Source: Lytechinus pictus (taxonomy: Eukaryota). Taken from it: a stretch of DNA of 64,000 nt. The notes beneath the pieces are model-generated. The model ran no database searches and was not told the origin of the DNA. It saw nothing but the letters and a program-made list of their open reading frames with translations. The stretch spans positions 10,294,001 to 10,358,000 of the forward strand of contig NC_087251.1 in assembly GCF_037042905.1 (NCBI RefSeq), read 5' to 3'. The position numbers and the translations under genes were made by a program. Shown in pieces: positions 1 through 64,000 of this stretch (positions are counted from its first letter, which is position 1; each line of letters opens with the position of its first letter).

Positions 1-392
1 TCTCAGATCCTTTTCTCTCCATGTTGATGCTCGTTGTACGATGTTCAATCTATTTTCTTTCTATTTGTCTAACGTTATCCCTAAAGTTCTGTTGGATTTA
101 CGTTCAGGGTAAACCAATTTACCAATCTGCACATGAACGTTATCACTAATGTGTGTTGGAAGAGAATGAGCTGGCTTATTTCAAGCTCTGTAACTATTAC
201 GGGGGCAATATAAATGGCACGCATTTACTTTGATTTAGCGATCATTGTCACTTTGCCTCTCTTACCCGGGCTAGCCTTCCCGAGAGGGTACCGGTATTTC
301 AAGTTGATGATGGAGAGAACAGCCAAGTGATGAAATTCTATCAGAACCAACGAAACACAGTTTAACAAAACAAAATATAGCACCTATGATAC

Positions 393-498
393 TAGAGAGA
401 GAGAGAGGGGGAGGAGAGGGGGGGGGGGGGGGAAGAGGGGGGGGGGAGAGTGGGAGGGGGAGAAGGGGGTGGGGAGGGGTGGTGGGGAGGGGGGGTGG
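393..498 (+). repeat. (GA)n/poly-G low-complexity tract with G-quadruplex potential
   Basis: Many runs of 3 or more G. Confidence 0.8.
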
Positions 499-757
499 TA
501 TAACAGTTTTGCAACTATCGGGGCATAGGCTCAAGTACTATGCATGTAAATCATTGAGTAAAAAGAGTGACGTTCTATTCCATTTTTTCGTGAGTGCTTT
601 AGTTGCCAGTTTTTGCTCTGCGACGTACGGGACTCTCAGCGACGGGGGGCGTATATCAGGGCCTTTTCACATTTATTACATTTCTTGATAACAAGAAATA
701 CAAATCTTGATGTCAATGATTATATTTCTTGTTGTCAAGAGTTTAATTCTTCAGGCC

Positions 758-1776
758 AACAAGTGGAATGCCTCTGACAGTCTCGCCTGCATTACGCGTT
801 TCAATATAGCAGCAGAACTGACTTTGAAAACAACTAATGAAAAAACACCTTTCATATGACAAAGAAAATACTATGTACACTGACCGTAAGGGACCTCTGA
901 CCTTGATCATGTGACCTAATACGATAAGTGATACTTGTCCAAGTATCACTTATGTCGAAGTTTTACGATAAGCTAGATCCACAAACTTCCAAAGTTTTGA
1001 TGGTAATTTCAAGAAACACATCCAACATTGCCAAAGTTCATTGACCTTAGATAACATTTGACCTTGGTCATGTAACCTGAAACTCACGCAGGATGTTCAA
1101 CGATGCTTGATTAGTCTTATGAGTAAGTTTCATGAACTAGATCCATATACACTTAAATATCTGATGGAAAGTCAACAAATACCTCCAATATGGTCAAAGT
1201 TCATTGACCCTAATTACGAACTTTGACCTTAGTTATGTGACCTGAAATTCGTGCTGGATGTTTAGTGATACTTGATTGCTCTTATATCCAAATTTCATGA
1301 ACTAGATCAATAAACTTTCAAAGTAATGATGGCAATTCAACAAATACCCCAACATGGCCAAAGTTTGTTGACCCTAAATGACCCTTTACCTTGGTCATGT
1401 TACCTCAAACTCTTGCAGGATAAACCATTATTCTTATATATCCAAGTTTCATGAACTAGATCCATAAACCTTTAAAGTTATGACATTTCAAAAATGTAAC
1501 CTTGGTTAAGATTTTGACGTAAATTCCCGCCAACAAGGTCTAAGTTCATTGACCCTAAATGACCTCTGAATTTGATCATGTGATCTGAAACTCGTATAGG
1601 ATATCCAGTAATACTTGATTACATCAATGTATAAGTTTCATGAACTAGGTCTATGTACTTTCTAAGTTATGACATTTCGAAAACTTAACCTTAGTTAAGA
1701 TTTCAATGTTGACGACGCCACCGCCGCCGTCGGAAAAGCACCCATAGTCTCGCTTTGCTATATGCAGGCGAGACAA
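758..1776 (+). mobile_element. DINE-1/Helentron-associated-like (HINE) element, copy 1
   Basis: Starts aacaag; subterminal IR gtctcgcctgcat (780-792) / atgcaggcgagac (1762-1774); ~120-bp internal tandem subrepeats; homologous to 21203-21882. Confidence 0.75.
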
Positions 1777-1872
1777 TTATTGTTGGATTCTTGATATAAA
1801 ATGTATTTCTCGATATCAAGAAATAGGAATAATGTGTGGAAAAGGCTTGCCATACGCCCTTGTCGTTGAGAG

Positions 1873-2288
1873 GATTTATTTCCATTTGGTCTAATGCCAA
1901 TTCGTCCAATTGCCAACTCGTCTACTTTCATTTGGTCTTCCATCAGTTCGTCCAATATCCACATGGTCTAATTGCCATTTTGTCCATTCACCATTACATC
2001 TAATAACCGGTTGGGCCAATAGCCATTTAGTACATATATCATTTGGTTAAATTAGACTAAGTGATAATTAGGGAAAATGAATGAAAATAAAATAGATATT
2101 AGTTATTGTTTATGAGACGAAATGGTCATAGACGAAATGGAGATTAGACGAAGTGATGATTGGACCAAATGGTTATTGGACCAAATGGTTGTTGGACAAA
2201 ATGTTGATGGACGGAACTGCATTAAACTAATGAAGGTAGACAGTGTGGTGAGTGGACGAGTTGGCAGTAGACGAATTGGTAATTTACC
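1873..2288. mobile_element. Foldback-type MITE built from ~15-bp subrepeats, 8-bp TSD
   Basis: ~36-bp imperfect TIR; flanked by gttgagag (1865-1872) and gctgagag (2289-2296). Confidence 0.75.
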
Positions 2289-2414
2289 GCTGAGAGTCCC
2301 GTATGTCACTGAGCGAAAACTCGCTAATTGGCCCTTCCATAAGCGGGACTGTACCCAGAGGCCTATATAGTACCACAAAATAATGATGTTGATGAAGTAT
2401 TTTGGTGGACAATG

Positions 2415-2540
2415 TTAAGTGGTGAATCAGTGGATAAGTCATCAGACTTTGAACCACAGGGTCAGTGGTTCATTTCCCTTCGCAGCACCTCATTTTGGCA
2501 AGGCGTTTATCTACATTCCCTTCTCTTCATCCAGGTATAG
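2415..2540 (+). mobile_element. Degenerate tRNA-derived SINE fragment
   Basis: A-box-like gtggtgaatcagtgg, B-box-like ggttcatttccc; ggcaaggcgtttatctacat...ccaggt core resembles the 11060 SINE. Confidence 0.5.
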
Positions 2541-4575
2541 TCAGGGCATAGCCGTGCAAATGAAATAGGGGCAATAATTTCACGAAATTTTAGCCAACTA
2601 AGCCTTAAATCCTAGAAACACCTTTGTAATGTGTTTGGTTACTTCGGTCATCGCTTCTATGTATTAAACTTTTTCTTCCTTTTACATCATATATATGACC
2701 AGATAAACTGTCTATGGTCCAATTTGAATACGTATACGAAGCGGAAATGATACCATCTGGGTATTTGACTAAATGACAATTAGACCAACTGAGTATTTAT
2801 AGATCAAGTAAGGCTATATGAGTTTTCCATCAAGACCCTCCTATGTCGACCAAATGGATAGAACCTGGTTGCCCTATCCCTAATCACAAGTTTTGATCAC
2901 AGCGCCTTCTATTCTTTTGATAGTATTGCATTTTACATAAACAAACAGATTATTGCAATATTATTCCCTTCGAACCATGCATCCCATACAGGTAGAAAAA
3001 GGGTATTATCTTATTTCGGTTAGAAGAAGAAGAATTTCAGAAATTTGATATGCAAATATGGTTCAAACACGGTGTGTCAGACAAGTTTACGCGGTGAAAG
3101 AGTTTAGGAAATTGTCGCGTTATATCAACAAGATCAAGCAATAATATACGAAAAATATCTGGTTAACTATTAATTTGCATCCAACCCGATTTAAACATTA
3201 TTTCAATGACAATGTCATTTATTTTCTTCACACTTCTCGTCAGTCAACTAGAGCGATGATTGAGAGGGTAAGCGAATAATCACTTCAATAAACCAGCCCG
3301 GAAGAAATGATACAACATTAAATGTGTTTCAAATGGTTGTTATGATTATTCGAGCTATCATCGCATGCTCATGTGTAAAATTTGGTGAGGGTCATATATC
3401 GCGCGTTGATCAATTTTGGTATGCAGGTGTGCTCTTTGAATTGCCGCCATAATAATAATGAACATATATACTGAAGGTACGAGGTCGGAAAGATAGCCTT
3501 TAAGAAGAATACCCTACATTGTGACGAGATGTTTAAAGGGGGTACTGCAAAATAACCATCATCCAGCTATCATAATCGACAACAACAATAACAGTCAAAG
3601 CATTTCAAAAACACTGCCAAGTCTTTACAACATTTAGGGCCTAAGTTGATCTATTGTATGTTTAGTAGTGACTTAAAAGTTATGTTATTATGTTCTGAAT
3701 AAAATAGATACGACGTTGAGAGATGTAAATGAAAATAAAATACATATGTTAATCTTACAAAACTGAATGAAATTCTGAAGAATTTATAAAACGTCAATTT
3801 TAATATAGGCCTTTATGTCTTTTATTTAAATCAAGAAGACCACATTTTGGTTTAAAAAAAACGTAGTGGATGAGATGATGTAAATTCCATTTTGTGTGTT
3901 TATGTGATATCTAGTCCATTAATACTGTGAGAGACATATCGATATTGGGAAACATTGATTCTGATAATGCCCCTTCTCTGTAATTTCCTGGATAAAAAAA
4001 AATGGTTCCAATTTGTAGGAAACCCAGACGGGATTTCCTGCTAAGATCTTACCTTTACTCATAAATCTAGATTCCCGAGATGATGGGGGTGAAAAGATAT
4101 ACACCTGTATGACATCAGGATAGAATGATTGACGAGAGCGATACGGGTCGAACTATACGATCAGACCGAGACCATACCGAACATGCCAATCATATCCAGA
4201 CGGTTTTAATCTAGTTCCCCTCATATTTCATGTATTTCACTTATTTTTGAAAAAAAGAGAGCGCCATCAGACTTTATATATACATGCATTTCGAATGTGA
4301 AGTGTGTATCAGATCAGAACCACCGTAACATGAATTTTGGCGTGGATTACAAGGATGAAAGAACATAATTCTGAATAGTTTCTGGTCAGTGATCACTTGC
4401 GTATAGGGGGGGGGGGGCTGGGGGCACTGGACCCCTACAATTCCACGGCTAAGGGGTGGAATGAAAAGGAATGCAATCTGATATTATTTTTTATATCACG
4501 TCAAAGTCTATCACAAAGTCATTTAAAATTTCATTAAAAAAGGATACAAATTCCCGTGCTCGCAACTTTGAAAAT

Positions 4576-4758
4576 GGTTCCATGATATTTGCTCCAGCGA
4601 CAATTGCTCCGCTTGATATTCCACACACTAGTCGAATGACCAACTTCAACCTTGGGTTTAACACTATACCCTACCCTAAACCTTACATAAAACTATATTG
4701 CATCCCCAACCCAACATCTTAGACGAAATTAAACGTGGAGCAATTATCGCAGGAGCAT
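4576..4758. mobile_element. Small MITE
   Basis: IR tgctccagcgacaattgctcc / ggagcaattatcgcaggagca. Confidence 0.65.
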
Positions 4759-4859
4759 ACATACATACACACACAAAAAAACAAATGAGGGTAAAACTGT
4801 GTGTGTGTGAGTGTGTGTGTATATATATATATAAATAAATATATATATAAATATATATA

Positions 4860-5095
4860 CACAGCAAAAACTGCGGCGTTAACCGGTGTACATAGAGGAC
4901 CACACCAATTATTTTACACCGGTGTTAAATTGACAGTGTTAGTTTAGCACCTATAGGTGTTATTGCAACACCTTTGGTTGTTACATGTACACTCTTTGGT
5001 GTTATATTCAATCTATAGGGTGTAATTTTAACACCAGAGGGGGTGGTCCTCTATTAACACCCACTGGTGTCAGTTTTAACACCACAGTTTTTACA

Positions 5096-5098
<3 letters not shown>
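4860..5098. mobile_element. CACTA/EnSpm-like MITE inside a (TA)n tract
   Basis: Termini cacagcaaaaactgcggcgttaa / ttaacaccacagtttttacagta; internal tagaggaccac/gtggtcctcta IR. Confidence 0.7.

Positions 5099-5160
<62 letters not shown>
5097..5160. repeat. (TA)n microsatellite
   Basis: ~32 perfect TA units. Confidence 0.95.
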
Positions 5161-5161
<1 letters not shown>

Positions 5162-5162
5162 T

Positions 5163-5420
5163 AAATTTCAAATTTCAAATTCATTTATTTCACTTCCATC
5201 AAACAAAAACAAATTGTATACCATATATAAGACATAAATATTTGTATCCGTTGCAAACAAAATTAATTATACATATGTAGTGAAAAAAAAACACTTAGAC
5301 GATTTGGGCAACACATTGTAGGTTTTAAATATATATACTATTTTTCAATAGAAATTAAATTAAGATGGAAATGGAGGGACCCACTAAAAAGCAATGCTTG
5401 TACAATGTGGGCCCCTCAAG
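5163..5420 (-). mobile_element. Probable 3' end of a non-LTR retroelement with a (TTTGAAA)n-like tail
   Basis: Minus strand ends ...aaataaatgaatttgaaatttgaaattt; GC-richer stem-like segment at 5373-5416. Confidence 0.4.
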
Positions 5421-5950
5421 AAATAGATAACACAACAAATAACAAAATAACAAAGTATAAATACAGATAATCAAATGAGAAAAGAATGAATAAATGAGAA
5501 TAAATGAAATATGTCACCCTCAGTTTTTTTTAGTTCATCACGCCACTGACAATGATCTATATTGGCAATTTCTTTGGTTTATGAAGCATGCATATGGTGT
5601 CACGTAATAATCATAGCAATATATCTGATTTAATTTTTGTTCATAAAAATATTTCTATATAACGATTTAGCGATATCATATCTTGTGTATAACCCCATTC
5701 TCGTCATATACCCAATTTATTTTTGCCTAGTCTTAAATGCACCAATGGTGATAAAAAACACACGATTCAAGTCAGTAAACCAACTCTGTACGTTTTCAGT
5801 TGCATATTACAAAGCAAACTTATTTTCTTGGAGGGAGTATACTTTTTTTATAGCGATGTAATTATCGGATTCTGAGCTCTAGAATATTTTGCAATTATAT
5901 TCGGAAATTTGAGAATGAGCGAGAGTAGGAAATATAATTTGTTAGATATA

Positions 5951-6907
5951 CAGTGCGTATCAAAAAAAGTTTACACTTTGAAAAAGCCCTGGGAATTAAA
6001 AAATATACAACATGTGGGTAATTTTTTTCACATATAAACTTGGGTTTGTGTCTCATCTATCCAATAAAAGTAAAAGTTTTGACAGAATGTTACACTTGAG
6101 TGAGCACTGTCCATTTTTGTAAAGCTCGCAGAAATCTGTTTGCGCAGAAATGCTCGTTTTCACGCTGTGTCAAGGGGAAAGGGCGAAATCAAACTTACCC
6201 TTCGATACATTTCTCATACATTTCCCTTACACTTTTAGTCAATTGAAATAAAACGGATACATTCAATCATTTTGTAACAATTTTACCGCCCAAATTGAAA
6301 TTTCAACACTTAGTAAGCACAACCTTTACCCTTTTCTGCCAGCTGGATCTGAGGACATAACTGAATCTGAACAAAAATTTATATCAGACATCTCCAGCAT
6401 TTTTTTTAACTAAGTTTTTATCATTTAAAGTGGGTTTACATTTCATTATTAATAATTGTTTCTCCACACTTTTCCCAAACTTGGCAATGATTAACAAAAT
6501 GAAAATCAAGCCTAAGCCATTTCATGTTAATCACAGCTCAGTGTAAAGTAAATATCGTCACGATGGGGCGCAATGCACTCTTCGAAGTGTTTTGGGCAAG
6601 GAAACAAGTTAAAAAAGGTAAAAGATATCTTCAAATCAATTTTACTAGCTAAATTCCACGTGTTCTTCATGATTAAGGTCTACTTTTATTTGCATAACTA
6701 TTACAAAGTTCTGCGCAAATCATTTTTCACTAACTTTTCAAAAGTATGTGGTGCTCACTCAAGCGGAAATATTTTTCGACAGTTATATCGTCATTTGCTT
6801 AAATGGATCTGTACCAATGTTAAAATGTGGAAAAATCTTCAGGATATTACAAATATATAATTTTACAGGATTTTTTCTAAGTGTAAACTTTTTATTGATA
6901 CGCACTG
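5951..6907. mobile_element. Tc1/mariner-type MITE
   Basis: TIR cagtgcgtatcaaaaaaagtttacactt / aagtgtaaactttttattgatacgcactg; TA on the left; extended imperfect inner IR (cttgagtgagcac/gtgctcactcaag). Confidence 0.85.
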
Positions 6908-8426
6908 CATAATTACTTGTTACAAAATCGGCATGCTTGAATAATTGAATCGGCCATGCAGTATAGTAATTTAAGGAAATTAATTGGATATTCTGATACT
7001 CTATGATTACAGACCCCAATAGGGTTTATGGTTGTTCATCCCCCACAAAAAGCAAACTGAATGACCAGCCCCCCCCCCCCCCAAAAAAAAAAGCCTTATC
7101 ACAAATCTAAGTTAGCACTCTTTAGACCAAAAAAATTAATGAAATAATAACATCACACTAAATTCCGTATTTTAAAACATCACTCAATATGCTCATATAT
7201 TCATATCTGAACCTTATCAGAGGGGGAACTTATTTGAATTTCTATATAAACAAGGGCTAAATTCTTGTCAAAATGAATACATCATATTTGAAGCAAATGT
7301 CATTTTTACAAGAATCGATAAATATTTTTAGTCAGTAATTACATATTTGAAATACACTCTGATGAAATATTTGTTCATATCATTCAAGAGTAAATGGAAC
7401 TGTTGAAGGCTGTATTGGCAAGAATGAAAGGCTGTGATAGAAATGTTTGATATAAAGCAAATTGATATTTATAGCAACCATTATCAGGTTTGCTATTGTG
7501 CACAGGTTGATTTAAGATGCGAGAATTCTTTCAACCTTTTTCATCGCTTGATCACTCATAAAACACGATACACTGACAAGATGAGATGCCTACCTACCTG
7601 CCTAAGTACATGATAATAGTAACAAAACTGGATTTTAAAACCCATCGGGACTTCACCTTGACTATGATACATGATCGAAGTCTATAGTTTCGAAAATAAA
7701 TCTCCAAAGCGATTAACACGGGAAGGCCAAGGGGTACATTGTCACGTTAAAAATAGGTTTTATGTATCCCTTTCACCGACTTGTCATACTAGGATGCCGG
7801 AGAGGATGCAATGGTGAGGTGGGGGGGGGGGGGGGGGGGGGCGGCCAGAGGACTTCGACCGATTTTTCAGTTTTTCTATCATCACTTCGCTGGCTCTCTT
7901 TGCGAGTACGAGTAAGCATTGTCGAGATTGGAAATCAAAATGAATGTGATTATCAATACGTTTTGGAAAAGAATTTGTAAAAAATGAAATTAAAATGATA
8001 TTGTGTGTTCAACCAAGGTTCCACCAATAACGAACTTTTACATGATTCTGGTCAGACAGAACATTTCAATTTGTAGATGGATGTTTATTTTCTTTTTTTG
8101 TTAATCCGAAAAAAAAAAATATACTTCCACCAATAGCACGTAGATCATTATCAGTGTTGCCCTTTCTTCAATACGCTATAAAGATTAAGGCACTGCCATC
8201 GAACATAGCCAGTCTGAAGGATCGAATGACTGTAATTATCTATTTTGATCAAACTGATTCTAACAAGATATTCAACGAAACACAATCGCTATATTTTGAA
8301 CATGTGGACAATTGCTTTCCGTAAAACTTCGCATGATTATGTCTACCTCCATGCTTCATTAATGATGTTTAAATTCCGATTGTTCCAAGTATCAAATGAT
8401 TTTTTTTTATCACCTTATAATATTAA

Positions 8427-9009
8427 AGGAGAATGAAACTCTTGGAGCAAGTTAGCTTTTGTGAAAGCAGAAAAATCAAAGAATAAGATCAACAAAACTT
8501 TGAGTAAAATAGGACTAGCAATAAAAGAGTTATGAGCATTTGAATGTCGAGATCACTAATGCTATGGAGATCCTCCCATTGGCAATGCGACCAAGATCTG
8601 TGATGTCACACACGTACAACTCTCCCATTCGGACACTGAAAATATACCCCGAAACATCTCTTTTTGCTCATTCTAATCATATGACAAACGATTCATCAAT
8701 GATATAATGTTGTGAAACCTCTGTACTTGTCATCTCATAAAGAAAACACCTAACCTTGTGATAGACTCTATAAAAGTGAGAATATAAGTGAAATAAGTAC
8801 TAAAGTAATGAGGGAGTTGTACGTGTGTGATATCACAGATCTTGGTCGCATTGCCGATGGGAGGATCTACATGGCACTAGTGATCTCAATATTCAAATGC
8901 TCATAACTTTCTTATTATTCATTCAATCTTCCTCAAACTTTCAACAATATGTTTCTTTGATTTTTCTCTTTAATATGGATTCAGCTAGTTTCAAGGGTTT
9001 CATTCTCCT
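8427..9009. mobile_element. TTAA-flanked palindromic MITE (Kolobok-like)
   Basis: ttaa|aggagaatgaaac ... gtttcattctcct|ttaa; ~200-bp inverted arms. Confidence 0.85.
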
Positions 9010-9932
9010 TTAAGAAATATTTCTTTGAAATAGTGTAAGTATGAAAACACGTGGCTGAAACAGAACTAATGATGGCGCTTTTTAAATCGAAGACAAGGAG
9101 TAATGGAGTGATCGGCTTCAATGGTTGAGAAATGAGTACAGTGACTAGAGGACTGAATGTGAATGCACAATGGGACGAAAAGCAGAACAATATGTATTCC
9201 TACGTTGGTTAAAAGAGGTATTAAGGGGGGATGTATTTCCGAAGAGGGAACGAGAGAGAAAAAAGCAAACTTAAAAGAAATAAAAATATAACAAGTTTAC
9301 ATTGGCATAAGGTGTTTTTTTTTGGAGGGGGGGGGGGTGGAGAAATAAGGGTACATTATGAACATATAGGCCTACACATATTTTTTTTAATGAAAAAGAG
9401 TACCAAGTGACCTATGAAATCTATTACAAAATAGAAGGTGAAGAGAGAGAATGGAATGAGGGAGACGGAGAGAGAGAGAGAGAAGGGGGGGGGGGTAGAT
9501 AGGGGGAGGCATGGATTGGCCATGGGGTGATGGATTAAATAAAGCACTAGTTAAAGCCAAATGTTATGTTTGTAAACTGAGAACTTTTATTGTGTAATCT
9601 TGAGACCATGAACAAAGAAAAAAAATCAATAAAAAGTAAAATTGTAGGTGCATGTTAACATGAACATGAAAATAACATATTGCATGCATGCAAAACATCT
9701 TGTTCTGTGAAGAAAGTCCATTCTGGAAATTAATTATTCTTATACATGAGTATAAGATGAATGTAGAGTGTTATCAGTGAATGATGCTAGTCTTATACTG
9801 CTTTGACCATAAGTGATATTGACAAGTCTTCTTTCATGCCTAATACTCTAGTTGATCAACAAACTTCAGCTGTAGCTTTGTATACAACATATAAACAAAA
9901 TTATAATTGGTTCTACAAGTGAATGGCTTCTC

Positions 9933-10460
9933 GAATAATACATGTGCATGAGACCAAGTATTAATATCTGTGATATATCATTTGATTTCATTTTTTAAAT
10001 CTATAATTTAACATCAGTATACGTGTAATTATTTTAATTTCAGCAGATACTACTAAACCTTCAATTTAGGTAAACAATATTCCTGTAACTTGCTGCTCTG
10101 CTAAAGCAATTGTAATTATGCTCCATTAACTGTAGAGCGCTTAGAGACTTCTGATAAAGTAAGTGTTAAGCGATATATAAGCAAGTATAATTATTATTAT
10201 TATTATGGGTTTATTGCCTACAGGCAAACATTACCCATATTATTTTGTGAAAACTGACAATATCAAAAATCATACAAATGTTAGTTTAAATTGTTGAATA
10301 ATGCATGTGCATGAGACCAAGTATTAATATCTGTGATATATCATTTGATTTCATTTTTAAAATCTATGATTTAACATCAGTATACGTGTAATGTAGTTAT
10401 TTTCATTTCAGCAGATACTACTAAACCTTCAATTTCGGTAAACAATATTCCTGTAACTTG
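9933..10460 (+). repeat. Complex local duplication: A(9933-10092) B(10092-10291) A'(10296-10460), with B copied from 11245-11444
   Basis: Direct comparison shows near-identical blocks. Confidence 0.9.
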
Positions 10461-11059
10461 TAGTTACTTGAATATATACTGTATACATAAAACCCTCCAA
10501 AACTATGCAATCCCTAAAAAGTTTGAACTTCTCAGAGCATTTCTTTATACCAATCCTATACAATTACAAATATTGTTTACCCAATATAAAGCATTTAATT
10601 TCTTTACAATTCATAGTTTGAAACCTCAATCATTCATTTGAATATTTACACATGAATCACATATTCAATCTGGTCATTATATTCTGTCTATATTACTAAA
10701 ATAAGACAGATGAAAATACTACCTGAATACTTAATTGCTGGCTTTTATTATCAATGACACTCGACAAACAAATAAACATAATTGTAAAATAGGAATGTCT
10801 TTTTGACAGCTGTAAACATGTACATATATCACAGTGAGTTTTATAGACTTGACACATATATAGAGGTTTATTTTCTTGAATTTGTAAAAGAAAAAAGGTA
10901 GAAAAGAACTATGCCCTTAAACTGCATTTTAATTGTATAGTATTAAAAAATAAATCTCATTAATATATGCATGTATTAGAGTGACATATCTTGTGTAAAA
11001 TGAATGTTACAGGTTTCATAGGAAAGTTGTAGGATCAGGACATGCTCTCATACAAAAGA

Positions 11060-11358
11060 AGGATGGTGTCGTGGTCTAGTCTTTATGATTCTCATCTTTA
11101 ATTCTGAGGGACGTGCGTTCGATTCAAAGCCATGGCATGTTTTCCTTCAGCAAGAAATTTACCCACATTGTGCTGCACTTAACCCAGGTGAGGTGAATGG
11201 GTACCGGGTAGGAATTTATTCCTTGAAATCCAGCATGTGTAACAGCTGCTCTGCTAAAGCAATTGTAATTATGCTCCATTAACTGTAGAGCGCTTAGAGA
11301 CTTCTGATAAAGTAAGTGTTAAGCGTTATATAAGCAAGTATAATCATTATCATCATTA
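11060..11358 (+). mobile_element. Full-length tRNA-derived SINE (antisense in the RTK 3'UTR)
   Basis: A box gtggtctagt, B box gttcgattc, core cacattgtgctgcact..acccaggtga..aatgggtacc, L2-like tail agcgcttagagac..aagcg.tatataag..(ATT/ATC)n. Confidence 0.8.
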
Positions 11359-12683
11359 TGGGTTTACTGTCTACAGGCAAACATTACCCATATTATTTTG
11401 TGAAAACTGACAATATCAAAAATCATACAAATGTTAGTTTAAATGATAGCCACAGGTGCCCATTTCATGCTCTTTATGCAAAAAAAAATATTGTTAATGC
11501 ATGGGAAAAAATATTGACAAATGTCTCAAAACAGTGAACAGATATATCTAGAATACTAAATTTACCTGGAAGTACATAAACTTGTATTAGAACAAAGAAA
11601 GAACAATCACAAAATCATGATTTTTTTAATATATGAATAAACTTACACAAGGGTGAACCATTCAAACAAACACTATACTGAATTTGGAAGAAATCAACAA
11701 GGAAACTACATACATCAATAACTATCAAAACTTGGTATAAATACTGCAAAAATAAACCATAGTTTCATTACAAATCAATCTAAATATATATACACACAAA
11801 CTCTTCAGATATTGTATACCTTGTATTAAAAAACAACTTCCACTATCCTCTTTGATGCTAATTGCTCTAATTGTATCTTGATGTAAATCCTTTCCTTATC
11901 ATGTAGACCATCGTATAACAGTTGCATACAAAGAAATATCATATAATTTTTGTTGGTTAATATATTTGTCTGTTGGTTTCATTGTCATCTCTAAAATCTA
12001 TTCATAATTCTATCTTTAATATTCAAAATGCATTAACAATCATACTTCTCCATAATTATATAAAATAAACATAAATAATAACATCCAAGTGTTCTCCTGG
12101 ATTGTAATGTAATGTACAAAATGAAAAAGTATACAAATTGAAATTGAAAATGGCAAGAATCAATATGGAACAAAACAGCATCTTACAAATGACGTTGGTC
12201 AGCAAATGGAGACAAATTGCACAGTGTGAACATCAAATTATGATTGCATTGCTATAATCAAAATTGCACAAAGAGTTGGATTTTATCATCTGTGGTCAAA
12301 CAAGGAATGTCAATGGGAGGTTGAAATAAACTTTCAATGGAAATTGATTGGAACATGTAGTCCCGCATGTAGTACTGTTTAAATATGAGTGCTTTGGAAA
12401 AAAGCATTTAAATAAGTAATGAACATCCATTTGATTAGTCACAACAAATGTATTCAATGCACTGACTGCAGTTTATATTCATGTATTTTCTAATTTCTAA
12501 GATAATCTATCATGCGAATGATATTTACATAAAATATATTACTTAATTAAGTCATTTAAATTGAATTAAAAAATATTACCTATGCAATATGTCATTGAGA
12601 GAATTTCAACTTCTTCATTTTCTTTAAAAAAAAATTAACATTCCAATTGTCTATTTATTTTTAAATATTATTTTTAGAAGTGC

Positions 12684-13086
12684 AACAAGAGTGTCGCTAA
12701 AGCGAGCACATAAAAACGCGAAAAATGGAGCTATTGGTCAAGCAAGAAAAGTGGAAGATGGCGACTTCACCTTTGACCTCAAAATCAATAGAATTGCTAG
12801 GATCTATGTTAGTATCATACACACCAAATAATATGAGCCTAGGTTAAGTTCAACTAAAGTTATCACGTTGCAAGGACTTCAGAAGGGCAAGATGAAAACA
12901 TGTCAGTTTGAACTTTGACCTTTTGACCTCAAAATAAATAGGCTTCCTGGGATCCATGCTAGTATCATACACACTAAATTATATGAGCCTAGATTAAGTT
13001 AAACTGAAGTCATCGCGTTTACAAGGAAAAGGTAATGGACGGACAGACAGACGGAGGACACCGAGCGTGATACCATAATATAAAAA
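12684..13086 (+). mobile_element. Second DINE-1/HINE-like family element
   Basis: aacaag start, short stem tcgct-aa-agcga, two ~135-bp subrepeats (gacctcaaaat..atgagcctag), (GACA/GACG)n microsatellite near the 3' end. Confidence 0.6.
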
Positions 13087-13346
13087 TCTAATGTCTACTG
13101 ATTCTAAGGTCAATATCAATTATCATAAATAGATAAGATAAACAAATATGCCAATTCAATAGGACAAAGTTGATGCCCTTTATATTTCATCTTCTTATTG
13201 AGGCTGGCAGTTGTAAGAGCTCCATGAATCCTTTTCACTGATTGTTTATAGAATGAATTTGCCATATATCTTTATACATTTCTAAAATACTTTTCTTTAT
13301 GAATACTGATGAGGCAGTACTTGCAGATGTTTGCTTTCTAGCTGCA

Positions 13347-13591
13347 CAGTGGCATATCTAGGAGGGGGGGATACATGAGGCAAGTGTTCTAATCACGCCA
13401 TTTCCAACATCTAGCATCAAAAGGCTAGCAATGAATCATGCCCCTTCCAACTAATACTTGGTACCGATTGATTGCTTTTGTTGTCCATAAGATTTGAAAA
13501 TTCTTATCTTTTTGGTAATGTTGCTTTTAATCACCTCCTCCAGGAGTGGTGGCTGGGGAACATACCACTTTGTCTCCTAGATACGCTACAG
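13347..13591. mobile_element. Degenerate hAT-like MITE
   Basis: cagtggcatatctag / ctagatacgctacag termini, poly-G. Confidence 0.5.
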
Positions 13592-13994
13592 TAACTCCTA
13601 CTTTCCTTTATACGATTAGATAATCTTTGAGTTGATTGCTTACGTAATGAATGAAATCATTACATTACACATTACACTTATCATGGAATACAAGTTAATA
13701 TTGCACTTTCAAGTGAAAAAAATATATCCTATACTTTTCACTCCAACTATCAGCTGCCGTATGAATATTGTGTTTGTTTCTACATCAGATTATTCAAATA
13801 TATAATTTCATTTATCAATAAACACATTCATGTACATGATATCTTGATATGTACCAAATGAGTCAAGACATGTAACAGTGTTAGATTTAGCACATATATT
13901 AATACTCAAGTTGTGCTCTTACACCATGAACTAATGTATGACTGCACTGAGAGATATGATGGAAATTGAATGTAAGATAGTTGTTTGTTTCAAA

Positions 13995-14946
13995 TTATTC
14001 TGATAAATCTTCATCTGAGCACAAAACTGTCTCTCTACAACCTTCAAGAAGTAATCTCCCGGTTGTCATGTCACATGATACCCCAGAATCCAAACTAGTT
14101 GGGCTAATGAGTACTTTGCCCTCAGCGAATCGTTTGAGAGCTATCAGAGATGGATACTTGTCAGCATCAAGGGAAAGGTCTGATGTATCAAAGGTGTCGC
14201 TGCGGTTGAATTCTTTAATCATATCATGGCGCTCTTCATCAGATATGCACAGGCAGGAGTCATTGCTACTTTCCACACTTTCACTGCTCTTGTCTTTGTT
14301 TGATTCATTGTTGAATAGTCGAAAGCCACCAGGATGAGGGCATTCTAAATTAAGCTCTGCCAAAATTGGATTCTCTCTATTATTGTGCATGTTTTCTAAT
14401 GATCCAGTGATTCCTGAGTAGGGATTTGTATCATGTTGTGTTTCCTGTATTTGAATGGCACTATGGGTAATCTGATCATCAGTCTTGGGGTGTCCTGCAT
14501 AATAAGCTCTATTGTCCACACTGCGTCCGAATGGAAAGAAGTCCTGTGGGATCCAGGATGGTGGAATTTGTTTCTGGTGATTCAGACTGGTCAGACTCAA
14601 ACTCACAGGCATCATACGTTTGCATGGACTAACCAAACTAAGATTCTGGGTGCTTCGGCTCTGTAGTGCCACTCCTGTTGGGATCTTCAGCATGGGCGTG
14701 GCTAAGAGGCTATCTTGTACCGTATCCTCATTGGCTGCTTCCAACATTGGGCTCTCTTCTACGTTTAAATCCTCGCTATCATCATCAGAGCTTGAATCTT
14801 CATAGCAGTAGCATTGCTGTTTCTCAGCATCAAACTCCATATAACAGACATTTTCTTCCATCATTTCTTCAAGTTTATTGCGAAGCTCTGTGAAACCTGG
14901 CCTGAGTTCAGGGTCATCGCACCAAGTCGCCTCCATTAGACTGAAT
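13995..14946 (-). CDS. RTK terminal exon: subdomain XI ([18 protein letters not shown]) + ~290-aa acidic Ser-rich tail
   Basis: Contains ORF 13995..14936 (313 aa); cacactag acceptor, phase 2; stop TAA at 13995. Confidence 0.92.
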
Positions 14947-17900
14947 CTAGTGTGGTATGAAGTATATGTATAGAGCAGAACATGAGATTATTAAAGCAAA
15001 ACTTTCTGAACACAATTTTCAAAAATTTCAATCCAAGCCCTTCATATGCATCTATAAAACAAGCAAGACAAGATCTAGGCAGTAACAAAAATCTTTGCAA
15101 ATGATTGCACAATTAATTGTTTACGGATTCGATTGTTCACTTTATGTATTTAATTGTGCACACTACTCACATGATCAATTATATTGTTTCTGTATTACAG
15201 GGCCCTTCCATTCAAAATTCTGCTTTAAAATATTTACACATTACATTCAAAATGGCACAATTCTGCAAGGAAAAAACTTCCATGGGAGTTCACATCGACT
15301 TTTTAAGAAATATGTAGTTACATCATAAAATAATGAGATTTATGATAAAAATTGTAAATTTTCTGCAACCTCTCGTAATACCAAGACTGAAATAGAATGT
15401 CTTACATTTGTGGAGAGCAGTTTTCAGGTTTCTCCATGCGGTAGCCTCCTTTCAGAAGTTTTGGCATGTCTTTATTTGAGATGCCTGGATATGGTGCAGC
15501 ACCAAGTGTCACAATCTCAAACAACACAACTCCATAGGACCATCTGGATTGGAAGAAAATGAATTTATATAACTCTTATCTCATATTTATGAATATTGTT
15601 TCTTTATTATCAAACAAAACAATTATATAAGTAAAGGCCATTTGCTCTATTAGGAACCCTTATAAATGTCTTGAGCCACTTTTGGCCATGTCTTAATGAC
15701 GAACCCACTCAGTTTTGTTTCCCTTCTACTCCTCCCATTTCAGCAGAGAAAATGTGGGAGTAAGAAGGGCATATATGCTTAACAGAATTCCTGGTGAAAG
15801 ACTTAAACATAAGTGGCTACGATTTTAAGGCAGACACATTATAATCATGACATGAAAACAAATTACTTCAAGGATGTTTTGATATGCTCATTTTTAAATC
15901 AAGGGTTAGGTTGTGATGGAATAATTTTGGATGAACTTAAAGTACCAACAATTTTTCATTAAGCACAAACTGTGTGTGTAATTTGAGAATTTGATATATC
16001 TGCAATCATACTATATACAATGAAAACTTAGATGCTTTTCATTTTCTCTATCTAATTCATCACATTACTTCTCTAATACTTCAAATGACTTACACATATC
16101 CCTTTGTAGTAAAGATCTGATCAAAGATAGCTTCAAGTGCCTTAAAATAACTTACACATCTCCCTTTGTAGTAAAGATCTGATCATAGATAGCTTCAAGT
16201 GCCTTAAAATAACTTACACATCTCCCTTTGTAGTAAAGATCTGATCATAGATAGCTTCAAGTCCCTTAAAATAACTTACACATCTCCCTTTGTAGTAAAG
16301 ATCTGATCATAGATAGCCTCTAGTGACATCCACTTTACAGGAAGCTTCCCTCCTCGACGATTGACGTAGACCTTGTCATCGTAAACATACCGTGTTAGAC
16401 CAAAATCACCAATCTTGACGTTTTTATCATCTGCTACCATCACATTTCTAGCAGCCAGATCACGATGAACGAAACCTTTCTGAGATATATATTCCTAGAG
16501 GAAAACAAATTCAAAATCAGAAATTGTTTTGCACAAAAATAATTTAAAGAGAAAGACATAAAATGATACTTTCAAAAGAAAACCTAACCTTCCAAATGAT
16601 CTCCAGACTACGGAATCAAGGAAATTTATCATATCTTTTCATCTAAGTAATCTATTCACTCACAAAAGCATGCTATTTGAAAGATCATCTACGCTTCTTT
16701 CCTAAGTGTATGGAATTTGAGTTTTTATAACTTTCTGTAAGTATGCTGTCATCATGTATATAGATATGGAAAATGGATAGAAATAACAGAGGTTTTAAGA
16801 TGTTCTTAAATTGCTGGATCTATTGAAATTTGAATTAAATCTTACCATTCCCATAGCAATCTGTCTGGCAAATGAAAGCAAATCCAGAGGCCTGAGTGTG
16901 TCTTTACAAGGAGTACGAGGAGCTCTACCCGTCTTAAATTGGTCAAACATCTGGAATCAAAATGAAGGGTACAAAATGAAAAACATTTACACTGAAGTAA
17001 TTCAATTAACAATGATTAGTGTCTTTTAAGTGTTTGGAGGTTTTGAAATCAGAGCGGAATACTTCCATTGTGCAAGTTAAACATTTGTATTAAATATATA
17101 AGGTTAGTTGGGTTGATTCTATAAAAAGACAGGATGGGAAATATAATTCACATTCCTTGGAATATTCTTACATTTCTTAGATTATTGAGGACAATCATTT
17201 CCTTTAAAAAGTAGATTCATGAAATACAACACATCAATAAAATTTATTATTACTTTTTTTCTCAATTATTCTTTATTAGTAGAAATTATGAAAAGATACT
17301 TGAAAAAAAGAGACTTATATTAAACTTCCAAGACTCATTTATCAAACTTCCTTAATATCTTTTTAAAAAAATCACAAAATTTCCTTATCTTGGGTTATTT
17401 ATTAAGAATGGTGTCTTTACCCATATTGTGGATACGTTCACTTGTGAAATGTGTATCATGGGTTTCAAATTTTGCCATTATTACTTTTAAATTGAGTTTG
17501 AATGCTTCAGCAGCACATCTGTATCTAGACTGAATCTCAAAACTTGTATTCCACTCTCAACGCTGCCAGCCCTGCATGTTGAAAGATCTCAACTAATGAA
17601 ATGAACATGGAATAGAGGCGAGGAGTAGCCCTTTTAACCCACTGACTACTGTCTTTTGTAATTCTCTCATTTCTTGGAGAGAAACTACATAGTTCCAGAA
17701 TGAACTGGGTTAATTGTAATTTCACAGAATCACATTCAATGCTTTACATGGTCAGAGAATGAGGAACACTTCATCTCACCTGTGGACGTCTATTCCTGAG
17801 GAAATGTAATAGGTCTCCATAATAGCAGTGCTCCACCAGGAGACATATAGGATCCTGGATAGTACAACATCCCAAGAGACTCACTACATTAGGGTGGTAG

Positions 17901-20900
17901 CCTAGCTCCTTCATTAGCTCTATCTCGCGTAAGAACTCCTGCTTTTGGGTGTCTTCTGCAAACTCTGTAAGATACAAGATTTTTAGATTCTTATGGAACT
18001 CTCCAAGAAGTAAAGACACTAAACTGTACTTTTGTTGAACAATGTGAACCAAACAACAAATCTTTTATTCAATCAAAAGAGGAGTAGAGGGTCTTTATGT
18101 TACAAGGCAACATGTCAAAGTTGATCATTGTTATCATTCAAACTTCAAATCAGATTCATCCTCCATATTAGATACACATAGACATATCTGTACATGAAAT
18201 TATCAAATTCTCTGGTTTGGACTTCAGAAATAAAGGAATGAAGGAATTTCAGTATACTTGTCTCCATATTAGTTATACTTCTTTTACACCTGTTTGTTCA
18301 TTTTCAACTTGATTTTTGCAATCAATAAAGCTTACTGGTACTTTAAAGGAATTCTGGTGTAATTGCATGTTTCATTTATTTTCACATGACTTTTGAGGAC
18401 ACTCCATACATTGTAAAATTTGTAAATTAGGTTTTAACAAGTTTACAGTTGTGCTCAAAAGTTAGTGAACCCCACCACAAAATGCACTCCTTCATGTCAA
18501 GTGTTGAATGTAGACAACAATATTACAATGTTTGGTAAGCCCAGAAAACAAACATTATTGAGAGTAATCTTTTTATCGCCTGACTTCGCAATTGAATATC
18601 TTTAACATAGTAGAACTTGAACATTTTATATTTGTTCATTTTCTGGTGGGGTTCACTAACTTCTGAGCACCACTGTATATCCAGTTTAGATGCGAACCCC
18701 CCACCGCTTATCTCTAAGTATGTATATACAGGGTGTTTCTAAAAAAAGGTAACCAAAGTTCAAAGGTCAGCTATATCAAGAATACATATCAAATTCTTGT
18801 GATTTCTATTCTGCATAACTGAGTAACTTTCCTGCATCACAATTGTCACGAGATACAGAGTTATATGGTCCGTTTTTTTTAGAAACACCCTGTATATACT
18901 CCCCTATGGAGGCTCACTATGTAACATCTTGACAGCAACCACAGTATGTTCGCCGTGGGTTGCTTCCCTTGGTACGATAGCAGATAGGGATGATTGGTGA
19001 CTCCAGATACGCCCGACCACCAGGCCCTTCAACACCTGACCAAAGGCACCCTCACCCAGAACATCTCCTACTTTGATACGTGCAGGGCTGATCTCCCAGC
19101 GGTCCATCACATCAGGTTTGACTTGAGACCTGGAGGATGGCAAACAGAGGAAGATTTGTTATCTAGTGTCAAAGTTCAAGAAAACTCTAGCATCTCCTGT
19201 ATCATCTGCTGAGAGTTGGAAAGGTGGTTACTTTTAAGATACTTAGAATTGGAAGTATTTTATATCATAAATAAAAATGAAATCAGTCAAATTGCTTCTT
19301 AAACTTTAAAGTAGTTGGCTGCTGTAAACATGGTTGTGTGATTTATTTTGGTAACTGTAAAAACAATATATAGCATTAAATGCATGAACCTTATAACTAC
19401 CATTGCTAACATTGGTAAATAAAATTGCATATACATACAATTTTTACTTTCAATTGAAAAAAAAATGTCTTCCATCAAAATGAGACGGTTTAAAGTTCAT
19501 ATGCATTATTTGTGTTTGCTTCAAGCATTGAATTATAACACTACTCTATTCACGAGATCGAAATATTTTTGTTAAAAGCCGTTGTCAATCTTAAAGATAC
19601 ACCTATTTTTATCATGTAAATAAAATTACTACAGACCTCTACAATTACTTCTTAGGAGTCACAAAAACTTAGTTTATGTATCCTTGTAGAGTTTGGAAAT
19701 TTAAAGCTATGCTCTAATATGTATATAATTAATTGTATGTTGAAAGAGAGAATTGAGTTAAAATTGATCCTGTTCTTGCAGATTAAAGAAAATTGATTAA
19801 CTTACGTGCTAAGTAAAGCCGGGTATGAAGGTGAGGAGTATATATTAGGTATACTCTCTTCATCTCGTGATAGATTAGCCTTGGATATACTCCTCTGTCT
19901 CCGGTATGCACAGGTCCCACAGCAGATCAGGAAAACCACAATAAGGACCAGGGCTAGCGGTCCAACGATGTACAGGCTTAGTTTATGAAAGGGAAGTCTT
20001 GTTGGGGGATATGGTATGGTCACAACGTAAGACCCCTCTGTGTTATGCACTCTTGTAGAAGACATTGTCGGCAAAACACCTGGATAAATACATTAAGTTT
20101 GCAGTATAATGACTTCAATCCTCATCAAATTGAAAAAAAAATCTACTTGTCTATAATAAAATTCTAGGAACAATTATTTTTGTTTACAGTTATATCATAA
20201 GATGAATTCCTCAACTGCACCAAGAACTGAATGCAACAGTTAAATCTGGGGTAATTTAAACAAAGCACCTTAGAATAGATTATATCTAGATAGATGGAGT
20301 TTACGTAAATGCTTATCACCATACATACATGTGCATATCTTATCATGACTGTTTTTCCTTCTTCCTCATTGCAGTTATTATAAAACGGAGAGAAAATTTG
20401 TTTACTTCAATATATTTATAATAACCAAACTGACAACACATACATTTTCTTACATTTATAATTTCGCACTTTGAGCAAAAGAGAAAAATTGTTATCCCAA
20501 TTTCAATAAACATATTTAGCAAGTTTCAGGTAAATTGTGTGATTAATGGGATCCTTACCTGTAGTGAATCGAATGTTAGGATGACTACCGATAGATCGAG
20601 CATCATGTTCATCCTCGTAGGTATAATAATAACCAATTATCTGAAAGACAAAAACAGATAACAAATGGCACAATATTTTACAAATAAAAATCATCACAAG
20701 TGAGCATTGATAGAGAAGTTAATGGCAGAATATCATATACAATCTAAATACGCTCTTATTAAAGAACGTTTTCCAGTTATGTTTTTGCGTATCCTTATCA
20801 GTACGTTTTATGCAATGGGAGTTGACGTCACAATGACAAAACAGCTGACTGATCAGCTGATATTTTTGTGGTCTGTATAAATAACTGCCACTTTGAATTG

Positions 20901-23900
20901 TTAGAATATGAAGCTGATAAGTGGAAATGATTGTATGGGCCACCATCTTCAATGTCATCATGTATAAAATACTTCTCTTTGTTATTCTAGAAAGTATAAG
21001 GAATGCGACATGGATTTTAAATACATGGGTGGGTAATTTCCATTCATCTTTATCTAGATTTCAGGACTTCTGGGATGTTTTTGTGGATTGTTGAGCATGT
21101 TTTTCGACAATTAATGTGTGGAGTGTTAAAAAATGAGTAAATGGACCTCCATTATATCAATATTTTTAGCTCTTAATACATTCCTCTACAACATAATCTG
21201 ATAACAAGTGGAACGCCTCTGGCAGTCTCGCCTGCATTACGTGATTCGATATAGCAGCAGTGCTGACTTTGAAAACGGCTTTTGGATAATTGTTCACAAA
21301 AGAAAACATTCATGATAATATATACTATGTCCATTGAACCAAAATGACCTTTGACCATGATCATGTGATCTAAGATGTGTGCAAAACAATCATTTATACT
21401 CGATTACCCTTATGTCTATGTTTCATGAACTAGATCCATAACTTATAAAGTTATGATGCCAATTCAACAAATACCCCAAAAATGACCAAAGTTCATTGAC
21501 CCTAAATGACCTTTGACCTTGGTCATGTGACCTGAAACTCACTCAGGATGTTCAGTGATACTTGATTACTCTTATGTCCAAGTTTTATGAACTAGATCCA
21601 TGAACTTTTAAAGTTATGATGGTAATGCAACAAATACCTTTAACATGCCCAAAGTACATTGACCGTAGATTACCTTTGACCTTGGTCATGTGACTTGAAA
21701 CTTGGGCAGGATGTTCAGTAATACTTCATTATCTTTATGTGTAAGTTTCATGATCTAGGTCTATATACTTTCTAAAATTATGATGACATTTTAAGAACTT
21801 AACCTGAGGTTAAGATTTGATGTTGATGCCGCCGTCGAAAAAGCAGCGCCTATAGTCTCACTCTGCTATGCAGGCGAGACAAAAATGACATGGATTTTCA
21901 ATAGTTTTCACCATTCTTTGTATTTTTCAAAGTTTTGAATGAGATTTCTAAATCCAGGGGTATGTTTTAAAAATTGTTAGCATTACTTTTTGGACAAGAG
22001 AACTCTGCTAATTTACAAAGAATACATGGACACGAGTGAAAATGCTTTTCTCATCTTGGGTATACATTACATTTCTAAAATAAGGTAGAAAACCCGAAGA
22101 AATCTGCGTGGGTTTTTACGGTAAAAAAAGGGATTTTAAACTCAATGTTGTGATCCTTTGAGGTTTAACGGGGGCAAATCTCTTGATTCTGCCATTCTGC
22201 CAGGCCCTCAAGAATCCATAGATAAAAATTAGCACATAAACATATATTCTTTTGCATGTTTGGCTTATAAAGGTTCTGTGCAAAGTCTGGGGAAAATGAC
22301 ATATCATTTTACCCGGGGAACATCCGTAAGTGTTATCAAAGGAGTGTTATTAAAAGTTTCAGATCAAATATGCATTCCTATTTACTGGGTGAAAGTCAGA
22401 AATTGTATATAAAACATATTATCAAATTGATTCTTATTTGATGGGTTGAAAGAGTTTGCATAAAATTCAATATAAAATCTAAAAAAATTGTTCAATAACA
22501 ATCATTAGAAAAAGCATTAGCAATCTTTGCCATTTCAAATTGCATGGATATTTTTTTCTCAATGCTAATATGTGCTGAAAGGATAACAAATAATAAAACC
22601 CTTAAAATGACAAAACCCAAATGGCAAAAACAATCGTATTCCAAGTGAATTAGCAAAATTATTATGGCTAAACTTATTAATGGACAATACAAATGATACT
22701 AATAAGAATAATAAAAGCAGATCAAAATGAGCTTACACTGTCCCAAAGAATAAGTGAATAGTGGATTATGCAACATTCATACAATGATGATCCAATCAAT
22801 TCAAATATCACATCAATGGGTCCTTACCTCAAGGCCATACTCTGTTTCTGGTTTGAGGTCTGTCATTCTAAACACTGTTGCATTCTGCATGTGATAGATA
22901 TGAAGAAAAAAAAAACCTTGTTGCTCTATAAATTTGATAATATTCATCGTACAGTACCACATTCGTTACTGTTATCCAATTCACAGCAAAATTTAGAAAA
23001 AATTATATTCTATAATCCCTTTCAGTTAACATTAAAAAGAAATAATTTGATATTGAAGGGTAAAGGACACAAAAATAGAATGAGAATTAATAATTGCACA
23101 TCACAATGTACAAGATACAAGGAGCTACACAGATGTTGAAACTTAGATTTATTCACAAATATGTACATAAATGAGGTCTAGAGTTGCACATTGATATCAT
23201 TTTCATAATAGCAGTTGACATAATTCCCCAAAACATACCCTTAACCTGCTTACAGTGAGAAATGTGAACTCAAAGAAACAATCCAATATATACTAGTAAT
23301 GAATGTGAATATTAATCAATAAACTTTGGCAAACTAGATATCAGCCACTCAATTTACCCAACTTAAATAAAATGAAACAATAAAAATAGAAAATGAAGTG
23401 AATGAACTTGAACCTACGGCTAGTATTTTCACAGTTTTCTTGGTGTTTTGAAGGTAGAATAAGAAAGACCCCAACTTTTCAATTTCTCCATAGTAAAGAT
23501 AATAGTATTTTAGACCATGATGAAAGTCTGGAAGGGATGACCATTTGATATCAGCATGAAAAAACCCATCAGAAGACAAGCTGGCTACTTCTGTAACATT
23601 GATGGCTGACAATCGCTTCTTCACTACACCTGTTGTAAAAAAAACAAAAAAACTATTTGTTTAAAGTAATGACCACAACTGGTTGTTAGGTATCAGAGTT
23701 TGAATATCATTTTGACAAGGTCTCATGACTGAGGTCAGTCGCAGACCGTGACCCGGAGGAGACAAACCATTGTTCACAAACAATACAGTGCCCCTCCAAT
23801 CATTGTCTCATCCGGGTCACGGTCCGCCACTGACTGAGTTTATTCATTTTCCACACAGGCAAGGTCTGAGACGAGACAAGCACTGACAAGGCCTTTTTTA

Positions 23901-26900
23901 TTCTGGCAGAGACATGAAGGAATCTATTATTCATGAGCATACCCAGGCACCAATCCGCACTGTAGATACTGATGACGTCATGCAACTGGTGTATGTTTGA
24001 TTCTGTGTTGCAGGGTTCATTAATGCAGTTCAATGATGCAGTTGTTGATTGACTTCCACCTCTCAGTTAGCAGATTCAAGCAAGGATCAATGGTCAACAT
24101 AAGAAATGCATGCCAGTTTCCTAAAGGCTCCGTAGATGGTGCGTTCACCTGGGTTTGACAGATTAGTTTTTTATAATAGTCGCTCTGTTTCTGACAAAAA
24201 TGTCACATCAGACATGGGACCTTGTCTAAAGGGTAGAGTTTGAATTGTTTCTTGCACTTCGCTCTATAAAGAAGTCTTGGTTGTGATGACAGTTATACCT
24301 CCGGTCCAAGTCTACTTGTTCGTTCTGTAACCTTTTTGTGGCAGCGGTGGGATAAATCCATTGGGGTTGGACTGTGCAAACAAAACTTATACATTTACAT
24401 GGCAATTAAACTAATGAAGATGTTTTTTATATAACTTTTAACATTCTTCAATCTACTTATACCTATACACAGAATTGATAGGAATATAAATATATAATAT
24501 ACATATATTTCTAAGGGGTGACCCGTTAACCCAAAACCCACAAATAAGTTGCTAGTGAAGATTTTCTGTAAAGAGCCAAAATAGAAATTTGGTCTTCAAA
24601 AAGTAAACATCAGATAACTAGCATATTTGAAGCAGTAATTCTTCTTCACACTATCAAACTTGAAGTTGTCAAATTAAATAAGTTTCTTTGACACCATTTT
24701 TCCAGAGTGCTTGGATATTTCACCAAGATTGCATGTTATGCACATGAACCCTGAATTTCAAACCTCATTCTTTGACGCGCTCTGTCATTTTTTCTATATT
24801 TAATCAAGTACTTGAATGTGACATTGTTGATCAAGTTTAAGTTACGTATCATGGTAAAATTGAGGATATGCTTTTTAAGCTAAATACAAATATCAAAATT
24901 CACTTAAGGCTACTTATTAATGGATGTGGGGTCGCAGGCTGCATATATCCTCTCTTTGTTTGAACAAACACATCATTAATATGCTTTGTTTACTTACGGA
25001 GCTCTTTTCTTTTGAGGACATTCTTTAAAAAATGGGTGGTTTTTATTGTTTCTAGACAGCCATGAGTTCCATAGAGCTAGGAAAAATAGAAAATGATTTT
25101 ATCATAGTAAAAATAATTACTTACAAATGATATCAAATATGCTAATAGAAAATGATTTTATCATAGTAAAAATAATAACTTACAAATGATATCAAATATG
25201 CTAATAGAGAAAAATTGGAGTTAACAACAATTTCTTATTACTCCACAGTACATAGCAAAATAAGGATTAAATGATATCAACAAATCTTTAACAAAAACAT
25301 TGAGAGATAGAGAGAGTAAGAAAGAGAGACAGAAAGGAAAAGAAATGGAACAGATTGGGGAATTAATGTTTCAAAGAAAAATTATACTCAACAATTTGGA
25401 TAGGCTATGCCAGGGAGTCACATATAGTATCGAAGAATAAAATACTCAGAGAACAAAACAAGTATCAATTTAAATTGAAAGAAAACTAGCCTTCATTTGG
25501 ATTGAGCCAAATTCTTCTTTAAGGTGCTTAAGATGAGAAATGGTGTATGCTTTGTTTCTTCAATAATTCAATTGCTTTCTATCTAATGGCATTACTACTT
25601 ACTTAGTACAGACATTAATAACACTGTGGACACACCAAAATGGGCTTTTGACTCTTTGGCCTACACGCCAGGGGCTGTTAATGCCTCTCAAAGTGTCATA
25701 AAACTACAATTTATTACTTGGATTCAGGACATACAGAGCAAATGTGGTCAAGTAGTGATTCTTTAAAGTGAAATACATTTGTAGAAAAGTTAACGAGATA
25801 AAGGACTTGAGAGTTTGTGGAAAAGGGATGCTTTATCTTTCTAATTATATGTATATGCATTTTGTTGAATATGCCAGGCAAAAAGAATCTTTTCTTTTTA
25901 CTCTTAAAGATGATTTAAGTACTTGAATCCACCTCTATTTAAAAAAGAAATGTTGAAATTGCTATATTTCAGAAAATATATTGTTATATGAGTATTCTTG
26001 TATATGCATATCTTAATTGAATCAAATGATCAGTAATGGTAACACATTTAACTAAGAGATGAAACAATCAGTTATGATATGGAACCATACAATATCTTAC
26101 AGAATATCACTGATTTTTTCTCGGGGTATAAAATTTGAAGGAGACAATATACCTTTTTAAGGGAACAGATATGACATGAAAAATGAACATTGAAATTTGA
26201 AATGAGGATGATTTTTTACTTTCTTATTACCTGAAATGTTAGATTATCCTCCGTACTGTTGATGGGAACAGTGAGAGATACACTGGTTACATTTACCTTC
26301 ACAAAATAAAACCAAAAATATAGTAACAATTTTTAATACTTGTTTTCTTTGAAAAAAAAAATTCATTGATAAATACAAAGGAAAAGAAAATATCAAAGCC
26401 AGTCTATAAATGGACAGTTTGATATAGTTGAAAGGCAAAATACATATAAGTATTTCAGTAAAAGAAATCACAGAAAGTTCATATCTTTGACATATAAACT
26501 TGGGTAGCAGAAAAATACACAGACAGGAGTAGATATTGTTAGAGTAGTGGCATCATTATCTGCATGAAAACATAGGTTGAAGCATTAGAGTCCTTTTATT
26601 TTGTAAGAAAATGATATAAATTTCCAATTCCTTTTATGAGGAACTACAACAGCTGGATTCTTGGCTACTTACTCATGATAATTCAAGCTATTTTATCAGT
26701 TAGGTAAGAAATATATAAAGACTACTCCAACCTCCCAAAATATGAATATAACAAACATGACATGCATGTAAAATTCAACTGTAATGCAAGTAACCCTTGT
26801 CATCAATTACTCTGTCTTTATAAAGTGGGTGTCACAAGAAACTATTGTGATAAAATTATAGAGTAAAAAAAATAAAAATCTACCAATGAAGGTATTGTCT

Positions 26901-29900
26901 TGTAACATATATTCTATATTTATTTGGTTAAGTTCAAGTTGATCCATTAGTTGCAAATATGTAATTGATTGCAATAGATTAAAAACTGATTTCTGACGAC
27001 CCCCCCCCCCCAACCAATGCTTTCATGAAACGTTATTTAAAAAAAATGGAAAATGAAAAATCACCTTAATCTCATAATCATGGTGATGGTGTGAAGAGCC
27101 TGATAACCCTTTGTTGAAACTAAATAATGCAGTATAAGATGTAATAGCATCCTCCCAACCTGAAACAAAGGGAAGAGTTCAGAAATACATGTATACAAGA
27201 AGGCTCACAAGTGTTTTAAAAATTATTAATTAAATTAAATATACCATTCTGCTTTCAAAGATAAATGATTTCATATATCATAAACAGAATTACCCATGGT
27301 AAACAAGGGTTTCTTGACTTTAAAGAGACTTTGCCAATATGCCCATTTTTGTTAAATTTCACTTTGCCACTGAAACAGTATTCCTATCTGAATTCATTAT
27401 AATGGTGTCTCTGAGAGGAAAATAAGAAATTGATTTCAAATAATCATTTCCAGTGCATATTTTCAAACTAATTTACATTTACAAGTCATAAGCTTCTATG
27501 TTACTTACATCATCAATACCAAGTGTTTGATTGCCATCTCATAAAACTTTAATTAATCCTGTATTACTGAAATTAAAATATACACATTTGAGAAGTGTAC
27601 CTTTGTATCTAACCTACATGACATGTGAAATGAGAATATCATTACTATCACATTTCTCTAATGTTGTAAGTTAAACATCAAAATGGGTGATAACCAGCAC
27701 CAATAACCAATAAATAAATCATAACATGACAAAAAATATCAGAGAAATATTAAAGAAAGGAATTTTAATAATGTCAATGAAAACAATATTGCAAGAAAGG
27801 AAATAGAAGTTTACCTGGTGGATCTTGCCAAGAAAAAGTGATGGTTGCATTATCTTCATTATGATCAACATTGTGTACCAATGTAAACCTTTCCACAGAT
27901 GGTAGTATTTGAGTCCCTGAGTGTACAAAACAAGCATCAACAGTTTAATTATACAAGCTAATCATGTAATAAAATGAGCCTATTTCGATCTCAGTATAAT
28001 ATTTTGTCATGTGATGATGATGATGCCCAAGCAGAGAGATAACTGAGGTTTTTTTTCTATGTGGGGGATATTTTCTTCTGCTTTCCTTCATTCTTACTTA
28101 TACTTTGCACCAGTTTTAATGTAGGGGATATCTTTATTTCACATGTTTAAGGCAAATTGCCTTCATGTGTATTTCTCCACGTGATTAAAAATATCAAAGA
28201 AAATTAACATTATCACTCTTTCATATCACTGAACTCTAATCAATCTGAAGAAGCTTTTTGTGTATCACTTTGATCATACCTACACTACGAAAAGTGAGAC
28301 ATAAATATGGTCCTTCTGAAAATTGAAAAATAAAATAAATAGCATAGTCAACAAAATATAATGGACTTCATTATTTGGTATTCTAAAACTAAGGGACATT
28401 TCTTTTACTTACTTGAAGGAGTAAAACTATTACTATAACTGCTCACTCCATGCAGACTGACTTCCACCACACTATATGTATCCCCACATATATAATCTTG
28501 TGTTAGGGTGTACGATATCTCCTTGATCTATAATAAAACAAAGAGGAGAGAGGAGGAATATTAATGAAATATCAACTCCATAAAAAAAATTGTTTACCAC
28601 AGATGGCGGACACTATTCAAAGAATTAAAAAATATGGAACCCCTCCCCCCAAAAATAATTAAAACCTAAAAAGCCTAAATAATAAGGAATAGTGATTATC
28701 TCCTCTTTCTTCATCACATTTCTCTGTTTGAACTACATGAAATACTCGTCCTAGATATAGTTGCGATAATTTTTCATATCAAACTTCTTCTGACAGAAAA
28801 TTATTCATTATTCCTCTTGAATAAACGTGTTTCTTTACATGCTATAAATGAAAATAAACAAACAAATAACAACAGACAAACTGACAGATAATCTATGATA
28901 ACTTCTTTGTAAAGAATAAATTATATACATCATAAAATTGATGAAAGTGGTAATACCATTAGTACGAGATGCCATACTGTGGAGTCATCAAATGGGCTCT
29001 TTTCAAGAATGTATACAGAACTGTTGTTTTCAGAATCTGTTGTCCACTGTAAGGTTATCTGACCTGGCATAGGTGCATCCGCAGAAAGCTCCGGTTTATG
29101 ATCTGGATATATTTAAAAAAAAAAAAAACACCAAAACCTCAGAACATAAAAATTTGTGTTAAATGTTACATTAACATTACTGTTGTCAAGCAAGGTGTTT
29201 CATTCTGCCTTTAAAATTTTGAGAATGGTGTTACTATTGTCCCTCTTCTTCGACACATGACATCTTCCATCCTTTTACATTAATAAGATAAAATAATATA
29301 GGATGTTAATATCTAATAAGTTATTGTAAGTTATCATTTTAGTGAGTATTAACAAACTAGAATTTATTTACATGATGAGGCTGATGAAAATGGAAATTAC
29401 AAATTATATTAAACATTTTTATCGACAATGAACTTAAATATGAGAGTACCGGTATACGTTTTTTTTAAACTTAGTTTTATTCTATTCATAAGCACAAAGG
29501 GTCTTGTTTGATAAGATTTAAATACACATGGCATCTACCTCCCGAAAGATTTTATTTATTTTACTGTGATGAATTAACTTACCAATGAAGTTGGCACACG
29601 GCGTCTCACAATCTAACTGAAAAACAGAAAGTAAAATGATAAAATCAGAGAATAGGTTTATTAAAAAAAGCAGGGTACATTGAGAGAAAGAGGGAGATAT
29701 GGAGAGGAGAGAAAGAGGGAGATATGGAGAGGAGAGAAAGAGGGAGATATGGAGAGGAGAGAAAGAGGGAGATATGGAGAGAAGGAGAGAAAGAGAAAAT
29801 GAGAGGAGAATGAAGCAAAACATGAACAGTATATTTCAGATTATGTCACAATATTTCTGACAACCCTGGGCCCCATTTATGAAAATTCAATTAATGACAA

Positions 29901-31937
29901 TTTATTAATTAATGTATATAAGCTTCCACAATTATAGTATTATTTGACTGCACTGGATCAAATTTGTCATCAGGTTGTAGTATTTGTGACTCTAACATCT
30001 TCATGAAAGAGAGTTTCGCTATCTTTATGAGATATGAATATATTGGTAATCAATAAGAAAACTGTCAATATATCCTACTTCAGGACATATTACAATATTT
30101 TCAATATTTGTACCTGTATTCAATATCAGTGTTTGGTATCCTCTAGCCCCCTTAGGTACTGCTATCAATATCAGTCAAAACATCCATAATTAATCTAGTT
30201 CATACCATTTTTTTTCTCTCAGAAAGAATATGACAATGCTTTCACTTGGAAATATTAATGGTGATTAACATTGATGGAAGAAAAAAATTAAAGAATTATT
30301 TAGAAGTAAAGATAAAGAGACAGAGTCGGATATATAAACAGAGAAGCCAGAGGGAAAGAGAGGGAGAAGAAGAGAGAGAAGGGGGGTGAAGAGAAAAATT
30401 TGTGTACCTTTTATGAGATTCTATCAAATTTTTATGAATTCAAAATATATTTGTACATCAAAAGTACTTTGATTTCTTATTTTTCCAAGAAAACTCTTCA
30501 TAAAAACAATCTTAATCAATATTATACGGCAAAGATATTAATTTCAGGATGCTAGCTTTTAATTCCACCACAAATGATTATTTTCTAACATCTAGTAGAT
30601 AGGTAATTTAAATGTTTGCACTTAAGTGATAGCATTAACATGGATAATAATAACTCTCTCAATGCAGAACACATCTTTTCTCAATGAAACATACTATTCT
30701 CCCAAAATATCTTTGACAGTCTGAACAAAGTTTTCAAACTGATGTAACCTGTAATTCTTTATCAGGGGAATAAATGTTGATGTTATTTGGTTTTACAGCA
30801 CTGTCATTCAAATACGAAAAAAAATTGTATTTCTATGCTACTTCTCTTTATTCCAATAAGTATCTATATTGAAACCAGTGTCAACAAGGGTTAACACCAA
30901 GGGCTTATATTTGTTACAGTTTTGGAGAATGACCATGAAAGGAGCAATAATAGAGCCTTCCCATTCTAAGCCACATAATAGTTCCATTGCCATCTAACTT
31001 GATTTACTAAATTGTGATTATGCATGAATAAATTTCCCCTAAAATACGATGTGTCATATGATCCCTGATAAAGAACCATGTGACTTTTATATTCAATAAA
31101 AAAAGCCATGGATAATATTTTTTTATATAGCATCTCAACTCTAGATTAAAATAAGATAATGGTAAAGAAAATAAATAGGACATGACAATGAATGATCATG
31201 GTATCCACTCTAGAATGTGTATGCTTCCTTACTTGGGACAGATGGGTCAAATGGTATACAAAACAAGAACCCCTATCGTCAAACACCCCCGGTCATATAC
31301 ACCTACACAAATATTATTATATCCTATACAGCAAACCAAGAATCATGGAAATACCACCATCCACAGAAAATGCAATACTCTGTGGAACATTTTTTTTTGC
31401 TTCTCTCCTCCACAGGTGGAAAGGGATGAATGAGATGATGACGAATCACTTCTACCTTGTCAGGGTTGAGTGATCGTCACAGTTTAGAAGCGTTTGACGG
31501 CGATTACCATTAAAGGCTAATCTAAAACACAATCTCCAGCCATGCTTGACGTCTGTTATTTCAATCGAATACATCCACCTATGACTGCATGAATAAAAGA
31601 TCAACTGTAATTTGTTTGACGATCTGGATGACATGATGTCCTGAGGAAAACAATCATCTGCTTGCAATGATTACCCTACTCACTTAATCTCACACCAAGT
31701 TCCCACAAAAAAGAACCACAGAAATTCCTTCGATAACATTTACATTGTGGGTAAGTATAACAAATAGCAGAAAACCTTGGTCGAATTAATTTATAAACAC
31801 AGAATTGGTTCAACCTGATGGTTAAAGATTTTGGCAAATGGAGCAAATAATTGCATGATAAATGTAATTGAATAAAACAGCCAACTTACACAACCAGAGA
31901 AATTGCTGCATTCCAATTGACAATCATCCCATGATCC
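13995..31937 (-). CDS. Receptor tyrosine kinase, Torso-like architecture (Cys-rich + 3 FN3-like + TM + tyrosine kinase + long tail); 18 exons, 5'-incomplete
   Basis: Exons 31890-31937, 29583-29616, 28957-29102, 28413-28527, 27815-27916, 27065-27159, 26231-26296, 24998-25076, 23418-23629, 22828-22884, 20559-20640, 19806-20079, 18918-19129, 17780-17964, 16846-16950, 16280-16494, 15406-15543, 13995-14946. All are GT-AG, phases are concordant, and the sum is 3117 nt. Motifs [33 protein letters not shown]. No signal peptide exon found. Confidence 0.92.
15406..15543 (-). CDS. RTK kinase exon, subdomains IX-X ([46 protein letters not shown])
   Basis: 138 nt, phase 2/2; WSYGV..EI.TLG..PYP and GYRMEKP motifs. 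Confidence 0.95.
16079..16326 (-). repeat. 4 x 62-bp tandem repeat spanning the kinase exon 3' end and its splice donor
   Basis: cttac (GTAAG on minus) at 16089, 16151, 16213, 16275. Confidence 0.95.
16280..16494 (-). CDS. RTK kinase exon, subdomains VIb-IX ([20 protein letters not shown]...[45 protein letters not shown])
   Basis: [17 protein letters not shown]; 215 nt, phase 0/2; not in the ORF track, translated by hand. Confidence 0.95.
16846..16950 (-). CDS. RTK kinase exon, short insert + subdomain VIa ([35 protein letters not shown])
   Basis: [13 protein letters not shown] motif; 105 nt, phase 0/0. Confidence 0.93.
17780..17964 (-). CDS. RTK kinase exon, subdomains III-V ([26 protein letters not shown]...[13 protein letters not shown])
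   Basis: alphaC Glu, HPNVV, GDL motifs; 185 nt, phase 1/0. Confidence 0.95.
18446..18675. mobile_element. Tc1-like MITE
   Basis: ta|cagttgtgctcaaaagttagtgaaccccacca ... tggtggggttcactaacttctgagcaccactg|ta. Confidence 0.88.
18729..18892. mobile_element. Mariner-like MITE
   Basis: ta|cagggtgtttctaaaaaaa ... tttttttagaaacaccctg|ta. Confidence 0.85.
18918..19129 (-). CDS. RTK kinase exon, subdomains I-II ([24 protein letters not shown]...VAVKMLH)
   Basis: Gly-rich loop and catalytic Lys; 212 nt, phase 2/1. Confidence 0.95.
19806..20079 (-). CDS. RTK exon, stalk + transmembrane helix ([24 protein letters not shown]) + basic stop-transfer RRQR
   Basis: ~24-aa hydrophobic stretch followed by RRQR; 274 nt, phase 1/2. 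Confidence 0.9.
20559..20640 (-). CDS. RTK exon, end of FN3 domain 3 ([28 protein letters not shown])
   Basis: tgtctttcag acceptor, CAG|gtaagg donor, 82 nt, phase 0/1. Confidence 0.85.
21203..21882 (+). mobile_element. DINE-1/HINE-like element, copy 2 (fewer internal subrepeats)
   Basis: Same termini and subterminal IR as 758-1776. Confidence 0.75.
22828..22884 (-). CDS. RTK exon, FN3 domain 3 ([19 protein letters not shown])
   Basis: Classic FN3 L-x-P-x-T-x-Y motif; gcag acceptor, GAG|gtaagg donor, 57 nt, phase 0/0. Confidence 0.88.
23418..23629 (-). CDS. RTK exon, FN3-like domain 3, N-terminal part (..[32 protein letters not shown])
   Basis: caacag acceptor, GCC|gtaggt donor, 212 nt, phase 1/0; overlaps ORF 23349..23624. 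Confidence 0.82.
23736..23832. mobile_element. 97-bp hAT-like MITE with 8-bp TSD
   Basis: 30-bp TIR cagtcgcagaccgtgacccggaggagacaa; TSD actgaggt/actgagtt. Confidence 0.8.
24998..25076 (-). CDS. RTK exon, end of FN3-like domain 2 ([26 protein letters not shown])
   Basis: tttttcctag acceptor, C|gtaagt donor, 79 nt, phase 0/1. Confidence 0.72.
25085..25208. repeat. 59-bp tandem duplication abutting an exon acceptor
   Basis: Units start at 25085 and 25144, with a partial unit at 25203. Confidence 0.9.
26231..26296 (-). CDS. RTK exon, FN3-like domain 2 ([22 protein letters not shown])
   Basis: ttttgtgaag acceptor, CAG|gtaata donor, 66 nt, phase 0/0; N-glycosylation sequons. Confidence 0.72.
27065..27159 (-). 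CDS. RTK exon, FN3-like domain 2 ([31 protein letters not shown])
   Basis: tttgtttcag acceptor, AAG|gtgatt donor, 95 nt, phase 1/0; I..Y strand-C motif. Confidence 0.78.
27815..27916 (-). CDS. RTK exon, FN3-like domain 2 start ([34 protein letters not shown])
   Basis: cactcag acceptor, CAG|gtaaac donor, 102 nt, phase 1/1; ITFSW..P strand-B motif. Confidence 0.82.
28413..28527 (-). CDS. RTK exon, FN3-like domain 1, C-terminal half ([38 protein letters not shown])
   Basis: ttttattatag acceptor, gtaagt donor, 115 nt, phase 0/1; YSV...G.S..S pattern. Confidence 0.8.
28957..29102 (-). CDS. RTK exon, FN3-like domain 1, N-terminal half ([34 protein letters not shown]...WHLVLM)
   Basis: atccag acceptor, ATG|gtatta donor, 146 nt, phase 1/0; FN3-type ITLQW...VYIL pattern. 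Confidence 0.8.
29583..29616 (-). CDS. RTK exon, Cys-rich: [11 protein letters not shown](D)
   Basis: tttctgtttttcag acceptor, G|gtaagt donor, 34 nt, phase 0/1. Confidence 0.8.
29682..29781. repeat. 4 x 25-bp purine-rich minisatellite (gagagaaagagggagatatggagag)
   Basis: Units at 29682, 29707, 29732, 29757. Confidence 0.9.
31890..31937 (-). CDS. RTK exon (most 5' found), Cys-rich: [16 protein letters not shown]
   Basis: ttttgtacag acceptor, TGT|gtaagt donor, 48 nt, phase 0/0. Confidence 0.75.
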
Positions 31938-32301
31938 CTGTACAAAATACAAAGAAAGGAAGAAAAAAATATATAAAGAAAGGATGTGAAAAACACAATA
32001 AAATTAATAAAATCTGTCAATGAATATGAAATCTCTCATTAAATAAGATAGAAAATGATTTTAACAATATTTATATCAAAATTCAAATACACCATATTCT
32101 TATCCTTTTTATATTCTCAATATTTTTAACAATTCCTAATCAATATTTCAAAATATCAAAGAGAAATGAAATCTTTTGTAGGTTTCACAAAAAGTGACTA
32201 TGATAAGTAATCACATTTACAGATAAAACATCCTTCATTGTTTCTTTAAACAAATGGTAAAAAGAATGATTCATCCAAACTTTCACACCTATACTGGTTA
32301 A

Positions 32302-32990
32302 AGGTTAAAGAGAAATTCCAGTAGTTGCAGTACACACTGATTTCATGAGAAAGTCTGTAAAACCAGGCTTAATTGTCAGTATATCATCGAGGATCTAGAT
32401 CTGGTACAGTTACATAAACTGAACTTTGTGAAATCTTGAAATCTACGCTGAAAAATGTTCAGACTGAACTTCCCCAACACAGATAAGCGCACGTGGGACA
32501 GTGTATAATTATTGCTTTGAGCGTCGGGCCCGACGCTCTACCCGAATCCTGTGCTTATTTGCTGATTTCTCAGCAATTACACAATTTCTTCCAGAATCCT
32601 TTGGCACATGCGTTTTATTTATACAAACAGACACTTTGGTGGTCATTTCATTGGATTCTGTACGAACTCATTTTGATATCGTTACCAAAACTAGCATTTA
32701 CCTTTAAGTCCACCCCAGCAAACTGTTGATTTGAATAAATAGAGAAAAAACTAGAATAACGCTGAAAATTTCATCAAATTCGGTTGTAAAATAAGAAAGT
32801 TATGGCACTTTTAAAGTTTTGCTTATACCAACCAGGATGTGCATATAAATGTTTTGTGAAATTAAGCGAAACTTTAAAATGCCATAACTTTCTTATTTTA
32901 CATCCGATTTTGATGAAATTTTCAATGCTGTGCTTGTTGGATTTTTCTCTTTTTATTCAAATCAATTTTTTGTTGGGGTGGACTTGTCCT
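32302..32990. mobile_element. Kolobok-like TTAA MITE (outer), interrupted in its left TIR
   Basis: ttaa|agg[ttaa]gtccacccca ... tggggtggacttgtcct|ttaa; palindromic interior 32708-32990. Confidence 0.8.
32309..32703. mobile_element. Kolobok-like TTAA MITE (inner)
   Basis: ttaa|agagaaattccagt ... actagcatttacct|ttaa. Confidence 0.8.
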
Positions 32991-35849
32991 TTAAGGATGT
33001 CATTAACAAGCACTGCCATTCATGACAAACGCTGTTTCTCACTATCAAACCATTTAATGCAAGAAAGATTACTGTAAAGGAGGGGGCGGGGTAGGGGACC
33101 AGAAGTCTGCACATTAAGATGATGTTTATCTAACAATCTCTGATAAAGTCATTCACTAACTTCGCTGTTTACTCAGTTTTCCTATTGAATTACTTCCTGC
33201 TCCCATTGCATATTTTACATGATGCCGCATCTAAATTTAGATTTTCTTCTTCTTTCCCAAAGCTTGCTCACTTCAAAGGACTGCTTGGTGAAGAGAGGGA
33301 CCCCCAAAGGTTAATTATTAATACTATTCAATGTCGACTCTTGCATCTAATCAAACCTCGTGGGATGTGAGTTACCATGGCAAACAGTCCTAGTTTATTA
33401 AACATGTGGGGTGGAGAGTAAAAGCATCTTTATCGGTAGCTAAAAGAGACAGACAGCTCTTAGTAAGCAGTTAACATTCATCAATGGAAAGCATCAATTG
33501 GACCACAGGTGCCAATTTGATAACCAGTTGTTTGATCAGGGATTTTCTATTCAAAACCTTCAAATTAATTATGCTATCCCTAATAAGTCCATGGATGATT
33601 GCAACATGTTAATGACAGTAAATATGAGATTTGAACAAAAATGCTGTCTATTCAAATCTGAAAATATAAAACGAGGGTGACTTGATATGTTTTGCATCGT
33701 ACACCTAATGATTTACTTTATCACAGAAAACTTATGGTTGCTATACAAGAACCAATCGTTCATATTTTTTTTAAAGACTGGCTCAGATTTATTTTTCCAT
33801 GCAAGGTTGATATGAAAAAGATTTAAAGACATGATATTATTGGTCTTTAAAAAATTCAACCCCATACCAATAGGTCATATCATTTTGAAATAACAAAAGT
33901 AGAAAAAACAATGAAATATAAACAAGTTTAACAAGGACTAATCATTGGATGAATATTGTTTGAAAATACTGGCCAAGAATTTTCATGTTTACAATTCTTT
34001 CCATATAATATAGAAAAATATCTTTTTTTTTCAAACTACATGAATAACTGATATGTTTTTACGACTCCAAGTTTTAAAAAGGTGCGTTTTCTGTAGATTG
34101 TAATATGTTAACCTGAAACTCAAATTTCCTGCCACTGTGCTAGCAGGCGTCACTATAACATGTATCAGAATTACAAAGTGATTATTGCTCATGGACACAA
34201 AGAATACATAAAGAACATGACACAAAAAAAGAAAAAAAGTCAAAGGACTGGAAATAATGCCTTCAAGTGTTTAGGCCATCAACTTTCTTGTGAAACTTCT
34301 CTCTTTTCTTAAAGGTACATAATCGAATTTCAAATTTGATATCTTGATTAGATTAGATTTTCCTAACCTACCTTAAGTTGTTCTGTAACCCGGATCACTT
34401 AACATGATAATTTCAGAGTGTTTTGTCTCCTGTTTGAAAAGACCTGATTCAGGTGGGTGTTTTGTAAAGCTGCATGTATGTTACTCACAGCTTAAAATCA
34501 CAACCGGGGACCTGCTCTTTTGTCAAATAATATCACCCAAATCTTTCCTGTTTTAACATAATAGGATTAAATTTATACCACCCTAATCAAAGTTGGATAA
34601 ATAACTTATACCGTTTTAAAACAAGAATTTTAATAAACAAAGATGGGATTAGCAGGCGAATCAAAATGACTTAGACTGTGATTCAGCCCCCCCCCCCCAA
34701 AAAAAAAAAAAATTCTTGCTTAAAGTCATTTTTGAATAATGAAAAGCTTTATGAAACACCAACCATATGTCACGGATGAGGAAAACTTTTTAAGTCTTAG
34801 ATATGTACATATTAATTTAACTTGCATACCATATACTGCACATGTGTACACATTTTTATAATTGGCTGAGTAAATATTTGAGAAAAAAATTATAGCCTAA
34901 GCTTCAACAATGAATTCAAATCCAAGATCAAATTTCTAATCTTGTCCACTATAACAGTTCAATGCACTTTATTCAGATTATTTGCCATCACAACACTCCC
35001 TAAAACATTTCCACCAATTAATTCCCGTTTAACTCTTGTGTACTGTATTCATTAAAATTCCAATGAATATTTTGATGTACCTATGCAATGAGTCAGGGTT
35101 CAAATCAAATTTTACATCTTTCATTCTATTTCCCATAATTTAAGTTGTGAATACTGCATTCATTCATATTTCAATGAATATTTTGTTTTGAGCGATTCAG
35201 TAATAGATCATCTAACATTCATTCAGAGTTTTTATTAATACTTATTTCTTCTGTGTTGAAAATTTCAGGGATTGGTTATAATCCGTTTTAAAGAACCATT
35301 GCAATAAAACACACATACAAGCATTTTATTTCGTCACACAAATGATCTCTTGGAAGGTGAGATAATGAATAACACAATAATCATAGGTATAAAATATTGT
35401 TGATGTCTCTTGTGAGATGCATGGTCTGCAGATAGCAAGACACGATGCCTGCTAGCTGGAAGAGGAGCCTGTCATCATTTTTTGTTTTCATATGATGGTT
35501 TGAATCCTATGCGGCTTAACTTGCTAATCATGATTCGTGTCAAAGCGAACAGTTATGATGGGATATTTTGTTTCACTCTATCTGTCTCTGTCTGGCATCT
35601 TACTAATTCCTCTTTCAGAGTCTTGAAATGTTTTTAGCGTACAACGCATGAATGTACGACACCTTTTTTTCATATCAGAATGTTTTTCCTAGGATGTTTC
35701 GAAATAAAGGTTATTTGTATGTAATGATGGCTAGACCATCATTCAAGTCCCAACTGAAAAGTTATTTGTTCCTCTCCTATTAACAACCTGTTGTGTTCAG
35801 GGGAAATAAAATTTCATTTCAATTATTGCTCATGTGTATATGTATTTTT

Positions 35850-35912
35850 GTGAAGCACCATGAGCACCGAAAGGTGAACCCTTGCACTTTATAAGTAGCC
35901 ACTATTATTATT
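35850..35912 (+). repeat. SINE/L2-type 3' tail remnant
   Basis: gtgaagcaccatgagcac...gcactttataag...(ATT)n. Confidence 0.45.
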
Positions 35913-38900
35913 CTGAAATAGGTCCTAAGAGAAAGACAAAAGCAGAGAGAGACGATCAGCTAAACTTTTGTATTTCAACTGCACTGAATAAATAGAGTGT
36001 TCATGTCTCTTACACGGTAATATTATCCCCATATCAGACATTTTCTTTGACTAAATAGACTAATCTACTCTAGTATTGTTGGTATTGACTTGAAGCTTGT
36101 GAAGAATTTCCATCAGTGTTTTTCCTATTACTTTTAGAAATGGTACTGTATGTTATAGAATAGTTGATTGGATCTTCAGGCTGAATGACTGGATAACATG
36201 AGCAAACCTGTTAAATGGTACAGTAATACAGTATGTATTCTGACCCCAATATGCTATCCATAAAGACACATTATATCCCATAATGTTCTATTTAACATAT
36301 ATCCACAGGCATGATAGACTATAGGCTTAAGGCTTCATGTGCTTTGAAAGAAGCCCTTCAAAACAAGCCGTTTTGCTCACATATCAGGATACTGTATTGT
36401 AGAAAGATTAAAGACACATTTTCTTGTATAACTTGATACAATTACAAATAGCACTTGAAGGAATTCCATGTCATATGACAGATAAATGGAACTGAGATGA
36501 GCTATTGATCACCACAGCATATCACTTGATCTTCTTTTTATACTAATCAATGTAACCCAATATCCTTTGCACTATAATCATTATTACCATTAATAAAGAT
36601 ATGTGTTTCTCACCCAAAATATGATTAACCACAGCAAGAAAGTACAATTTTTACAACTTACACACAATGTCATCATGTCATGCTCGAGATTTCCACCAAA
36701 ATTCAACTGTACATTTAGTGTAGCTATTAGGAAACCAGTATATATATCTGTTAGGAAACCACTATTAAGAGATGATGGATTCTCTGATAAATGGGAACAA
36801 TGAAAATGGTCTGAAGGTCCATCTTAGTGAACAAATCAAGCACAATCAGGGCAACCATTCAATATCAAACATATTAAAAAACATGATTAGGAATACTGAA
36901 AATGACTAGTGTAAAAGGGTCTCCAAGGGACATGTAAAAAGAGAGGTAAAAGTGCCTCCAGGTACACCAATCAATGCAAACAGGAAAGAACGGTATATGC
37001 CGCACTTGATACTCTTAGATGGATTCCAGGATGTACATCTCCACCATTATATCCTCAAACAGAAGAACATTCTAACAAGCAATTTGTCTATGACTTTCCC
37101 TGACAAATACCATAATCTATGAAAATCTTTGCCTGTGATTGGCCAAGAGCAAAGTTATGAGTAATAATCACTTGCTGGACGTTTCAAGAAATGCCCCTCA
37201 GGAGTCTACTTTGACAGCATCACACCAAACTTGCCCCTCTTAGACTGTACAAAGATCTTGGTTTGTAAAGATGGGGAAAACTTATCTTCAGTGAATGGTT
37301 AATTCAAGGATATCATTATACTGTTCTACTGTACTGATAACCCTCTTCTAACTTCAGTCCTTCTAGGCATGAGGATAAATGACGCAATATCCAAGGGGAA
37401 GGATTAAATTGCCATTGATAAGATCACTATTTGTAGTTTACAATGGGTAACCATTCTATCAAGATAATGTCCTTGGGACAGTAACTGTGGAAAGGAGAAA
37501 CTGTTTGTATAGATTCTAGTTTTCACCAACATGCAATATTCTAAACTTACTAATTGCGGTCATGGATGGTAAATTTTCATAACAAAGAGCTTGTTGGTTT
37601 CTTCTACAAGTTAAATGGAAAAATTGATTACATCTACATGTGACATAACAAACTGCATGATCTATTTCTTCTCCTTGTCCATAATATTCTAGAGAAGAAG
37701 TACAGTGTTCCATAAGATATTCTTTTTTCTTATTCATTCTTATTGTTATGAAATGCAAGTTAAAATGTTTTCTTAATTTTTCATAAAAAGATTCACTGGA
37801 TACATGAGATTTTTTTAAAAAGGTTATTAACAAAGAATAATGTCAACCACAAACATGATTATACTCTCGCTTTTACATTCCCATCTGGCTTGCATTTTCT
37901 TGCTTGCAGTGATCAGTTCATAATGCAGTAAGCCTGTTTATTGAGTTATTGAGTAAGTGCTAAACACTTGAGATACAATTACATTCTCTGTATAAAGAAA
38001 GCAGTCAGGAGAGGTATAAAGAGCCTGTGAAAAGTGATACCATAGGGGGTAGAAATCACCAGGAGAGGATGGGAGAATCTATACCATCATGAATTTCATG
38101 ATACCATTGTATATAGCGATATGGAGGGATTGCAATGTTCCTACAATTGCAATAATCTTGGCAAAGTAGCAGTTGTATATAGAGTTTATATCCCCACTCT
38201 TGGATATGACATAAAATTTAATCTACAAAGATGACATTAGCTAGTAAAGTGGATACAGCTGATAAAGAATACATATTTTGCTGAACTTCTCCCTCCTATT
38301 TCCACCTTTACCATTTTTAATCGCTTCCTTGCTATCTTTGAAATGTATGGTGATGACTTCTTACCAATGTTTTATATGTATATGCTAACACACTGTATCT
38401 TAAAGCATGCACGTGAATCACATACTACTAATCACATCAATATTCATTATTTTGTTACTGGGGACCAAAAAATTAAACAGGACCTAAAACATGGCATGAG
38501 TGATTTTTTTATTACACCTTTGAGTATTTTTCTAATGTTTCCATATCTACTAAAGATAAGCAATAAGCCTTGGCAAAGTGGATGTACACACTATCTGTAT
38601 TAAGCTTTGCTTCAGAAAGATATCTACATCCAGCTTCCCCAGGAAGTGACCATTTCTGCTTCTCCTTCATCAACAACGATTATTTGCCTAATATTTTCAT
38701 TTTTATGATGATAATGATGATGATCGACATCACATTGGGACATGTTCTAAACTCTCAATGGCTGATGACACACTACTTTAACAAGAAAGATCATTTTATC
38801 TGCACTTGAATTTTCTTGGTTACTTTTTGGGTGCTCCATGGCAGAATGGATCTCTAAAGAAGAACCAAGCCCTTATTTAGGTTAGCAGGTGGAAACTCAG

Positions 38901-40001
38901 AGAAGTTTGAGAACACGAAGGTCCTTCGATGCATGCATCTCAAGGATGAACTAGTATTAAGCGTAAATCTTTGAAATCATACACTTGACAAACAGTATCA
39001 TATGATGAGGGAGTTTGGTTAGAGAGGAGGGATAGTATAGACAATTATGCTCCTGGCTCTGATGACTGATACCAATATATGGTCAGAAAAATGGTGTCCA
39101 TGATGAAAGAGAAATATACAGAGACTGGAGGAAAACTGAAATGTAGATTTCCATAAAGTAGGAGAAAGAGGTCAATCTTATTGAAAAATCACAAGGATAG
39201 ATCTAAAAAGAAATTTTGTAAGAGAAATTTTCTGGTTGTTAAAATCATCGAAAATGTATCACACTTACGGATAATCTAAAATGGGTGTTTTTATTTGAAA
39301 GAAATGTGAGAAAAAAGAACATTGCACTAATAACTATTGAGAAAAAAGGTAGTTTGTGTTGTAATATTGAAGAAATTTAATCCAGGACATCCTCATGCCC
39401 AAAGGAATCAGAAAAAAGGAGCATTAAATCAGTGCTTGTGGTTAAGGCAAGTGAGCAGGAGAGGGGGGGGGGGGGGAATGAGAGAAAGAAAGTTTGTTTG
39501 TGGGTGTGTGTTAATGGGAGAAAAGTATAGGGGGAGAAACAAAGAAAGAGAAAGAGAATGTGTGTGTTCAAGAGTGAGAAAAGGATGGACATTGTTAAAT
39601 TATGGTATTTACAAAGCAAGAGTGAGGGAGAAAAAGAAAATATGGCAAATCAAGAGTAGCAGAACGAATTAACTATAAAGAAAATCAACTTTTAAAAGTT
39701 ACAGTTGACTGCCTCTAAACTGCTCTCATTTTACCTCTCTCAATTTTCTCAATTAATCTTAATATGGAGTGTTGAATCATGATATTAAATAGGCAAGAGT
39801 GAGGAGTGAAAGAGGATGTCTAATACAGCAAAATAAAAATAAATAAAAGGAGTGAACTAAAATTGTTTTCCCTTTTTACAGTTAACCTACTCCTAGTACC
39901 TCTTCTTATCCTATCTGCTTTCACTCCAGCCACTTCTTCACTGTCTTCTATCTAAACTTCTCTTTTTCTTTAAACTTCCACTTCAACAATCTCTGTATCT
40001 A

Positions 40002-40466
40002 TGAGGCTGTTCTCACTCAGTTCCTTAAACTAGTTTAGTGGAAACTAGTTTAGTGGAAACTAGTTTAACGCTAAGTGAGAACGGTCGAAGCGCTCTTGGA
40101 AGCGCTCTTCCAAACCAGTTTGGAAGACCACCTCGCGATGTAGTTTTCAAGATCGCTTCGCATCGGAAAAGTGGTTTTAGCGTAAGTGAGGACACAACCG
40201 TTCTTCGGGAAGCGATCTTCGCACATTTTGAGCGCGCTACTCCACACGACAGGTGTAGAATGCCTATGCTGCGGTTTCGAATTTCGCGCGAAACGTGTCT
40301 CCCCACTGAGAGCGTTTCCATAGCAACAAGAGCGCTATACGTGAAGTGATTTTGAAAACCACTTTCGTGTGATCAAGTGAGAACGCTAGCAAAGCGATCT
40401 TCCAAACTGGCTTTCTGAACCGGTTCCCAGTAAACTAGTTTTAGGAACGTAGTGAGAACAGCCTCA
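40002..40466. mobile_element. Young GC/CpG-rich PIF/Harbinger-like MITE
   Basis: Perfect 16-bp IR tgaggctgttctcact / agtgagaacagcctca; repeated gtgagaac motif; 15-bp tandem aaactagtttagtgg. Confidence 0.8.
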
Positions 40467-42625
40467 AATTCTCTTTCTCCTCCTATCCCATCACCTTCTA
40501 TCTCTCCCTCACGCTGTCTGCAAACTTCACTTTTAGAGGTCAGATCAAAATGAAGAATACTAAGAAAAGGGGCTTGGAGGAAGATGGAGACATGTCTAAA
40601 CAGGCACTTGCCCCGAGTCTTTGATTGTTGAAGAGCGTGCATGACCAGTGCTCTCTTGAATCAAGGGTATACCACAGGCACCTTCCAAGATGACAATGAC
40701 ACAATCATTATGTGCTTACAGAATCAAGTATGCTTGGGGCACAGGCGAACCTCAAACAAGGCCGGCTGGGAGTATTTATGGGATTCTGCGCTGGTTTGGT
40801 CACGCAGCAATATTTGCCTGTTGTCAGTGTTCCTAATATGTGGTTTAGTGCGATGGCTAGATGACAGTAACATCGGTTCGGCAATCTTTTGATCGGGGTA
40901 TCAAATCACATTCCCTGCCATTCTCTTGGTCTCCAGTAATCACCATTATAAATGTGAAAATAGATATTACGATGCTCTCTAATCTAAAAAGAGATCTGGC
41001 AACATTAACATACTTGATCAGATTGTACAATCAACATTTATCACCAACATGCTATATCATGTACCCAAACCCACCTGTGCATCATATATAATGCAGGATA
41101 AAGTACAGTCGATATATCTTTTGGCATTGTCTACAAAAACCCCAGAGTATGTACCCATACATAATTTATATACATGTATTCAACAATCCTACATCATGGC
41201 CTATCATCAAACAGCTAGCGGAGATAACTGTTAAATGATCACTCTTGATTTCACATGAGCAGGATAGCAAGGGGATGATACGGTCCAGTAGTAGGACTCT
41301 AGAATACCAAAAGGGGAATTTGACTCAAGAAGATTACACCCTGGCACTCTAGAAAGCCCTTGGCAGCCTACTAGTCAGACAGTATTACAAGGAAACCCTT
41401 TGGGAACCTCTCACACTTTCTAGAAAGCACTCATGTGATAATGATACACCTTAAACCCTAGTGGCTGTTCAGGTATCAAATACGCAAAACATGTTATATC
41501 TTTTGTCACTCAAAAACTTCACATTTAACTTTCCTCCTTAGTTTTCCTTTTTTAAAAAGACAAAACAAAATGATACATTTGACGAATCAAGGAAGTTAAA
41601 ACTGGCACAATGTATTGTGTCTTTTATGAAGTCTGAATCTAAATTTCTGTCAATGTGTACTCAAGACCAATCAGCTAAATCTGCAATTAATATCATATAA
41701 ATCTGTTTGAAAAAAAGTAACAATTAAATGAAAAAATGAAATAAAAAAAATTGTACAACTTTTTTGCTATCTAGAATAGGTGACAGGAATTTTAATATTC
41801 AACTTGACAAAGTGATTTTATATTATTGTTCAAATTTCATTTACTACCGTAATGGTCTAATTCTCTGTATTATCATATGACATGGGGATTATTACCCACT
41901 GACCGGGGGAATTTTATTTTTCATTTTATACATTAAAAATCCCCTCAGTATACAAGATGATGAAATAATGGACCCTTTGATTTCACACTGTTTTTATCAT
42001 CGGTCATCACTATCAATTTAGCCTCAACTACTATTATTTCAAAGATTATGAAGTGTAGAAAGATATTCAATACTGGTTTCAATCATGTCTAATTCTATTT
42101 TCATAGAGATATTTCAATTCAAATTTACAAAATACAGGCATAGAAAGGTAGAGAAAATGAAACAATCATAAAAAGAAAAATGGAAAAGATAAAGAAAAAT
42201 GTAAAATATAGGGACAGAAAATAAAGAGGGAGAAAGAGAATGACAGACAGAGAGAGAGAATGAAAGAGAAAGAGAGGGAGATGGTGGAGCAATTTCAATT
42301 TATAGATTTTTCAAGGAAAGAATTATACCTGATTCTTCCAATCTTTGAAGAGAGCACTAACAACATGTAATCAGAAGAAGTGAATATCAGCAAACATTAC
42401 ATCAAAAGAAGAAGAATATAAGACACAATTTGAGACTGTCATCTATATGTTCCGATTTACGTAATTATTAGACGATGCTGGCGGGAGAAAAGTATACCTG
42501 AATTACAAGGGTAAAAAGAAGAAAAAAGACACCATTTACCCAGAGGCACAGCTTTCCTTGCAAGAAAGAAAAAGATTCCATTGTTTACGAGATGGCAATT
42601 ATCTTTCTGCATGTCATCAGTCCTT

Positions 42626-42929
42626 GGCCAATAGTCTGATGTCAGGTTTAACTTATACAACGGTCTAACTCTGTTAAAAAATTATGGGGACCTAAAAATT
42701 CAAAAATTTTGTTTATATTGTACATTTCTTACGTTTACTATTTTATTTCCTTCTGCTTTTATAAAGAAAAATACTTCAGTTATCATTTCCAGGTAATTAT
42801 GAATAATTTGGGTGTCATATGATTTATTAAATTGAATGTGTACTGTTAGGGATTTGTGCCTCAATTGGCCCTCCATAGTTAGACCACAAATTTACGCCAG
42901 GGTTTAATTTAAACCTAAGAATATGGGCC
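42626..42929. mobile_element. Degenerate MITE with ggcc ends
   Basis: ggccaatagtct..ggtttaac..ggtctaact vs agttagacc..ttaaacct..agaatatgggcc. Confidence 0.55.
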
Positions 42930-45900
42930 ATTGTCTGTAATCTAACAGAGAATGAAGAGGTCATGAAGCAAAATGAAAAGTGGGAGTAAATAAAAAACAA
43001 CAAAAATGAAGAAAAAAAGTAAGTACGAGAAGAGAGAGAAAATAAATTTCCTGCACATCCTAAAGTCAGGAAGGAGTTGCTTACCCCTACAGATATCATG
43101 TTCAGCCTAGGCTTTTTGTAATTATATCATATGTGTTCATATGACCACATGGACTATATCATAATAGATGCATTATAACACATCAATACTGTTTTGACTG
43201 CATGTGCAGTGTTCTACATTTTATTCAGATTTCAGATGGTGTTCTATATTTCTAATCACTATTGGTCATCATCTTGAATCAGGAATAACCTATAAGCTAA
43301 TGGGAATTGGATACCTGATATGAGAAAGATCTAAGGTCAAACTCTAAACCAGATCATAAACATTGTAACCAGCAACACCATGCGGAAATCCCATGATCCT
43401 TAGTTCATCGCAGTAGTCTGGAGATAAATTACTCTTGCGCCCATAGTCTTCCCATCAGGATCAAACAAGAATATAATAAAGAGAAAGGAGTGGCCATTTA
43501 CAATTTGGGCTCAATCTTGAAACTCTCAACAGTCTCATATAAACACATTGTCCCTTCTAATCAGTCATGCTTTTGAAAGGTTTTCATTCTTCACTGGACT
43601 AACAAGGATACTGAACATGTTTTATAAAGTTAACAAGGTATCAAACACGTCGATGTCACTAGAAAAAAAGGATTTTCTGCAACCTGTGGGCTTATATTTG
43701 ATACAAGTATACAGTGAACTCATAACACAGGATATAACTGGGGCACTGGGCCCTTCTAAAATTATTATATTTTTGCTATTGTACAAATACAAGTGAACAA
43801 TTTTATTGCTGGTAGGGAAGTATTTCACTATATATATATATGGATTTTCCTTTCTGACCGCACCAACACCACAGACTGTAAAATCAATATATTTAAGCAT
43901 ATAGACCCAATTGAAGTGAAATATTACCTATCAATATTCACCACACAATTATTTACACAGTCAACCACATCCATCCTGTATTTTGACAATACAAAGCCAA
44001 AAATTATGGGCATATAAAATGATAATTAGTACCTCAAAATATGAGTAAGATACACTGGCTAAAAACCAAAAGATAGTAGCGTGACCACATGGTTAGGATT
44101 CAGTGTAAATCTATGCATCTCAAAGGAGATTAAGCGGTTCTTGTTTGAAACTGTGGAGGGAGTAATTAAACACAATGATGATAAATGAGTCTCTTTGGAT
44201 TTCACAACATAATCTGACGTCATGATAAAAACAAGGCTCAACTCCACTGTAAAAAAAAAAAAAAAAAATTGTATCAAACATTACAGTTTGATGTCCAAAT
44301 TACAGCCTCTAAAGGAAGATTCAGTGTAAAATGAATTCTAGAATTTCAGAGCAGTGATTAAAGAGAGATTTAATTAGTGTAAAAAAATGGTAAAAGGAAA
44401 GGCAAGAGAATGAAAAAATGAATGAAGAATGGAGATAATGTAAGAGAGAGAGAGTGAGAGAAGAAGGGGTAAAGGGAAGGGGAAAGGAAGGAGAGAGAAA
44501 GAAAGAGAGGGAGGGATAGAGAGAGGGAAAGCAAGAGAAATGGGAGAGAGAGAAATTAAGAAAAAAAAAAGCTTGAGGGAAACTCGCCCAAATAGCTAAT
44601 TTACTGATCTTTCTAACCTTCCAGGAAATAGAGTAAATGAGTACTGTAAGATATTTCTGACGTCATCTCGCCCGGAGAATCCCAAAAGCAAGATGACCAT
44701 GTCTGTCGCTTAGCAATACTAGTCATTATGCTGTATGGGAACATTTACAATTGCTTCGGAATGAAAATCAATTCTATGAAATATGAGCCACCATTCAACC
44801 CTGATGATATACTTTGCATGGGTATATAGGCCCAACATGAACAAATTCTATTAGGCAATCTGGCCTAATCAATATACCATTTGTACTGACTGAAAGTCAT
44901 CAGCGATTGTAAACAAACATAAATTTCTGAGAAATGGATTAGAAACTGTTATCATCTGGTATTTTCACTAGAGTACTGTTATGAATGGGTTTTTAAATGA
45001 AGATGTGACAGTGTCTCTCCTTTACAAGTGACTCCATTTAACATCCTATTCAAGGGATGGATATGAACTATCAGTCTATGGTCATCTCCCTATAGATAGG
45101 ATCTGACAAGCTAATGATCTTCAATAATATAAACAACTTGGCTCCCACTTATGAAACATTTAAAACAAAAAGGCAAACATTTTGTGGTTTGGCATAAGTT
45201 TTTGATGCAGAAACCAAAATATGTTATGAGAAATCTACTGTGCCCATTCTTATTAGATAAGTATCTGTAGAAATGTTTAATGATAATCACATAACAACCT
45301 CAAATTGTCACGGTTTTCCATGACAATTGGCTAATCCTGAATTTCTAAATACAGTCTTTATTAATCTGCATCCATTACTGATAATATCGAATGAAATGCT
45401 TAAAATGTTGTCAGAGAAGCTAAATGTCATGTTGCCAATATGAATAAACAATTATGTTTCGACTAAGCAATTTCCCTGAATAAACTGTGATAATAATTTC
45501 ATTCATACTCAACATCCTATCCATGTAATGCACAAAACACACATTATTTCATTATTCAATGTTAATCAGTCAATCATCCACATTCCATCTCTCAATGGCT
45601 TCAAGTACGTCATTTCCAACTCCACTTCAAAAGACCCTCAAACTCCAAGAGGCAATCAACCTTGAATTACATTTATGAATATTCTAGGGCCCACTCTTCC
45701 TCAAATCATTATACATTGATTTACAATAATTGTAATGGATTCTCATTTGAATGTCTCCCAAAAGATTACAAATTAATAATGTATTCCAACATCTTAAAAT
45801 ATCACAGAATGTTCACACAAATATATTTTTGTTGTTCATCTTGCTTTCCTGGCAAACAAATCAAAATTATACCCTGGCATTACCCAATAAAGTATACTTG

Positions 45901-46901
45901 CTTGAAAAAAAAAAGACACACAGCTGATTGACATGACAAGCTGCATTGTCAGTATAGGGGTGATATTCTTTGCGAGAGTTTCATTATGCCTTCAATACAA
46001 AATGGACAAAATGGGTTCATCAGATAAGCTAATTATTGACTGAACCAACTCTAAAACACAGCTCTATTTGTTTCTGACAGGCCTCAGAAAATTAACCTAT
46101 TTCTAGTAGCACATTTAGACTAGTATAGGTCATCTAAATACCAAGAATTTAATTTGACTTTGCTGGTATTGAAATGGCATGAGTATTGAACAGAAATGAC
46201 ATAAAGAGTACATTATCTAGATACCACTGCAAGGAATAGAATCAGGGGTGGATTTAGGTGAGGCTATCAATTAGCCTAAAATATTTTCATCTTCAATCTA
46301 TTGAAGAAAAAAAATATGCAGAAATCTACCTTACTCATTGATAGTTTACTTGCCAAAGAATTGATTGTTGACCCTCTTGTTGTGTTACCCTTTTGTTAAA
46401 GCATAACGAAAATCAGTATAGACAATCCTATACATTCCCTTATATCCACATAATTCATAATTATAATAAGTTCTCAATTAAATATCACAGATAAAATAAA
46501 TTTCCTAAACACACAAATAAATGTAAGGAATATCCCAAGAAATGTCTGATTTTATTTTCAAAAGACAAAGAAACTCCTTTTGTGAGCTATGTCTCATTTC
46601 TTGTTACGATATTTTTCATTATTTGGGGAATTTCTTTTATCTTACAAAAAATTATTTTATTTCCTGTGAAATTTTCTTTTCTTCAGTAGAATTGACAAGA
46701 GAATTTAAAAAGTGTCAACACAGATAAACTTAAGCCCATGCATTAATGAATTGCACATCACTGGTGATAATTCTTTGAATTTCTATCATTTCCCCTGTGG
46801 TGGTAAAAGAATAAGATTAAAGGATTAGTAGTTGATATGGCCTGTTAGGAGATATTTTTATGCATCAAATTGATATCTCGATTGTCCAATAATGTAATAT
46901 A

Positions 46902-47720
46902 CAGTGCGTCCCACAAAAAACGAAACCGAGATTTATCAATGATTTATCATAACTTAATCGCAAATACAATAGACAAATGACCTACCATTTTAAAGCTTAG
47001 AATCTCCTCTTTCTTCTGAAATTACTTAGATTATTTCTCATTCACGCATAAGTGAGCAAAAACAATTTGAAAAGGGGATACCAAAAAGTCACTTGGCGGG
47101 CCCTATCTGGGTTTTAAAATAAAAACCACATGTTTAAAAAGTTCAATATCTGCTCTTTACTTTGATACCTCAATTACAGAAAATGGTCAAGAAATAACAA
47201 AGTTCTGGTTATTTGAAATAAGGCTTGAATTTCAATAATTTCATAAAATGAAGAGGTTTTACAGGCTAGCGTTCAAACTCACTCGACACTCCGTTTTGTT
47301 GAAGATCAGCCATGCATTAAGTCTTTTGTTACCGTGCGATAGCTTCTGTGGGAAACCGGTGAAAACACGTTTATTTAATGAAATTATGGAAATACAAGCA
47401 TTGTTTCGAGGGATCATAACTTTTTTACTACTTGACCATTTTCTGTGATTTAGGTATCAAAGAAAAGAGAAGATATTGAACCTTTTAGTCATGTGATTTT
47501 CTTTTTGAAATTTAGATACCCCCCGCCAAATGAGTTTTTGGCATCCTTTCTTCGAATTGTTTTTGCTCAATCATGCGTGAATAAGGAATAATCTAAGTAA
47601 TACCAGATGAAAGAGGAGATTCTAAGCTTTACATTGGTAGGTCATTTGTCTATTTTATTTATGATTAAGTTATGATAAATCATCGCTAAATCTCGGTTTC
47701 GTTTTTTCTGGGACGCACTG
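46902..47720. mobile_element. Tc1/mariner-type MITE, nearly fully palindromic, TA TSD
   Basis: ta|cagtgcgtcccacaaaaaacgaaaccgagattta ... taaatctcggtttcgttttttctgggacgcactg|ta. Confidence 0.9.
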
Positions 47721-48991
47721 TATATTAAACAAAATCATCATTGCAGCTTCACAGAAATTCCCTAATTCCATCAGGAGCCTCTCAAAATTAATATACCTCA
47801 ATAATATTACTGGCTGGAGTGCTATAATGTTATTTATATAATGTCTATCACAACTACAAAAAAAAAACAATCCTTACACCAAATAAGAAATGAAATCATA
47901 TGCATATTCAAATATAAGAAGAATAATTTTCCAGCATCTTTGCCTCTGTATTGAAATTAGTTTTTGTTTGGAGGCTGAGGCATTTATAAATATAAATAAA
48001 ATATACTAGTATAAAAAAAATATATATATTGCATTCCACGTGTTGGACACAGATGAGATAAAAGAAACAAAGAGGTAATGCATTGCAGTTCCAACAAAGT
48101 TTATTTCCAAGTCAAATTTTTGACGCAAACCTTACATCTTCGTCAGGGATACAAAGCTCTCAGTCAGCTGTGAGCTTTAAGTGGATTTTCTGTGTCATTC
48201 TTTGATTCGGCTTCTATAACACTATGTACATTATTTACAACTCATAAACTCATCATGAGATATGAATTCAAGGAGCCAATACAATACAATACAATATAAT
48301 GCAATACAATACAATACCCCTGCAATGAAATATTTTGCAATACCTCTCTTTTTCTTGATCTGGTTTTCTATCTTTTTTTCTCTATACCACAGACACAAAC
48401 AGACTCTGATTAACAGGAGGTTGATTATTAGGTCCTATTCAAGTCTCCAACCTTTTAATTGGGTGTTGAGGTGAAACACAGGTCTTGGTGAAACAGAACA
48501 AACCTAATTGCCTTCTCTTTTAATATAGAAGACCTCTACAGCAACTGAATGCGCAAAATGAAAGATGCTGCATACCTCGTTTGATTGCAAAATGTGATTT
48601 CTATATGATTCTTATCTCTTCACTTGCTGATTAAATCTTTTGAATGTATCAACATGAATGCATTAGAACATACTTCCATATAAAAAAAATCACTATACTG
48701 ACAATGATTCCCCTATTTATCTTGAGATTATTCAAAGTTCCCCAACAGCACTTTGTTTCAATAACAATTGTTGTCAAGAAACAGTAATTTCATCAAAACA
48801 TCATAATACAAACAAAATATTATCTTTAGATATCACTTATTCATTGTCTCCTGAAAAAAAAAAGAAAAAAAGAAAAGGGTCCTTAAAAGTCTAAAAGACT
48901 ACTTTACTTTAATCCATTTTGACAGGCAACCACCTATGTTTTGGAGGCTATTCTCGTATCCTTGTATAGATAGAACTTGCAATGTACTTCT

Positions 48992-49082
48992 CTGAAGCAC
49001 CTCGAGCATCTAATTAAGATGGAAAGTGCGCTATACAAATTCTATGTATTATAATTATTATTATTATCATTATTATTAATAT
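48992..49082 (+). repeat. SINE/L2-type 3' tail remnant (same family inverted at 63171-63230)
   Basis: tgaagcacctcgagcatctaattaagatggaaagtgcgctatacaa..(ATT)n; reverse complement matches 63171-63230. Confidence 0.6.
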
Positions 49083-52000
49083 TCTTACTTTGAAAAGAAA
49101 TAATAAGTCTCTTTAAATTCCACAAAATCATCTTTGCAGGCATTTGATGCTTAATGCACTCATCTCTGAATGATTTTGGAAATTGTTAAAATCCGACAAT
49201 GATTTTGAACTAAATTTATCTACTTTCTCCTCTACTGATGTGATTTGAACATTTAGTGGTGAAAGACATACAAGAAAGGACAACTATTTCCATAGTCTTT
49301 TGATTTTATATGTATTGTTCACATTTATCTATAATCTGAACATTTCAGTCCATTTTCATCATCAGAGAATTAGAGAATTATAAAAAAATAAAATAAAGAA
49401 ATGGCTAGAATTCATGAAATATGATGACCCATCCTGCATTTTTTCCATATCAAACTTCAAAAATTTTCGTTGTGAGTGATGCAAAGAATGAAATAAAGCA
49501 GTAGTTGCTAATCAAATTAAAGCATTTTACCAAATAAAAAGATTTAACTTTATGTTATAAAGCACTAATTTTGATAAGTAAAAATTGTAGTGTAAAAAAC
49601 AAAACAGATAATACACTATTACAACCTATCACTTTTGCACAATAAAACATCTTGCCTATTTCAATAACAAATCACATGCCTCTAATTTCATCATTTTGCT
49701 TTAATAATTGTCTTAACATGTTCTTATGTCCTTCAATTTATCTCATTTTCGTTGTGGAAATATCCTGAAAATCAAATATAAATCGCATAATGTGGATGTC
49801 TGCTGTAGCACTAAACAAACCAGTGCTTTGAAAGTGGTTAAGGATGACCAGTAATTGTGATATCAATACCTCTGTATTGGTAAACCACAACCATAATCTT
49901 ATTCAAAACTGAGTGGATTGAGAAAGAAAAAGTGGTAGACAGATAAAAAAAGAAATAAAGAAAATAAGAAAAGAAAAAATGAATAAAGACAGATTGAGAA
50001 AGAGGTAGAGAGATGGATATGATGATGAAGATGAACAACACTGGCTTAGTGCCATTTATCTGTTTACAACGTTCAAATGTGCTGAAATAGATGGAGAGAG
50101 AGAGAGAAAAGGAGGCAACAGATATAGGGATATAACATGGGTTATATTACATTTTAAACAAGAGAGTACTAAAGAAAATACAATAACTGTTATTTTTTAG
50201 ATTTCAACCTTCAACAATCTACTTTGTAAAACTATATATTGTATTTATCCTTTTGAAATTGATCTAAAGTTATTGCAAATCCTGATTATAACTAGAGTGG
50301 AATTCGCAATGTCTGCTTTGTTATAAACAACACTCACGCCAATTTAGTCATCAAATCTAATGTTAGAGATGATTAAAGTCAAGGTAACTGAATTTATTTA
50401 AATGTATTTTTTACTTGGCTTCAACAGCTTTAACTAGATACAATTTTGTTTAATGTTCTGCATTTTGATCAATTTCTTACTATTCCTTGTTGATTAAGAG
50501 GTTTGAAATGAAATGTCACAAGGCACACTTACCTTTTGTGCCTGTACCTATAAAATACCCTAGTTATCAAAGAATGTTTGGTGAGTATACAGGACTAGGG
50601 TTGCTATATCAGACTCCCTCAGGTGATATGGAATGACAGTATTCACTCAACCCTAAGAGCTAGTTTACCTTACAGAACTTGACACTTCTCAGCCAGGTCC
50701 CCCCATTCTCCATTTTAACTGATTATTCTCAAGAGACCGATCCAACTGCCATCTTTCTTGCCGTTGTATTCCATTCTGACTTTTTTTATATCTAAGAAAT
50801 CTATTCTATGGTCACTGGATTAAATTTGGTAAATTTGAGACCAGCAAGATTGCTGAAAATATACTTGAGAGGGTGTTTGCGATCCAGATTCATAAAACAC
50901 TTTGTGAGAGCTACTGCAAATGCTTCTATGGACTAAGAAATTACATAAATTAGTATTGAATTGCATGTTTTAATATTGCAAGATTTATTCATATAAATAT
51001 TTATTTAGACGTTAAATGTTTCTCTAATTTGTCTTTATAGATTCTAAACTTATCCTTCAAAATAATACTTACAAATGTGTTCTTTTATGTAGAAATCTTA
51101 AGGCTAAATAGAGCAAAATATGTGGTTATGCTTTGACATCAGTATTCTTTGGTCCATAATAAATATATAAAAGACGGCATGTCTGGAGCTTGGATTTGAC
51201 TGTGTGACACAGAATGACGAAAAGGAAGCAACATTGCTAAAAGCCTTTTGTGATTAAAACCAAATAATTAGTATTCTTGTGGCATTGAGTTACAGGATGT
51301 AATAGGGATTGTCTGCAGGCATTTAAACTTGAATGACAATCCAAGACAAAACAATAGCTTCTTAAGAATCCATTATGCAAACACTTGTTTATGTTTGAGA
51401 TTCACATTTAAGTTCCAGCCTAGAGCTGGCATGATTTTCTAACTTCTAACAAGGACATTGGAATATTTTTACTAAACAAGATAAAAATTAACACAAATCT
51501 CAAATACTTCTTTCATGAACTAAATATCAACATTACCATCGCCGTTTGCAACAGTATCACTATTATTATTGTTACTCAAGTTTTTAATTTTTAAGTGAGA
51601 CTGAAAGAATGAAACACACACAATACATTTGCATGATAATGATTTAGTGCTCACAAACATAGGTAGTTGGGGGAATTGTTCGTACAGTAAAGAGCAAAAA
51701 TCCTTAGGTCTTCTATCACCTTGTCCAATGAAGAAATATCTAAATGGATCATACAAAATTTAAACATCAAGTAGGTACATGGATACATACAGTAATACCC
51801 CTCCCATAAGAATTCTGAATTGTTTGCATGAAAATGTATTATAAGCAAAACAATAAATATTGTGTGGATATTGTTATGTGTTAAAAAACATTGCAGTTAA
51901 TTAAAATGTGGTTCTATCGATAAAATTCATGAAATGACAGAAGACACTAATTCCTCCAGGAATGAATGTTCCTGAAAGCTTTTCTCTTAGCTTAACCACA

Positions 52001-54460
52001 TCATCATTATGACCATATCTCCCAACTGATTTGGAGTTCAACACTTAAAGTTAAAACCATGAGGTGGCGGTGAAAATATATTCAGGTTCTCCCCTCATAC
52101 TTACATTCCTAAATTCTTTTGTCTCCAAGTCATGTTCCATTGAGGCATAATTTTCCAACAATCTACTCTTATCATCATAGTTTCTATTTTAATATTGTAC
52201 TTTTAATTTCACAATAATGCTCTCCATTTCACTATCATGTTAATTTGTAATAATTTCACCTGCTGTTATCACATAACAAAACCATGTCCTAACTGTATAT
52301 TATATAAAAATTAACGAAAAAAGAAAAGTATAATGTGGTCAATTCTCCTGCAATGAAATGAGATCATCAAGTGATTTGGCAGTGAAAAATAAATTAATTA
52401 ATAATATGGGTATAAACTGAATTGATGAACTGAGGTGTTCTTTAAATTATCTTTATCATGAATTTACAATGTAGATGAAACCTGGTATTCCCCATAAGTG
52501 TGGACAAATTCTTACTGCTAAAATTACTAAGGCCTTCATCATAAATGTGTTTACCTTTTCTCTTAAATAATATCATATGATATCTCAAAAAATTTAAATT
52601 TAACCTCTGATAATTTGCAAATTTAGTCAATTGCACCTTAATAAGAAATCAAATATTTTGGTCAACCTATCTTCCCTATATTGCCTGAAACTGGCAATGA
52701 CTAGTTTTCATCAAACTTATGACCACCTGACTTTTATGTCCTGGTTTGAAGCTTGGCACACAGCATTACGTCAATGATAACCCCAAATTACATGGTTTGT
52801 TTGCACAGATCTGCATATACAAGTCAAAATCCTCTTAGATACGTCTTGGGAATCAGAATACACTAACCCATTTTCTTAATTCCCCTATTTCCCTGACTCA
52901 AGGCAATCATCTTTCATAGCACACATAGAGTATCCTTATAATAAAAAATGAAAAAAAAAATATAAAATTCATTGAAGGGGGAAAGAACCAAATGAAACAA
53001 ATTCACAGAACCATTTAAACCATGATGATATGATTAGGATTCATAAAAAACAGCATGGATTAGCAAAGTCTTCACTTTTATTGCCCAAGCTTGGATGAGT
53101 TACTTCTAAATTTGGTTGATAGATGAAAAGAAGAAAATACCTCATGCGGGCATTCAACTCCTAGAAACATAATCCTATACCTGCTTGGATCTTATGGGAA
53201 ACTGACCATGCACAGTTAATTACTTGGGACAACATTTACTGAATATGATATATCTAGTCAAGGATCTGCGGTGTATAGAGGTAATTACAGCCATACAAAA
53301 AGTAAACAATGTCTAGAGGATTTCATCTTGCTGTGACTAGATTGCTTGATAAAAAAAAACAAGAAGAGACGATTTGGCAATCATACGATTCAATGAACAT
53401 AGGTCTAATCAACGAAAAAAGGGATAAGGTTACACTTTACACTAGATGACTGTTTTGTAAAGAAAAATGGTCTGAAGAAATGCTAATATTTTTATATTCT
53501 CTCTGATATAATTCTTTCAATGTCATCTATTGATAGTAGAACAATGATTGCATTAATCTTTCCAATCCCTTCCTCCTTGACATGAATTAATGAAATATTT
53601 TGCTTTTTTTCTTCAAAACAAATTTTAACATGTCAGATACCTGGGGGCATTTCAGCCTGAAAACCTAAAGCAATGTACAATCCAATTTGAAACCAATCAA
53701 ATTCTCACATATTGATCTTATGTCACCTGACATTTATTGAGCTTTTAGTGAATGCTTTACCAGTAATCAATGATACATTCTCAACATCGGACACCTGAGA
53801 GGAGTACAAACATACATTATTCCATGATCACAAAGAAGAAAAGTGTTCCTAGAAATCAGGTGAGTTGACACAGAATGCAGAAGGCATTGTACTTTCCTGT
53901 TCCATTGTAGAATGTAAAATTGGGATTAGATTATCTTGTATGAGGAAACAATTAGTGCAAAGCTCTAGAGCATTTCTATAGGACTCACAAAAAATGCACC
54001 AAAATCATGTCCATCTTGGGGATTTCCTAGAATTTTGTTTCACTCTTAATGCACTCTGACCTTTATGCTTAAATTTGTTGCCACTCCACATAATTTTGAT
54101 TCATTAGGACTGATGTCCATTTTCTCCAAAAACCATATATTGTAAATATCAAATTCACGAAAAAAATCCACAATATCACAAACATTATCAAAAATTTACA
54201 AATTAATTTTAATTCCTTCACTTTGCGATTTTTTTTAATAACAGCTAATGAATCACCATTTTTTATTCACACAAATATGTTTGCTGTTAAGAAGACATTT
54301 ACTGTTTAAAAGCAGTAAAATTCAACAAGTAATATGAAAACTAAACTAGCAGATGAATTACACTGATAATTTCATATCTACTTAAGATAAACAATGACAA
54401 AAGAAGAACAAACGACATGAAAGAAAAGATTTAAAGAAAAAAACATGAAGAACCATAATA

Positions 54461-54700
54461 CCGGTGTGTTGGCTCAGTTGGTAGAGCGTCTATCTCACAA
54501 CCGGGAAGTCAAGAGTTGAAACCCTGGCCGTGTCAGAACAAAAGACGTTAAAAGATGAGAGTTGCTGCTACCCTGTTTGGCCTTCAACAATAGAAGGGAT
54601 AGAGCCTCATCAATCTGGCGCAGCACAGTGGCTGCCGGGCCCATGATCAATTATTTTCAGGGTATCTTATTTCATGTCCATTTCGAACAATAAAATGTGG
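54461..54700 (+). mobile_element. tRNA-derived SINE, second family (MetaSINE-like core)
   Basis: A box tggctcagttgg, degenerate B box gagttgaaaccc, core aaagacgttaaaagatg..gctgctaccctgtttggc; family label from recall only. Confidence 0.7.
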
Positions 54701-57616
54701 GTTTACGATAATAACATTTCTGTTTATAACAGGACACTTTGATGATGTCATATTGACTTGATGACCATGGATGACTTTCTACAGGTCTATGGTAGGGCAG
54801 TTATCAGGCATGATGTTCCAAATGACTTCCCTGATATCTTCAAGACAAGATATGCGGCGGAAGAATAAAAATCAATAACAACACAAAGGATAGAAAGAAA
54901 TATACAAAAACAATAATATTAAAAGACAAATGTAGTGAAAATTCCCTCATTTAAAGAATAGACTGATTGGATTTGAAGGCTACCCATTCCTCCTAACCTC
55001 AGTGTAGAAGGGAGACAAGTATACCTAATTAATCACTCTTAAAATCTCAATTGTAATCCTAGAGGGACTACCTATATTCCCTCCTTCAGGACAATGAGGA
55101 ACTGTAAATGACACCTATTCAAGGAGCACCGGGCCAGACGGGATGGGGGTGTTAGCTCCAGGAAAGCTTTCTCTTGACGTCATTGATTAGAATGTAACAA
55201 GAATTAACAAAACTCACAAGACGCTTTCCTAGGGTTTATTGTCAAGGAGTTTCCTTATCTCGCCTGTACTCACTGCTGTTGATACTAATTAATTGGTCAT
55301 TGCAAGAATACTTGTTCATCACCCAAAGAAAAGTTAAGTAGAGAATGATCCCTTCAGGTTCTTTGAAACTCACCTAACTTTCAATCAGTTCTTCCTCAAT
55401 TTCTCTGTTGCATTGACAAAGTCCTTGCCATCTTGTCTGGCTAACAAAGATTGAAACTGCATATTCTTTCTATGTTACCCATCAATTCTGACAGAGAATG
55501 CATTTTAAAGATAAAAGGTGTAAGAACGGGGGTAAGGTGGGTTCTGACTGTTCTTGGAGTGAACTTTTTTGCTTGTCAGATTTTTTTTCAAGGAAAATAA
55601 TGTTTTTTTCACATTCAATCCATTGACCCCTCTTCTATAATGCAACATATAAAAATCAAAATCTAACATTTTCTTTGTGCACTTATGAAATACATTTCAT
55701 GATTATTGTTCATGGCATGGCTTGACCTTGCAGCAGTTAAAAAACATGTTCCCTTAAATTTTAATAGATTTTGTTCAAAAAGTAATTTACAATCTGGCAT
55801 CAAATTTGGAAAAAGAAAGAATACTTCAATTAACGGCAAGGTCATAGATTATAATATTTTGTATACCAAACTGAAGTTGCTACCCTGGGTAAATAAAACA
55901 TCAATATTGTTTATCAATTTTTGAGTGGAATACTGTAAAATCTCTCATGAGGCCATTTTTTATTAGTTCTATGGAAATTTTCCATTTCTTATCTTTATTA
56001 TCAGTATCTTTATGAGCTGTTCGTCACAGTTTATGGCAATGGATTATGTAATCTGGCCAATCTGATTATATAACATGTGAGGCTATTGAAATTGCATAAA
56101 AATGATTGGAAAATACTGTTATTTGAGGTCAAATGATTTCAAAATCCCATGCCTACTAATCACATAAAGTACATCTAGTGAATATGAGTGGTGCAAATCA
56201 TAAAAGGATGTCATTCAGCATTTATTCTTTCAAAGAAACTCAGCAGTATTGCACGTGCTTTAAGCTGAATGAAATCAAGATGAATGACTTGCAGAATGTT
56301 CGCTTTTAGATCAAGTAGGAACTGGCTATAGGCAAGAAGTCATAATTATCAATTCCTAGCCAATGTTCCACCCCTTGGGTATAAGAGCCAAGTATACTTC
56401 AAACCCATTATATTTTCCAATCGCACATCCAAGTCCTCTGTCACAACACCCAACATGTCAGTACAACATGTAAAAGTGAGGACTGAATTACTATTCCTGT
56501 TGATGATGACTAAACCCATCTACACCCCAGCCTCACCTTCACAAAATAATTAGAAGACCCCTATGGCCTTGTAGTATATACTGTCACATTGATTGCAGTC
56601 TGATGAGGGATGATATGTTATCTGGGTCAAATAGAGGGTTTGGAAAGAATCGCACGCTCTAAAAGAAACCAGTCTCCCTCAATTAATTACCAAAGGTTTA
56701 GTGATGGTGACTGGAGCACAATCATGTGATTTATACAGAGAATAGTTGGACAGAGCCAGAGCCACATATAAAAATTAAATAAGTGTTCATGTTATATAAT
56801 GATATCTTTCTCTGTAACAACTATCATAAAGCTTTTCCCCTGATACCTTCTGTAATCAAATATTGGTTAAAATAATCATTTATTTTCTAGTGAAGGCATA
56901 AAAAAAAATCATTTTTCATCTTTGAAAATACTTTTCCTGTCTATTTCTTGAATAGCAAATATTTTCAGTAAAATAAAATCCTATGACCTCAAATATTCAA
57001 TGTGATTTAGTTTTTAAAATTTACTTTTGGTCTACAATTACGGGAATTTCTGCATTTTTATTTGTACACTTGGACACATCCTGAATATGCTAGAAGGGCA
57101 TTTGTATACTGAAATGTTGGCTGTATACACCATACAAATATTGAAAATTATGTTTAAACTGTAGCAAACACTAGTATATAATAAGTAGCATGCACATACC
57201 TCATCTGTCTTTCTACACTGGAAACAGAATTTAATTTGTATGCTATTAATGCTTAAAATCAGAGCACCCATTCCTCTGTGTTTATATAAAAACCCTTCAC
57301 GCTCTGAGGAGTGTTTTCGTTGTCTGGCCAGCTATGTTTATCTATGGCACTAAACGAAAAAAAAATCCCTGAGGCTTAAATCTTTCCTCCTACAAATCTC
57401 TTCTAAATTCGAAATGTAATAATTTTTCATTTATCAATCCAATAATGTCAATATCAAAATGTGATGTAAGGAGGATGCTGTGGGGGCCTGGGAATTTATT
57501 CTGTACTTGGAAACTCAGCTAAACGAATATCATTAAGAAGACTGCTATGTCATTATTTTCTAAAAAGAACAAAAACAAAATAAATTAAGCTTATTATACA
57601 ATCCAAATATGTACTT

Positions 57617-57684
57617 TATAATAATAATAATAATAATGTGACTTATAAAGCGCCAAATCCACTCTGTAGAGTTCTCAAGGCGCA
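57617..57684 (-). repeat. SINE/L2-type 3' tail remnant
   Basis: Minus strand: gcgccttgagaac...ggcgctttataag...(ATT)n. Confidence 0.5.
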
Positions 57685-60636
57685 TAAAGAGCTAAGAGTT
57701 AAATAAAAAAGTTTTTAGAAGATTTTTGAAAGTTTGAAACTTTATTTGAGAAGCAATAATACAATATAATTAAAACTGGATATTCATACTCATAAATAGA
57801 GGGTGTCTAGTCATGAAGTTGAAATTTCTCCCCAAATTAATTATTTTGGTATAATGGAATTGTTTACTTTTAATTTATTATTTATTATAACAAATTTATT
57901 CAGGGTAAAAATAACATGAATCACTCAATTGCTGTTTTACATCATGATCCTGACATAAACATATACATATGCAAAATATCAGATACAAGAGAAAACTATA
58001 ACATGATGATAAAAAAATTACAAAGATTATATATCACAAAAATAAAAAGTTCATCATCATACACGATCTGACCTAACATGATGAGAAACATGAGAAAGCA
58101 AAGAGAAAGAAGAAAGACGAGAGAGAGAGAGAAAAATAGACAAAAGGCACAAGAGAGTACAAGAGATAAAAGGGGAAGGAATAAGGAATAATACTTAACA
58201 GGACGAATTGACATTGACATAAAAACAGTTATAAATCCATGCAGAAGTGTGACAAATAGTGCAAAAAAAATCAATACAAACTAGAATGAAAATACATGGA
58301 GCCTGTATCACGCTACAATGTCAAGGGGAAAACTGATCCTCCGATTATGCCCCTCTTGTTGGAAAAGTTGGCAGAAGCTAACATCCTTTCTTTGCCCAAT
58401 TATTGATCATACAAAGACAACAAAAAATAAGGTTTTGTAGTTCTCACCTCCTAGATCTCACCTACTTTTGCCCAGTGTCATTCTAGAACTGAAGATGAGT
58501 AAAGTTACTTTCTTCTTCAAACAGAATTAAAGGCATTGATCTCCAAGTATTTGCTTACTTTTGTGATGTAGTGTTGACTTTGATTTTCTGAACTATGGAG
58601 AATGTACTCGGATTCACTTTCAATCAATAATGCAAAAATATGTCACAAGTATCCTCTTAGAAGTATGGCTTTGTGAAAGAAAAGACATAAAGCATCCCTT
58701 TTCCCATGATAACATATAGGTTGATTTGCAAATTGGATACACCATTAGACTGTGGATTAGAAAAATGTTCAAGTCTTGTTAAGGCATAATTGTACTCTGA
58801 GAAGATAATCAAGATATCAATTTGGCCACTTTCCCTCCAGGTGGTTGTTTCATAAAGTTGTTCGTACATGAAAGTTGTTATGTTTTATTGGTAACCTGAG
58901 TCTGATGTTTGACACAGATTTGCACTGATTTCCAAGTCTATAAGGCCTTTCCTTACTGGTCAAATCACACTCATTGTATAGGCTCTGCTGTTATTTGATA
59001 AATGACATTACTTTGTTAAGTGTCATATGCGAGTTGGCACTTAAGAATGAATTTAAGTCATATTTAACTCTGTGTGAAAAATCCATGTACTTAAGTAAAT
59101 TTGTTCCTGTTTTTAACACAGAAAGATAAATTTTCTACAATCCTAATCAAACTTAATAAGTAATGAATTTTGTATTTAGAATGCTTTTGAACACCAAGCA
59201 CTTGTTTCTATTGGATTTCAACTGAAGCATATGATTGAAATGATTCTGACATTGCATCAACTAACAGGACACCTATTGTGTACAAAGTGACCTGTAATTT
59301 ACAAATGACTTTATCAATCATCATCCTGGATATAATGTCTATGTATAGGATTAGAATCTTTAAAAAATACAAGCTTTAACTCTCAACATGCCACATTAAT
59401 TTGTATTAAAAATAGTGCATTTTCCTTTTAAAACTTTGAAGTAATATGAAAGAGCCTTACTTAGTGTTAATGACTGAAAACTTACCTACAAACACAATGC
59501 AATGAGTATTGCAAAGCATGTACTGCTGGCATTAATTAAAGAGAAAATAAATAATTATTAATTGTATAGACAATAAGTACATTTGCATAAAAGAATGTGT
59601 CATGCTAAGGGTTAAAAAGTGATAAATTTCAATAAAAAAAGAAAAATGAGATGTACAAAATCACAGGAAAAAGGAGAAAGGCAAAACATATTTGAAAGAC
59701 CAAAGAAAGATGGATAGTCAGTGTTAAATGAAGAATGGAGAATGAAGAGAACAAAATGATGGTTGAGAACTCTAAGGAGATACCAGAAAAATCAGTGTCG
59801 AACACTTTGAATGACCATTGAGCTTTGGTCATACTCAAGATAGAAGATACAGGAGATCCGGTGGAAACAGATGTCATTTCCGCATCAACGGGTTCTGGGA
59901 ATCATCCGAATGGAGCAGCACCAAGAGAGGATCAAGTTTAATGTGGATGAGCATGCCTCGTTGAAGAAAACACCTCAGTCAAAAGACCATTCTTGATGGG
60001 ATGACAGGGAAGGATAAAAGGATACCCGGACAGACAGAGAGGGAGAGAGAGAGAGATAAAGATATATAACATAGAAAAATAGACAGAGGGAAAGGGAGAC
60101 AGAGATAAAGATTGACAAAAAAGTTACAGAAAGAGAATAGGGAGAGAGAGAGATTAAGATAGGTTGAGAAAGGGAAGAGAAAGATGGATAGAGCAAAAGA
60201 GAGCGAAACAAAGTGAAGGAAAAAATGGAAAGAGTGAGAGTGAATAAAAAATAAAAGAGAGAGAGAGAGATAGCAAGTTCATCTTTCAGAAATAAAGTCA
60301 TCTTGTGGCACAGTAAGTTGAAACAGGGAAAGCAAACGAGGATTAACTTGTAATTATTAACTATGGTGATAGGTATTATCTTGTCTGTGAACCTTTAGAG
60401 TGACAGATACGGTACTTGTATGGGCGATTTGGAGAAAAATTGAAAGTCAATGAATGTTAATGGGATTTTCATCAAAATACCAAAGATTCAATAAATCATA
60501 CGCTTGACTTGAACCTCCTTTCACTGAAAAAATATGTAAATTTACAGGAAGGAAATATCAATGTATAGCGGATCATGTGGATAAGAGATCTATCAAAGTG
60601 CATGTACATGTTTCTATTCTGTGAAAGGTCTTTGAC

Positions 60637-61227
60637 CCCGGGGGGGGGGGGGGGGGGGGGGAGTCAAATGTATTACTGTACACATGCGTGGCCAAATTAT
60701 TTCCAAACACCCCCTAAATGAGTTTTTTTCCTCTGGGTGCAAAATAACCCCCTAAACAAGTTTTTCGCGAGCTTCATTAACGCATTTTGGCCCCTAAACA
60801 AGTCGTCGTCAGAATATGACCCCTAAACAAGTTTTGTCTTCTTGCTAACAATATATTTAAAATACAGACAAAACTAAATTCATGTGTATTGCATACCCCC
60901 TATTGCAGTTAGGGTTAAAATACCACAATCAGGAAGAACCTGAACACTTTTCAGAAACGAGGAGGAAAAAGCCCTTGGGGAAAAAACATACCCTAAACAC
61001 GTTTGGCTAGTCTTAGAAAAAAAAAGCTTTGGAAAAAAAAGATACCCTAAATACGTTTGACCCCGCTATTGACCAGTCTTTCAAAACCACCCTTATTTTT
61101 TAAAATTGGTGTTTTTGATACCCTTAACGAGTGCACGCGCGGCCCGCGTCCAAAACTGAAAAAACACCCCTTTAAACATGTTTTTTTTTGTCAAGCGTGT
61201 GTACAGCAATATATTTAACTGCCCCCC
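60637..61227. mobile_element. Non-autonomous DNA element with CCCGGG/poly-G and poly-C ends
   Basis: IR agtcaaatgtattactgtacacatgcgt / agcgtgtgtacagcaatatatttaactg; six internal ccctaaa motifs. Confidence 0.75.
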
Positions 61228-63170
61228 TTTGCTTTGATACTATCATACTTGTCACATGAGAAACATGAGAGCATCAAATAAAAAAAATCTTTCCTTATCT
61301 TTGACATCTTTCTGTATACTTTACACTCTAAAAACACAAAGGCCAGTATGGGTGGAAAAGGGCATAGGAGTGAATAAGTGTTTTCAACCATCTTATAAGT
61401 GGCGTTGCTCTCTGGGTGATCCATCCATTTTCACAGTTTAATTTGTAGATTGTGCCATTTAACAAAAAGACATCAAGAAAGATGCAAGTAAGTAATTGAT
61501 ATCAATTACAAGGGGGATCATTTCTTTAAAGATTTTATGAAATATATGCATGAATTCTATTCGAAAAAAAAATCTTTATACCCATTAAATTATGTTACTG
61601 TTCAATAACAGTTCATACACTCTGCATTTTACACTTTTTCTACTAACAACTTGTTTTTCTTTTTTTTGTAATGTTCTTTTGCATTGTCATGATAGTGTAA
61701 ATATTGAATATGATTCTGTTTATTTCTTAAATAAAACATACAACTAAAAAAATATATTAAAAATGTCATCAATCCATTCAGGCCACCTGGAGGTAGAATT
61801 CGTAGTAGAATGGCGGATTCTATTCACAAGAAATTCGATTTGAAGACATGCTGATGTAAAAGAGATGCGAAAAACTTTAAACTTCCGATGGCTGTTATAT
61901 TGGTAAATGTTCGCATAAATCCTTATGGACTCTGACAGTGTCCAAAAATTAAGTGCTTTTAGATCAAGTAAATAAGATTGCCACAGGTTCTTTGGTAGAG
62001 ACTAGTATAGAAGGAAGACTATAGAGATATAGAGATGGCATATTTTTATTCTGAACCAAGATGTAAACTGTTTATTACATCAAAATATAATTGTTTGGAT
62101 ATCCTAACTTCCCCTCAGTTGAGATCTCAAGGGCTTATCTAACCCAGGTATTGTCTAACCATCTGAACAAAACATTGGTAGGGAAAGATAATAAGTAAGA
62201 TAACATGAAAAAAAAATCATTATGAGGAAAATGTGACAGAATGGGAAAAAATGAACAAATTAAAGATAGAAGAGAGAGAAAAAAAGAAAGGGAGAGAAAG
62301 AGTGGCAAGTAAGTTTTTGACATAATTAACAAAGTGGCATTTATTAACTGACATAGCAACAAAACTTGTCAGCCAATCAGACCCAAGGATTTCATTCATT
62401 TATTCAGAATCAACAAATATTTAAGTTAGAACCAATATTGAATCAGGATGATATAAGAATGAAATATGAGTAGCATACTGGTTCTAATAATTCACAATAC
62501 CCATAAACATAATCAGTTTAAATGCAAATTATTTTAATATATTTTCTACAAGGTAAGCTTTAATCAAATTGAAAAAAAAATGTGATTACATCTGCCTTTA
62601 AGCCATGTGCAGTAATATTCATTTCATTTTCACAATTATATTATTCTTCAATCTTGTAATTTCAACTTCTTAAAGACTAAGAAAACCTCTTGAGTGGGAT
62701 AGCCATATGTTTTCTCTAAATTATAACAAGCTTATTTTTTGTTTCAATTTCCCCTGAGGTTAAATATCCAATCCACCCAACGTAGTATCAATATCATATT
62801 ATCTGGTTAACTTTTTAGTGTTTGGTATAGGCAGATTTGGGAAACATTGCTATTTTTTTACATTCAATGTTCCTTAAATGACTGTGACTCTGTCTTTACA
62901 TGAGAGAGGGTTAAGATGAAGAAGTTAACTCAGGAAATCAACATTAAACATTACCGTTGTTGTATTACTAAATTTTTGACTGATTATTAATGTTCCATAT
63001 GCAAGTGCAGATAGCCCCTGCCCTCCCCCTCCCCTTGGCTATAAGTTGTATACAGAATTAGTTACGAATGATTATTAGTGCCCCATCTTGCCTCCCCATG
63101 AAAGCAAAGATGAAAATGGCTGACCCCCCCTTTGAGTATTGCTCATCATATATTGTTGGCGCCAATTAGA

Positions 63171-63230
63171 TAATAATAATAAGACTTGTAGAGTGCACTT
63201 CCATCTTGATTAGATGCTCAAAGTGCTTCA
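63171..63230 (-). repeat. SINE/L2-type 3' tail remnant
   Basis: Reverse complement of the 48992-49082 family. Confidence 0.55.
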
Positions 63231-64000
63231 GAGTAAAACAAAAAAATAATAATGACATTACTTGTTTGAACAATAAGTCAATGTCTGTCAAAAAGCACTC
63301 TTATACAGGTATGCTTATGATCAACATTAAGAAGCAATAAAAAAAATGTATTCATTCTCTGTGCTCCCAATTATAATATCTTTGGTCTGACACTTTCAAT
63401 AGAAAGATTACAATCAATCTATATAATCAATTACATTATCCTACCCCACCCCTGAAAAAAAACGTAAATACATGCACGATCTACATCAAATGGCAGTTCA
63501 GTTACGTGAGATTTATCTAGGTAGACTGCAATATCACGTTTCTCATGATCCAATGCCCTCTTACCATTATCACATATAAGCTTAATGGAGATTGTCACTC
63601 AGGAAGCAAGAAAAGCAAGAACAGGATTGAATTAGAATTAACATTTATTCTCCTTTTCTCTATTCATCCCTCAATTTCTACATCCCTTTCCATAACATAT
63701 GGCAAGTGAGAAAAAGCTCAGTAACCAATCAAGAAAAAAATATTGGGTTGATTGATATATCAAACAATAAAAGGGTATACAAATTCTATAATGAATTGGT
63801 AAAAATTGAAATAAATATAAATTTGCAGTTAAAATAGAGGTAACAGATGAATAGGAAAGCATTGCAGCTGTCTAAATACAAACATAGCTTTTGGCATAAT
63901 TATCAGTGACTGCCTATGAAATCTCAAATTCCTTACACTATAACATAAAGAATTGTTTCACTCTTTCACTAAGTATAGAATGCCACTCATTCATATTTCA

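What the first reader, a model, noticed from the sequence alone, without database searches (positions are those of the whole stretch)
13995..31937. Torso-like receptor tyrosine kinase in an apparent non-arthropod (probably echinoderm) genome
Seen: 18 phase-consistent exons give a Cys-rich module ([24 protein letters not shown]), three FN3-like domains, a TM helix and an intact kinase with activation segment [27 protein letters not shown] and C-lobe FSLMEATW. Established: insect Torso, the Trunk/PTTH receptor, has a small Cys-containing N-terminal domain plus FN3 domains, whereas FGFR has Ig domains and a YY activation loop and RET has cadherin repeats. None of those alternative features is present here. 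Inference: this is a Torso-family receptor, which would imply a Trunk/PTTH-like cystine-knot ligand pathway that is little characterised in deuterostomes. Caveats: the kinase insert is only ~20 aa, unlike the long split kinase of Drosophila Torso, and an automated pipeline could label it FGFR/RET/Cad96Ca-like.
Basis: partly seen in the sequence, partly recalled or inferred. Interest (0 to 1): 0.72.

Follow-up and report, generated by a model that had tools for sequence, protein, structure and literature searches.

The report
Sea urchin paralog of Torso receptor
This is a real, spliced sea-urchin gene for a cell-surface receptor kinase related to insect Torso, but it sits in an older sister branch rather than being Torso itself, and its ligand is unknown.

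Summary
The gene is real: 18 GT-AG exons (31937-13995, minus strand), 1038 aa open, 97% identical to Lytechinus variegatus LOC121419171. I found the missing first coding exon 39 kb upstream, outside the window (signal peptide, S/T/P linker, half of an 8-Cys box); full length 1227 aa. Models give a helical Cys box, three FN3 domains and a TM helix; the kinase motifs are intact. A Torso-like kinase in echinoderms is already in print: de Oliveira 2019 lists the sea-star and brittle-star counterparts as torso. My trees split the superfamily into clade A (this gene; cnidarians to amphioxus, support 99-100), clade B, Nork and arthropod Torso. Torso ectodomains match B, not A (profile score 213 vs 59; B>A for 6 of 6 Torso rows), and strict orthology to Torso is rejected on ectodomain plus kinase (AU p=0.0013) but not on the kinase alone (p=0.07). 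No clade-B gene or trunk ligand turned up in this genome (weak negative). So it is built like Torso and is probably a paralog with an unknown ligand.

The parts
31938..64000 (-). Window part of the 39.4-kb first coding intron. The first coding exon lies beyond the window's end (G000:C7:10365312-10365878, in L031): aa 1-189, signal peptide, S/T/P- and acid-rich linker, first three Cys of the Cys box (CKAFCIVNC)
   Evidence: tblastn of P0002 1-205, E 5.6e-40; GT donor in phase 0 joins exon 31937 in frame; junction inferred, not seen in reads
31890..31937 (-). Exon: Cys box ([16 protein letters not shown]), aa 190-205
29583..29616 (-). Exon: end of Cys box ([10 protein letters not shown]), aa 206-216
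   Evidence: 34-nt flank in contig X1/1
28957..29102 (-). Exon: FN3-1, first part
   Evidence: exact ends in contig X1/1, stranded reads in X21
28413..28527 (-). Exon: FN3-1, second part
27815..27916 (-). Exon: FN3-2
27065..27159 (-). Exon: FN3-2
26231..26296 (-). Exon: FN3-2
   Evidence: length sum
24998..25076 (-). Exon: end of FN3-2
   Evidence: covered by contig X3
23418..23629 (-). Exon: FN3-3
22828..22884 (-). Exon: FN3-3
20559..20640 (-). Exon: end of FN3-3
19806..20079 (-). Exon: stalk, TM helix (from about aa 570), juxtamembrane PNIY
18918..19129 (-). Exon: kinase N-lobe (GEGAFG, VAVK)
17780..17964 (-). Exon: kinase alphaC to hinge
   Evidence: PF07714 E 5e-14
16846..16950 (-). Exon: kinase insert and alphaE
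16280..16494 (-). Exon: [11 protein letters not shown] and activation segment
   Evidence: PF07714 E 8e-26
15406..15543 (-). Exon: kinase C-lobe
13995..14946 (-). Last exon: end of kinase, about 290-aa tail with tyrosines conserved in three urchins, stop codon
   Evidence: words held by 20 of 23 listed runs

Best explanation
An active single-pass receptor tyrosine kinase of a Torso-related superfamily (Cys box + 3 FN3 + TM + kinase). It belongs to an old paralogous branch (clade A) that split from the branch most like arthropod Torso (clade B) before cnidarians and bilaterians parted. SHOWN: gene structure, domain order, intact catalytic motifs, membership of clade A. INFERRED from family knowledge: a dimeric secreted ligand, most likely a cystine-knot protein of the trunk/PTTH/IL-17 kind, cross-links two ectodomains at the Cys box and first FN3 domains. 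The kinases then trans-phosphorylate the activation loop (YVYDDKVY) and docking tyrosines (juxtamembrane PNIY, post-kinase YMEF, tail), which recruit PTB/SH2 adaptors and drive Ras-ERK. The ligand is not identified.
For: Clade A support: kinase 100/99, ectodomain 99/97, combined 100/99, mixture model 99. The window ectodomain scores 59.0 bits on a clade-A profile built without echinoderms, 2.8 on the Torso profile and 0.6 on B. With depth-matched profiles, B beat A in 10 of 10 draws for each of 6 Torso rows and in 0 of 10 for the window protein. hhalign: Torso-B 213 (E 1e-28), Torso-A 59 (E 6e-7), echinoid-Torso 24 (not significant), A-B 152; the A-B alignment runs from the Cys box through all three FN3. 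Torso+B is 96/84 in the ectodomain tree. AU rejects bilaterian A + Torso (p=0.0013) and does not reject bilaterian B + Torso (p=0.33). Amphioxus and Owenia each have both an A and a B gene, acorn worms have both (A in Saccoglossus, B in Ptychodera), and both clades hold cnidarians. Oyster has four trunk/PTTH precursors of two types (PMC8398477), room for several receptors.
Against: The kinase alone does not place Torso: A+Torso p=0.30, B+Torso p=0.097, bilaterian A+Torso p=0.07. Whole A + Torso is also not rejected on the ectodomain (p=0.29), and the combined trees leave A, B and Torso as an open fork. Clade-A ectodomains evolve faster, which lowers profile scores. Drosophila and Bombyx Torso were not in the trees; only 1 of 7 Torso rows carries the name. 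No trunk-like ligand was found in the genome, so the ligand class is an extrapolation.
Confidence: 0.62

Rival explanations
1. Same paralog status, but the ligand is not a cystine-knot protein. The Cys box and FN3 arm work as in ROS1/Sevenless or anosmin-1, binding a matrix, NELL-type or membrane-bound partner.
For: The clade-A ectodomain profile hits the ROS1 N-terminus (profile 10-200, E 7e-8) and anosmin-1 (E 7e-16). The Patiria Cys box is modelled as four short helices, as described for the CATCH domain (PMC11743138 passages). No trunk was found in the genome. The urchin ectodomain is divergent (about 20% identity to non-echinoid clade-A members).
Against: Clade B, the closer match to a proven cystine-knot receptor, hits anosmin-1 even better (E 2e-27), so that resemblance says little about the ligand. 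Clade-A and B ectodomains are collinear homologs.
Confidence: 0.18
2. It is the urchin ortholog or co-ortholog of arthropod Torso and binds a trunk protein that has not been found.
For: Same architecture. Published torso set holds PMI_028651, whose fragment matches P0007, a clade-A member. A+Torso is not rejected. No arthropod row was identified in clade A of my sample, so Torso could fill that gap. Chen 2024 lists nematode proteins as TORSO and Trichinella/Trichuris proteins as TRUNK.
Against: AU p=0.0013 for bilaterian A + Torso and p=0.0001 for deuterostome A + Torso on the ectodomain. The motif [FY]xTxxC[LYF]x5-10C ending FN3-2 is in 7 of 10 B and 2 of 4 Torso rows and 0 of 21 A rows. Pfam Torso domains do not hit P0001-P0003, though they also miss clade B.
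Confidence: 0.17
3. An FGFR/RET/Cad96Ca-like or lineage-specific kinase that acquired FN3 domains independently.
For: Best single-kinase solved-structure matches are FGFR3 and RET. Automatic names of clade-A members include Ret-like, VEGFR3-like, FGFR3, Cad96Ca-like and insulin-like receptor.
Against: Split from RET/FGFR/Cad96Ca 100/97. A+FGFR p=0.003, A+RET p=0.044. One copy found in the genome, with counterparts from cnidarians to amphioxus. The urchin's FGFR- and RET-type activation loops lie at other loci (L004, L060; labels by recalled motif).
Confidence: 0.03

Closest known systems
Echinoderm and amphioxus 'torso' sequences of de Oliveira et al. 2019 (PMC6660194, Fig. 2 source data: Patiria PMI_028651, Ophionereis Ofas11611, Branchiostoma Brafl1_237501)
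   Same: Same clade: the PMI_028651 fragment matches P0007 and the Brafl1_237501 fragment matches P0012; same DFGLTR[YF]xYxDxxYxxxxGGxLPxKWM loop
   Different: Those entries are kinase fragments pooled with clade-B molluscan and Nematostella sequences and insect Torso under one label; no sea urchin name was found in the file; ectodomains were not compared in the passages I read
Arthropod Torso (Trunk/PTTH receptor; Bombyx ectodomain PDB 5AOQ; P0164 Papilio torso)
   Same: Cys-containing N-terminus, three FN3, TM, related kinase; one superfamily against RET/FGFR/Cad96Ca
   Different: Ectodomain far closer to clade B; urchin protein lacks the FN3-2 end motif, has a full 8-Cys box, a 145-aa S/T/P linker, a 26-aa kinase insert and a 290-aa tail
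Clade B Torso-like receptors (amphioxus XP_019635843 'torso-like', Ptychodera, Owenia, molluscs, Nematostella LOC5521403)
   Same: Collinear ectodomain (hhalign P 99%, 352 columns)
   Different: Different Cys pattern in FN3-2, different activation loop, NPxY in 6 of 10 against N-x-Y in deuterostome clade A; none found in this genome
Nork (neurite outgrowth regulated kinase; name from the Elysia record)
   Same: Same ectodomain plan (A-Nork score 110)
   Different: Separate clade (100/100); named members are all spiralians
Anosmin-1 (PDB 1ZLG) and the ROS1/Sevenless N-terminal CATCH-FN3 arm
   Same: Cys-rich helical box followed by FN3 domains; profile hits
   Different: Anosmin-1 is secreted, has a WAP domain (recalled) and no kinase; ROS1 has propellers and many more FN3. 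For clade A the Cys-box part of the anosmin match is weak

Membership tests
Torso (ortholog of arthropod Torso) | Type I membrane protein with intact tyrosine kinase | tested here: met
   signal peptide, TM, PF07714 291 bits on P0001, GEGAFG/VAVK/HRD/DFG
Torso (ortholog of arthropod Torso) | Ectodomain of a small Cys module plus FN3 domains only | tested here: met
   AF2 models: four-helix Cys box in the Patiria ortholog, three beta-sandwiches in both; top fold matches are FN3 arrays; an extra S/T/P linker precedes the box
Torso (ortholog of arthropod Torso) | Forms one clade with arthropod Torso to the exclusion of paralogs | tested here: not met
   AU p=0.0013 on ectodomain+kinase; kinase alone p=0.07; looser whole-A+Torso not rejected
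Torso (ortholog of arthropod Torso) | Ectodomain sequence closest to Torso's | tested here: not met
   2.8 bits on the Torso profile vs 43-100 for clade-B rows
Torso (ortholog of arthropod Torso) | Fold match specifically to Torso 5AOQ | tested here: inconclusive
   5AOQ is not among the rows shown; generic FN3 chains fill the lists
Torso (ortholog of arthropod Torso) | A trunk/PTTH ligand in the same genome | tested here: inconclusive
   none found; no trunk query or positive control was available and introns defeat DNA patterns
Torso (ortholog of arthropod Torso) | Binds and is activated by trunk/PTTH | not testable with these tools
   needs an assay
Torso-related superfamily (A, B, Nork, Torso) | Kinase groups with Torso against RET, FGFR, Cad96Ca | tested here: met
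   100/97, 99/97, 94; outgroup limited to these three families
Torso-related superfamily (A, B, Nork, Torso) | Homologous Cys-box + 3 FN3 ectodomain | tested here: met
FGFR | Ig ectodomain and FGFR kinase clade | tested here: not met
   no Ig hit; AU p=0.003
RET / Cad96Ca | Cadherin ectodomain and RET kinase clade | tested here: not met
   no cadherin hit; AU p=0.044 for RET
Tie, ROS1, Wsck | Kinase clade membership | not tested
   no such rows were identified among the 150 best hits and no reference sequences were on hand

The most novel reading that the evidence does not exclude
Clade A is an unnamed receptor-kinase family older than bilaterians, kept in cnidarians, spiralians, a tardigrade, nematodes, echinoderms, acorn worms and amphioxus, and pooled with Torso in print. 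In this urchin it is the only survivor of the superfamily and has outlived both the Torso-type receptor and trunk. It would then be an orphan with a different ligand, possibly one of the genome's IL-17-type cystine knots (15 domain matches), which would tie IL-17 to a tyrosine kinase in a deuterostome.
Probability: 0.3. Interest if true: 0.65.

Novelty: new member of a known kind. Interest (0 to 1): 0.4.

Why it matters
The claim that trunk-Torso signalling exists in deuterostomes rests partly on clade-A kinase fragments. If these are paralogs, presence tables for 'torso' mix at least two receptors, and echinoderms may hold the receptor without the ligand. The full 19-exon model (the RefSeq relative P0001 lacks the signal peptide and Cys box) makes a clean ligand test possible in a tractable embryo. 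The resemblance of the ectodomain to anosmin-1 and to the ROS1 CATCH-FN3 arm suggests a shared origin; a search for 'anosmin' with 'torso' found one unrelated paper.

Tried and rejected
Exon candidates 28315-28280, 25703-25603 and 24371-24296 were dropped: absent from P0001 and not needed for the 457-nt contig spacing. The joints table was filled by repeats, so no splice joint is listed directly; no listed holder of the last exon is on record as RNA. No signal-peptide exon in 32000-64000. PDB 9P9U, the top hit, is a tandem EGFR kinase construct. A search with the P0082 ectodomain gave only one more row. The Atlas gave generic FN3 clusters. Fold searches did not list 5AOQ and barely tested the Cys box; phmmer with the Patiria Cys box + FN3-1 found no PDB hit. 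Clade B in this genome: 39 of 356 candidates scored, 150 of 232, 7 of 7 for the ectodomain (one titin-like hit). I read the kinase motifs at 30 + 2 + 9 fetched loci and none had the clade-B loop; at least six matched places were not read. Trunk patterns: 0 matches, 18 vs 25 in the control (not followed), 5 vs 19 (read by eye, four with a stop, one without the Cys). The Noggin model found one full-length match only; Spaetzle none over cut-off. Five weak IL-17 matches showed no trunk motif. Published torso trees were cut in the supplement text, so their support values are unseen. Jenni 2015 is not held. No complex prediction was sent: no candidate ligand had a reasonable prior. Searches for a printed A/B split found nothing.
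Full report
Observation. The quoted motifs are on the minus strand at the stated places. Eighteen exons from 31937 to 13995 give one open frame of 1038 aa with AG/GT at 17 of 17 introns. One FN3 exon found P0001, Lytechinus variegatus LOC121419171, and the spliced product is 97.3% identical to it. The genome is 811.7 Mb in 368 contigs, so this is a Lytechinus sea urchin; L. pictus is likely (inference, also named in scan note e1-7787175). Of 23 listed runs, 20 hold words of the last exon. Four runs were laid on 20400-40399: two contigs match the exon lengths exactly (115+146+34 nt; 457 nt for five exons), and raw RNA reads cover bin 28404-29070 at depth 1.2 with first mates on the + strand only, which fits a weakly expressed minus-strand transcript. 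The two contig sets are guessed RNA, and repeats crowded splice joints out of the table.

Completing the gene. The window lacks the start. In the next 100 kb of the contig, the N-terminus of P0002 matched one exon at extended coordinates 71878-71312, that is G000:C7:10365878-10365312 (E 5.6e-40). It encodes a signal peptide, a linker with 38% S/T/P and 17% D/E, and CKAFCIVNC, and joins exon 31937 in phase 0 over a 39.4-kb intron. The protein is 1227 aa: 8-Cys box, three FN3, stalk, TM, kinase with intact [18 protein letters not shown] and DFG, 26-aa insert, and a tail whose tyrosines (YMEF, YYAG, YSG, YPxL) are kept in 3 of 3 urchin sequences. AF2 on the P0001 ectodomain (pLDDT 72, pTM 0.39) gives three beta-sandwiches and a TM helix. 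The Patiria ortholog (pLDDT 68) adds four short helices for the Cys box. Fold searches return mostly FN3 arrays; Torso 5AOQ is not among the rows shown, which is inconclusive.

What is in print. De Oliveira 2019 (PMC6660194; passages and supplement file 1, parts 1 and 102-104 plus searches) reports torso in deuterostomes and lists Patiria PMI_028651 and Ophionereis Ofas11611. PMI_028651 matches P0007 and Brafl1_237501 matches P0012 by eye. Its trees were cut in the text I could read. Its list of phyla with trunk names hemichordates and amphioxus but not echinoderms, and 'Echinodermata' does not occur in the file. Chen 2024 (PMC11087794; parts 1-2 of 6, passages, dataset) describes Torso as an FN3-only RTK and trunk as the closest relative of IL-17. 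None of its 22 TRUNK rows and none of the 26 of 31 TORSO rows I saw is an echinoderm. I read passages only of PMC8398477, PMC8557429, PMC8662651, PMC13100127 and PMC11743138. Jenni 2015 was not held, so details of ligand binding by Torso are recalled, apart from the statement that Torso is dimerised by a dimeric ligand.

Relatives. The best 150 of 153,265 hits plus the earlier proteins gave 152 sequences; 133 with one usable kinase went into a first tree, 19 were dropped. Thirty were looked up and 26 gave an organism. Four groups share the Cys-box + FN3 plan. Clade A: this gene, Diadema, Patiria, a crinoid, a sea cucumber, Saccoglossus, amphioxus, Owenia, Lineus, molluscs, Hypsibius, Bursaphelenchus, Sanderia, Stylophora, Actinia. 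Clade B: amphioxus 'torso-like', Ptychodera, two Owenia genes, molluscs, Nematostella. Nork: Elysia, Lingula, Tubulanus. Arthropod Torso: P0164, named torso, which hits Bombyx Torso 5AOQ at E 3.6e-29, and six rows without that name that join it at 100/99. Drosophila and Bombyx Torso, Tie, ROS, Wsck, PVR and InR were not in the trees. Among outgroups, P0083 has RET domains, P0113 is named Cad96Ca-like, and the FGFR rows are labelled by recalled motif.

Trees. Kinase (59 hand-picked rows, 295 columns): clade A 100/99; superfamily against RET/FGFR/Cad96Ca 100/97; A+B 88/82; Torso unplaced. Ectodomain (40 rows, 367 columns, extra FN3 trimmed in four rows): A 99/97, B+Torso 96/84, with long-branch warnings. 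Combined (48 rows, 667 columns): A 100/99, with A, B and Torso in an open fork; a mixture model agrees. AU tests: bilaterian A + Torso p=0.0013 and bilaterian B + Torso p=0.33 on the combined data; deuterostome A + Torso p=0.0001 on the ectodomain; A+FGFR p=0.003, A+RET p=0.044. Against my reading: whole A + Torso is not rejected (p=0.30 kinase; p=0.29 ectodomain), B+Torso scores worse than A+Torso on the kinase (p=0.097), and bilaterian A + Torso is only p=0.07 there. The groups were named after the first tree, which weakens the p-values.

Ectodomain profiles. The window ectodomain scores 59.0 bits on a clade-A profile without echinoderms, 2.8 on Torso and 0.6 on B; the six Torso rows score 16-98 on B and 0.3-12 on A. 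With ten random six-row profiles per clade, B beat A in 10 of 10 draws for each Torso row and in 0 of 10 for the window protein; the best shuffled score was 10. hhalign gives Torso-B 213, B-Nork 188, A-B 152, Torso-A 59 and echinoid-Torso 24. Faster change in clade A could lower its scores, but the tree tests point the same way. The B profile's top PDB hit is anosmin-1, with the Cys boxes aligned (E 2e-27; that profile included one Torso row). The A profile hits anosmin-1 mainly through FN3 domains, and the ROS1 N-terminus.

Genome context. One clade-A copy was found. Searches with clade-B kinases and an ectodomain found no clade-B gene, with many candidates unscored and at least six places unread. 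No trunk-like sequence was found; 15 IL-17 domains were. These negatives are weak: I had no trunk query and no positive control.

Mechanism. Shown: a complete, spliced, catalytically intact RTK of clade A. Inferred from Torso and related RTKs: dimerisation by a dimeric ligand, phosphorylation of the YVYDDKVY loop, docking at the juxtamembrane N-x-Y (6 of 6 deuterostome clade-A rows) and tail tyrosines, then Ras-ERK. A cystine-knot ligand is the most likely class because the homologous ectodomain of Torso binds one; this is untested.

Verdict. It is built like Torso and is probably not its ortholog. The headline of a Torso-like receptor in an echinoderm is already published; the split into paralogs, the complete gene model and the apparent lack of trunk are the additions. 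I found no printed A/B split, in a library that lacks most subscription papers. The scan's own notes held nothing on this gene. Interest 0.4.

Noticed in passing
window 16079-16325: Four tandem 62-nt copies (95% alike) of the 3' end of the activation-loop exon with its GT donor; donors at 16280, 16218, 16156, 16094. Use of a later donor would bring in a stop codon.
   Followed up: partly
window 31938-64000: The first coding intron is 39.4 kb; no long open frame with an obvious gene was seen in its part inside the window (not searched further).
   Followed up: partly
window 21203-21885, 32300-32995, 40100-40400: Interspersed repeats with very high depth in transcript-like runs; the 163-nt unit at 21396-21785 has a relative at 990-1421.
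   Followed up: no
P0069, P0094, P0080, P0066: Kinases of the clade-A region of the first tree carry other ectodomains: C-type lectin (P0069, P0094), EGF (P0080) by Pfam, and a non-FN3 ectodomain in P0066. Ectodomain swapping around this kinase.
   Followed up: no
P0002: The 1694-aa record holds the kinase twice and a broken Cys box; probably a gene-model or assembly artefact.
   Followed up: no
P0001: The RefSeq L. variegatus model starts inside FN3-1 and lacks the signal peptide and Cys box.
   Followed up: yes
L060 (G000:C18:25281150-25281520): Exon with a RET-type activation loop by recalled motif.
   Followed up: no
G000:C17 and C6: Fifteen IL-17 domain matches in clusters; one Noggin match at C10:29587141-29587752.
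   Followed up: partly
PDB 1ZLG vs alignment A5: Clade-B ectodomains align with anosmin-1 from the Cys-rich box through the FN3 domains, skipping the WAP region.
   Followed up: partly
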